This document shows positions 1-64,000 of a DNA stretch of 64,000 nucleotides, piece by piece. Below the pieces are notes generated by a model. That model did not search any database. It saw only the letters and a list, made by a program, of their open reading frames with translations, and was not told where the DNA came from. A program made the position numbers and the translations under genes. The number at the start of each line of letters is the position of its first letter. Position 1 is the first letter of the stretch. Origin of the DNA: Paraspadella gotoi (lineage: Eukaryota > Animalia > Chaetognatha); the NCBI GenBank assembly GCA_051294375.1, contig CM119268.1:10485607-10549606 (forward strand), written 5' to 3'.

Positions 1-2
1 CG

Positions 3-293
3 TCTACCCTTCGTCGAGTTGACAGCGATCGCGCCTTCAACGGCGGAGTCAAGGACGCCACCAACGGAACCGGAAGTGACGGCCTCGCCGACCGACGCCT
101 CTGCGCCTCTGCCGACGAACTTAGTAGCCTGGCCACCAACGGTGACGCCTCCCACGACAAAGAAGCGGGTGCCGGTGCGGCCCACGCCTGGAATGGGACA
201 TCTTCGGACGAGCAGCCGCAGCCGCATCAGCATCAAACGATGGAGTTTCTGGAGATGTGCGGTAATCTCATCTCTGCCCTCAATCTTGGATAA
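3..293 (+). CDS. PRKAA: 3' terminal exon of AMP-activated protein kinase catalytic (alpha) subunit; gene starts upstream of the window
   Basis: Frame 3 is open from the window edge to TAA at 291-293: STLRRVDSDRAF...QHQTMEFLEMCGNLISALNLG*. The ending matches the conserved AMPK-alpha C-terminal helix (HT[I/M][E/D]FFEMCAxLIxxL) and follows an S/T/G-rich linker like the ST loop. This frame is not in the supplied ORF track. Confidence 0.8.
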   Translation, partial: STLRRVDSDRAFNGGVKDATNGTGSDGLADRRLCASADELSSLATNGDASHDKEAGAGAAHAWNGTSSDEQPQPHQHQTMEFLEMCGNLISALNLG

Positions 294-1348
294 GAAGGAA
301 TTAAGGTCTTTTGCTTTCGTATATTTCCATTCACTCTCACTTTTACCTCCGCCCTTTCTTAACTTGTGCCTTATTGCTTTGATACGTTTTTGAAATCTTG
401 TTATACTTGAAACCAAAGCGTCAATCACGAAAAAGGGGAAAGATGCCCCGCGATTGAGAAAGTCCCCGCCTTAAAGGTGCTTTAGGTCTGGATGACGTTT
501 ATCTTTTCTATTCGAGTTCGATCCCCAAACGTTTTTGTTAGGGTCGCTTGCAATTTCCTCACTTCGTGTATCGTTGCGATTCTTTTCAATTCGATTACGT
601 AATTTGATCGCGTTTATGAGTTAGATTTTGATTATATTTTTTATGTCAGTCGAGGTTTTTTGTCGCTCTTGCTCAAATGAGAGCATATCGATTAAAACTA
701 GTATTTTTTATAAGTCTTACTTTGGAAATTAAATGGCCGGTTTTCTCAAGTTTTTTTTTTAAATTAACTACCAAAAGCTCAATAATAGTGGAAATTAAAA
801 TGTCTTTTAATGATCCTTGAACATTAAAAAAAATTACTGTTCTTACATTGTATTTTTTTGCTGAATCGAGTTTTAGACATTGAAATTTTAGTTTCCCCCT
901 CTAAAGTAATGTTAAATTTTACCTCCATATCTTTTCTGATACGGGTAACTCACAGCCCAATTTTTTTCTACACCCATTTTTGTTATTTTATATTTTTATT
1001 TAATTACTATTATTTTTACCTATACCACTCAAAATATTTTAGATTAATTATTTTTTTCTCCATGTAGTATTAGATCTAAATTTTCCGCTTGTGTAAGTTT
1101 TTTTAAACCTCACAATTACATCGTGATTTTTAACAAATTCGTTTTTTTTTTTCTTTACTTTTCTGGCGGCTACTAAGTTATATTATCTAGCCAGGGAATT
1201 TTACAGGTACTTGTTCATTTGAGGTCTCTTTTTTATTTTTATTTTTAACAATATATCTAAAGCTACGAACGAGGCATTTTTATTAATTTCAATCCGACGT
1301 CTAATTAATCTGGTGGGCGGCCCGAACTCTCTTATCAAGTTCATCCTT

Positions 1349-4300
1349 TCATTTCTTCTGGTAAGCATCGGTAACGGTCTTGAGTTCCTCCAGCAACGTC
1401 TGATGTCGATACTCCATCCGGGTGTTTGGCACGTTGGTCTTTTGAACGTCGTTGGAAGCGGCACCCTCTTTGCTGAGGTAGTTCTCACCGATCCAAGCCT
1501 AAGAAATCCCGTGACGAATGTCTTAGGAGAAATCCACGAGGGTTGTGGGAAATAAAATCCCGCAAGTTCAGCTCACCTGCTTGAGAGCGTGAGCGAACGA
1601 GGACATGAAAACGCTGTTTCTCGCCAATTCGCACAAATCCGCCGTGCTTAGCTTCCAGACCTGCGTGCCGAGTATCGTCGTATTGGAATCAAAATCAACC
1701 AGATTGCGTCAATTTTTTTTTGTTTTTCGTCATAAACCTGAGCGGCGACGCTGTATTCTTCCATTAAAGGCTCCTTGGTATAATGGAACTGCAGCGGGTC
1801 GTCGGTGGAGAGCGAAATAAGTAAACCTCTTGCCAAATATTGCGGCAAAGGATTCTTGTTGTATTCCAGAAACAGTTTGTTGTTGCTAAGCGGCGACATG
1901 GCGACGCCCATCTGAAAAGTTAATAACTTTTCAAAGGGGTGATAATAGTTAAGCATAGGCGATAGGGGCTTGTGTAATGAAAATTAAGAAGCATTCCTCC
2001 GTCTGTTGTATACATCTATGCGGGTTACTTTTACTTTCGCCGACCGGGGTTAAGGGTAGTTTAGGGGTGGTTTTGTGTTAGGGGGGGTTAGAGTTTAAAG
2101 GTTTTAAGGTTAGAGTAATTAGATATTTTTTTTTTAAATAAGTATTTTTAAATATTTTTTTAAAAGCCGCCAAACCCGCGGTCGGCGAAAGTAAAATTTA
2201 GCCCATATATTCCTTCACCTGAGCCAAATAAAATAGATATTGAATCACAGACGCGTTTTTTAACTGAAGTCCGTGCGATATGTTGTCCGAAGTGAGGAAG
2301 GCCGTCGCCAAATGGTGAGTCTGAGGATAAACAAAAATGTTTTGTCAGCGAAATGGCCAAAACCGATCAATCTGGATATTAAGGATTAGAAAGGTTCCGC
2401 GTTATATTGTAATTGTATCACGGGTTTTTCGCCCTCAAAATAAAAAAAAAAAAAAAAAATCTACTTAAAAACCGTCTCCAAACCCACCGCGCCCGACTCG
2501 CCGCAATGAGGTCGCAGGCAGAATGTGTTCATTCCTCTCGATCTCCGGAAATGATTCAAAGCTCGGATATTGGCGTACATGAAGTAGAGATAGTAGGCGT
2601 AGCACGGGTTCTCAGGGTGATTAGCGTTGTAGTCCTGAATAACGTGACGTTGAGGAATCAATAGTATTTTTCTCGTCTCATTGCTCGAATCACTTGCGGC
2701 AATGGGACGCCCTGTTCCAAGAGCTCAATTTCCGGTTTCGATTCGTCGTCGACCGAATCGAAGGCGCGAACGTACTGTAAATAATTTGAAATTAATCGCG
2801 CAAATCGAGAGGAAACGTCACGTTTGAATTAATTTCACACGTTTCATATTGTACAATGAACCACATATCCGTGGGACAAAGATTTTATTTGGATAAACGT
2901 GCCTGCAAAAACTTATGAATCTCCGGGTATTGCTCTGGATGGTTGGTCGCTTGGAAGAGCGGCATAAAGACGTTGTGCATTAACTCTTCGAAGCTCTTGA
3001 CGGATTTCGTCTTTTGCAGTGAGAAGAATAGAAATGAAGACGATTAAACAATAAGCAATAACGTTGAACTATTCGAATATCGGGTATTCGAAATTGGCGC
3101 CTTCATCTACGTCAATTTTAAAAAAAGATAATGATAAACCTTGAGGAAAACGTCGAAAATCCTCGGGACTTGTATGATCCATCTGACTTGAGTGGAGAAC
3201 ATGACGTTTCTGACGCCCCACTCGCAGAGGCGTTGCCACTCGTCGGGGCTTCGACCGTAGATGGAAATGCGGAGCTCGTTGAACGAATATCGACTTTCTT
3301 CTAATCCATGCATCACTTCTTTGATGATCTTTGCAAAGTATTCTCCCTTCGGAAGAAATTATGCGGTTCATGTTTAATTTGCCAGACGAAAAAGTCACGA
3401 ATGTTTCACCTTGATATAGTTGTCACTTTTGATGAAAACGTCACGAAGATGCGCGCACCCCATAGGATTGTACTTGTTGTTGAACCGATCGAATCTGACA
3501 TTTTAAAGAAATTCCATCTAATATTTGCCAATTTCAATTTTTATTTCCCTCGGGACGATTTAAAAAAAAAAAAACTTTCAAAAGCAATAAAACCTTTGGA
3601 AGGTGTTCCTGTCTGCGTGGACGTCTAGCATGTCGACGTTGATGTCGTCGGCACCGGCGAGCCCGGCCTCTTTTAAGATGTCGTTGAGGGTCATCTTCCC
3701 CTTTTCCCGGTCCTCGACGACGACCCTGTCTCCCTCCTGAAACAAAAGGAATGGGAGTAATCGGCGATTACTAATTTGCAGACGATTCTATTCTCGGGTT
3801 ATATTATTATGTATGTTTATAACAGTTTCAAAAGAATTAATTTAAGCTTTTACTTATTAATTGCTAACTTCTCACCGTATTGATCGTCTTCCGAATGAAG
3901 GTGAGAAAATGCTTCTGATTCATCGATCCCGCGGCGTGAATGTGAGTGTCGACTTTTCTCACGTTGTAAAAGTCTCTGTAAGTGATGTCTCGAAGTTCGT
4001 TCGTCTCGGTGAGGTCGTTGTTCAACGCGTACATACTGAATTTGTTTTCCAGCATTTTCAGTCGGCGCCAGGCGAAACTATAGAGTCAAAAGGGAGAAAT
4101 CGCTCATGTTCTCGCAACTAACTCTTCGGGTTTCACCTCTTGCAAGTTCCGTTGTTGGCGATCTGAACCAAGTGCATGTGATCTTGGATAAATTCTTGAA
4201 AGTCTGGGTACTTGAGGTCCACTTCGTCTTTGAATTCTGCGTCCTTGAAGGCGTGAACAACACCGTCCACCATCTCAATGTTGGGTTGTGGGGGTGGGGG

Positions 4301-5586
4301 GCGTAGAGATGGTTGAGAAAAGCCAGAGGGTTGAAGGACTTCGAGGCCGTCACACAGTACTCTATATTAGTAAATTGCATATGGCAAGAAATTTGAATTC
4401 AGTTTCGACATTATCGATAGAAAATGCTTCATTTCATCATTATGCTGCAATTCTTTACGGATATTCTTTAAATAAGCCATGACTTAAAAAAGCATATTGA
4501 CGTTGACCTCATAGCAAACACCTTGAAAAAGTATCCCTGGGATCCGGGCAGATCGAACGAGAACGGATCGTCGACGTTGGCGAAGTGGAACACTTCCTGC
4601 TGACGGAACTCGTTCGGCGGCATCCACATCATGTGGGGCACTTGGAACTCCTGAAAGGGAAATTATGACATTTTCACATCCGCTTTGCACGCTATAGTAA
4701 AAGGATGACCTTCGAAAGTTTGGTTTTGTGAAAAGTCTGCTCGAGGTAACGGTGAGTCGTGGGAAAGAAGCCGGATTGCAACGATCCCGCTAAGGGTCGA
4801 AATAAAAATTTAACTCGGTCAATTCAAATGGAAGTGACGCGCGTGTAAGCGACGGAATAGCTATCAACTGACCCAAATATTTTTGTCTCAGCAGCAAAGC
4901 GATGATGACTTGCTGCGCAGCGTGCTGCACGTCGGAGACTTCGACGCCACCGATTATGTCGGTCGCAGGGGCTTAAAGTGGAAGGGTAGGGCGATAAGTT
5001 GCTAACTGGTAAGTCTCTGGAATTTATAATTTATTAGTTCGCTCTAAGTGTCAGTCTCAGTCTCAGTCTGCATCTCATAATAACGTAAGTTCAGTTAGTC
5101 GTTTCTTGAACCTTTCTTGTCGCCAACGCCTCCGCCAACGCCTCCGCCGCCTTTTTGTGCCGCTTTTCTGTGCAATTAAGACGAAACATCGCGCGAAAGT
5201 CGCGTTTAGGTATGAATTATAAAGTATTATTTTATTAAAACCACACCGCCCACTCGGAAACTCAACTGTTTGGAGACGCTTTGCCTCTTCGCTCCCTCCT
5301 CCCCCTTTTTCTTATCCACGGAAATGAAGGCGGAGAGGTCGTTGTTGTTGTTGACGTTGTAGGCAGAGTTGTTGTTGTAGTTGGCGTTCGCGTTGCCCCT
5401 GTAATAATAGTCTCGACTGTGATAATTATTGCTAAAGCCCTGACGAGCGAACGGGGGCGGACGACGGTTTGCGCTGTTGTTGTTGTAGTTGGCGTTCCGC
5501 GCCGAGTTGAAGGTGTTGGGCTGCGGTTGTCGTCGCAGGGGAATCGGGTCCAAGTAGCGCGGAACCGGGGCCTCGCTCAGGTTCAT
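1349..5586 (-). CDS. AMPD: AMP deaminase, multi-exon (about 16-17 exons)
   Basis: Spliced exons give the hallmark motifs in the correct order: [152 protein letters not shown]. Stop TGA at 1351-1349. The 5' end is uncertain; a possible further GC-rich exon lies at ~5839-5988. Confidence 0.95.
2029..2196. mobile_element. MITE-like element in an AMPD intron
   Basis: ~24-bp terminal inverted repeats TTTTACTTTCGCCGACCG(C)GGGTT at 2029-2051 and 2173-2196, enclosing degenerate TTAGGG-like repeats; no ORF. Confidence 0.6.
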
Positions 5587-7334
5587 CTAAACGATATTAA
5601 ATTATCAAAATAATTACGTGCGTTCTGACTTTTCTCTAATTTCAGGAATATGATTTGCACTGTGATTCATACACACACTAAAATGTCATTATCCTGACCC
5701 TAACCTTCACGCTTATGGTATAATTTTTATTTTTAGCACTGTCACTGTATTAAAGCTTCTCTATGAATGAAACTACTGCTATGGAACCTAGCAACTGAAT
5801 GCAAACATTTTATTCTTTGACTAATTTCTTTTCGTCACCCGACTTCTCTCTGCCGCGGCTTCGGCCGCTGACGCCGCGCCGTCCGCCCCCCAATCGAAGG
5901 AAGGGTAAGGTCGGGCGACGCCCGCTTCCGGTCTCCGCTCAGGACGGCGTCGCCCGCCCCCGTCGCCGCCGTAGAAACGACGCTGCATCAGGATACTTAA
6001 ACTTAAAATTTAAATTAAAAAAAGGTTATTCTAGTGGTTGTTGAACACGATAATCGTTTGAAGTCGGATTAACTTTTAAAGGGAGCATTGTTTTTGTTAC
6101 TTCTGGAGAATTGTAAATGTGAGATCCATTATGGCAGGAAAATTAAATTAAGAAAATGAAAGAAAACTAGACACTGAATTATGAACTATGCCCAAGTCGG
6201 TTGCTTCAATGTGTTATATTTGTTAGATACAGTAGTAAAACTATTGTGACAAGGTAACTCTTAAAAGATAGTAAATGTAACGAATTAAATGGTGGACTTT
6301 TGTTTTATATTCTGATGTTCCGTGAAGGAACTATGAATATGAGATAAAGAAAACAAAAGAACGGAAGTCTTAAGTTACAAAGGTTCTTTCCAAGAAACTA
6401 AGTACTTAAAAAGACTGGAAAAAAACGAAAGTAAAAAACAAGAGTGGGATCAAAGGATAAACGCTAATACTAAAAATTTTAAATTTGTTTATTTTCTATA
6501 CTTGGCTAATAATCGGTCACCTATTTACGTATTTTTAAGGAAATAGAGCGGTCGAAATTCTTTTCTCCAACTGCCGGCCACGAGCCAGATTTTGGCCAGG
6601 TTTTAGCTTCGAGACATACGAAGGATAGTGGAGGGGAAAAGCCGGATCTGGATTCTTGCTCTCCTTTCCTTTCTGAATCAACGAATAAAATAAAAACAGC
6701 TAACGGCCAACCTGACTCATGATGATTACTATCTACGTCATGTGGTTCCTTATTTTAAAAGAAACAACAACAAAACGAAATGAACAAGAAACTTTCCAAA
6801 AATTAGCAACTCGCATAAACATATATTTTAATTCTACTTTTCGATTTGCGCTATGCCAAGCAGGCTCATACAAAATTTTGCTTTTGAACTTTTAAGGTCA
6901 GAATTTAAATTTTTTTTTAAAAAAGCATTTCATATATTTATTTTTCATACATTTTAAAAAAATTAGCAAACACAATGATGAATCTAGCGATTAAAACGAC
7001 ATCGGAGGAAAAAAAAAATTTTTGTGACGAGATTATTTAAGATTATTTATGATACATCTAAAAGGTTCGGATCAACGTTCCTTTCTTTTCCAACAATTTC
7101 CATTTCGACCTTTAAATCGATTATTTTTAAACGCGAAAAGCTTTCGAGGCGCCTTCGAAACTTCGAATCAGAAATCTCAGTATTTCTTCAAATCTCGAAA
7201 TCTCCTGAGAAGTGGATCGAGAATCGAGGTCTTCTTCAATCAACGCACTCGATGACTTTCGACCTCAATCCAAACTCGAATCGGAAAATCGTGACATCGC
7301 GACGATTCTGAGTTCGACCGAGACCAAAAAAAAA

Positions 7335-7625
7335 AATGTAGAATGATATACTAATTATTCTATTAGATAATGGATATAGTTTAGACTGGGGAAGACTAAA
7401 TTGTGGGAGAAGGATCGACGGCTCGTATATTTCGGACGAAATAGGGCTGACTGGAATGTCGATTAGTATTTTAACTTTTTGGTGGCATATAGGGAAGGCT
7501 GGGATACTCATTTTTGGTAATTAAAGCCATATTTTCTGGATTATATTAATGACTCATTTTTTTGGACGGACAGACATATGCAGCGCAGGTACCTATTGAT
7601 TTAGCCGAAGGCGATAGAATAAAAT
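7335..7625 (+). mobile_element. possible non-autonomous Helentron/HINE-like fragment
   Basis: GGACGGACAGAC microsatellite seed followed by a short GCCGAAGGC hairpin and an A-rich end, a layout typical of DINE-1/HINE 3' ends. Confidence 0.3.
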
Positions 7626-7796
7626 CGCAGTAGCCACCGAAAAAGGTGTTATTGGTGCAATTGGTTGGTTTCTATCACGTGATCCAGATATTGTCACTGA
7701 TTGCTGAGCCGACCTTCATTTTTTTCTTTTTGTTCCATTGTTTTTGAAGTTGACCAGAGAGTGAGAGAGAGATAGAAAAAGGGAGAGAGAGAGAGA

Positions 7797-7844
<48 letters not shown>

Positions 7845-8328
7845 GAGAGAAAGAAACAAACTCAGCTTCGATTTTGTTCTGCTGGCTTAAGTTAAGCCCT
7901 TTAAGCCTGTTGTACTTATCATCGCCTTTTGTTATTTATTTTTTTGGTGAATAACTGAAAGACGTGAATACATTTTATGATATTTTATGAATATATATTT
8001 TTGAAAAGCTGTTATTTCTCAAAACTAATGTCTTTTAGCTACCTACTCTTTTTAAATCATTCCCAAGATTACTCCGAGGAGATTTCAAACTTAAAATTTC
8101 ATCTTTCAACGGAGAAGTTGTAAAGTGAAAAAAGATGTCTAATGGCAGCCATTTCGTATCGGCAATGGCGAGGTCATTAAGTTCGCTTTGAAAACTTTTT
8201 AAGTCGCAAAAATGGATTTGAACAAAGTCTTAATAAATTTGCAAGATTTAATCATGAGTGTTCTGAACGGGCTCTCCATAATTTTAAAGCGATAATCATC
8301 TTTGGACTTTGATCAAGGGAGGGACATA

Positions 8329-8330
<2 letters not shown>

Positions 8331-8397
<67 letters not shown>

Positions 8398-8400
8398 GAG
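8331..8400. repeat. (GA)n microsatellite
   Basis: Direct observation; one of many similar tracts in the window. Confidence 0.95.
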
Positions 8401-10865
8401 ATTTTGCTCTATCATTTCTTCTAACAATCTTTTTTTTTAACACTCGATGAAAATAGGGATTTTCTTGAGAAGGAACTGATTTCCTTATATGCTCTAAAAC
8501 AATTTTTACAACGATTTTTTCTTTTTTTCTATGCTTCTTTAGGCTTTTAAATGACTCTGATCTCGGAGATATCAATCTTGATATCATAGAAATTCTCATT
8601 GATAAAGATATTGAAAATTGTTTTGTTTTTCGACCATTTACCCTTTTCTTGAATCGGCGGAAAGACGAAATTTTTTTTATCTTTTCAATTTTAATTTTCC
8701 CCTCGATCATTTGGATCCTAAAACATCAAAGGCTTTTTTTCCTCTGTAAAGGTTCGATATTTAAATAAGTTTAATTATTCCAACGACGGAGAAAGTTAAG
8801 TTGTCCCGGCATAAAAGATGAAAAAGGTCGTCGTCGTCGTCGTCGTCGTCGTCGTCTACAACCACCAACGTTTCCATCAAGTTTGTTTTTTCTTAAAAAT
8901 GTGAATTCACGTTTCTTCTGGAATCGAAACGAAATATCCTCACAAAGTTCGAAAAATTTGAGAATAAAAAATCATCAAAGAACAATCTCTCTCAATTAAG
9001 TTTTAAAATGACTGCATTTAATTATTAAAGCTTTGTGGGTTTCTAACTTCGTCGACGGCAAAAAAAATCTTTTTATAAATTGATTGATTAGTTGATAGAC
9101 TGGATTGATTGATTGGTTGATACTTGATAGATAGATTTGATTTGATCGATGGAAGATTCTTCGGCTAAAAACCACTTCAATTTTTAAAATCATTCATGAT
9201 ATTTTTTTTATCTTTTTCACAAAAAAGATTTAATTGATTTAATCAATATTTTTTTTTACAGCAAAGTAACAAACGAAAGTTTTTTCTGTCGGAGAAATGC
9301 TATGATAATTTCTGTGCCAAGAATCGGATTCGCTTCTTTGCGTCGGATTGCGATGCCGATTCGAGTCTAGAATCCAATTTCTCGATTATGTTTCTTCCCG
9401 AAATAACCGCCGAGTTTCACTTTACATCGAAATAAAAAAAAAAACTGTGCTAATCGTACAAACATTTTCATCCGACTTTTCGGGCATCAAAAAGTGAATC
9501 CCATCTCGTTCATCATAAACTTTAATACTTGGGTATTAAAAAGGCCCCAAAACTTATACCCCACGTTTTTAAATACCCCCCATCCTAAACCGCAAGCCCC
9601 GCCCACTCGCCGAGATCGCCAAACCCCCAATACCGGTCAGCTCAAGAGGAAATACTAGGGTTTTTTTTATCCTCCGAGAATATTTTACATCTTCTCGGCG
9701 AAAGACGCATTTCAAAAAAATTTAAAAAAGTTTTTCCCCAAAAGTCCATTAAAACCTAATCCTTTTCACGAATTCTCTTTTCGAACAAAAGAATAAAAAA
9801 CTCATCCCAGTCCCGAGTTTCGTCGAAAAACAGAAATTCGAGATTCGAGGGGAAATTTCGACGAGGACGACAACGACGACGACAACGACAACGACGACGA
9901 CAACGACGACCATCATGCTGGAAGGCTGCGACGTAATCGCGGATTCGACAGTCGGTGACTCAGAAATTCGCCCCAAAATCAGCAAAACAGGTTTTCATAT
10001 CGAAAAAAAAAACCCAGTTTTTAAAGTCCGGTGTTTACTTTTCCTTTGTCTGCTCTCTTTTACGACTGCACCGTTAAAAAAATTTATGTGACAAATGAAT
10101 TTTATTTAAAAAAAAGGATCGATTAAATTTAAAAGCGAATTAAGTTTTTTAAAAGCTAAAGAACATAATATAACCTTCAATAAATTAACTTATAAAAACA
10201 AAGTTGAGACGGCACGGGTTCAACAACCTTAAAAAAAAAACTCTTTTCAGTGCAGCGGGAACGAAAATATATAAACACGCTATTGTCTCAGTTCTCTCCG
10301 TTATCCTGATTTTTCCAATTTTCTTGATTCTCCCAATTCTTCCAATTCTCTCCTTTCTCCTAATTCTCGTGATTCTCTCAATTCTCGCGATTCTTCCTTC
10401 TTTCGTTCTCACGGGCGACGTGGCCTTCTCGAAGAATCTTTGGGTCTGGGATCGGCTCAAAGTACAATCAATGTTTAATGTCACCGCCGGTTGTAGACAA
10501 AATCAAATTTCGCCTCTGGTTTATATTTACTTTTACAACGACGAAAAAGATAAACTTCTTCAGTTTACTTCAGTTGTTTTTCCTTCAAAATGGGTTAGTT
10601 TTAACAAGAGATGTCGAATTGGGTTGCAAGTGCATTACATATTTCTTAAAAGTTGCCTTTAAAGTTTAATGATGATATTCTCTTTTATTATTTAAATAGG
10701 AAGTTTTACATAAATGATGTCGGCTTTTAATTATGAAATTATTTCCGTGTATTTTACGAATAAGCATTCAAATCTTTCAATTTTATATTTAGCTTGTTAA
10801 ATTTAAGTTTTGAAAATATCAACATAAACATATTTTAGTTATAAACATTTTTGTTTATTTCACAG

Positions 10866-13669
10866 TGAAACATGGGAGTCATCGTTACGCTAAAAAAGTA
10901 GAAGATGTTGTCGCAGAGCACATCAAGTACAGCAGGTAAAACATATTAAATTACTAAGAAAAGAATGTTACAACTTATTAAACAAAAATAGCGAGTATAT
11001 ATTATGCAAAAAATATAGATTTTGATCTGTATTACGCATTTCGATTACACCTCATGACTCATTGACTGATGTCTCAATTAAAATTATTTTCTTCCTTCAA
11101 GACAATTGCTTCCTATAAGTAAAACTAAAACGTAATCTCAAATTGACGTTCTTCCGGAATTTTCACATGAGTGTGAAAAAAAATTTTTTTCTCTCTCTAA
11201 CATCCGGTTGAGTTTTTTTTTTTAACTGTATCTCTTAACTCAATTAAAACAATTATTTACGTCGCAAAAATTACTGGAGTGAAATCTGTCAATGTTCAAC
11301 TTTTGTCACTGATCAATTCACGGGAGGTCAGATCAATTTGTCTTCTCGGGACGACAAATTGAAAAAAAAAGAATTTGAGTGCACTGTGTTCTGTATTTTA
11401 CGTAATATTCAACCTTGTTTGACGATTGACCAGTTGAGCTTTCAACCTTCATATCAACGGAGTGTTGGCTATTTCTCTGAATTAAATAACGTTGTTTCTG
11501 TTCGTTCAAATGGTAATCATCATCTCTATGTTTTCTATTATTATTAACACCTTTAAGTTTACGATTTTTTTCCTTTTAATCAAAATTTGAAAGAACCCTT
11601 TGGCTCAAATTAAAAAGAGGTTGAATTCAAGTCATTTTGATTCTAATTTTATTATCAAAATGATATTAAAAATACAAATTTCTCCGAAGGCAACAATCCG
11701 GAGATTCCGAGTGGAAAATCGTGGAAGATGACGGAGAAATGAAAGTCTTTATCCGAGAGACGGAGATGGACGGAATCACGTGTGATCCAATCAAAGCCAC
11801 GATGGGTAACTTTCCTTCCTGATTGGCTCAAAGCATTAAATATAACATTTGTATGTAAAAAAAAAGGGTTGCCACAACAAACCATCGAGTAAAATGTTAT
11901 CTTAGAAATCGCTATATAAAAATTTTTTGTATTAATGGTTGAAAATTTTAAATTTAATGTTACAGGGAGGCTGAATCAAGGGTAAAAATGGTCTGTGGAC
12001 ACAAAACTATCCACTTTACGATAATAATAACAATAACAATTTCTTTACAAACAGTAACAATAATAATTTCTTTACAAACAATTTCCTTACGATAACAATA
12101 ATAGTTATAATATAATAGCTAATCAATTTAAAATAGCCCTTTTTCTAATGATTTTTTCCCAACTTGTTCCATCTTCCCATCCAGAGGTGGAGGGGATTTC
12201 GGCCTTCGAGATTTGCGAAGCATTTTTCATCCCCGAAGCGCGAATGTTGTGGGAGACGACGCTCGACTCGTCCACGGTCATCGAGTCTTTAGACAAAGGT
12301 GAGGAATTGTGGGAGAGTAGGTTCATGTCGCTGCGATGTGTGGAGGATTCATATGAATTTTAAACAATATGATTTTTTTTTCATTGCCTGTAGTTTGTTT
12401 TTTTAAAAATTGGTTAAAATTTTACTGAAAATAGAAATAAATTTAAAAAAAAAAAGTTTAAATTTCTTCTTCAATTTCAGACACGCTCCTTTTCCATCAA
12501 AAGCACCGAAAAGTGTGGCCAGCTGCGCAACGTGACACCGTCGCCCTTACCCACATACGACCCATTCCCCTTGTCTCAGGCCCGACCTCGTCAGCCAATG
12601 GTGAGGCCGAACCTGAGGAGGATGAAGAGGAAGAGGTGAGTCTTTTCTGGTCATCGGCCCGAACCCCTGATAAGTTTTACGCGTGATTCTTTTGAAAGAT
12701 TAGAATGACAAAAAGCTTTCTTAATGAAAGTTTCAAAAATCTGTGAAGAATTTTTGGAGAAAGAGTAAGTTTTCTTTGAGAAGAGAAAAGTCGTCAAGTC
12801 ATATCGCATAACTACGTACTAATTTTACTACTTTGTCACCAATAATAAAACCATGTTAGGTTAAAGGGCGGGAAGTGCTTTTAGTTTTTCCGTTTGTCAT
12901 TTTCTCTTTCTTTTGAGAGAAAAAGAAGAAATTTTTTAAGTATTAATGTCAAGAAGCCAAAAAGTGATTTTGAATTCTGTAATGATATTGTACACAACTT
13001 TTTGGTCACAGATTTTCATTTTATTTTTTTAGGACGTGAACCTGGATTGGATCACAGTGAACTTTTCCGTGTTCGACATGGAAGAGGAGATTCCGGTGGG
13101 AAAATGCGTCAGAGCAAAGATTAACGGATCTATGTTGTGCCGGACAAAAATCAGGTTTGCGAGTATTTATTATTAATAAAAAGTAGCTTTCAATAATCTT
13201 TTTTAGCAATGTTTTCTCTTCCCAACAAGGTCGCCCAACAACAACTCCGAAGGCGGCGCTGCCACGCCATTGTCACGTGACCAAGTTTTTACGCGGGTCA
13301 TTTATCAATCCTACGTCGACGCCGGGGGCTGGGTCCCGGCGGCTGGGGTCAGGGCGCTAGCGAAAAGAGAATATCCAAGGTCAGAGATTTAAAGTTTTAA
13401 ACGACAATATCGATTTATTTGCATAATTTATAACTTTATATGTTATGAAAATCTTTTTTACTGTTGGGGAGTTTTTAAAAAATTCCTTCCGTAATACAAC
13501 TCCCACGCCTTCCTCACTTAAACTTACTCCCTCTTCATTTTCATTTTCATTTCCTCCTTTCAATTTCAGATTTGTTCGCAAATTCAGCGAATTCGTTCGC
13601 GAACAGAACAAAGACAAACCGATTCGCCTCTCGCCAGAGTCAACGCCCAAATCGAATCCCGACTCTTGA
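10866..13669 (+). CDS. CERT/STARD11-like START-domain lipid (ceramide) transfer protein; 5' exons uncertain (candidates ~9811-9955 and ~10250-10489)
   Basis: Exons at ~10866-10935, ~11690-11805, ~12185-12298, ~12481-12635, ~13033-13154, ~13230-13379 and ~13570-13669 give KHGSHRYAKKVEDVV..WKIVEDDGEMKVFIRETEMDGITCDPIKAT..WETTLD..HQKHRKVWPAAQRD..WITVNFSV..CVRAKIN..YVDAGGWVPAAGVRALAKREYPRFVRKFSEFV..KPI, collinear with the CERT START domain. Confidence 0.88.
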
Positions 13670-13769
13670 TCGACTGAGATTGAAGAGGATCGTCGGCCAA
13701 ATTGCAAAGCTGATTACAATACTCAGTGGAATAAATTAATTAATTATTACCTTATGTATATCTTAGCCC

Positions 13770-13772
<3 letters not shown>

Positions 13773-13862
<90 letters not shown>
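13773..13862. repeat. (GA)n microsatellite
   Basis: Direct observation. Confidence 0.95.
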
Positions 13863-14951
13863 AACAGATTGTATTTGCTTCATTCGTCATTCCTTACGAA
13901 ACGTGATTACGCCTTGGACTCATTCCAAAACCCACGTTATTATCCAAATTTCCTGGTGCGCTCGATATTATCGAAATTCTTTGCAAAGTGGTTGTCTCAC
14001 TTTTTTATACATTGACTTGTAGTTTTAAAAAAACGATTCACTAGTTTTAATCATTGATAATTCCTTCACCTCGATTATTTTTTTTTGGTAACAATTATTC
14101 CGATTATTTAAAATCGTCATTTACTCTTTGTTTGTTTCTGAAAAAAAAAATTATGATGAAAAAGATTATATTCGTAACAAAATTGTTTTTACTCTGATGA
14201 GACGAGTAGTCCGTATCATTAGTTATGATTATTAATTTTTAAGTGAAAGGCGGTAAACGAAAGTTTGTAGTTAAGGTTCAACGAATCAAGCTCCACCCCT
14301 AAGCTTAACAGATTAACTAATTTGGAATTTCTTCGTTCATTTAACAAACTAATAAAAAGATAAAAACAAAAAGGAATTGTAAAATAATAAAACAGTTTAT
14401 TATCAATGCCATTTTTTTTTATTGTAAGTATCGCAAGTACGCTTACGGTCGACCTCTATCGTCTAAAAACTTACATCCAATTGTTCTTTTGTTTTTGATA
14501 CGAATTTTTTGGAGCTCTCGATTTTATTTTAACCTAAACTGGAGGAGTTAGGTTTCATGCTGTTTTTTTTTTTTTTTTTTTTTTTTTTTAATCATGGTGG
14601 AGATAAAAAGCGATAAATACAATTTAGGTTTTGGTCTGGTTTCTAGGAAATCATACGATGTTGTTAGCGACGCCTCTGGGACTTGAGGGCGTTGACCCAT
14701 GCCCGGGACGGGGATTTTCTAGAGCTTTTGACGCCAGGTTGGAAATTAGAGGTCAGTAAAGATGACCAGTTTTCAAATTATTTCTTACTCTTACGTATTC
14801 ATTTGAGGTTAGGTTGCTAAATTGACTCTTTCAAAAAAGGGTTTTTTTTCTTCGTTGTGCTGCAAATCTAAGCAATATCCAAATTATTTCCTTCGTCTCG
14901 TTTCAATTCACATGAAAAAAAACCAATTAGTTTTCGCTCTCTCTTCTCTCT

Positions 14952-14988
<37 letters not shown>

Positions 14989-14999
14989 CTCTCTTCTCT

Positions 15000-15032
<33 letters not shown>

Positions 15033-16075
15033 GATTGGGCCGAGAAAAGATGAATGTGGACGAAAGCACTTCGCCCGTGATCGCGCCTCCCACGAAGTTT
15101 CGAGAAAACTTGTTGGTCAGCAACGAATTTTAAAAATTCCAAATGTTTCCTTAGCCAAATTTAGCAGTTTAGCTATATAAGATAATGACAGCTTGTTGAT
15201 CTTAAGCTGACAGTTTCTCATCATATGGGTAAAGATAGGCAATCTGTAGAGTTGAGTTCTCGGCAGTGCCTTCCTTGCTATTTCCCTATTTATTACCTCG
15301 ATATATAGTCCATTTCCTCCATTCAGAGTACAATTAAACATTAGGCCCATTTATTGTCACCTAATCGTGTCAAAAAAAAAAAAAAAAAAATTCCCATGTG
15401 TTGATTTTGATTCTTTTTCGCGCCGAAAGTTAATGAAGAAACGGGACACGTAATATTTTTTTCCCCTGAGGGACCGCACCCTTGGCAACACCCAGCGCTG
15501 GAACCGATTTTTATGGAAACGGCCGAAAAAAAAAAATAGAATGTTTGGAGTAATTAGTCGTTTCGTGCAACAAGCTGGAGGAAAATTAGTAGGGTGGTTC
15601 GTACAGTTATTCGTAATAATAACAAGCTTTGCGAAAAAAATATTTAGGTATTTATGTTTTTAATTTATTAGGATGTAAATTTCGCCAAATACTAATCTTT
15701 GATCATTTAAACTAATCTTATTTCATCATTTGTTGACGCCCTTTTTTAAAAATAAGTTTCCATCTTTGAGGATGACCCTATCGACCGGATCGGAACGGGG
15801 TTCGTCGAACCCGCTCTGTTTTCGTCGTCTCTTTGGAGTCATCTCATTCATGACTTCATGTTTTTTTTCGTTCATTTCATTCCTTCTCATATCCGGATCG
15901 TCACGTTTAACATCAAAACATCGCTCCTTCTCTCTCTCTCTGAGATTTCTTTCGATAAAATGACGCTTCCGCCCTCGCCTGAAATCAAAACCCATTCCGA
16001 CCTTGGACGGTGCGTCGTCTAGAATTCGATCCGGATTTTAACTCGAATAATTCTCTTTAAATCTTGACCTCATTC

Positions 16076-19000
16076 ATGGTTCGCTCGCGCATCGTTATCG
16101 TTGTTGTTGTCTTCGTCGTCGTTGTTATTCCTCGCGGCGCAGGTGAGATTCTTTAAATATTTAATTTTAACGTTTAATTTTAATGTTCAACAAAAATCCC
16201 TCCATTATTAACAAACACACTCTACTTAAATCCATGACCTCAGGCGCCGCGGAAACCTGCTCTGATCGCGGCGTCGATGTCGTCGTTGCGGCGCCGGCTC
16301 GTCCCAACCCCGCCGACTCGGCGGCGACGACGGCTGCGTCGGCGGCGTTAAATTTTGCGGCGTCAATTTTTCGCCGCCTCTCCATCGGCGGCGCTAACGG
16401 AAGACGCGGCGCTATTGTCGGACGCGACGGCGTTAAAATTCTTGGTCTTGACGAATCCCAGACGTTGACCAACGAGGCGGTGATAGCAGCGGCGGGGACG
16501 GCGGCGGATGCGATCAAAATCGGCGGTCAAGCGGCGGATTTGAGTCTGGACGGCGTTTTGGAAGCCGTTCGCGATGTTCTTAATAGCGAAGGACGCGTCT
16601 CTTCCTCCTCCGTCTCAACGTTCGTCATCGTCTTTCTCGTCTCTGAAAACGCTGTCGACGCCTCATCCGCCGCCGCCGCCGCCCTTCGCTCCGCCGGCGT
16701 CTTCGTTTTCCCCGTGGCGGTGGAATCGCCTAGCGTGACGATCGATTCGCTGGTTACACTAAGCGGTCAGGCGTCTCGCGTCTTTAAAATTGCGTCGTCG
16801 TCCGGTCTCTCGCGTTCGCTCGTATTTCTGACTGACAAGGTCGAGCAATACGGACTCGGCGTCGGCCTGGAATGCCAATGGCCCGTCAGCGGCGTTCCAA
16901 CTCTGACTCTGACCCTTACGGCGTCGCTCGTTCGATGCGAAAGTCCGAACCTCGTTCTAGACTATTGTTCTGACCAAGCTTTGCTTCCCGACTCTAATTC
17001 GAGCGGCGCCTTCGTCTCCCCGGAATTGGAACTGAGCGAATGTGGATTGATCCAAGATCAGACGAGCGAGTTCAGCGTCTACGTCATTCCCGCGGCGCTT
17101 ACGATCACCGGGGCAGTCGACGATCAGGTTGAAGGGTCGGCCTTTGCCGAAGAGACCGTCCGGCTCAATTTCCGTTGTCTCGTCGCCGACAGAACTTCGT
17201 CGGATTCTTCCAACGACTCATCGCCGATCGATCTCGACCAGAATCCTCCCGTCGTCACAGCCTATGATTCCATCGACTTTCAAACAACGATGGCCACGCC
17301 CATTCAAGCTTTCCCCCAGCAGCGCATCTACTTGGAAGTCTCGCTCAACGCCTTCGCGAATCTCGACATCTTCATTCTCGACTGCTATTCGACGACGGAC
17401 AAGACGGGCGCTTCGATCCTTTCCACATTGATCGAAAATGGATGCAAAAACACCAACGTAGAGCTTTACAGTGCTACGTCAACGAACAAGAAGTTGTTCT
17501 CGCTACAGCCCTTTGTGTCGGCGACGGATGGGCCTAACACCGCCTTCCTTTATCTTAAAGTCGTCGTCTGCAATCCCTTCGACAGCTTTTCCCGCTGCAA
17601 CGCCGGCTGCCAGCCCTCGACGGCCGGTTCGAGGAAGAAAAGGGCCGCGAATTTTTTAACTTCGACGACCGTGGCCTTAGGCCCCTTTCAGCGAATATCA
17701 GCCCCGCAGTTGGAATGCGAATCATTGCTGCGACCAACCAACGGTTTCGTCGATTGTCCGGACGGCCAGAGAGAGGGTGCCGTCTGTTCTTGGAGGTGCA
17801 CTCAAGGCTATTCCATTAATGGAACCCAGTTTTCAACTTGTCTGAAATCCGGCGACAAATTCTCTTGGTCTCCCAATTCTTTCACCGAATGCGTGGATAT
17901 TGACGAGTGTGATGCTGGAACCGCGCAATGTACGAGACCAAATAGTGTTTGTAAAAATACTATCGGATGGTATGAATGCCCTTGCAGGCCGGGGACTCGT
18001 GAAAATAACAGTAGCGAATGCGTCGATTATTCAAAGTGGAACATGTCGATAAGGATGACAAATTTGGAATTCTCTCCCGCGCTAAATGACAACACTTCCA
18101 CCACGTACCTCGCTTTAAAAGAAAAAGTGGAAAAGGAAACTCCCATCAGTATTAACGGGATAAAGACGATAACCAGCGTTAAAAAATTTAGCCGGGGAAG
18201 CGTCATAGCCGACCTCGACGTCCTCGTCAACAAAGGAGTTATCGCGGAGAACAACGAGGGAGCTCAGACGTTGCAAAAGAAATACGAGGAAGCCTTCGCC
18301 GCCGCGAACGGGACTGCATTGGGAATCGGTCTCGCTCCCGGAAATATCGCTGTACTCGATTCGAACGAGTGCCTCAACGCCGCCGACAACGATTGTCACG
18401 CCAATGCCGAGTGCGTTAACACCGTCGGATCTTTTACATGCCGATGCCGGCCGGAGTACAAGGACGCGAGCACAAACGCCTCGTTGCCTGGACGGACCTG
18501 CATCGCGAGCGAGTCTCGATCGAACGACACCGTCTCGTCCACCGTCGCTCCGGACAGCGAGACCAATTCCGAGTTCGTCGCCGTTCTCGTTGTTCTTTCG
18601 ATCCTCGTCCTTTTGACTCTGGGTCTCTGCATCGTTTTTTGCGTCTACGCGGCGAAAAAACGGAGGAAGCGGAATATGATGTATCAAACGGCGGAGACGC
18701 AGACGGGGCCGCCGAGTCGCGCGTCCTCGACGGACGAGCTGCCCATCATCAATTCACCCAAGTTGTTCGATGATTCGAAGAAGCCTTCCGCCTGGCAGAA
18801 GCGAAAGGCCGGATGGAAACTCAGACTATTTACCCTTTGTCGTTCGTTGTCTCGCGACGACGAGAAGGGTCCGCCCTCTTCGGAGATTACGACGCAGACG
18901 GCTGCCGAAGATGGAGACGACAACGCCTTCGTCGGAGCCGAGTCGCCTCAGCTTTCGTCCAAGGGCGGCGACGACGACGCCGGAGCGCCAAAGCGATCGA

Positions 19001-19953
19001 GACCACCGAGCGTCGCCCCTTTCGGCGGCAATAGGATTTACCCATCCACCTCGGAATGCGATTGTCCCGATTGTAGGCGGCGGAAAGAAGGGAGAAGGGA
19101 TTCCGAATCGACGGTTCGGCCGATCCCAAGACTCCCGCCCGCCGACCATTGCGCTCAATGCGATCAACTCAGACACAAGCGGATATGCGAGTGTCCTATC
19201 TGCCAGGCGGCGCGAGGCAGGCGACGAGTGGCAGGCGATGGGTTTTCGATTTTGAGGCACGAGGAAGAAGATTGTAGATGTCGCGTTTGTCGGCGGAAGA
19301 AACGCTTGGCTTTGGAGAAACGAAAGGCAGCTTCGGACACCGAGGTTGAGGCGACGGATATTACCTATCCCAGCGACGCCGCCGCCGCCGATCCCGCCGT
19401 CAAAAAACGCGTCGGAAAACGATCGGCCAAATTTCGTCGAAAGGTTTTTCCGCCACGACGAGTTAAGCCGTCGACGTCCTCGTATGAATCCGACGCCAAT
19501 TCCCGAATTCCCGAGTTGCGGACCGAAATCGCGAGCGAAGACGCCGCCACCGGCGAGTGGTTCGGCCGGAGACTGAAGACCGAAGCGCCCTCTACTAGCG
19601 GAGCGACGAACTTTCTCGGCGCCGACGAAGAAGCAAAACGGAATCTCAAAGTCTCGCTTCTTCCGGTGGAATCATTTTCGGCTCCGGAGACGATAGGGGC
19701 GCGGGAGAGAAAGAGGGAGACGAGAGGGGAAGAGGATGAAGCGAGGGAAGAAAGAGATTCGCGGAAGAAAGAAGGAAAAGGTTCCGATTCGAAAGACCCG
19801 GAACGTCGGGTTGTTTTTAGCAACGACGAACCCGAGACGCGGGAGAGCCTCGCCGGTCCAACCGGCGATTCGGACCGGATCGGAGAAACGGAGCTGCTGC
19901 TCGATGAATCTTCTTTCTCTTCTCTTCGACGAAGATCCGAGTCAGAATGTTGA
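16076..19953 (+). CDS. type I membrane ZP-domain protein: signal peptide, degenerate vWA, ZP module, furin site, CCP/sushi, Ca-EGF, SEA, Ca-EGF, TM, long cytoplasmic tail
   Basis: Exon 1 (16076-16142, MVRSRIVIVVVVFVVVVIPRGA) joins exon 2 (16244-19953) in phase 1. ZP-C motif IYLEV..IFILDCYST..LIENGC..FSLQPF..VVVC..SRCNAGC, then RKKR and the EHP-like TTVALGPF; sushi CESL..NG..C..GAVCSWRCTQGY..WS..EC; DIDEC and DSNEC EGF domains; SEA with FSRGSVIA; TM FVAVLVVLSILVLLTLGLCIVFCVYA. Confidence 0.9.
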
Positions 19954-20264
19954 GACCCGTTGATTTATTTGGGTGCAAGAAGCCACAGCTCGAGCAATTT
20001 TGTTGTCTCTAATTTAATCCCTTTCATTTATTTGCGTAACCTTGACTGCTCAATGAACAGTCCCTATTACTGTCGTGTAAATGGAGATTTGCTTTTTCTC
20101 CCATAACGTTTCCAATTGTTTACTATTGCAATGATCTTAATTTTTGCTTTCGCAATAAAGAAACTAATTTATAAATTATCGGTCAGCCTCGAAGTTTTGG
20201 GACGAAAGGGTAGTAAAAGAAAAATGTCAAAGAGAACATTAGCTTCTAATACTATTAATTATTA

Positions 20265-20267
<3 letters not shown>

Positions 20268-20339
<72 letters not shown>

Positions 20340-20341
20340 TC
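20268..20341. repeat. (CTTT)n microsatellite
   Basis: Direct observation. Confidence 0.95.
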
Positions 20342-20617
20342 ATTCATTAGATTCCGTGAAAACAAGTTCATACGAAAGATTATTTAATATGTGATTCCTG
20401 GGATAATTTATTGAAATCACGAAGAAACAATCAAAAAAGAAAAGCGAATTAAAAAAAAAAAATATTGACACCCGGAATTTCCCTTTCGCCTTTTCGCGCC
20501 ATCTATGTGTAGACTCGTTAACTTTCAGTAGCAGACGCTCATTCGTCAACTGTGCCTCTTTTTCACAATCTTCTCTCTCTATCCAATGGATTCATTCAGT
20601 AAATCCGACTTCCCTCA

Positions 20618-22473
20618 TCACTTTCGCCCCGGCCCTTGACTCAAGGGTCCCCCAAAACCACCGCCCCCTAAACCAATCCCGCCTCCCAAGGGGCCAAGAC
20701 CGTTTCCGAGCCCGGTGCCGAGTCCGGTGCCGAGTCCGGTGCCGAGCCCGGTGCCGAGCCCGTTGCCGAGTCCGGTGCCAAGACCCGAGTCGAGCCCTAA
20801 CAGCGGAAGCAAGCCAAAGGGCATGGTGGTCGGGTGAGCCGGAGGATGCACGGTCGAGGGGCCCGTCAACTGACCCAGAGAAGCTTGTAGACAGACCGAC
20901 TGCATTAGGAGGTTGGCGAAGTCGAAGCTTTGAGGTCCTGTTGAACAGAGAGAGAGAGAGAGAGAAAAAGAAATACGTATTATTATCGGAAAACAGAGCG
21001 GAAAGGAAAGGAGACAGAATCACAGATTGGTACTTACCACCCGGCCCCGCGGCGCCCTGCGGTGCGCTGGCTCCACCGTTAACTCCCGTCATGGCGCCGT
21101 TTTGCGGCTCCAAGGTCGGCCCGGCGCTGGCTGCTCCGTTGACCGCGCCACCCGGGCGTCGATTTGAAGACATTTGACTCAGGAGGAAAATGGGTAGAAG
21201 GTCGTTCATTCCGAACATTGAGTTTTGTTGTGGGCGTGGCCTTTCTACCTCGAGCCTGATCGGCGAATAAGGTTAGGGATTGAAGAGAGAGGAGATTAAA
21301 ATAAAGATTTTAAAAATATTTATAATAATATTTGTAAGACATATAGTATGTAGATAATTTCTCATATTTTTTTAGGCTTTTCAATCTTTTTCTATGATTT
21401 TCTGTCAAAGTTTTTTTTAAATAACTTATCCACCAACTTTTTCATCACCCGCGTTTATTCACAGTTTTTTTCTTTCTTTTCACTGATTTGTGTCATATTT
21501 TAACTAAAACCGTTTGACTCACGCCTCTTTTCCCCCTTCGATAAGGATTCCGCAGTAAGGCTTTTCTGGGCGGAGGACGGAAGAGGTTGCTGTTAACGGA
21601 TGCAGGGTCGGTGAGGGGACCAGGGACTGTGGAGACACCCTGCTGGTTGCAGATCAGTTGCATCATGAGCGGCATGATCGAGCCTGTCCGGAGAGAGTGA
21701 AATTAAATGAGAAAAGTCCAAGGCCTCGATGCGATTTTGTTTTTTTTTAATCTATTGTCGTACGACAGTATTGCTTTTCATCATTGCAAATCCCACTATT
21801 CTTGTTTACTTACTTTGTGGGTTGCTAGGTGGAGCTGCTTGCTCCTCTAAACAACTGACGTTTTTTGCCTTGCTCCTGAGAAAAAATTGGATGATTAATT
21901 TGTGAATTAATTCTTTTACATACATTCAATTCATGTGAAGAAGCTATTTTTTAATATTTTTAATAAAATTAATAAAAAAATATAATGGCTGTCAAATCTC
22001 TTTACACCTATTGTTGGTAGATGAGGAGCCAAATCCGGAAATATCGACTCGAAAATGGGCATGTCCAACAAAGATCGATTTTTGGGGGGTGTGTCTTTGC
22101 TGTCGCCGTCGGCGTCGAGCTCGAGGGTGGCGTAAAATTCCATCATGCCATTTACTTCTTTCTGTAAAGAGCATTGAGAGAGTAAGTAAACAAATTATAA
22201 TTGTAAAATTTAATTAAAACGACTCCTCACCGAAAAATCCATAAACTTCTGCAAGTAAGAATCGAGATTTTTGAAAATTTTGGAATCGATTGTCTTCGAA
22301 TTCGTAGTATTTCTGGCTTCAGCGATCGTCATGGCGAGGACCTAAATTCAAACAATCTTAAGCTCTCGATAAATTCGTTAAAATGTCTTCCTTTTTGATT
22401 GGTTACAATTTTACGCAGATTTGTGTTATACCGCCAAAACGAAAGCTGCCAGCCCTGGAAAGGCGCTGCCCAT
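20618..22473 (-). CDS. secreted Gly/Pro-rich low-complexity protein with (GLG[T/N])n repeat, about 8 exons
   Basis: Phase-compatible GT-AG exons give signal peptide MGSAFPGLAAFVLAVLAMTIAEA, then ..SIMPLMMQLICNQQ..FGMNDLLPIFLLSQM..FANLLMQSVCLQ..MPFGLLPLLGLDSGLGTGLGNGLGTGLGTG..GPGRK*. A 12-bp tandem repeat lies at ~20699-20790. Confidence 0.65.
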
Positions 22474-24162
22474 AATTTTTTTTTTTGCGTAGATGCTTCG
22501 AAAATCGAAGTTCCGTCGGGCGATTGTCAGAGATTTCGCGAAAATGCTTTTCGCGAATATGCAAATGAGAAAAAAAGGTGAAACGCTAAATCGTCTTACG
22601 TCTTCGAAAGGGAAGGAGTCGCCATTAATGAATAAAAAACCCAAAAAAAATTTTTTTCCAAGATTCACTAAGAACGATTCGCGGGTGAAAATGTTTTCGT
22701 ATTGAATGTCTGTCATTAGTTGTTTTTTTTTTTTTTTTCTCATTGCACTGTTTAGATGACAAGAAAAACCAGGGAATCTAGTTTAGTGATTTTAAACTTT
22801 AGTTATTTGTCATCGTTCTTTTAGGTTTAGAAAGACGGATCAAAAATTGTTGTAAGCATAGTCCTTTGTAATATGTTTTTAGCAACATTAGTCAATATTA
22901 AAACCGCATCATTCTTTCTCTTTCATTTGGTATCTTTGATCCGAGTAGGAAATTTTGAAACAACAAAAAAATTCATTCGTCATTGCTTAGCTAATTTTTT
23001 AACGAATGGCACTTGCATCAGTATGAGAATAATAACTCAATTATTTCTTCTACTTCTAGTCCTAGTTCATATAATAACGATTCAGAAAAATATTTAGATG
23101 ATACTGAAGGGGAAAAAAAAGACGCGGATTATTCAAATGAAACTTATTTTGAAATATATTAAATGTTTGTTTTAATTAAGGCGAATAAGTAACAAAGATA
23201 TTAATACTTATTACAGTTGTAATATCAAATACATAATCATGATTCATGATGATCTTTCAGGCAAAAACAAATATGTCCGATATAAATACATGTCTTTAGA
23301 GGTAATTTTCATCATTACTGTAAAGGAGTAATGAACTATTTATTTGTAACGTTAATTATTTTTTGACAAGATGTGGGAAGTAGAGTTTTTTTTTTTGTCA
23401 ATTTTTCTGGGCGTGTCCGAATTTTCGATCTCTTTTAAAATGTTTGATGTCGTATCGCTGCACCGATTGTCCGAATGGCCCTAATTAATCTTTTTCCCGA
23501 TGACGCCTCGTGAATCAATGACGATAGAAATCCCTCAAGTTTTAGCGAACAACTTGCCAATTTCACATTTCACCGTTGGAAGAAGGTTAATTTTAGGTTG
23601 AAAGACTTCCCAAGATTTTTACATCGTTGCGCCGCGATAAGTTATAATTTATTTTCCTAATTACCCCGTAATTTAAACAAAAGAATCGCTTTGTCGGTCG
23701 TGAAGGAATGAAATAAATATGAAGTCAATTCGTTTAAAGATATTATTCTTAAAGAGAAAAAAGAAAGAATAAAATTTTATGAACTAATTCATAAGAAACT
23801 ATAAAATATAACGTTCAAGAACGCTACATATGTCAAAATCATAAAAACAAAAAATAATAAGTTAAAATAAGGCAGATTTACATATAAATTGTAGAATTCT
23901 TTGTCTACACGAGTGAATACTTTTAGTAGATCGCTTTTCAATTCTAACAAATTCTGGTTTAAATTTAATTTCAGACGCTCTCGGTTAGTTAATTTTAGTT
24001 AGTTTCTCTTCAGACCAAAAAAGAGACATCATAGCACGAATGACTAACAAGAATTTTCTCCCCCCTCGAATAAAAAAACAAAATTAGCACTTTCGAATAC
24101 TTGTATGTAAATGAGTTTAAAGTTCTCTTCGGTCAGGAATTTTATTCGTTTTGCGGTACAGA

Positions 24163-24215
<53 letters not shown>

Positions 24216-24876
24216 ATGAAAGAAGACTTTTTTTCGGTTTCTGCTCTTGAGCAAAAATCATCGTTCTTCCTAGTATTTGTACAGCATCTTTTCGCCAAAC
24301 TATTATTTTTATTACTTCGATTTCAAGTTAACCTTCCATTTCACTCTAAACTCATAAAATTAAAAAAAAAGAAACACAAAATCTTCAAAAAAACTTTTTT
24401 AAATAAAAAGGAAAGATATTTTATGGATTTAAATTTTTAAGCAACGCCCAACGACGCCCAAGAAACAAAATTACATTTTTAGCATTTGATTTCGTGTTTT
24501 CCTTTTCCCTTTTTCTTTCCATTCCATTTCTTTTCCTTTCTTTCTCTCTTTACTTCTCCTCTCCCTTTTTTTTCTTTTCACTTTGAAGAAGAAACTTTGA
24601 TTTTCGTGTCGATTCTTTGTTTTCACGATCGACGGACCGCGGAGGCGATGGATGGGGGGAGTCTGGAGAGGGAGAGAGGGAGAGAGGGAGAGAGAGAGGG
24701 AGACAGAGAGAGGGGGTAGTCGGTGAAGTGGAGGTGGGACGGAGAGGGATCGAGCAGAATTCACCGTTTCGCCGCCAAAACTCATAGTTTTTTTTAAATC
24801 GTCCACTCGTCCACTCGTTCATTCGGATTCAACTTTCGATTTATCGTTCGCTTCGAATCTAAATTTTTCTTTCGAG

Positions 24877-24960
<84 letters not shown>

Positions 24961-25769
24961 CACACTCTCTCTCTCTCTCTCTCTCTCTCACCATTTCTTC
25001 CTCGTTTGGCCGTTTTTTATTTTTTACAATTTTTTTTTGGTAAAATACTTACAATGCGTCAGTTGTGTATGTGGAGCATTTTTACCTGATTGCAGTTTTA
25101 TGGCTTTTCTAATGCCGACTGTTTGTACGTTTTTTTCTCCATCTATCTCTCGATCCCAGAGGCTAAAATAGGAAAAATATTATTAGGGACGTCTTCCGGA
25201 AATCTGGGCGGGAACTAAAATGACTAAAAGCATTATAGCTTTTTAAATATTGAATCTCTGTCATTTTGTGCCCATCACGTTTATCTTACTTGTAATCTTA
25301 TTACTTTTTTTATTTTTACCAAGAAAAATCCATTAGTTTTTTTTGTGGGATTTTCGAAATAATCTCTCTTTTTTTAATTTGCAGGTGAAGCTGGGAGAAC
25401 CGCTTTAAAGCTGAGATAGAAAGAGGGAGAGCGAGAGAGAGAGAGAGAGCGACAGAAAGAAGTCTGCAAGAATGTTAACGAAAATTTATTACTGAGAAAA
25501 GTAAAGAGATATTGTGACCTCGAAAAGATAAAAAGAGGAAAATAGAAAAAAGGAAAAAAAGAATAGCGGCTTTTTTGGACTCGATTTGCTTCGAGTCTAA
25601 ATAAGGGAGACCGGAAGAAACGTTCGCTTGACAAAATAAAAAAATTAAAATAGAAAAAAAGATGATTCGACGAGTGATCAGTAAATTTAAAAGAACGGGA
25701 CACTGACCTCGAAACAAGACGACGACGACGACGTGAGTCCTTTTCACTTCACCGATTCACGCATCGTTC

Positions 25770-25945
25770 ATTCACGTGACTTTCGCTCGTCGATCGTTGA
25801 CTCCCGTCCCGACGCGATCTCACCGACTGACCACAGACTACACGACCATCACGTGACAACAATTCTCACCGTCGAATCCAATTTTCGTTTTGCGTCCAAC
25901 GATTAAATCGAAACGAAAATGTGACGCCCGCCCCGCCCTCCAAAC
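25770..25945 (+). promoter_or_regulatory. candidate promoter upstream of the LOXL first exon
   Basis: GC-rich island with two CACGTGAC E-box-like sites, a TGACG half site and a CCCGCCCCGCCC GC box, ~500-700 bp upstream of ATG 26449. Confidence 0.3.
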
Positions 25946-26448
25946 GGCTCGTCGAATCGGTTTCCATTCCTTCGAGCGCCATCTTCAGTTTCTTCTTCGT
26001 TTCCGTTTTTTCCTCGTCTTCGCGATTTTTTACGACTTTTGTCTAAAAATGTGAAGGAAAATCGTAAACGTCTCTTGACGAAGTGAAAGTTTTAAACCTC
26101 TTAAGGCAATATATATACATTGAGTTGTCCTCAGTGTGATATATCACATACTCACAGCCACTCACGCAAGTTTTGAGGAAGAAAAAAAAAAAAGAATTGA
26201 AGAAACTTCATAAAGAGAGAGAAGTTCTACTAGTTCCGATTTCCTCAAGAATTTCCTTTTTTTTTTTCGAAAACGGGTTAAATTTAGCGGAAATACATTT
26301 TAAACAATAAAAAAAAATATTGTTCGACATTCTGTAAGTTTAACTCAATTTTTGACGAAACGTTAAAACAACCTACGAAACAACTAAAAACACTTTTGCC
26401 AAAAACCAAAAATCAAAATTAAAAAAAAACAAACAAACTTTTTTGACG

Positions 26449-29256
26449 ATGACTCGTCTCGTTCCAAAGTCTTTCCTTCCTTCTCTCACTTCCTCGTCTT
26501 CGAGCGTAACGTCGACGGCGATGGCGACGCTATTGACGTTACTCTCAATCGCGCTGGTGACGTTATTAACGCCGACGTTATTGACGTCGTCGTCAACGTC
26601 GTCCTTCTTGTCTCTTTTGACTTTATCTTCCGCGACGCTATTATCGTCGTCGTCGTCTTCATTTTCGCTACTTCCTCTGGCGCTGATGACGTCATTTCCG
26701 GTCGCCCAATCGAGAATCCCCCATCATCTGTTGGTCGACGCCAGAGGGCGGAGGAAGAGAGTCATTAGGAGGATTCGGCGACTGCGAGCGAGGAGGGCGC
26801 ATGAGGTGAGGGGGTAAGGATTTTTTTTAAAAAAAAAGGTCAGGCTTATATCAGTGGAACTGGCGGGAAAATGTTACAAAACATGGAAAGAAAGGAGGGG
26901 ACAGGAAAGTATTACGACTGATTGTTAACTGTTAAGTCGGAAGTGAATATCGGAAACTAGGGAATTAAATAAAACTAAATTCAGCGAAATAGCTACTAAA
27001 TACTAAATTTACTTCAATTTAAGCATAAAGTCGTCAAATGCCTTTTCAACGTAAGACCGATAGTTTCATTTAACCGATCGAGTCGGCTCAAAGGGCATAA
27101 CAAGCTTACACGCATTCACGGTTTTTTTTTAAACCAAGTTAAAGCCCCATTCCAAGAAAAAAAAAAAAAGGAAAAGGTTGAGCCGAATAAGGCAGAGAAT
27201 CCCGGGAAATTCTAGTGGCGCGGCAGAGTCGAGGAAGGTTTAGGGAAAAAAATTGTTGAGGGCCTTCGGAGGGTTGGGATGAAAGGTGGGTAGGGTGATA
27301 AAAAATGAGGAGGCAGGGTTGAAAGAAGAGAGTGAAAATAAAGGGGGGGGGTAAGCCGAGAGGAGAGAAAGCCGATTAGATTCCTCTTTCACTATCTTTT
27401 TTTTCAAGTGAAGTTCACCCAAAGGATTTCGTCAAGATTGAAATCCGAGTCAATCACTAGATGTAGGACTAAGCTCTGACGAAGTCAGAGGTTTTTTTAA
27501 TATATTCTTTGACCGGAACCAAGTAGAAAGGGGCAATAAATTGCTAATTTTTTAAGTTCAAAAAAAATCGACCAAAATATAGAAAATTAACCAAATCTTC
27601 GGAAAATCCACCCTTCTTTGGAAGTTTTCGCCATATCAGATTTTTTCCGAATCCTGACTCCCGGTTGAAAACTCTAGATTCCCGATCGTTAGCTCCTCTT
27701 TTACTTTTACCTTTAAATAAAAATTCACCAAAAATGGGACTAATTCACTTTAACATGATCGTATCAATATTAAAATAACCAAATGAAAATGTTAAAGAAA
27801 AATTTTGGAGAGCCCTTCAGGACATATTGGCTATCGATCCCTGAATTCGAAGTTTATTGTAAAAAGACAACATACCTTAAATGCGTTGACATTGTATTGA
27901 AGTGAGAAATCCTTTATTTATATATAAATTGGCGTCAAAAATATTATTCCCGAGCGGAACCAGTCCATATTGAATTGAATGGTTCGATGTCAAATGATGG
28001 TTATTTGTCAAGAGAAAAAAAGCGAGCCCTTCAGATGCAACAGGCTCGGATCGAGTGTTTTACTCTATTTTTTTTAGCCTGAATTTTCCCCAGGGGCGTT
28101 GACATAATTTTGGTATCAGACATTTTAACAAAATCTCCATTGAAAAAGTCTTCCTCGATTCTAAGAACGACGTAGGACTCCTACTAGATGATATTCGTAA
28201 AAATTAAACAAAAAAAAAAAAGCCAAAATAATAATAAACTAAAAAGAAAGTTTAAAAATTTCACTTCGACTTTAACGACGCTAGTCAGGGCTTTTTTTTT
28301 TTTCGTTCGAGGTTGAGGAGGAGTGGTTTCGCTTATCGGGTTATCGCATCGGCAAGAACTTGATAGGAATAAACAGCCATGAACGCGAAAAACCACAATT
28401 CCTGGATCCTGATACGAGAAAAAAAAATAGGAGTCCCTTAGTCTCGATCGGGTCACTTCCCCTAATTTTAGCCGACATTTATTTTGGATTTTTTCCCTTG
28501 ACGGTTTTCTACCCTCGTTTTGTTTTGTTTTTTGGTTGTATGTTCCAGCTTTTTTACGCGTTTTCTGAGTTTTTGCTGTCTTTCGCCCGTTTTGATGTCT
28601 ATGATATAGCTTTGGTCCCCCATTTTGACTACTGTTTTGTTTTTTCTTTTTACAGATGCGATTACACTATTTAAATATTTCTTTTTTTAAATGCTAATTG
28701 GTTCACTTCACAATCATCATTCTTCAATTTTGTTTTTGGTCTCTTCGTTTAAATCTCATTTCCACTTCGTATCTTTGTATTAGACCCCTTCATTATGCTT
28801 TTGTCGCTTCTTCAATCCATCCCTTTTTCCTCGTCGCGTCTCACCCATCACTTTCAACCTCGAGTCTTTTTCTATTACTTCCCTCTCGAAGAAACACTGC
28901 TGATCCAAATTCAGTGATTCTTATCAACAAAGAGAAAGAATGCGGATTCACCTTTCGCCCAGAGTAAAAAAAGAAGACGAGAAGTCCCCATCTGTAGAGC
29001 CACTACAGGGGTAGACTGAGAGAAAGGGAGGGAGACGACCGAGAGGAAAAGAGAGAGAGACGACGAGAGTGACCGAGGATACTGAGAGAGAGAGAGAGGC
29101 CGAACGAAGAGAGAGAGGCGAAAGAAGGCAAACAGAAAATGCAATCAAAGAAATATATCTTCAGGGTTGAACGAGGGAAACTAATTTTCCTCAAAATTTT
29201 GTTAACCGGCTATTGATAGTTTATTTATTTTAGAGACGTTCGTACTAATAAAGTTG

Positions 29257-29295
<39 letters not shown>

Positions 29296-29860
29296 CTCTG
29301 ACGTAAGAGAGCATCCTAAATGAATCGGCTAAAGGGAGGCAAACTTGAACCCCAGAGCTCAAATCCAACGATCAACTTTTTTTAACCAAAAATCGGTATA
29401 TTTTTTTTTTTTTTCAAAAATAAAAAGTTGTTTCTTTGTCTTTTTGTAGCCAGAGGGTCATAACTTGAAGGTCCAGGCATTTGCTCTCTCTCTCTCTCTC
29501 CTCTCCTCTCTCTCTCTCTCTCTTCTCCTCTCTCTTCTCTCTTCTCTCTCTCATTCTCTCTCTCTCTCCCTCTCCCCCTCGTTGTTTCTTGTAAAATATT
29601 TTCGGGCAAAAAGTCTCTACAAATGACATATGTTTTTCTTAATTATCATAGGCTGGCAAGTTTTAGGCAGAGAACAACGTATATATCGATATGAAAAAAA
29701 AATCAATTAGAAATAATTTTTAGGAGGTTAAAAGCTCTACTAGGATTTTTTTACAAAAAACTCGAAAAAAAGTTTGTACTAAAAAATCGCAAACGACTTT
29801 AATCTAAAACAAACACCAGACTCTTCTTTATGGGCGGCGGGAAATTTCTTTGAGAGAGAA

Positions 29861-29946
<86 letters not shown>

Positions 29947-30480
29947 TCCGTTAATTGAATTCACTCTTTACTTGAAGGAAAATCACACTTTTTTAACTCG
30001 AATAGAAATTTCGTGACGCTCCGGACTCAGATCCGCGACCGCCTGCACACCCCAAACACGCCTCTTCGCCTCTTCGCGCCTTCGGGTGTTTACTCGCATT
30101 CCCCGACGCCCTCTACGACCCCTTCGGAGGCTTTCCCTTCGACCTTCGGACAGTTATCCTCCACCCGCCCTTTAAAATGTAATCGGAACCACCCCTCTCG
30201 CCCGGACCTTCCCTCGAGGGTCCACCGCCTCAAACGTCCACTGCGGAAACCACCACCCAGACCGTCACGCTGACACCACCACTCACCGTTTCACACTCAA
30301 TCCCTTCTCCAATTCGTTGTCGAAAACCGTTTGCAATTAGGCTTCACAACCGAGAGATTGGACGCGTGATTAGGGCTTCTTAGGGTGTAGGGTTTCTAGG
30401 CGTCAGCGGCCCGCAGGGATTTTTCTTCTTCGTCTTCGTCGTTCGTCATCATGTCTTGTTAGCAAAAGTTTGGAATCCAA

Positions 30481-30556
<76 letters not shown>

Positions 30557-32074
30557 AGAGAGCCCGAAAAAAAAACATCAGTCCAATCTCATAAATGTTC
30601 CTTACTTTTAACTCCGCCTAAGCAAAAGAGGGAACACCTAAAATAGTAAGATAGTATCTATTAGATACCATGTAGGTCATAAAATATTCGCGTCTTCGTC
30701 GTGGGCGTTCTTAGTTTAGGATAAAGTACAAAAAACCTATGCACTAAATTATCATCCATCTTTATCATCATCATCAACGTCATTATCATCCTTGATGATG
30801 ATCGTATTAGTTACTAGGTTAACTCGATCCAAAAAAATACTGGAGACTAAAGTAGACACAGATCTCACTCTCAAACGGTAGTCCCGATGAGAAGAGAGGG
30901 AGAGGGAGACGATCGTCTGTGTGAAGATGGTTTTTTAATTTGACCTTTTGTTTTCATTATTTCATTTGACGTTTTGGTCAGCCAGGCCGCCAATCAAAAA
31001 AGAAAAAGAAAACCAAGGACAGCTTTGTTAGTTGGTTAGTTTTGTTAGTTGACAGCTTTGTTAGTTTATTTAAAAAGGGCGTCATAAGACCATTTTTTTA
31101 TATAGTAGATGTCTTCATTTTCTTGGCCAAAGATAATTCGCGAAAAACACGGTTTAGGTCATTACCCTTGCGCATTGGGCATTGCTTATTACACTTAAAA
31201 TAATTAAATTAATTTATTTACAAAAAAAGGTTTTTTTTTCTCGATTCCTTTAAGTTCAATATATAAATCGAGGTCAAAAAGCAATTTTGTTAGAAGATCA
31301 AAGAATGTTTGTGTTCAAGGGACGTCACGGTTCACCTACGAAAATTTGACGTCCATAAATCATTTTAAAATATTTTCGAAGTTCGGTCAGTGGCCAATAG
31401 CAAAATTGCCATGCAAAAAAAAAAAAAAAAGTACGCGCGTAATTATTAAAAAAAAAACAAAGATTAGATGAAGTTTATTTTCCACAATTAAATTAACATG
31501 AGAATAAACCACTGTTGACAGGTTGAGCGGGATCCTGCTAGTTTTAGGAGATATAGTAAGATTTAAGTAGTCGGTGAGCCCTATTACAGACCAGTGTCTT
31601 TTTTTCATTATGCGTGAATTAATTCTTACTCATCTTTTTTAGCCACAGGATTTCCGCAATCGCTTCTTTAGTTTTGGTTTCTTGCATCTTATTTACGTAA
31701 ATTATTTAATTTTGTAGCCTTGCGTGGGTGATAAATGTATATTAAATAAAAAAAATGTTACTAGACAACCGTCGAAAAAACTTCTGGCTAAAGGTGACCG
31801 TAAATTCCTTATCAATAGACATTAGACGCATGAGACACTGAGTTCGAATCGTAATCATCGCTTCCTCTTTCCAACTTTGTCTTCAGGAAGGCAGCCTCCG
31901 TCTCGTAGGCGGCGAGTCCCGCGCCGAGGGCAACGTCCAGGTCACCACTCCGGCGCCTGGGGAATTGTGTGCGACGACCGACTTCGATATTTACGACGCC
32001 ACCGTCGTCTGCCGTCAACTAGGATTCTCTTCCGCGAGACAGGCGCTCAAGAATTCCCACTTCGGAATCGGCTC

Positions 32075-32168
<94 letters not shown>

Positions 32169-35100
32169 TTTATGCTTATGGTCTGCAAAGGTTCGAAGAA
32201 TAGGGTGTAATCGGATTCTGTCTGTCTGTCTGTCTGTCTGCTGTCTGCTGTAATCGTGGTTTGTCTTTCGAGTCAGTAATCTTCATTTTGTTTAATGACC
32301 TTCAGACGCTTCTGGATTGACCAACCTCCTCTGCGAGGCGACGAGAAACGAATCTCGTCCTGCCGCTTCGACGGATGGGGTCTCCATGACTGCCCTTGAA
32401 GGGGCCGCGGCGTCAGGTAAGCATCTCGTTTTGTCGCGCTGCTTGACAGGTGCGTAACTGGTGAAAATGAACGTATTCTATCGTCACCAACCGCCAGGTG
32501 GCAACGAGCAGATGCGAAACCGTAACAACACTTCCCGAAGTAGCGCCGCACCGGCCAAAACGGTCGCGAAAGCTTAAGCGAGACGATAGAAGGAAGGCAA
32601 AGCAGAGGCTTCATCGTCGTCCGTTGTCACGTCGTCGTCTAATCCTCACTGACGTCTTCGTCATCGTCGTCGTCTTCGAAGGCTCTTCGTCTCGGACGAG
32701 GCGCTGCGGTCGCTCGAGTCGTCGACGATGACGTCGAGGAACTCCGACGGAGACTCCATCATAGACATCATGAAGAAGCTGCTGCTGCAAGAAGGCGCCA
32801 GAGCAGGAGGAAGAGCGACGAATCGGCAGCGACGGCGACGACGACGAAAGGTTTGACATTTTATGAGATGGCGCTGCTTGAAATCAGAATTTTTGGCAGA
32901 GAAGCCGACGGATCAAGTTTTCTGTTTATAAATTTGTGATTTTTTTTTCATCGAATTGTGTTAAAATTTCTTTCCGTTGCGTTTTAGATTTTTTTTGGTA
33001 ATAAACAACGATTCTTTAAATAATATATCGTTGTTTATAATTATAAAGACACTATCATTTAAGGATGAAACTGCAAAGCTGATAGGTTGATTCCGGTTCC
33101 ATGCTTGACCAATCAGGATTCGGCGATTCCATTTCAGCGGGTAGATCGCCCGAGTCTCCGATCCGATTTGCTTTTGGTGGCTGATACTCCTGCGATGCTA
33201 TGAATAGATTTTATTCAAATTCTATATTTAGTTTTTAATTCTGGCTAACAACGATTAAAAAAATGTTTCAAAGCCTGAATAGGTTAATTAAAAAAGATAT
33301 AAAGCGACGGAGATTTGTTAAGAAACTCTGAACTTTGAAGTTAGAATTTTATTAATGCTCTTTCTATTTTAAATATATTCAGCCGTCGCCTTCTCTCTTC
33401 CTCTTCTCTTCCATCTTCACAAACCCATTAGCTCCCATCTCTTCAACGAGGCCTTCATCGAGTCCTGCTCTCTCCGGTTGCTGCGTCAACGTCGGTAACT
33501 TAGCAACGACCCGTAGCAACGACGCCATCGACGACGTCTACGACGACGACGACGACGACAAAGTTGGCAACGGAAGCGACACTCCGACATTCCCCTCATC
33601 TCCATCTCTGGCGTCGAGAAGCGACGGAGAGACGGAGAGCTCGATCCTCCCAGCCGCCGCAGCCGGAGCAGCCGCGCAGCGGACCGCCAGCCCCAAGATC
33701 TCGCGGAATCTCTTACACGAACGACGACGGGAAGATGGAAGACGGTTCGTCGGTCGAGGACGAAGACGACACGATGAGAACGACGACGCCGTCAACGAGG
33801 TGGAGAAAGCCACCGAGACGGATTGGAGAAACTGGATGACACCTCGCTGATGCAAGATCGAGGAGGAGGAGAGGAGATGAAGAAGGAAGAGCTGGAGTTG
33901 GAGGAAGGGAGGGGGGTTCCTCGAAGACATGGATTATAAGAAGAGAAGGTGAGGAAAGGAAAGAGGGTGAGTCGTGACAGAAAAAGAGGAAAAGAAGGAA
34001 AACGACGGAATCTCAACGGTTTCTCCACAATCTAGTCGAGACCCCCGAGCGAACCACTCCTTGCGGACGAGAGTCTTGGGCTCCGAAGCCGCCACCGGCC
34101 TCCAGGTAGTCGAGGTGGTGGTCGACGAAGCCTCGACACCGTCCTTACCTCTTCGACGCCGCGCGACCGCCGCCGACGCGAGACGGCGTCGAATCGCGTT
34201 CCGGCGGCCGACGTTTGGGAGGTGCGTCAGTGGGGCGCCGACAGTATCTCGCCGGGGCAGACGGCGCGAGACGGCGCCTTCAACAGGATCGTGCCCAACA
34301 AGCGCGTCGGCGGCGTCGGGGGAGCGAGGGTAGGGATAAGTGCCGCTGTTGATCGGCGAGAAGAAGGTCCCTTGGGTCAAAGGTGAGGCAATCGAATCGC
34401 CGAGGAATCGGTTTTAGTTTAATTACATTCAAACCTATTAGCTAAATCATTTAAACAATATGTAGAATGGCGTGAAATGACGCCAGGCCGTATTAAGACT
34501 TAGACAACTTTGAACGTCAAACTTACCGACAAATTTACATAGTATTAAAAATATTTATGACGGTATATATTGCAATAACGATGACCAATATTGGTCTTCA
34601 GGCGAAGCGATGAAAGGCTGTTCGGCCTGACGAACGGGCGTCATGCGCAGGAAGGACGAGTCGAGGTTCTCATCGGGGAAATTGGGGACTCGTCTGCGGC
34701 GCGGGTTCGCATGATGGAGGTAAAGAAAAAAATTTGCATATTGCTGGAATTGTTGGAATAATTCTCACATTCATGTCAGCCTAATTAGTAATTACATGTT
34801 TTCTTTCTATGAAAATTTGATCTTCTGCACTTTCTCTTTGCGAGGATTAGTCTTCATTTTGGTATCTAATACAAATTTTCTATCTTTTCCAAATTCAACA
34901 TTGTTTTTTATCTTATATTTTCGAATAACGAAATTTATCTATTAAAACTCTGTGATTGCTTGTAATTGTCACTTTTTTTTTGACAACAGTCATAGACCAT
35001 TCCACAATCCACATATTTTTGACTGTCACTCAAGTTTTCCCCCTGTCTCCCAAGGTGATCGTCATCTGCAAATCCCTGGGTCTCGGCGCGGGAGGCAAAT

Positions 35101-37400
35101 CCCGTGCAGACGACCTGGTGGGGAGGTGAGCTGGACGAGGTAGTCGTAGCGGACTCACCGCGGAGAAGGAAAGGTCGTGGGCGAGTGTCGGTGGGACGAC
35201 CGGAACATACGCGTGTCCGGGAAGAAATCGATCGCCGGTGAGTCGGTGGGGATGTGAGTTCGGGGGGGGGGTGCGGGAAATTGTAGGAAATGATATCCAT
35301 TGTCATTATGTCATAATTGTATCGGTCAAGAGGTAATAAAATATTCCACAAGATCTCTATAAATTTTTCTTGATTGTTTGCTCAAAGGAGTGAACTGTAT
35401 TTAATGAACAGTGAACACCAAAATTCTATTCCTACGCAAGATTATTTTTTCCAGGGGTAGCATTTGGATAAGACATATTTCTGACCCGTGATCACCCATC
35501 TCGACTTTATTTCTCCAGGCGTGGTGTGCGCCAACGACCTTCCGATCTAATGCCCAACGGTCGTCTGCTACAGTCTCATATCTACTTGGAGGATCGACAG
35601 CTGTGGTACCTTCAGTGCGCAATGGAGAGAACTGCTCGCCTCGGACGCGTACCCGTGCGTCAGAGGGAATACAACTGGCCTATCACAACAGGCGGCTGCT
35701 CAGGTCATTAATATTAACATCCTGATATAACAACGACACATCACAATCCGTTCCGACCAACAGGTTTACTTCAAGCATCTTCACAAACGGAACTCAGGAC
35801 TTTCGTCCATTCATTCCGAAGCACTTGTGGCAGTGGCACATGTGTCATATGCATTATCACTCCATGGAGGTCTTTACTCACTACGACCTNNNNNNNNNNN
35901 NNNNNNNNNNNNNNTTTTTTTTTCGTTCGAGGGTTGAGGGAGGAGTGGTTTCGCTTATCGGGTTATCGCATCCAAGACTTTGATTAAGAATAAAAAGCAG
36001 AAGCGAAAAAACCCAAATTCCTGGATTCTGAACAGGAAAAAAAAATGGAGTCCGCTTATCTCGATCGTCACTTCCCCTAATTTTACCGACTTTTATTTTT
36101 ACTTTTTTTCCTTGACGTTTTTCCTCGTTTTGTTTTTTTGGTTTATGTTTCCAGCTTTTTTACCTTTTATTTTTCTTTTCCCTTTTTATTCTAGTGATAT
36201 AGTTTGTCCCCATTTTTACTACTGTTTTTTTTTTTTTAGATCGAGTTAACATTTAAATATTTTTCTTTCTTTTAAATGCTATTGTTCATCAATCATCATT
36301 CTTCAATTTTTTTTTTGGTCTCTCTCTTTAAATCTCATTTCCACTTCGTTACTTTTATTAACCTTTTAGCTTTTGTCGCTTCTCCATCTCCCTTTTTCCT
36401 CTCTGTCTCACTCCCTCATTTCACTCGAGCCTTTTCACTTCCCCCTCACGAGAAACTGGACCCAAATTCAGTGATTTATCACCAAAGAGAAAAGAAGCGG
36501 ATTCACCTTTCGCCAAGAAAGAGAGAGAGACTGAATGCCACACTCTGTTAGAGAGAGATAGAGGGGGAGAGAGAGAGAGAGAGAGAGAGAGGCTGAAAAG
36601 GAAACAGAAAATCAATCAAAGAAATATATCTTCAGGGTTGAACGAGGGAAACTAATTTTCCCTCAAAATTTGTTAACCGCTATTGATAGTTTATTTATTT
36701 TTATTTTAGGGACTTGCCGCTTACTTCTCATATAAGGCTCTCTCTCTCTCCTCTCTCTTATCCTCTCTCGCTACTACTCTCTACTCTACTGAAACGTAAG
36801 AGAGCATTCCTAAATAAATGCAACAATCGGCAGCCCTAAGACGTTATTCTTGGTAAGGTAGCAAGACTTGACCCCAGCACGCACTAGCACGCACTAATCA
36901 CTCAAAAAATCCATACGACTTTTTACAACTGTTTTTTTTCTACACCAAAATCGGCGTTATTTTTTTTTTTTTTTTCTTTTCAATATAATAAGTTTTTTTT
37001 GTTACTTTGTCTTTTTTGAAGCCAGAGGTCAAACATGACGCGTATCCAGGGGCATTTTGCTCTCTCTCTCTACTACTCTCTCTCTCTGCTCTCTACTCTC
37101 TCTCTCTCTCTCTCTCTCTCCTCCCTTCTCCCCTCGTTGTTTTGATAAATATTTTCGGGCAAAAAGTCTACAAATGACATATGTTTTTCTTTAATTATCA
37201 TAGGCTGGAATGTTTTAGGCAGAGAACAACGTATATATCGATATTAAAAAAAATCAATAGAAATATTTTTTGGAGGTTAAAAGATCGACTAAGGTTTTTT
37301 TTTAAAAAACTCGAAAAAAAGTTTGTACTAAAAAATCGCAAACGACTTTAATCTAAAACAAACACCAGACTCTTCTTTATGGGCGGCGGGAAATTTCTTT

Positions 37401-37461
<61 letters not shown>

Positions 37462-39796
37462 AATATTTTCCGTTAATTGAATTCACTCTTTTACTTGAAT
37501 GAAATCACACTTTTTTAACTCGAATCGAAATTTTCGTGACGCTCTCGGACTCAGATCCGCGACCGCCTGCACTCCCCAAACACCCTCTTCGCCTCTTTCG
37601 CGCCTTCGGGTGGTTTCTCGCATTCCCCGACGCCCTCTTACGACCCCTTCGGAGGCTTTCCTTTCGACCTTCGGACATTGATCCTCCACCCGCCCTTTAA
37701 AATGTAATCGCACCACCTCTCGCCCGGACGCTCTCCTCGAGCGGTCTCCACGCGCGTCAACTTCACACTGCGGAAACCACCCACCCCGACCACCACTCAC
37801 CGTTTCACACTAAATCCCTTCTCCAATGTTGTTGTCGAAACCGTGTTGCAATTAGGCTTCACAACCGAGAGATTGGACGCGCGTGATTAGGGCTTCTTAG
37901 GGTGTAGGGTTTCTAGGCGTCAGCGCCGCGCGGGATTTTATTCTTCTTCGTCTTCGTCGTCGTCGTCATCATCGTCTTGTTACAAAAGTTTTGGAATCCA
38001 AAATTGAGAGAGAGAGAGAAGAGAGGAGAGAGAGAGAGAGATGAGAGAGGAGAGAGAGAGAGAGACGATGAGACAATGGAGCGTAAGCAGAAGGCATGGA
38101 GAACAAGATGAGCGGCCGGGCACGAGAGAGGTGGAAGAAGCTCGGCCTCGAAATACTAATGAAAGAATAATAAATACGACAACATAAAAGAACACTCAGT
38201 CATATCTTCTTATAAACACCTGTTCCGTTGTACTTTTCACATCTCCGGCCTTAAGCCAAAAGAGGGGATCACCAGCCCATCAACATGCTTGGAGATACTG
38301 TTCTCATTAGTACGTATGGTAGTCATATAATACTTCGTGCGGTCTTTTCGTCGTAGACGGACCGTCTTAGTTCCTAGATAAGGTATACGTAACAAATTAC
38401 CTATGCGACTTAAATTATCATCATCTTTATCTGATCATCAGTCAACGCGTATTTCAATGCTTGATGATGATCGTTATGTTACAGGATATTCTACTCGACC
38501 AAAATCCGGAGTAAAGTGAAGACGATTCAACCTCTCCACTCTCAAAGCGGTAGTCCGATCCAGGAAGAGAGCAGAGGAGAGGGAGACGATTCGTCTTTGT
38601 GATCGATGCATGTGTTTCTTTAATTTGACCTGTTTGTTGTTCATTATTTTCATTTGACGTTTTAGTCGAGCCAGGCCGCAATCAAAAAGGAAAAGAAAAC
38701 CGCGGAACTTTGAGCTTGTTAGTTAGTTACAGCTTTTTATTTCTTTAAAAAGCGGCGTACATTTTAAAGACGCATTGTTTCATATAGTAGATGTCTTCAT
38801 TTTCTTGGGCCAAACGATAATTCGCGAAAAACACGGTTTTAGGGTCATTATCCTTGCGCATTGGGCATTGCTTATTACACTTAAAATAATAAATAATTTA
38901 TTTACAAAAAATAAGGTTTTTTTCTCGATTCCTTTAAGTCAAATATAAATCGAGGTCAAAAAGCAATTTTGTTAGAAGATCAAAGGAATGTTAGTGTTCA
39001 AGGACGTCACGGTTCACCTACGAAAAATTTGACGTCCATAAATCATTTTAAAATATTTTCGAAGTTCGGTCGGTGGCTCAATAGCAAAATTGCCATTGGC
39101 AAAAAAAAAAAAAAGTACGCGCGCGTTAAATATTAAAAAAAAAACAAGATTAGGATGAAGTTTATTTCCAACAATTAATTAACATGAGGAATAAAACCAC
39201 TGTTGACAAGGTTGAGCGGGATCCTGCTAGTTTTAGGAGATATAGTAAGATTTAAGTAGTCGGTGAGCCCTATTACAGGACCAGTGTCTTTTTTCATTAT
39301 GTGTTAATTAATTTCTTACTACATCTTTTTTGGCCACAGGGAATTTCCGCAATCGCTCTTCTTAGTTTTGGTTTCTTGCATCTTATTTACCGTAATTATT
39401 TAATTTTTGTGGCGTTGGGTGATAAATGGTTACATTAATTGGACGGAAAAAATGTGTTAGGTAGCCGACGTTGAAAAAGCTTTTGGCTAAAGGTGACCGT
39501 AAGTTCCTTATCAATAGACATTAGACGCATGAGACACTGAGTTCGAATCGTCATCATCGCTTCCCTCTTTCCAACTTTGTCTTCAGGAAGGCAGCCTCCG
39601 TCTCGTAGGCGGCGAGTCCCGCGCCGAGGGCAACGTCCAGGTCTACCACTCCGGCGCCTGGGGAATTGTGTGCGACGACGACTTCGATATTTACGACGCC
39701 ACCGTCGTCTGCCGTCAACTCGGATTCTCTTCGCGAGACAGGCGCTCAAGAATTCTCACTTCGGAATCGGCTCGAGGTGAGAGAGAGAGGAGAGAG

Positions 39797-39862
<66 letters not shown>

Positions 39863-42800
39863 AGTGGAGAGAGAGAGAGAAATAGAGTAGAGAGAGAGAG
39901 CTTTTGCTTAATTGCTTATGGTCTGCAATGGTCGAAGAATAGGGTGTAATCGGGTCTGTCTGTCTGTCTGTCTGTAATCGTGGTTTGTCTTTCGAGTCAG
40001 TAATCTTCATTTCTTTAATGACCTTCAGACGCTTCTGGATTGACAACCTCCTCTGCGAGGGCGACGAGAAACGAATCTCGTCCTGCCGCTTCGACGGATG
40101 GGGTCTCCATGACTGCACCTTGAAGGAGGCCGCCGGCGTCAGGTAAGCATTCGTTTGTCGCGCTGCTTGACAGGTGCGTAACTGGTGAAAAGTGAACGTT
40201 ATTCTATCGTCCACCAAACCGCCAGGTGCAACGAGCAGATGCGAAACCGTAACAACACTTCCCGAAGTAGCAGCCGCACCGGCCAAAACGGTCGCGAAAG
40301 CTTAAGCGACGACGATGACGGAGGCAAAGCAGAGGCTTCATCGTCGTCGTTGTCAACGTCGTCGTCTACATCCTCACTGACGTCTTCGTCATCGTCGTCG
40401 TCTTCGAAGGCTCTCGTCTCGGACGAGGCGCTGCGGTCGCTCGAGTCGTCGACGATGACGTCGAGGAACTCCGACGGAGACTCCATCATAGACATCATGA
40501 AGAAGCTGCTGCTGGCAAGAAGGCGCCAGAGCAGGAGGAAGAGCGACGAATCGGCGGCGACGGCGACGACGACGAAAGGTTTGACATTTTATGAGATGGC
40601 GCTGCTTGAAATCAGAATTTTTGGCAGAGAAGCCGACGGATCAAGTTTTCTGTTTATAAATTTGTGATTTTTTTTTCATCGAAATTGTGTTAAAATTTCT
40701 TTCCGTTGCGTTTTTAGATTTTTTTTGGTTAATAAACAACGATTCTTTAAATAATATATCGTTGTTTATAATTATAAAGACAGCTATCATTTAAGGATGA
40801 AACTGCAAGCTGATAGGTTGATTCCGGTTCCATGCTTGACCAATCAGGATTCGGCGATTCCATTTCAGCGGAGATCGCCCGAGTCTCCGATCCGATTTGC
40901 TTTTGGTGGCTTGATACTCCTGCGATGCTATGAATAGATTTTATTCAAATTCTATATTTAGTTTTTAATTCTGGCTAACAACGATTAAAAAAATGTTGTC
41001 AATAGCCTGAATAGGTTAATAAAAAGATATAAAGCGACGGAGATTTGTTAAGAAACTCTGAACTTTGAAGTTAGAATTTTATTAATGCTCTTTCTATTTT
41101 AAATATATTTCAGCCGTCGCCTTCTCCTCTTCCTCTTCCTCTTCCATCTTCACAAACCCATTAGCTCCCATCTCTTCAACGAGGCCTTCATCGAGTCCTG
41201 GCTCTCCTCCGGTTGCTGCGTCAACGTCGGTAACTTTAGCAACGACCGTAGCAACGACGCCATCGACGACGTCTACGACGACGACGACGACGACGACAAA
41301 GTTGGCAACGGAAGCGACACTCGACATTCCCCTCATCTCCATCTCTGGCGTCGAAGAAGCCGACGGAGAGACGGAGAGCTCGATCCTCCAGCCGCCGCAG
41401 CCGGAGCAGCCGCGCAGCGGACCGCAGCCCCAAGGATCTCGCGGAATCTCTTACACGAACGACGACGGGAAGATGGAAGACGTCGTCGTCGAGGACGAAG
41501 ACGACGACGATGAGAACGACGACGCCGTCAACGAGGTGGAGAAAGCCACCGAGGACGGATTGGAGAAACTGGATGACACCTCGCTGATCAAGATCGAGGA
41601 GGAGGAAGAGGAGATGAAGAAGGAAGAGCTGGAGTTGGAGGAAGAGGAGGGGGTGTTCCTCGAAGACATGGATTATAAGAAGAAGAAGGTGGAGGAAAGG
41701 AAAGAGGGTGAGGTCGTGACAGAAAAAGAGGAAAAGAAGGAAACGACGGAATCTCCAACGGTTTCTCCACAATCTAGTCGAGACCCCGAGCGAACCACTT
41801 CCTTGCGGACGAGAGTCTTGGGCTCCGAAGCCGCCACCGGCCTCCAGGTAGTCGAGGTGGTGGTCGACGAAGCCGTCGACACCGTCCTTACCTCTTCGAC
41901 GCCGCGCGACGCCGCCGACGCGGAGACGGCGTCGAATCGCGTTCCCGGCGCCGACGTTTTGGGAGGTGGCGTCAGTGGCGGCGCCGACAGTATCTCGCCG
42001 GGGCAGACGGCGCGAGACGGCGCCTTCAACAGGATCGTGCCCAACAAGCGCGTCGGCGGCGTCGGGGGAGCGAGGGTAGGGATAAGTGCCGCTGTTGATC
42101 CGGCGAAGAAGAAGGTCCCTTGGGTCAAAGGTGAGGACAATCGAATCGGCCGAGGAATCGTTTTAGTTTAATTACATCAAACCTATTAGCTAAATCATTA
42201 AAACAATATGTAGATGGCGTGAAATGACGCCAGGCCGTATTAAGAACTTAGATCAACTTTGAACGTCAAACTTTACCGACGAAATTTACATAGTATTAAA
42301 AATATTTTGACGGTTTATATATTGCAATAACGATGACCAATATTGGTCTTCAGGCGAAGCGATGAAAGGCGTTCGCCTGACGAACGGGCGTCATGCGCAG
42401 GAAGGACGAGTCGAGGTTCTCATCGGGGGAAAATGGGGACTCGTCTGCGGCGACGGGTTCGGCATGATGGAGGTAAAGAAAAAAATTTGCATATTGCTGG
42501 AATTGTTGGAATAATTCTCACATTCATGTCAGCCTAATTAGTAATTACATGTTTTCTTTCTATGAAAATTTGATCTTCTGCACTTTCTCTTTGCGAGGAT
42601 TAGTCTTCATTTTTGTATCTAATACAAATTCTATCTTTTTCAAATTCAACCATTGTTTTTTATCTTATATTTTCGAATAACGAAATTTATCTATTAAAAC
42701 TCTGTGATTGCTTGTAATTGTCACTTTTTTTTTGAACAACAGTCATAGACCCATTCCACAATCCACATATTTTTGACTGTCACTCAAGTTTTCCCCCTCG

Positions 42801-45170
42801 TCTCCCCAAGGTGATCGTCATCTGCAAATCCCTGGGTCTCGGCGCGGGAGGCAATCCCGTGCAGACGACCTGGTGGGGAGGTGAGCTGGACGAGGTAGTC
42901 GTCAGCGGACTCACCTGCGGAGGAAAGGAAAGGTCGTTGGGCGAGTGTCGGTGGGACGAACCGGAACATACGCGGTGTCCGGGGAAGAAATCGATCGCCG
43001 GTGAGTCGGTGCGGGATGTGAGTTCGGGGGGGGGGTGCGGGAAATTGTAGGAAATGATATCCATTGTCATTATGTCATAATTGTATCGGTCAGAGGTAAT
43101 AAAATATTCCACAAGATTCTCTATACAATTTTTCTTGATAGTTTGCTCAAAGGAGTGAACTGTATTTAATGAACAGTGAACACCAAAAATTCTTATTCCT
43201 TACGCAAGATTATTTTTTCCAGGGGTAGCATTTGGATAAGACATATTTCTGACCCGTGATCACCCATCTCGACCTTTATTTTCTCCAGGCGTGGTGTGCG
43301 CCAACGACCTTCCCGATCTAATGCCCAACGGTCGTCTGCTACAGTCTCATATCTACTTGGAGGATCGACAGCTGTGGTACCTTCAGTGCGCAATGGAGGA
43401 GAACTGTCTCGCCTCGGACGCGTACCTCGTGCGTCAGAGGGAATACAACTGGGCCTATCACAACAGGCGGCTGCTCAGGTCATTAATATTAACATCCTGA
43501 TATAACAACGACACATCACAATCCGTTCCGACCAACAGGTTTACTTCAAGCATCTTCAACAACGGAACTCAGGACTTTCGTCCATTCATTCCGAAGCACT
43601 TGTGGCAGTGGCACATGTGTCATATGCATTATCACTCCATGGAGGTCTTTACTCACTACGACCTCTTCGAACCGAGGTTCGTGTTTGCGATGATTGATGA
43701 TGTTTGATTCTTTCTATTTTTTGTCCTTATTGGTTTAAGGCCCGATGAGATTTTGTACATTTATCTAATTACCATATTGCAGGCGTAGATTTTTGTCCTA
43801 CAAGTGTAAAAAAAAAACTGAATTAAAGTAAAGAGTTAGTGATAGGTTTCAAAAAGTAAAATAAGTGATTCATCAACAAATTTTAAAACGAGCCTTTAAA
43901 CGATAAATATAAAAGAAAATTAAATCCTGTTAAATTTCATCAGGTCGGGCGTCAAAGTCGCCGAAGGGCACAAGGCGAGCTTCTGCCTGGAGGATTCATC
44001 TTGCTCCGGTAACGCAAGAATTCGGTTTCAATGCGCCGGCTATGGTGACCAAGGAATATCGCCGGGTGAGTGATAAGGATGCACGGTGGGAGGGAAAGGA
44101 TGGGAGCAATGCCGGTTCATTTGTGGAATATCTTCGAAGTTCTATTCGGGATCTTTGAAAACTGTCGAAGTTCGTAAAATAATTCGATGTTAATTTTTAT
44201 TTTCTCGCGTCTTTTCCCTTTTTTTTCGTTTTATTTTGAATAATGCATCAAATTTGTTTCGCTTTGCATATAATTAAGACATTTTATTATTCTACCAAGT
44301 TATGATAATGGGGATATTAAATCGAGGGCGAGGCTACCGTATTTGTACAGAAACCGCCTACAGTTGGAGATATTGGAGAAAAGAGCATTTTTACATAAAA
44401 AGTAATAGTTATTTTTCTTAAAAATAGGTTTTTTTATTAGCTATTTTTCTCTAAAAATCAACATATACCGCCAACTCCGCTTCGTACTTCCAGACAATGA
44501 AAAAAGAAAAGGGAGAAAGAATGGGCGAACGAAAGGGAGAGAGTAAAGAGAGATAGAGAGAGACAGAGAAAGAAAGAGAAAGAAAGATAAAGAAAGATAA
44601 ATAGAGATAAATAGAGATAAATAGAGAGTTTCAAATTTTCAAAGAGTGAGACTCGCGATAGAAACGAATTCAACAAAAATACTTTTTCTACGTCCATTTC
44701 AACAATTGGTTCATTTGTTTAATAAACTCCATCCACCGAACAGGCTGCGAGGACACCTACTGGGCGAGCATCGATTGCCAATGGATCGATATCACGGGCG
44801 TCCTCCCCGGAACCTACATCTTCCGTGTCTCCATCAACCCCGAGTTCAAAGTCCCTGAGCGCGACTTCGACAACAACGCCCTCATCTGTCAGCTTGACTA
44901 CAACGGTGTCTCGGTCCTAGCGAGGAATTGCAGGTGGCGTATTATTGACTTTCTTTTTTTTTTTTTAGCTTATATAAGTTAGCGGCGAGTATTAAATTTT
45001 CTTTCACTTCAATATATATCTAAAGGCCCTTCTGTATGCTTGCTTATTTATATACGTATTAAAACACGAATTGTGCATTTTCGTTATATAGGCTTGGCCC
45101 CGTCGACTCGATGGAGTGGGCACCTCGAGGTTACACTCTTCCGAATCTGTGGCACACCTCGCGACGATGA
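26449..45170 (+). CDS. LOXL: lysyl oxidase-like protein: signal exon, SRCR, long Ser-rich/acidic linker, SRCR, LOX catalytic domain
   Basis: Putative exon 1 26449-26805 (hydrophobic leader, RRKR, phase-0 GAG|GTGAG donor) joins the SRCR exon [33 protein letters not shown] (39587-). SRCR2 VRLTNG..GRVEV. LOX domain [42 protein letters not shown] (Cu-binding His), [13 protein letters not shown] (LTQ Lys), GCEDTY (LTQ Tyr), [23 protein letters not shown]. Stop TGA at 45168-45170. The exon 1 assignment is less certain than the rest. Confidence 0.92.
28295..35889 (+). repeat. copy A of a ~7.6-kb direct duplication (LOXL intron 1 to the Cu-binding exon); frameshifted exons
   Basis: Collinear with 35915-43664; it ends abruptly at ...ACTCACTACGACCT next to the N gap. 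Confidence 0.95.
35890..35914. other. assembly gap (25 N)
   Basis: Run of N characters. Confidence 1.
35915..43664 (+). repeat. copy B of the ~7.6-kb duplication; continues into the unique 3' LOXL exons
   Basis: Starts with the same TTTTCGTTCGAGG..GAGTGGTTTCGCTTATCGGG as 28295; noisy at its start and clean toward its end. Confidence 0.95.
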
Positions 45171-45821
45171 CGACAGGCGGCCCCCGGGGATTTCTGTAGT
45201 TTTGATTAATAATCGCTGTCACCTTCGCAAAATCCTTTCTCAATTTACTTCTCATTCTTTCATCTCTCCTCCGGCGAATCAACCAATGACTGCCAGTTTT
45301 TTTGTTTTTTTTTTATTAGCCGGTGATCTTGTTTGCCGACCACGATTCTTTATATTACGCTAGTTGAAATAATTCTTAAAAGTATTGCCTAATCCCGTGT
45401 ACAAAAGAAGCTTTTGATTTGTTGTAAATTATCGCAAGGTATATCGCCCTCGATTAAAGTTGATACTATTGTTTTTGTTTTACTTGTTGATTGTTGCAAA
45501 TACATTCGCTATGAAAAAAAACATTTTATTTCAGTCTAATTGATAATATATTTGAATCAATCAGAGGGCCAATAGCAAAATCTTGCAAAATTAATATATA
45601 ACAATTCAATGTAGTCTTAATTATTGTAACAGTCACTTAGTAACTTTTTTTTTAAAAATAATCTATAATCATTAACCCATCACACACGTACATATATGAC
45701 GCTTGTAAATAATCACAAGACTAAAATCAATTTGTATTTACAGAAAATTAACCGACAATCACCAACGTAAGTAAAAATTTACTATAAGGACACCAAAATA
45801 GAAGCGTGAGCGTTTATTTTC

Positions 45822-47807
45822 TCAAAGCAAAACCGTAGCTGACAGGGGAGGCAAAACGCCAACCGGTTGTTGAGAGTACGTTTTCAAACCCATCGCCGCG
45901 CAAACCTGGTTGCAAGCGTGAGTCTGAAAAAACAGTTTGACTCCTTCTTCCGCCAGATTCATTTCCCCGAAGCGCGTCAACGCCTTGCTGTGAATCACGG
46001 GATCCGTGAGAACCACCGAGGTTCCGTTTTTTATCCCTTGAAGATCCACGACGATCAAGTAACCATCGGTGATGTCGTAGGTCCAGTGGCTGAAGGCCTG
46101 CATGGAGGCGCTGAAGTCTTCTTCATTGACCCAGCCCCAGTTGTTGTTGAACTTGCGATAGTCGCCTCCCATGTAGGGCTCCTTAGCGGAGTATGTCTCT
46201 TCGCCCTTAATGAAACGGACGAGCTCGCTCTGCAGGTAGGTCAGCTCCTTAACACCGTTTGGTTTGATTTTGTTGAAAACCCTAGCCATGTAGAATGCGA
46301 CAGCTTGAACCTCCATTTCGCAAAACAACTTCTGAAAAACTTGGTTTTTGCTTGATTTTCTCAGAAAACTTTTGATAACGCTCATCCGGTCTTCGTCTTC
46401 GCCGTCGAGCCGATCCTTGGCGTAAAAGGCCGCTTTGAAAGCGCCGTGGGCGAACGGACGTGGCGCCGTTCTGACGAGCCCCTTTTGGGTATTAATCTTG
46501 AAGTCGTTTCTGATAACGTACAAGACATGGGCTTTAATGTTGCCCGCAGGCTGAGGAATCTCGAACGAGTAAGACTTGTACTCTTTCTCCTCGATCGAGT
46601 TCCAATCATCGGGCATTTCGGTTACCAAGTCGACGGCGACGCGATCATCGACTCCCGGTCGCCGACTCGTGATTAGATCCTCGCTCGCGGAGATCGAGGA
46701 CGAAATAGTCTTCGAGATCGAATCTAGAAAGACGTCGAGAGACGCCGCGGGACACACATTGATCCAGCCATCGTCGCGGCGCATGATCTTTTTGAACTCG
46801 GAAATCATCTTGTCCGTGTTATTAGTGATTTTGAAGAACATGTAAGAATCAATTAGCTCTCGCAATCTCGGCAGCAAATCCTCGGCTGTCAATCCGTTGG
46901 GGTCACCGTCCTCGTGATCGTCCCGGGTCAAGTTGTGAAATCTCCTGCCGTGACACGGCGCGTCGGTCACGTGGAGAAGGACCTTCGTCGGAGAGCTCCA
47001 TCCTAATTCCGTCACCTTCTTGAATCCTCCAAAGACATCTTCGGGTCCATCGCCGCCGCCCGTCGCTTCCACGCCCGCTACGAACTCTTTGAACTCCTCG
47101 ACGGAATTCGTAAAGTCTCGGACTTCGAACTGGCCGTGAGACGAGCCCGCGTCGCAATGATCCCGGTAGGCGACCATGGCCAGATTCAGCTTGAGGTATA
47201 AATGCTTTTTCTTTAAATCGTCGACCAAATTCGTGATCTTGTCGCGGACTCCCCTGATATGACCGTCCATGCTGCCGGTGGCGTCAATAAGGAAACAGGC
47301 GTCGACGGTGCTCGCTCTTTTGATATTTCCAATCAGCTCCGCGATTTCTTGTCGACGTTCGAGAATTTTTTTATGCTTGAGCCTCTCCTTGAAGATGTCG
47401 TCCTCCAACATCTTGCTCTGGGCGTTTTCGGCCGCCGTGGAGTTTTCTAACCGGTTGTTTTCCCTCCTCAGCTGCTCCAACTTCATCCTTCGCTGCGCGT
47501 TCCTGTTCCCGGCCGCACGTTCTTGAAGCAATCGTTGTTTTCTCTCTTCCTCCTTTTTCTCTTCCAATACAAAGGCCTCGTCGACGCTGTCCAGAGGTTC
47601 TTCGCTGATCGTATTGAACATTAACTTCATGGCGCCGGCGGTATCGTCTTCCTCGCGGCGATCGTCCTCCTTCCGCCGCTCGTCTTCGCCTTTGAACTTC
47701 GACGAGTCGATGGCATTGAGCGTCAACCTGGCAGTACGAGGCCGAGGCTTTTCCCCTGATTTCAAATTAGCAAAAAGTTTTGCCAAAAATTCTTCTTTTT
47801 CCGCCAT
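45822..47807 (-). CDS. vWA-domain alpha-kinase (eEF2K/MHCK fold, VwkA-like) with N-terminal coiled coil; intronless coding region
   Basis: 661-aa ORF. vWA: DACFLIDATGSM (MIDAS), VAYRDH, GGGDGPED, VTDAPCHG. Alpha-kinase: PFAHGAFKAAF, VIK, EMEVQ, EPYMGGDYRKFNNNWG, QAFSHWTY, VVDLQG, LTDPVIH, FGEMNLAEEG, HACNQVC. Confidence 0.95.
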   Translation of the reverse strand: MAEKEEFLAKLFANLKSGEKPRPRTARLTLNAIDSSKFKGEDERRKEDDRREEDDTAGAMKLMFNTISEEPLDSVDEAFVLEEKKEEERKQRLLQERAAGNRNAQRRMKLEQLRRENNRLENSTAAENAQSKMLEDDIFKERLKHKKILERRQEIAELIGNIKRASTVDACFLIDATGSMDGHIRGVRDKITNLVDDLKKKHLYLKLNLAMVAYRDHCDAGSSHGQFEVRDFTNSVEEFKEFVAGVEATGGGDGPEDVFGGFKKVTELGWSSPTKVLLHVTDAPCHGRRFHNLTRDDHEDGDPNGLTAEDLLPRLRELIDSYMFFKITNNTDKMISEFKKIMRRDDGWINVCPAASLDVFLDSISKTISSSISASEDLITSRRPGVDDRVAVDLVTEMPDDWNSIEEKEYKSYSFEIPQPAGNIKAHVLYVIRNDFKINTQKGLVRTAPRPFAHGAFKAAFYAKDRLDGEDEDRMSVIKSFLRKSSKNQVFQKLFCEMEVQAVAFYMARVFNKIKPNGVKELTYLQSELVRFIKGEETYSAKEPYMGGDYRKFNNNWGWVNEEDFSASMQAFSHWTYDITDGYLIVVDLQGIKNGTSVVLTDPVIHSKALTRFGEMNLAEEGVKLFFQTHACNQVCAAMGLKTYSQQPVGVLPPLSATVLL

Positions 47808-48163
47808 ATTGACGCTTCAATGTTTACTCGTAAGATCGATCTAAACTAAAATTAAAAACCAAACTTAGTTAGATATCAGAATACACAATTCTATTTATAC
47901 AAACTATGAACCCAAAAACTAAATTATAATTGAAAAAAATTTCGTAATTATAATATTCAAATATTCACAAATGTGACCAGTATGTTCCTTCTGCTATCAA
48001 TGTTATAAAATTGACATTCAGATTTTAAAAAGCTAATCCTTTTTTTTTTAACCTAAAACACCCAAAAAATCTTTTAAATTTACATGTTATCATTTTTCAA
48101 ATTCTACAAATTCAATGTCTTTTTCAGTCACCCTTACAAGCATCGCTTCAGTCCCCGGACCAA

Positions 48164-49376
48164 TCAATCCTCCAACAATGCTTTCATCAACATGAGCATG
48201 GCCAATTTACTGGCATCACCCTGACCCTTAGGCGGTCTAATAACCGTCATGTTGTGCTGCTTGTGTCGATTCTTGTTGAAGCAAGTGGAACAAAGATCGT
48301 AATTGTCGCATTCGACGCACTTGAAGCGATTGCCGTACACCTTTCCAGAGCAGCCATCGCATCGAACTCCAGGATGACGACCCTCGGAAGAATCTTTCTC
48401 ATCCTCTTTGCCCCCACTCGTCTGTTCTTGCCTCCGATCCCTCGAGCACTGCTTGACAATATCCAGAGCTGTAGGCCGATCGTTTGGATCCGGCAGCAGC
48501 ATCTTCACGATCAACTCTCGCAAGGGTTGAGAGTAAAATCCGGGGAGAGGGTTGTCCGCTCCTTTCCAATTGACAGCGGGGAATTTAAGAAGGTGCTCCC
48601 CGTTGTTGCAGTAGAAAGCCATGACGGCGCCAAAGGACCAAATGTCGGCGGCGAAGCTGTACTTATTACCTAGCAGAACTTCGGGCGCCATGTAGATCAT
48701 TGTTCCTGCTTGGGTGTGGGCGTAGAATTTTGCCCTGTCGTCGGGGACTATGAGCTTGGCCAGGCCGAAGTCGCCTAACTTCCAAGAGATGCCATCTCCG
48801 TCATTGACCCCTGAAAGGCAGAAATAACCCTAATTAACCAGAAGAAAATGAATGAAACTGAAATAATGTTTTTCACCCAAAATGTTGTCCGGCTTGAGGT
48901 CTCGGTGCATGATGTGCTTCTCGTGCATGTAATGAAATGCGGAGGTGAGATGAGAAATGAAGCGCCACGTGTTAAACTCGGCACCGAGACCGCGACGCCA
49001 CCGCGCCGCGTCGCTCTCAAACTTTTCCACGTGTTTCGTCAAAGTGCCAAAGTTCGCGAATTCCATCAGGATGAAGATGGCGCCCTTCTTTTCAAAGGAG
49101 CCTTTGTACCTGAGATAATTGCTCTTTGATGACATGAAAAGGCGGATGAAAAGAGACATTACTGTGCCGCATTTACCCGATAATGTTGTCGTGTTCGCAT
49201 TCCTTGAGCACTTCAATTTCCTTCAGCGCAGATTTGTCCGGATTCTTCAAATGTTTTAAAGCGTAGGTCTGACCGTCTTTCCTCACTTTGTAAACAGAGC
49301 CGAATTGACCCTCGCCGAGTTTGACGGGATTTCCCGACGAGCCGAGTATCATGCTAACATCAAATTGCTTCGCCAT
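48164..49376 (-). CDS. Ser/Thr kinase (NEK-like) with C-terminal ZZ zinc finger, 3 exons (K1)
   Basis: LGEGQFGSVYKV, YALK, KEIEVL, FILMEFA, HRDLKPDN, KLGDFGLAK, GTMIYMAPE, ADIWSFG; then HPGVRCDGC..RFKCVECDNYDLCSTCF..H..HNM; ends LAMLMLMKALLED*. Confidence 0.92.
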
Positions 49377-49779
49377 GACAAAGGTTTGGCATTAAACTTT
49401 CTAAAAACAAGTTAGAGCAAACAATGTCGGATCTGCCCACGATCATTAACGGTAATTAATTAATTAATTAATAATTAAATAATTCAAATTAATTAAATAA
49501 TTCAAGTTAATTAATAAAGTAATTAGCCAATTAATTAATTAATTTGATCCCACATATTTGTTTTTAGGTCTTTTCGTCACTAACCACGACAAAAGCAATG
49601 ACGACGATGAGAATAATGCCGATAACGATTGACTTGATTGATTGACTGATTACTTAATTATGGAATAATTAATTGACTAATTGATTAATTAACTGATTAA
49701 TTATTTGATTAATTAATACATCTTGCATTTACATTTAATATAAAAAGAAAAAGAAGCATAATCACTTAGTGAAACAGTT

Positions 49780-50320
49780 TTTTTGTTTTTTTTATTTAAA
49801 ATTATTTCCACTCAAACAATTCCATTGAAACTTTATTTCCAGCTTAATCACACACTTTCCCACCCACATACAAAATTTCAGGTCAATCGCCCCATCCACT
49901 CATAAGCAATTGGTGTTCAAATAGTGAAATATATTTTTTTTTCCATTTAAACTCATTTCCACTCGGATGATTCCATTAAAACTTCATATCCACTATCCAG
50001 CTCAATCACACACTTTCCTACCCACACACAAAATTTCATTCCAATCTATCCATCCAATCACGAGTAATTGGTATTTTTTGCTAAGGTGGGACGGATGGAC
50101 GGAGGGATGGACGGACGGAGGGAGGGAGGGACAGATGGACGGACGGACGAACATCATCTTTTGTGCATAATTTATCATAATTCGATGTTCTGACATGATA
50201 TAAATGAGTGCCCGACAAGATTGAGGGCGGACTGGGGATTGGGCGGATTGGGGGCGGACCGACAGACCGACAAAGTGAATTATAGAGTCGGGATCTGCTG
50301 ATAAGCAGATCCGACTAAAA
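49780..50320 (+). mobile_element. non-autonomous Helentron/HINE (DINE-1-like) element between kinase genes
   Basis: Two ~150-bp internal repeats containing CAAAATTTCA..CAATC..CATCC, a (GGAC/GGAG)n microsatellite at ~50089-50150, and a terminal hairpin GTCGG(G)ATCTGCT..AGCAGATCCGAC followed by TAAAAA. Confidence 0.55.
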
Positions 50321-50537
50321 ATAAACGAAAAAAATTATTAACAAAAAGTAAACTTTAACAATTACTACCACATGTACAGAGAAAAGAAAAACTACTATCA
50401 ATTATCAATCAAATTATCAATTATTCAAATAAAGAAAGTCCAGGCAACACAAAGACTAATATTTTTCGTGTCGATAAATCCCAAAGTACGCTCGGTATTA
50501 TTTCTTCTATTAAGTTAAATCAAAACTTAACATATTC

Positions 50538-52365
50538 TCATTTAGAAAACATCGATCTCTTTTTGACCCTTTCCTTTTTTCTCATCTGGCGAAAAATCTC
50601 AATATCTTCTTCTTCGCTCTCATCCGTACTACTTTCTGTTTCCCTGTTTCGTGAACGGTCATCACGATTTCGACGACGTTGTCGATCATTGCTACGACGG
50701 CGTCTTCGGCGACGATCATCGTCGCCACGATGGTCACTCTCATCACTGCGATGTCCACTGGCGTCACGGCAATGGCTCGTGTCGCGCCGCCGATGTTTAC
50801 TATCATATCGAGGAAGATCCCGACATGTTCGTTCGTCGCGACATGATGATCTTCCATGACGACTTTCTCCATTACTTCCACTTCCCCCACTTTTTCTGCT
50901 GTCGTAGCCACTGCTTTTATCAGCGCAACAATTCGATCGTCCTCGCCGAACATAACATTTTCTGCAAAGATGATCATCCAAAGCTAAAGAAAGTTCTCTT
51001 CGGGATTTATCATCAGGCCTCTTCTTCTCTTTGGTTTTCAGTTCTAGTTGATCGAGACGAATACATATTGTAGCTAAGGTCCGTTCCATTACCGTCAAGC
51101 GATCTTGAGATTTAGCATCATTGGATAGTGAGCACAATTTATCTACGTCCTTAGCAGTCAGTGGATCACTCATGCCATTTCTTACTGCTTCGTCTTTTAT
51201 TTCACTACAAACATCGATGCCTTGCAGAATGATTGTCATTTCATTTTGCTTCCGATTGTTCAACCGAGTCACGCCAAGCTCTCCAAGGAAACCACCATGA
51301 CAGTACGGTCGTTCTTGTCTCTCTTCGCGCATACATTCCTGTAGAATGACAGCAGGACTCAGGCGCTCGTCCGGTTCCGGGAGCAACATTTTAGCAATCA
51401 AATCTCGCAAAGCTGCTGAGTAAAATCCTGGAATTGGTTTGACCAAACCCTTCCAGTTAATGGCTGGAAACTGTAGAAGATGTTGACCTTTGTTGCAGAA
51501 GAACCATAGAAGGCATCCAAAAGCCCAGATATCTGCGGGAAAGCTATAGTTATTTCCCAGTAGTACTTCGGGTGCCATATAAATGATGGTTCCGCACACA
51601 GTCTCGGGATAATTATTCTGAAAGAAATTGGCCAAACCAAAGTCACCCAACTTCCAGGTGATGCCATCTCTATTGCTAACGCCTAGGATATAAAAAATTT
51701 TAAAAAACGTTAAATACAAATATTAATGTGGAAGAGGAGGTTTCCTTCTCACGCAGTCACGCATGGGAAGCAGTTTATAACTGTTTTGCTCTTTTAATTT
51801 ATTAGTTCTTAGTTAAGATCTTACCCATTCAGCAGGTGTCGCTTCTTTTTTTTACCTAAAACGTTGTCGGGTTTAACATCCCGATGCATAATGCGCTTTT
51901 CATGTAGATATTGAAAAGCGGAAGAAAGATGAGTGATGAATCGCCAAACGTTGAATTCGGCACCCAAACCCTCGCGCCACTCAGTGTCATTTGATAACCT
52001 CTGCAAATGCCTCGTTAGCGACCCGACGTCGGCATACTCCATCAGAATGAATAACTCGTTTTCTTTCTCGAAAGAACCTTTGAACCTGCGGCAAAGTATC
52101 AAATGAATCAAATCAATTAATGAATCAATTAATAAATCTAAATATGGCGGTACCCGATAATGTTGATGTGTTGGCATTCCTTAAGAACTTCAATCTCGGA
52201 AGATAAAATCTTCTTGTCAAAATCTCTGAATTTTTTTAAAGCATAAATTGTTTCTCCTTTCCTCACTTTGTATACTTCTCCAAACTGACCACAGCCAAGT
52301 TTTATAGGTTTTCCCATATCGCTGAGAAAAATACTCAGGTCCAGTTGTGATGTCATGATTGTCAT
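50538..52365 (-). CDS. Ser/Thr kinase paralog with a different C-terminus (helical region plus Arg/Asp/Ser-rich tail), 3 exons (K2)
   Basis: LGCGQFGEVYKV, YALKK, SEIEVLKEC, FILMEYAD, GAEFNVWRF, HRDVKPDN, KLGDFGLA, GTIIYMAPE; same intron positions as K1; no ZZ finger. Confidence 0.9.
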
Positions 52366-52718
52366 TCAAAATGACAAATTAAAAATTATAGTTAAACTGA
52401 AATTAGAATAAACCGAAAGTAAATATTATACATAATTACATATACAACAATATACTATCCAAGACAAATGATAATGTAATTTGACTAAATATCGTCACTA
52501 TTTTTTGAAGCGCCATACCTATTATAGCTACCCTTAATTTTAACCATAATTTCGAAAAATAATTCCTAACTTCACCCGTAACTTCAAACCTCATCCAAAA
52601 CCCTAAAACTAATTCTAAATAGAAGCGGGGCACAAATATGAAATATACAAATAATAAAGAAAGCTTTCAATAAGCTACTATGGAACAAAATCTACATCCG
52701 ATTGATAAACTGTCTTTT

Positions 52719-54732
52719 TTAGTCCTCAAGCAACTGTTTCATCATCATAAGAAACGCCAAATTTTCGGCGGACACCATGGGCCGCCTTATGGCCACCATG
52801 TTGTGGTGGCTGTGAACGTTCCGATCGAAGCAGTCGGAGCAGAGATCGTAGTCGGAACACACCTTGCACTTGAAGCGGTTTCCGCGGACGTCGCCGTGGC
52901 AGAAGTCACACTCGATGCCCGGATGCAGGTCGGTGGTGGAGGAGGAGGAGGACGAGGAGGAGGAAGAGGAGGACGAGGACTCGGGCTGCCGTTGTCGACC
53001 ATCGTTGGAGCATTCCTCGACGATAACCTTCGCCTGATGTTGGAAAGTGAATGATTCATGAATTTTTTTTCTAATCAATCATTATCATCAATTGCTACAG
53101 TAATGACAAAAGTGAATTCGCGAAATGAGAACATTAAATGACACAGGAACAAAATTTATGAAAAGTCAATGTCAATACGACAATATGCAAATGAGATTGA
53201 TGAACTCAATCTCATTCTTGGTTGCATCAAAAGTTCCAAAATCCAATTCGCTATACGTAACTTTTAATAAATTCTAAAGCATTGAATTGTCCCACTCAGT
53301 CTCAGGCAGTCACGTTTTATGTACTATGTCTCCCACGCTTACCTCCAATCTCTCATCGGGATCGCCTTCCATCATTTTACTCAAGATGCGCTTGAAATCC
53401 GCCGAGAATCTCTCCGGTACCAGAGTCTTGCTTCCGGCTCCATTCCACCGAAACGCCGGGAGGTACTTGAGATGCTTTCCTCCCGCGGCGTAGAAACAGA
53501 GTACGGCGCCCAAAGACCAGACGTCGGCGGCGGCGCTGTACTGGGTCGGTTGGGATTAACTTAAATTTAAAAATAAAAATAACAGATTATATACGCCGTA
53601 GAATAAATCGTTGTAAAAAATCTTAAAAGCATAAGGATCGTCGCAATCGCATAAGAGAAATCTGGATTGACGAGAAATTTTGATACTAAAAAAATCAAAT
53701 TTGAGAAAAGAAAATTAATTTATAAACAGAAAGAAAAAGAAGAAAATAATAAATATAAAGAAAGAATAGAAAAGAAAGAAAGAATAGAAAGGAAAGAAAG
53801 AATAGAAAGAATAGAAAGAAAAGAAAGAATAAAAAGGAAAGAAAAAATAAAAAGGGGAAAAAAAATTTATAAACAGAAAGAAATATTCTATTTTGCAATT
53901 GTCAATTAAAAAAAATAATAAAGTACCAAGGAAAATTAAAGTTACAGTTTCTAAAAAAACAACAAAAAAAACAAACTTTTTCATTGTCAAATAAACTGAT
54001 CAGCAGACGCAGCCCCTGAGAAAAAAAAAAGAATAAATATAAAACAGAAAAATAACTTATTTTCGAGTTTAATTTTTAGCAAGTGCTAAGTCTGGACAGA
54101 CATTATTGAAGGTACTTTTGTTTTACTTTTAGCCCTCATAAGCGAGCAGTTTGCTCGAATGCGACCTCTCTAAATTTGGGAATAAATGGCAATAATAATA
54201 AAAAAAAAAATAATCAGAAAGAGAGAGAGAGAGAGAGAAAGAAGCCAAATCGTTTTCAGACGAATCAGCAGCGGCAGCAGCAGAGGCACCCAGAAAAAAA
54301 AAGAAATCAAAAGGCAGCAGCAGAAGCAGCAGGAGAAAAGAGAGAAAAAGAAAGAGCCCCTGCAGAGCCAGCTGCAGAGAAAGAAATCAAAAGGCAGAAA
54401 CAGCAGGAGAAAAGAGAGAAAAAGAATAAGCCCCTGCAGAGCCAGCTGCAGACTCGTTTTTTTCCCCTTTCTCTATGAATCAGTGACTAGGGAAAAAAGA
54501 GAGGGAGAGAGACATGTAATTAAAAGAGAAAAGAGAGAGAGAAAGAAATAGAAAAATAAAAGAGAGAAAATTTGTTTGTTTTGATAAAACGTAAACAAAA
54601 CATATTTAATAACTTAATTTAATAATTTTAAGCACATCGATGATGAGAAGCTGTATATAAATTTTCAGCTTCATACACCCAAATTTAATCATAAAAAAGG
54701 CGATCTATAATTTGGAACGCCGACGACAACAA

Positions 54733-54763
<31 letters not shown>

Positions 54764-56781
54764 AACGCCACTTATGCGCAAAAGCGTTACAATATCGTCG
54801 CAAACGCTAAGCGCTAAGCTAAAAGTATATATATATTTTTTTTCACAACAAAGAAGAAATTAACAAAGGTGGGAAAGGTTTCTGAAGGTACCATAAATAT
54901 TATATCAATATCATAGTTAACACCGTCGCAGCAATCTTGCTCCAATCACCTGATCTCCGTTAAGGACTTCCGGCGCTGCGTATGTCACGGTTCCGGCGCC
55001 GATATTCTCTTGAAACTTCTGCAAGGCGGCGCCGTCGACGAGTTTGATGAAACCGAAGTCGGACAACTTCCACTGGAGGCCGCCGCTGGACCTGTGGGGT
55101 AAATCTTCTCAATTTTCGCCTCTCTTTACGTGACTCATACTTACCAATCTGCTGTCAATAAGAAGTTATTACGTAATGAACTTAGTCGGACATTGCAACA
55201 AGTTCACCCCGCTTGTGAGCACGACTCCTTCGGTCGTGACCCGATGGCTCATTGAGTAATAACATCAGCTTTAACGTTCCTATGTTATACACCAGCAATC
55301 AAACACTTACCGTCCGACTCCCAAGATATTGTCCGGCTTAAGATTCTGATGCAGGATTCTCTTTTGGTGCATGAAAGCGACGCCTCTCGAAATGTGACAC
55401 AAAAACCTCCAAGTGTTAAACTCCGCTCCGAGACGGCGAGTCCATTCCCCCTCGTCGAAACGCTGAGAAATTAGTGTCAAGGAATTTAGTTAAAAGAAAG
55501 TCATACCTATTACAAAGAAAAAAAAACAAAAAAATACTGCGGGTCACGTTACCGCAGACCTGAATAAAGCTGGTCAGGGTCCCGACGTCAGCGAATTCCA
55601 TCAAAATGAAAAGTTTTCTGTCTTTTCGGTAGCAACTTTTGATTTCGATAACATTGTCGTGTTCTAATTCCTTGAGAATCTCAGCCTGAATGAAATTTAA
55701 GAAATTTGAAAACCCACTCACATTAAAAAACAAAAAACAAAAAAAAAAAAAAAACTAAAACCAAATCAATCAATTAGTAAATCAATCAATCAATCAATTA
55801 TTGTACAAATGAATAAAATAAAAAGATAAATCGAATAACCAATTAATTAATTATTTTTGAACGACGACGACATTAGACAAATAAGTTTTATACTGAAGAG
55901 ACAGTAATTATTGTTATATGTTAATGACAGAACCGCTCAATACAAGCAGTCCCTGAGCTTCGGATCAGGCTGTAACACCATGTTACAGGCGGGTTAAGCG
56001 CCCTGTCCCTCTTAACTGCTAGGCGACCACCGGGCTAGAACCCCAGACATTTGGGTTGGGAGGCGAATGACTTGCCTTCGGCACCAATGGCTGCTGATGA
56101 ACGGTTGGTGGATTTTAGTCCACCATACATCCCCCCCTCCCGTAGGGAGAAGTCTGTTGCGTCTCTTCAGTGAATTGTTGTTGTTGGTGGAAAGTTTGTC
56201 ACCAAGTTGAGGCATGTCGCCTGATGTGTTGTGGGCGGAAAGTGCATCGCCTGGTTGAGGCATGTCGCCTGAAAGTGTTGTTGTTGCTGTTGTGTTCGGA
56301 AGTCGGGCTCACCAATGAAGATACAGTAATTATTGTTATACGTTAATGACAGAACCGTCAATGTAAGCAGTCCCTGAGCTTCGGATCAGGCTGTAACACC
56401 GTGTTACAGGCGGGTTAAACGCCCCGTCCCTCTTAACTGCTAGGCGACCACCAGGCTGGAACCCCAGACCTTTGGGTTGGGAGGCGAATGACTTGCCTCC
56501 GGCACCAATAGCCGCTGATGAACGGTTGGTGGATTTTAGTCCACCATAATACCTAAAATAAAATTAATCTCTGAATTATAAAATAACCCAAAACGATGAT
56601 TCCATGAATCGGTGTTGAAACTTATAGTTTTGACCTCGTTAGACGCGACGATTCCCGGTTTGGAGATTTCCTTCAACGCCAAAGTCGTCGTTCCCTGCTT
56701 GACCTTGAAGACGGGTCCGAATTGGCCGTGACCCAGGACGAGCGGGTTCCCGTCGGATCCTTTGACGAAATCGACGGACAT
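52719..56781 (-). CDS. pseudokinase paralog (HRD replaced by HQN) with C-terminal ZZ zinc finger, 6 exons (K3)
   Basis: Exons ~56634-56781, ~55560-55685, ~55311-55463, ~54950-55091, ~53343-53540 and 52719-53033 give LGHGQFGPVFKV, LALKE, FILMEFAD, GAEFNTWRF, ILHQNLKPDN, KLSDFG, GTVTYAAPE, ADVWSLG, then HPGIECDFC..RFKCKVCSDYDLC; ends LAFLMMMKQLLED*. Confidence 0.88.
53600..54460 (+). repeat. A-rich 9-bp-period minisatellite, hairpin-ended repeat fragment and ~70-bp tandem duplication in a K3 intron
   Basis: (AAAGAATAG/AAAGAAAAG)n at ~53755-53850; CGAGCAGTTTGCTCG hairpin at ~54142-54157; AAGAAATCAAAAGGCAG...GCCCCTGCAGAGCCAGCTGCAGA occurs twice at ~54300-54452. Confidence 0.6.
55946..56019 (-). 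ncRNA. second copy of the candidate twister ribozyme in the 3' LTR (T1 pseudoknot mismatch)
   Basis: Same fold, but GA-CAG replaces GA-CGG, breaking the middle T1 pair. Confidence 0.45.
56367..56440 (-). ncRNA. candidate type-P5 twister self-cleaving ribozyme in the 5' LTR
   Basis: Minus strand reads GCAGUU AAGAGG GA CGG GGCGUU U^AA CCC GC CUGUAACA CGG UGUUACAG CCUGA UCCGAAGC UCAGG GACUGC. P5 = GCAGUU/GACUGC; P3 = CUGUAACA/UGUUACAG; P4 = CCUGA/UCAGG with loop UCCGAAGC; T1 = CGG/CCG; T2 = GC/GC; conserved UAA and GA present. P2 is short/bulged and P1 minimal. Confidence 0.6.
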
Positions 56782-56977
56782 TTTCTCCCCAGGGCGGTCG
56801 TCGTTGTTGTTATTGTTGTTGTTCAGAGTCGGAATCGTGTCGCGACTTTTGGACGAAGAGGTCAGACATTTCGGTTTTGAGGCGTCGCGTCAGTTGAAAA
56901 TCGTGCAGTGATGAAAAAAAAGTAATAATTTTGATTTAATTTTTTAAAATTTTTCCTATATTTCCTTTGTATTCGCA

Positions 56978-57036
<59 letters not shown>

Positions 57037-57578
57037 TGAAATATAGTAGTATTGTCGAGAAACTGCGTTCAAATTGTTTGCGCGCTAATTAAGCATTTCA
57101 ACATTTCAAGTTTGGCCAATGATAAAAAATAAAAAGAATATTGATAATAAATGTAAAAATGCTAATGATAATTTTAATAACACGTAATGTTTAATGTGAT
57201 TAGATCAAATTGATTTTTTTTTTTTTTTTTTGGCGAACCCACAGGCAAAAGGTTGATAAGGTTCGAATAGTCAGAAACCACGAAGATCGAAAATTAAATG
57301 ACGGAACTAATGGCAGAAACAGGAAAACCGGGCAACGAATATAAATTTGTGCGTCTATGAGACAGCAGTTTTGAAAGTATGTTTAACAATTTAAATTATA
57401 AGTTGATTCCATAAAATAAAAGAGATAAAAATATAAAATTCAACTTTAATTTTATATTTTAGAGTTTAGATTTAGTTTTTTCTTTTCAAGTTTCAGAAAA
57501 AACAAGGGATCCTCTTTTTCAGTTTAACTACCAAACTTTTCTTGTTTTTCTAACTTGACTAACTTGACTAACTTGACT

Positions 57579-57634
<56 letters not shown>

Positions 57635-58431
57635 TTCTTTGCCGACAAGCAAAACACATTTTTATTCACTAAATTTCATATATATATCTATTATCTAGGG
57701 TTAAAGAAAGTTTTTTTTAATGAATGGATTATATTTACATTGATTGTACCAATTTCATAATAAGTTCCATCTCATCTGATTCAAGATGAAGCACGTACAT
57801 GAACTTATATTTAATTTTTTTGAAAAATAATAAAGATTACTTTTTAATTCAAATATGAGACGGTAATGGCAATAAAAACATTAAATACATTCTTCTTATT
57901 TCAATATTGTACACAGCAGTGCACATATAAAAAACCTTTCGCAAATAATGATTACGAAGCAGATTTGTAATCATTGATCAGTCTCTTTGGACTTTGAACG
58001 GATATCGCTTAAATCAAACGTGTTCATTTGTTTCGACTTCCTATTATTACCGAAGCCGTAAGTGCCGAAACTGTCTGTGGGTGTAACTTTTCACGCTATT
58101 TTAAATGGCGTTTCGTCAAAACTTTTGAACTTGCAGTTAGTAGAAAGCAATTGATAACAATGGTTAATAAAGTGTTTCACATGTATTATTTTGGATATGG
58201 CTAAAGGCAAAAGAAGTGAAAAATAGGACAACCACTACGCGTCATACCGTAATTTATTTTCAAGAGTTTGTGTTTGTGTTCAATATTCATTTCATTCAAT
58301 TTCGTTTTTAGCTTTTCCCTTTTAGCTATTCCCTTGAATCAAAATGATTCATCTATTGACGTAATATAACTGATAACGCTAAGCGTCACGAGAGCTGCCG
58401 ATTTCAATTTTTTTAAATTTTTTTTTTTTTA

Positions 58432-63890
<5,459 letters not shown>

Positions 63891-64000
63891 GGGAGAGGAG
63901 GGAGACGGTCAGAAATAATAAAAAACTATAACAAATTACAAGAACGATATCTGTGTTATCTTGCTCTTGAAAACAAAATTCTGAAACTTCTGTCAGCATA

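Follow-up and report, generated by a model that had tools for sequence, protein, structure and literature searches.

A miniature LTR element with a candidate P5-permuted twister ribozyme in each LTR

A miniature LTR element lies in a kinase gene intron

By sequence comparison within a 64-kb stretch of DNA (64,000 nucleotides; hereafter, the window), we identified a non-coding miniature LTR element (TRIM) of 655 bases on the minus strand (55894-56548; Table 1). The element sits in sense orientation within an intron of a protein kinase-ZZ gene. When the flanking exons are joined, the kinase N-lobe reads on without a break, and Pfam finds Pkinase and ZZ domains on the exons downstream of the intron. 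This intronic position was absent from an earlier reading of the sequence (hereafter, the original prediction). Elsewhere in the window, protein searches returned only distant matches for an alpha-kinase and one weak echinoderm EGF match for a receptor-like ORF. No retroelement-like long ORF was recognized by eye among the 30 ORFs of at least 150 aa, three of which were also run against Pfam.

The original prediction described paired ~234-bp LTRs, an ATAC TSD, a tRNA-Trp PBS, a PPT and no ORF, and all of these were found. The LTR pair is 94.0% identical over 234 columns (E 2e-100), and no further LTR copy occurs in the 64-kb window. The element contains no protein gene, its longest ATG ORF being 83 aa. 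The LTR termini read TA...CA, which corrects the earlier TG...CA. The PBS fits the CsRn1-clade pattern TGGTGA(G/C)CCCG(T/A) (PMC2582038) and agrees at 12 of 13 letters with the tRNA-Trp complement printed in the supplement of PMC10886601. With a length below 1 kb, two LTRs, a PBS, a PPT, a TSD and no protein, the element has the features of a TRIM. Pairing of the LTR end with an internal 9-nt complement is not predicted (probability 0.01-0.12).

Table 1. Features of the element and its surroundings (window positions).
Feature	Position	Strand	Basis
Host intron (GT...AG, phase 0) of protein kinase-ZZ gene	55686..56634	-	exon joining and Pfam
TSD ATAC, 5' side of element	56549..56552		sequence
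TSD ATAC, 3' side of element	55890..55893		sequence
5' LTR, 233 nt, termini TA...CA	56316..56548	-	LTR comparison; sharp family ends
3' LTR, 234 nt	55894..56127	-	LTR comparison
Perfect 7-bp hairpin, LTR 5' end	56527..56546	-	sequence; 3' LTR has same hairpin
tRNA-like unit, 72 nt, 5' LTR; 7-bp acceptor-like stem, A-box-like word 56507, B-box-like GGTTC 56463	56444..56515	-	shuffle tests
tRNA-like unit, 3' LTR	56023..56094	-	shuffle tests
P5-permuted twister motif, 5' LTR	56366..56441	-	descriptor search and Rfam Twister-P5 consensus comparison
P5, 5' LTR	56441-56435/56372-56366	-	sequence
P2', 5' LTR	56432-56429	-	sequence
Presumed general-base G, then A, 5' LTR	56428, 56427	-	
T1'; 6-nt P1 linker, 5' LTR	56426-56424; 56423-56418	-	
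U^AA; P2; T2 GC, 5' LTR	56417-56415; 56414-56412; 56411-56410	-	
P3; P4/L4, 5' LTR	56409-56391; 56390-56373	-	
Predicted cleavage site, 5' LTR	56416..56417	-	homology to twister U^A (PMC8501958)
PBS for tRNA-Trp	56302..56314	-	CsRn1-clade PBS match; 12/13 letters of tRNA-Trp complement
Internal region, 188 nt, non-coding, short direct repeats	56128..56315	-	sequence
PPT, 12 nt, 2 nt upstream of 3' LTR	56130..56141	-	sequence
Twister motif, 3' LTR; T1 mismatch at 56004; self-complementary P1 linker 56002-55997	55945..56020	-	LTR alignment
Predicted cleavage site, 3' LTR	55995..55996	-	inferred
Predicted 421-nt unit-length RNA	55996..56416	-	length computed

Each LTR contains a twister-like motif with a 6-nt P1

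On the minus strand, the LTRs read P5 - P2' - GA - CGG - 6 nt - UAA - CCC - GC - P3 - P4UCCGAAGC - P5'. This is the order that had been claimed for both LTRs, with both pseudoknots in the 5' LTR, and it stands apart from a small correction to P5, re-measured as 6-7 bp. The residue roles (general base and so forth), which we take from the twister literature, agree with the Rfam consensus. In the 5' LTR copy, P3, P4, P5, both pseudoknots and the catalytic letters are present. The catalytic letters – GA, U^AA, GC and UCCNAAGC – follow the type-P5 order (RF02684) and are common to the family. The distance between the predicted scissile positions, 56417/56416 and 55996/55995, is 421 nt and matches the claimed spacing, with cleavage itself a prediction.

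The original prediction carried caveats about P2, P1 and the 3' LTR. P2 has two pairs and, in addition, either a C-A mismatch or a bulged A. Rfam-positive twisters often have a 3-nt P2 strand (10/10 phage loci with this strand and an ordinary long P1 that were sent to Rfam pass the Twister-P5 gathering score), which weakens the caveat, while the mismatch or bulge remains. The tiny P1 was confirmed as a 6-nt linker, with no P1 hairpin of the RF02684 kind. Roughly 2,600 type-P1 twisters have been assayed, with ~94% active and flaws in P1 and P2 tolerated (PMC11662667); there, a missing P1 means free ends, whereas the LTR motif has a 6-nt loop. T1 is CCG/CGG rather than the CCC/GGG of the Rfam consensus, and its two sides are complementary. 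The T1 mismatch in the 3' LTR is real but private to this copy: the pairing letter at 56004 accounts for 97-99% of summed contig depth in three public sequencing runs (X1, X5 and X9), and the mismatch loses weight as a caveat. The copy at 55894-56548 has one private flaw per ribozyme, and its activity may be weakened.

The original prediction did not mention that the P1 linker is self-complementary. P1 could form in cis, where a single G-U pair would close a loop of 4 nt, or between copies, as a 6-bp duplex of two linkers (-8.3 kcal/mol). The letter that completes the palindrome, at 56419, is present in 99% of contig depth. Most copies share this self-complementary 6-nt P1, which suggests that the ribozymes would cut as a pair.

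Evidence for and against the twister reading

Our search descriptor was composed after the motif had been seen and is less strict than the motif itself (P1 linker of 3-20 nt, P2 of 3 or 4 nt, P4 of at least 3 bp, P3 and P5 not required). In null sequence it matched twice in 83.8 Mb of LTR composition and twice in 105.6 Mb of window composition, or ~0.02 per Mb. None of the matches in the LTR-composition null, where alone the extra helices were scored, also combined a 5-bp P4 with P3 or P5, as the real site does. The descriptor recovered 10 of 14 Rfam-scored P5 twisters. Among 120 loci carrying only the words, 0/120 passed with P4 of at least 4 bp and 1/120 with P4 of at least 3 bp. Of the 18 columns that are invariant across 13 Rfam-scored loci, the LTR motif matches 17, the 18th being an A-U pair in P4 – a partly circular figure, since the search pattern behind these loci already fixes most of those letters. 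With a model built from the same 13 loci, the two LTR sites take ranks 1 and 2 among 11 matches in 64 kb, aligned over P3/P4/L4 only (13 bits, E 0.13).

The Rfam covariance models, named by the original prediction as a check, went against it: no twister match was found at E up to 10 on 54000-58500 or 56340-56470 (131 nt), nor any on 56005-56127. The LTR motif does not reach the Rfam Twister-P5 gathering score. The same three intervals gave no Rfam hammerhead or tRNA match.

In a 622-nt precursor, P3, P4 and P5 are predicted to pair with probabilities of 0.88-0.93 in the 5' LTR and 0.51-0.85 in the 3' LTR. P5 is predicted to re-form across the monomer ends, with probability 0.53 in the linear and 0.70 in the circular RNA. 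Minimum-energy folds lack P2 as drawn and lie 7-10 kcal/mol below the active secondary structure computed without pseudoknots. The predicted stability of the 421-nt circle is no higher than that of shuffles (z -0.12, 100 shuffles).

Two phage loci (L279 and L345) have the same short-P1, P5-closed design as the LTR motif. Four other candidate short-P1 twisters were rejected, L241 and L251 as tandem type-P1 twisters and L167 and L272 as having a long P1 in another register. A scan of genome contigs for short-P1 twisters gave 119 loci, none passing the descriptor; a metagenome motif scan gave 53, of which 0/53 passed and none was element-like by BLAST; and the family linker had no match in a scan of viruses.

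A tRNA-like head ties the element to Helenus TRIMs

Upstream of the twister in each LTR lies a tRNA-like unit, which is absent from the original prediction and ties the element to the published Helenus TRIMs. Its A- and B-box-like words are 44 nt apart in both LTRs, with the box B GGTTC at tRNA spacing. Both boxes appear in 97/2000 shuffles of the 5' LTR and 13/2000 of the 3' LTR. The tRNA-like geometry, by criteria set afterwards, appears in 1/3000 and 17/3000, respectively. The acceptor-like stem has a probability of 0.93 and 0.97 in the isolated LTRs. The D and anticodon arms are lost, the T-arm is not predicted in register, and neither ARAGORN nor Rfam calls a tRNA on the unit. The A box reads TGGTG and AGG, not matching the Helenus consensus TRGCY and YGG; it has one mismatch to a looser A-box pattern. 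Judged from these words, the head is a likely Pol III promoter. For Helenus, too, Pol III transcription is a prediction, and its proposed origin is the insertion of a SINE into an LTR (PMC10886601).

In most Helenus LTRs examined by eye in the supplement of PMC10886601, a T run directly follows the tRNA-like unit. This T run is missing from the LTR described here and from two wasp LTRs that carry a hammerhead. The latter are the consensus LTRs of the Trp-primed elements Helenus-2_SyJa and Helenus-2_SyUm, in which we read, again by eye in that supplement, a type III hammerhead right after the tRNA-like head; the portions of the paper available to us make no remark on it. In its available text, 'twister' occurs 0 times and 'ribozyme' once, in the reference list. 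Four twister L4 words gave 0, 0, 0 and 1 matches in the supplement, the single match falling in an internal region. On the sense strand of the present element there is no run of four T, which is not significant (546/5000 shuffles).

The element belongs to a dispersed family

Contigs on the element number 10,881 in run X1, 2,480 in X5 and 1,087 in X9, and summed contig depth was not treated as copy number. Sharp ends with unrelated flanks occur at both termini in X1, X5 and X9 and at the right end in X2. Among the best 19 of 703 loose-end entries, X1 has at least 92+22 contigs exiting at the left end and at least 55+43+24+31 at the right end. The element is thus part of a multi-copy dispersed family with many insertion sites. 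Loose-end counts and the consensus suggest that the flanks prefer an R-T-A-Y start.

The original prediction looked to family copies for conservation and covariation of the core. Conservation of the core letters was borne out; two-sided covariation was not found in the per-site tables, among the variant entries covered (40 of 85 for X1, X5 and X9). In these tables of one young family, one-sided compatible changes were the only ones seen. An assessment of X2, which excluded P4/L4 at the edge, lists no variant at the cleavage-site or general-base positions; T2 varies at 1.6%, and no indel reaches 1%. All seven X2 sites with at least 10% variation lie outside the core, too small a number for significance. 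Core CpG sites decay at 1.6-7.4%, in line with many outside it.

Among the runs compared, no motif-bearing homolog from another named organism was found. X10 (organism B) reaches only the 3' end of the LTR and a portion of the internal region, X11 has one depth-2 contig with three differences that could come from the same organism, and X12 and X13 have no contigs on the element. Among the runs listed as containing the element, all examined as assembled contigs, none was labeled as RNA. Run X9, guessed to be RNA, is rich in genomic-looking flanks and was excluded as expression evidence.

Relationship to known systems

The comparisons below refer to the portions of the cited papers available to us. 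Like the plant LTR retrozymes (Cervera, Urbina and de la Pena 2016, PMC4918200), the element is non-coding, with two LTRs, a PBS, a PPT, a 4-bp TSD and one self-cleaving motif per LTR (here read from sequence and predicted). In both, double cutting would remove the R repeat and require a circular template, and a gypsy-type helper is implicated (here a candidate). Unlike those elements, it has a P5-permuted twister rather than a type III hammerhead (no hammerhead match was found here), a tRNA-Trp rather than a tRNA-Met primer, a predicted monomer of 421 nt rather than 600-1000 nt, a circle not unusually paired where plant circles are highly paired, a tRNA-like head in the LTR and a likely animal host, as judged from the genes nearby.

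With Helenus TRIMs (TRIMp3; Kojima 2024, PMC10886601) it shares a length below 1 kb, a tRNA-like unit with a GGTTC B box per LTR, the 4-bp TSD of animal Helenus, a gypsy-type PBS (tRNA-Trp included among those of Helenus) and the TA start of some Helenus LTRs. It differs in that no ribozyme is described there, and in its more degenerate head (A box off consensus), with a twister, not a T run, after it. The CsRn1 clade of Ty3/gypsy (PwRn1, AgCR; PMC2582038) has the same form of tRNA-Trp PBS and a 4-bp TSD but is autonomous and protein-coding; a CsRn1-clade element is proposed as the likely helper.

As a ribozyme, the motif resembles type-P5 twisters (RF02684) in element order, in the letters GA, GG, UAA, GC and UCCNAAGC, in its intact T1, T2 and P4, and in its 3-nt P2 strand, as in many phage members. 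It differs in that a 6-nt self-complementary linker replaces the ~8-bp P1 hairpin, a 19-nt P3 hairpin is inserted, T1 is CCG/CGG, and the score falls below any Rfam threshold. The T-variant twisters of Perere-3 in Schistosoma mansoni (Liu et al. 2021, PMC8501958) are likewise reduced-P1 twisters in an animal retroelement; those are non-LTR and type-P1, with a single cut that sets the 5' end and no unit-length RNA. Animal non-LTR retrozymes with dimeric hammerheads (Cervera and de la Pena 2020, PMC7229834) share a small ribozyme-bounded unit, RtcB-ligatable ends and a weak helix rescued by two-copy pairing (the latter two predicted here), but have hammerheads and tandem arrays and lack LTRs, PBS and PPT.

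Proposed mechanism and alternatives

These analyses support the architecture and the twister reading of the element, and partly support the retrozyme interpretation overall. We put at about 0.6 the probability that the element is a twister LTR retrozyme, with a tRNA-like head and a self-cutting twister in each LTR, a 421-nt circle and a gypsy-type helper. Transcription would start at the A/B-box-like head near 56515, probably by Pol III, or arise from read-through of the host intron. Each LTR would be cut at U^A. P1 would form either in cis, as a single G-U pair over a loop of 4 nt, or, with greater efficiency, by pairing of the linkers of both LTRs in a 6-bp duplex. In the permuted twister, P5 would keep the 5'-OH and the cyclic phosphate side by side for joining by an RtcB-type ligase; in vitro, RtcB circularizes the monomers of animal retrozymes (PMC7229834). 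Because cutting both LTRs leaves no terminal repeat, ordinary strand transfer would be impossible – the loss-of-R argument and the circle model being taken from plant retrozymes (PMC4918200). A tRNA-Trp would prime reverse transcription around the circle, regenerating two LTRs, and a CsRn1-clade integrase would insert the DNA with a 4-bp duplication.

Alternatively, an ordinary TRIM of the Helenus type may have taken up a SINE-type cassette, tRNA head and twister included, whose ribozyme is now dead; the motif would be a passenger and replication would follow the standard linear route. The proposed Helenus origin (PMC10886601) offers a precedent, and the missing Rfam match and covariation, a P1 down to 6 nt and a P2 flawed family-wide fit this account; a young family would conserve everything alike. 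Against it, the common family state retains every catalytic letter, both pseudoknots and three perfect helices, while the neighboring tRNA-like unit is missing its D and anticodon arms. The unusual T1 is complementary on both sides, and L279 and L345 share the design. We regard a dead passenger as improbable, with perhaps one chance in five. Still less credence goes to the view that the twister-like words are a chance arrangement among LTR hairpins: covariance-model support is lacking and the descriptor was composed after the fact, but null matches are very rare, none had the extra helices where these were scored, and the motif directly follows the tRNA-like head, the site of the hammerhead in the wasp Helenus-2 LTRs. 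This we consider very improbable.

Unlikely, and somewhat more so than a dead passenger, is a twister that cuts, though slowly, and acts chiefly to form 3' ends as a substitute for an oligo-T terminator, with circles as by-products. RNA cut at the 3' LTR only would keep a 99-nt terminal repeat (56515-56417) and be an ordinary linear LTR template. The T run of most Helenus LTRs examined is missing here and in the two hammerhead wasp LTRs, a one-pair P1 with a flawed P2 could be slow, competing folds exist, and the circle is not unusually structured. Because the LTRs are identical at insertion, however, both ribozymes would cut at an equal rate, leaving a 3'-only cut in at most ~1/4 of transcripts, and the shared palindromic P1 favors simultaneous cutting of both.

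Returning to the twister LTR retrozyme, a more specific form of it can be offered only tentatively: a Pol III-headed animal LTR retrozyme with a double twister, cutting efficiently only when the palindromic P1 linkers pair. Processing only of transcripts that span both LTRs would then yield exactly one unit-length RNA with its ends pre-aligned by P5 for circularization. With the wasp Helenus-2 elements it would form a so far unrecognized animal 'tRNA head plus ribozyme' TRIM group in which the ribozyme class is interchangeable.

Significance

To our knowledge, LTR retrozymes have been described in plants only and with hammerheads only, and we know of no job for most eukaryotic twisters. In the literature searched, which covered few subscription papers, we found no LTR element with a twister and no Helenus with a ribozyme. 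Its sequence makes the element a likely new variant of the LTR retrozymes, which in plants have so far had hammerheads. If so, circle-based LTR retrotransposition would depend on the cut rather than on the ribozyme class, and the circle route would exist outside plants. Such an element would also link retrozymes with Helenus TRIMs, two groups already described, and would imply that further TRIMs contain ribozymes that Rfam overlooks.

An intronic element and its neighborhood

The element is a TRIM, lying in the sense orientation within an intron of the first of three related kinase genes. We place it there because joining the exons around the intron restores a continuous kinase N-lobe. Paired ~234-bp LTRs, an ATAC TSD, a tRNA-Trp-like PBS, a PPT and no ORF had been read from the sequence, and all were borne out: the LTRs are 94.0% identical, ATAC is present on either flank, the purine tract lies just before the 3' LTR, and the longest ATG ORF encodes 83 aa. 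The PBS agrees with the CsRn1-clade tRNA-Trp site in the part of PMC2582038 covered, and, at 12 of 13 positions, with the tRNA-Trp complement in the covered part of the PMC10886601 supplement, whose DataS1 includes two wasp families with a tRNA-Trp PBS, Helenus-2_SyJa and Helenus-2_SyUm. Internal positions 56161-56169 form a perfect 9-nt complement to the LTR 3' end, a pairing that RNA folds do not predict (0.01-0.12).

Features of the element and the surrounding window
Feature	Position	Strand	Remarks
TRIM element	56548-55894	-	655 nt; LTRs of 233 and 234 nt
tRNA-like unit, 5' LTR	56515-56444	-	72 nt; directly upstream of twister
PBS		-	13 nt; starts 1 base past 5' LTR
Purine tract		-	12 nt; stops 2 nt short of 3' LTR
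Host intron, kinase-ZZ gene	56634-55686	-	GT-AG
Protein kinase gene cluster	48164-56889	-	three related genes, two with C-terminal ZZ finger
VWA + alpha-kinase gene	45822-47816	-	single ORF, 664 aa
Receptor-like ORF	16171-19953	+	1260 aa, uninterrupted; EGF and weak SEA hits
Tandem segmental duplication	28295-43664		~7.7 kb, 5.4 kb of it at 93% identity

Named relatives of the alpha-kinase protein are patchily distributed among nematodes, glomeromycete fungi, amoebae, ciliates and oomycetes (26-42% identity), a pattern that possibly reflects horizontal transfer. The receptor-like protein has hardly any database relatives; by eye, it contains VWA-like, ZP-like and sushi-like stretches and a cysteine-rich tail. 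The host is a eukaryote and, judging by this nearby EGF/SEA gene, probably an animal; two homolog searches gave no closer placement.

A multi-copy family with a tRNA-like head

No further copy was found within the window, but the element is a family of copies. Eleven public runs from five studies (nine of the 11 from organism A) contain part of it, with 10,881 element contigs in run X1, 2,480 in X5 and 1,087 in X9. Summed depth in X1 was ~10^5 to 10^6 within the element against 23-48 on the flanks, although depth does not equal copy number. Loose ends fill 703 rows; in the 19 of them listed, X1 has at least 92 and at least 22 contigs departing at the left end, and at least 55, 43, 24 and 31 at the right, with AT-rich, unrelated flanks. 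X1 may come from the sample behind the window, but X5 and X9, from studies other than that of X1, give the same ends. Judging by the stepwise counts and the consensus of the flanks, the family appears to prefer an R-T-A-Y target and to have TA...CA termini.

A family this young does not lend itself to covariation analysis. In a further run, X2, we assessed variants across about 56391-56500. Among the 40 of 55 rows listed, none falls at the predicted cleavage site, the next two A's or the GA; T2 varies at 1.6%, and all indels are below 1%. At least seven sites in these rows vary at 10% or more, none in the core: the loop of P3 and its closing pair (broken), the P5 end, two pairs of the acceptor stem, one of the T-stem, and 56500. 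At the four such sites in P5, the acceptor stem and the T-stem, the main variants retain pairing through G-U. This evidence for core avoidance is weak, because sites are few, no two-sided compensatory change was seen among the listed rows, and CpG sites within the core decay at 1.6-7.4%. P4 and its loop L4 lie outside the stretch assessed in X2; in the variant table that includes X1, X5 and X9, none of the 40 rows listed (of 85) falls on them.

In the tRNA-like head, an acceptor-like stem of 7 bp accompanies an A-box-like word and a GGTTC B box, the two boxes lying 44 nt apart. By criteria set post hoc, shuffles reproduced the head geometry in 1/3000 (5' LTR) and 17/3000 (3' LTR) cases, and the A/B box pair in 97/2000 and 13/2000. 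Neither ARAGORN nor Rfam called a tRNA in the head, and folds did not predict its T-arm. With a tRNA-like unit in the LTR, a 4-bp TSD (as in animal Helenus) and a presumed gypsy helper, the element appears Helenus-like in design, that is, like published TRIMs with such a head, though its A box departs from the Helenus consensus. The covered part of the Helenus description mentions no ribozyme, and four twister L4 words are absent, within 70-letter lines, from its LTR consensus set (PMC10886601).

A twister-like motif outside the Rfam family

The LTR motif is twister-like yet outside RF02684 (Rfam Twister-P5). As originally predicted, it has P5-permuted order, agreeing in element order and conserved letters with the Twister-P5 consensus printed in phage alignments. 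The Rfam search proposed alongside that prediction returned no match in the motif region, because the motif has a 6-nt linker – the tiny P1 already noted – where the consensus has an 8-bp P1 hairpin, an extra 19-nt P3 hairpin, and a P2 strand of 3 nt. We compared it with 20 natural P5 twister loci, pattern-fetched from phage contigs; Twister-P5 scored in 14, above the gathering score in 13. In a search with a model from 13 of these phage loci, the two LTR sites took the top two places among 11 hits, the match covering only P3/P4/L4 (E 0.13).

Two suspected defects held in part. P2 does contain a C-A mismatch or bulged A, but its 3-nt strand is natural: a scan for this form gave 99 phage loci and 57 descriptor parses of it, and of the loci whose P1 hairpin was of the usual long type, 10 of 10 submitted to Rfam exceeded the gathering score. 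The 3' LTR T1 mismatch exists at 56004 but is private to this copy: in three runs, the pairing letter makes up 97-99% of depth. Position 56419 also carries a private letter; the one that completes linker self-complementarity accounts for 99% of depth, and the 3' LTR of the window copy has a self-complementary linker. Two such linkers form a predicted 6-bp duplex (-8.3 kcal/mol). Phage loci L279 (1-235) and L345 (IMG/VR), candidate twisters that Rfam misses, have a comparable P5-closed 6-nt linker and may be natural analogues of the short-P1 design. Among ~2,600 natural type-P1 twisters (not the P5 permutation), P1 and P2 flaws left cleavage undiminished, whereas pseudoknot and catalytic-residue flaws reduced it (PMC11662667, covered in part).

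Several P5 twisters share a contig at phage loci L256, L271, L297, L313, L322, L329 and L341, with up to five in 1.6 kb and mostly 3-bp P2 against the 4 bp of Rfam. L241 (79-178) and L251, also phage, carry paired type-P1 twisters head-to-tail, ~50 nt apart.

Proposed cycle and alternatives

We infer a scheme running from transcription through cleavage, a circle and priming to integration. Transcription would begin at the tRNA-like head or pass through the host intron. It would traverse the element, since the sense strand lacks a four-T run (as do 546/5000 shuffles, not significant alone). Folding of the precursor predicts P3, P4 and P5 in each LTR. Self-cleavage at U^A in each LTR would yield a 421-nt RNA without a terminal repeat, a situation for which a circular template has been proposed in plant retrozymes (PMC4918200, in part). 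P5 is predicted to re-form across the monomer ends (0.53 linear, 0.70 circular) and would offer them to RtcB, the ligase that closed animal retrozyme RNAs in vitro (PMC7229834, in part). Priming by tRNA-Trp and a CsRn1-type integrase would finish the cycle. Because their linker is palindromic, the two LTR ribozymes may share P1, much as dimeric hammerheads share one weak helix (PMC7229834).

Two predictions count against this mechanism: competing folds are favored by 7-10 kcal/mol over the active fold without its pseudoknots, and the circle gains no stability over shuffles. Foremost among the alternatives, though unlikely, is an inert, captured cassette. Somewhat less probable is a slow ribozyme replacing a terminator, with linear replication. 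That the motif is chance is very improbable. With a descriptor less strict than the motif itself, we recovered 10 of the 14 Rfam-scored phage loci; it passed 0 or 1 of 120 word-only loci and matched null sequence twice in 83.8 Mb and twice in 105.6 Mb, with no match in the 83.8-Mb null having the extra helices of the real site. It was written after the motif was seen, so this rate bounds chance and is not a blind test. Most likely, the element works like an LTR retrozyme.

By hammerhead and primer, it falls outside the plant LTR retrozymes. In the literature searched, with few subscription papers and with partial coverage of sources including the reviews PMC6765202, PMC7761336, PMC11722881, PMC10085705 and PMC12859917, LTR retrozymes come only from plants, with hammerheads; animal retrozymes all lack LTRs; and retroelement twisters occur only in non-LTR Perere-3 (PMC8501958).

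On its sequence, the element is a real, well-defined candidate twister LTR retrozyme. By eye, against the hammerhead consensus, Helenus-2_SyJa-LTR and Helenus-2_SyUm-LTR carry an apparently complete type III hammerhead directly after the head. This putative ribozyme has a GUC triplet, CUGAUGA, GAAAC and three stems, with loops I and II complementary (11 nt). If that reading is true, these wasp families would be animal hammerhead LTR retrozymes.
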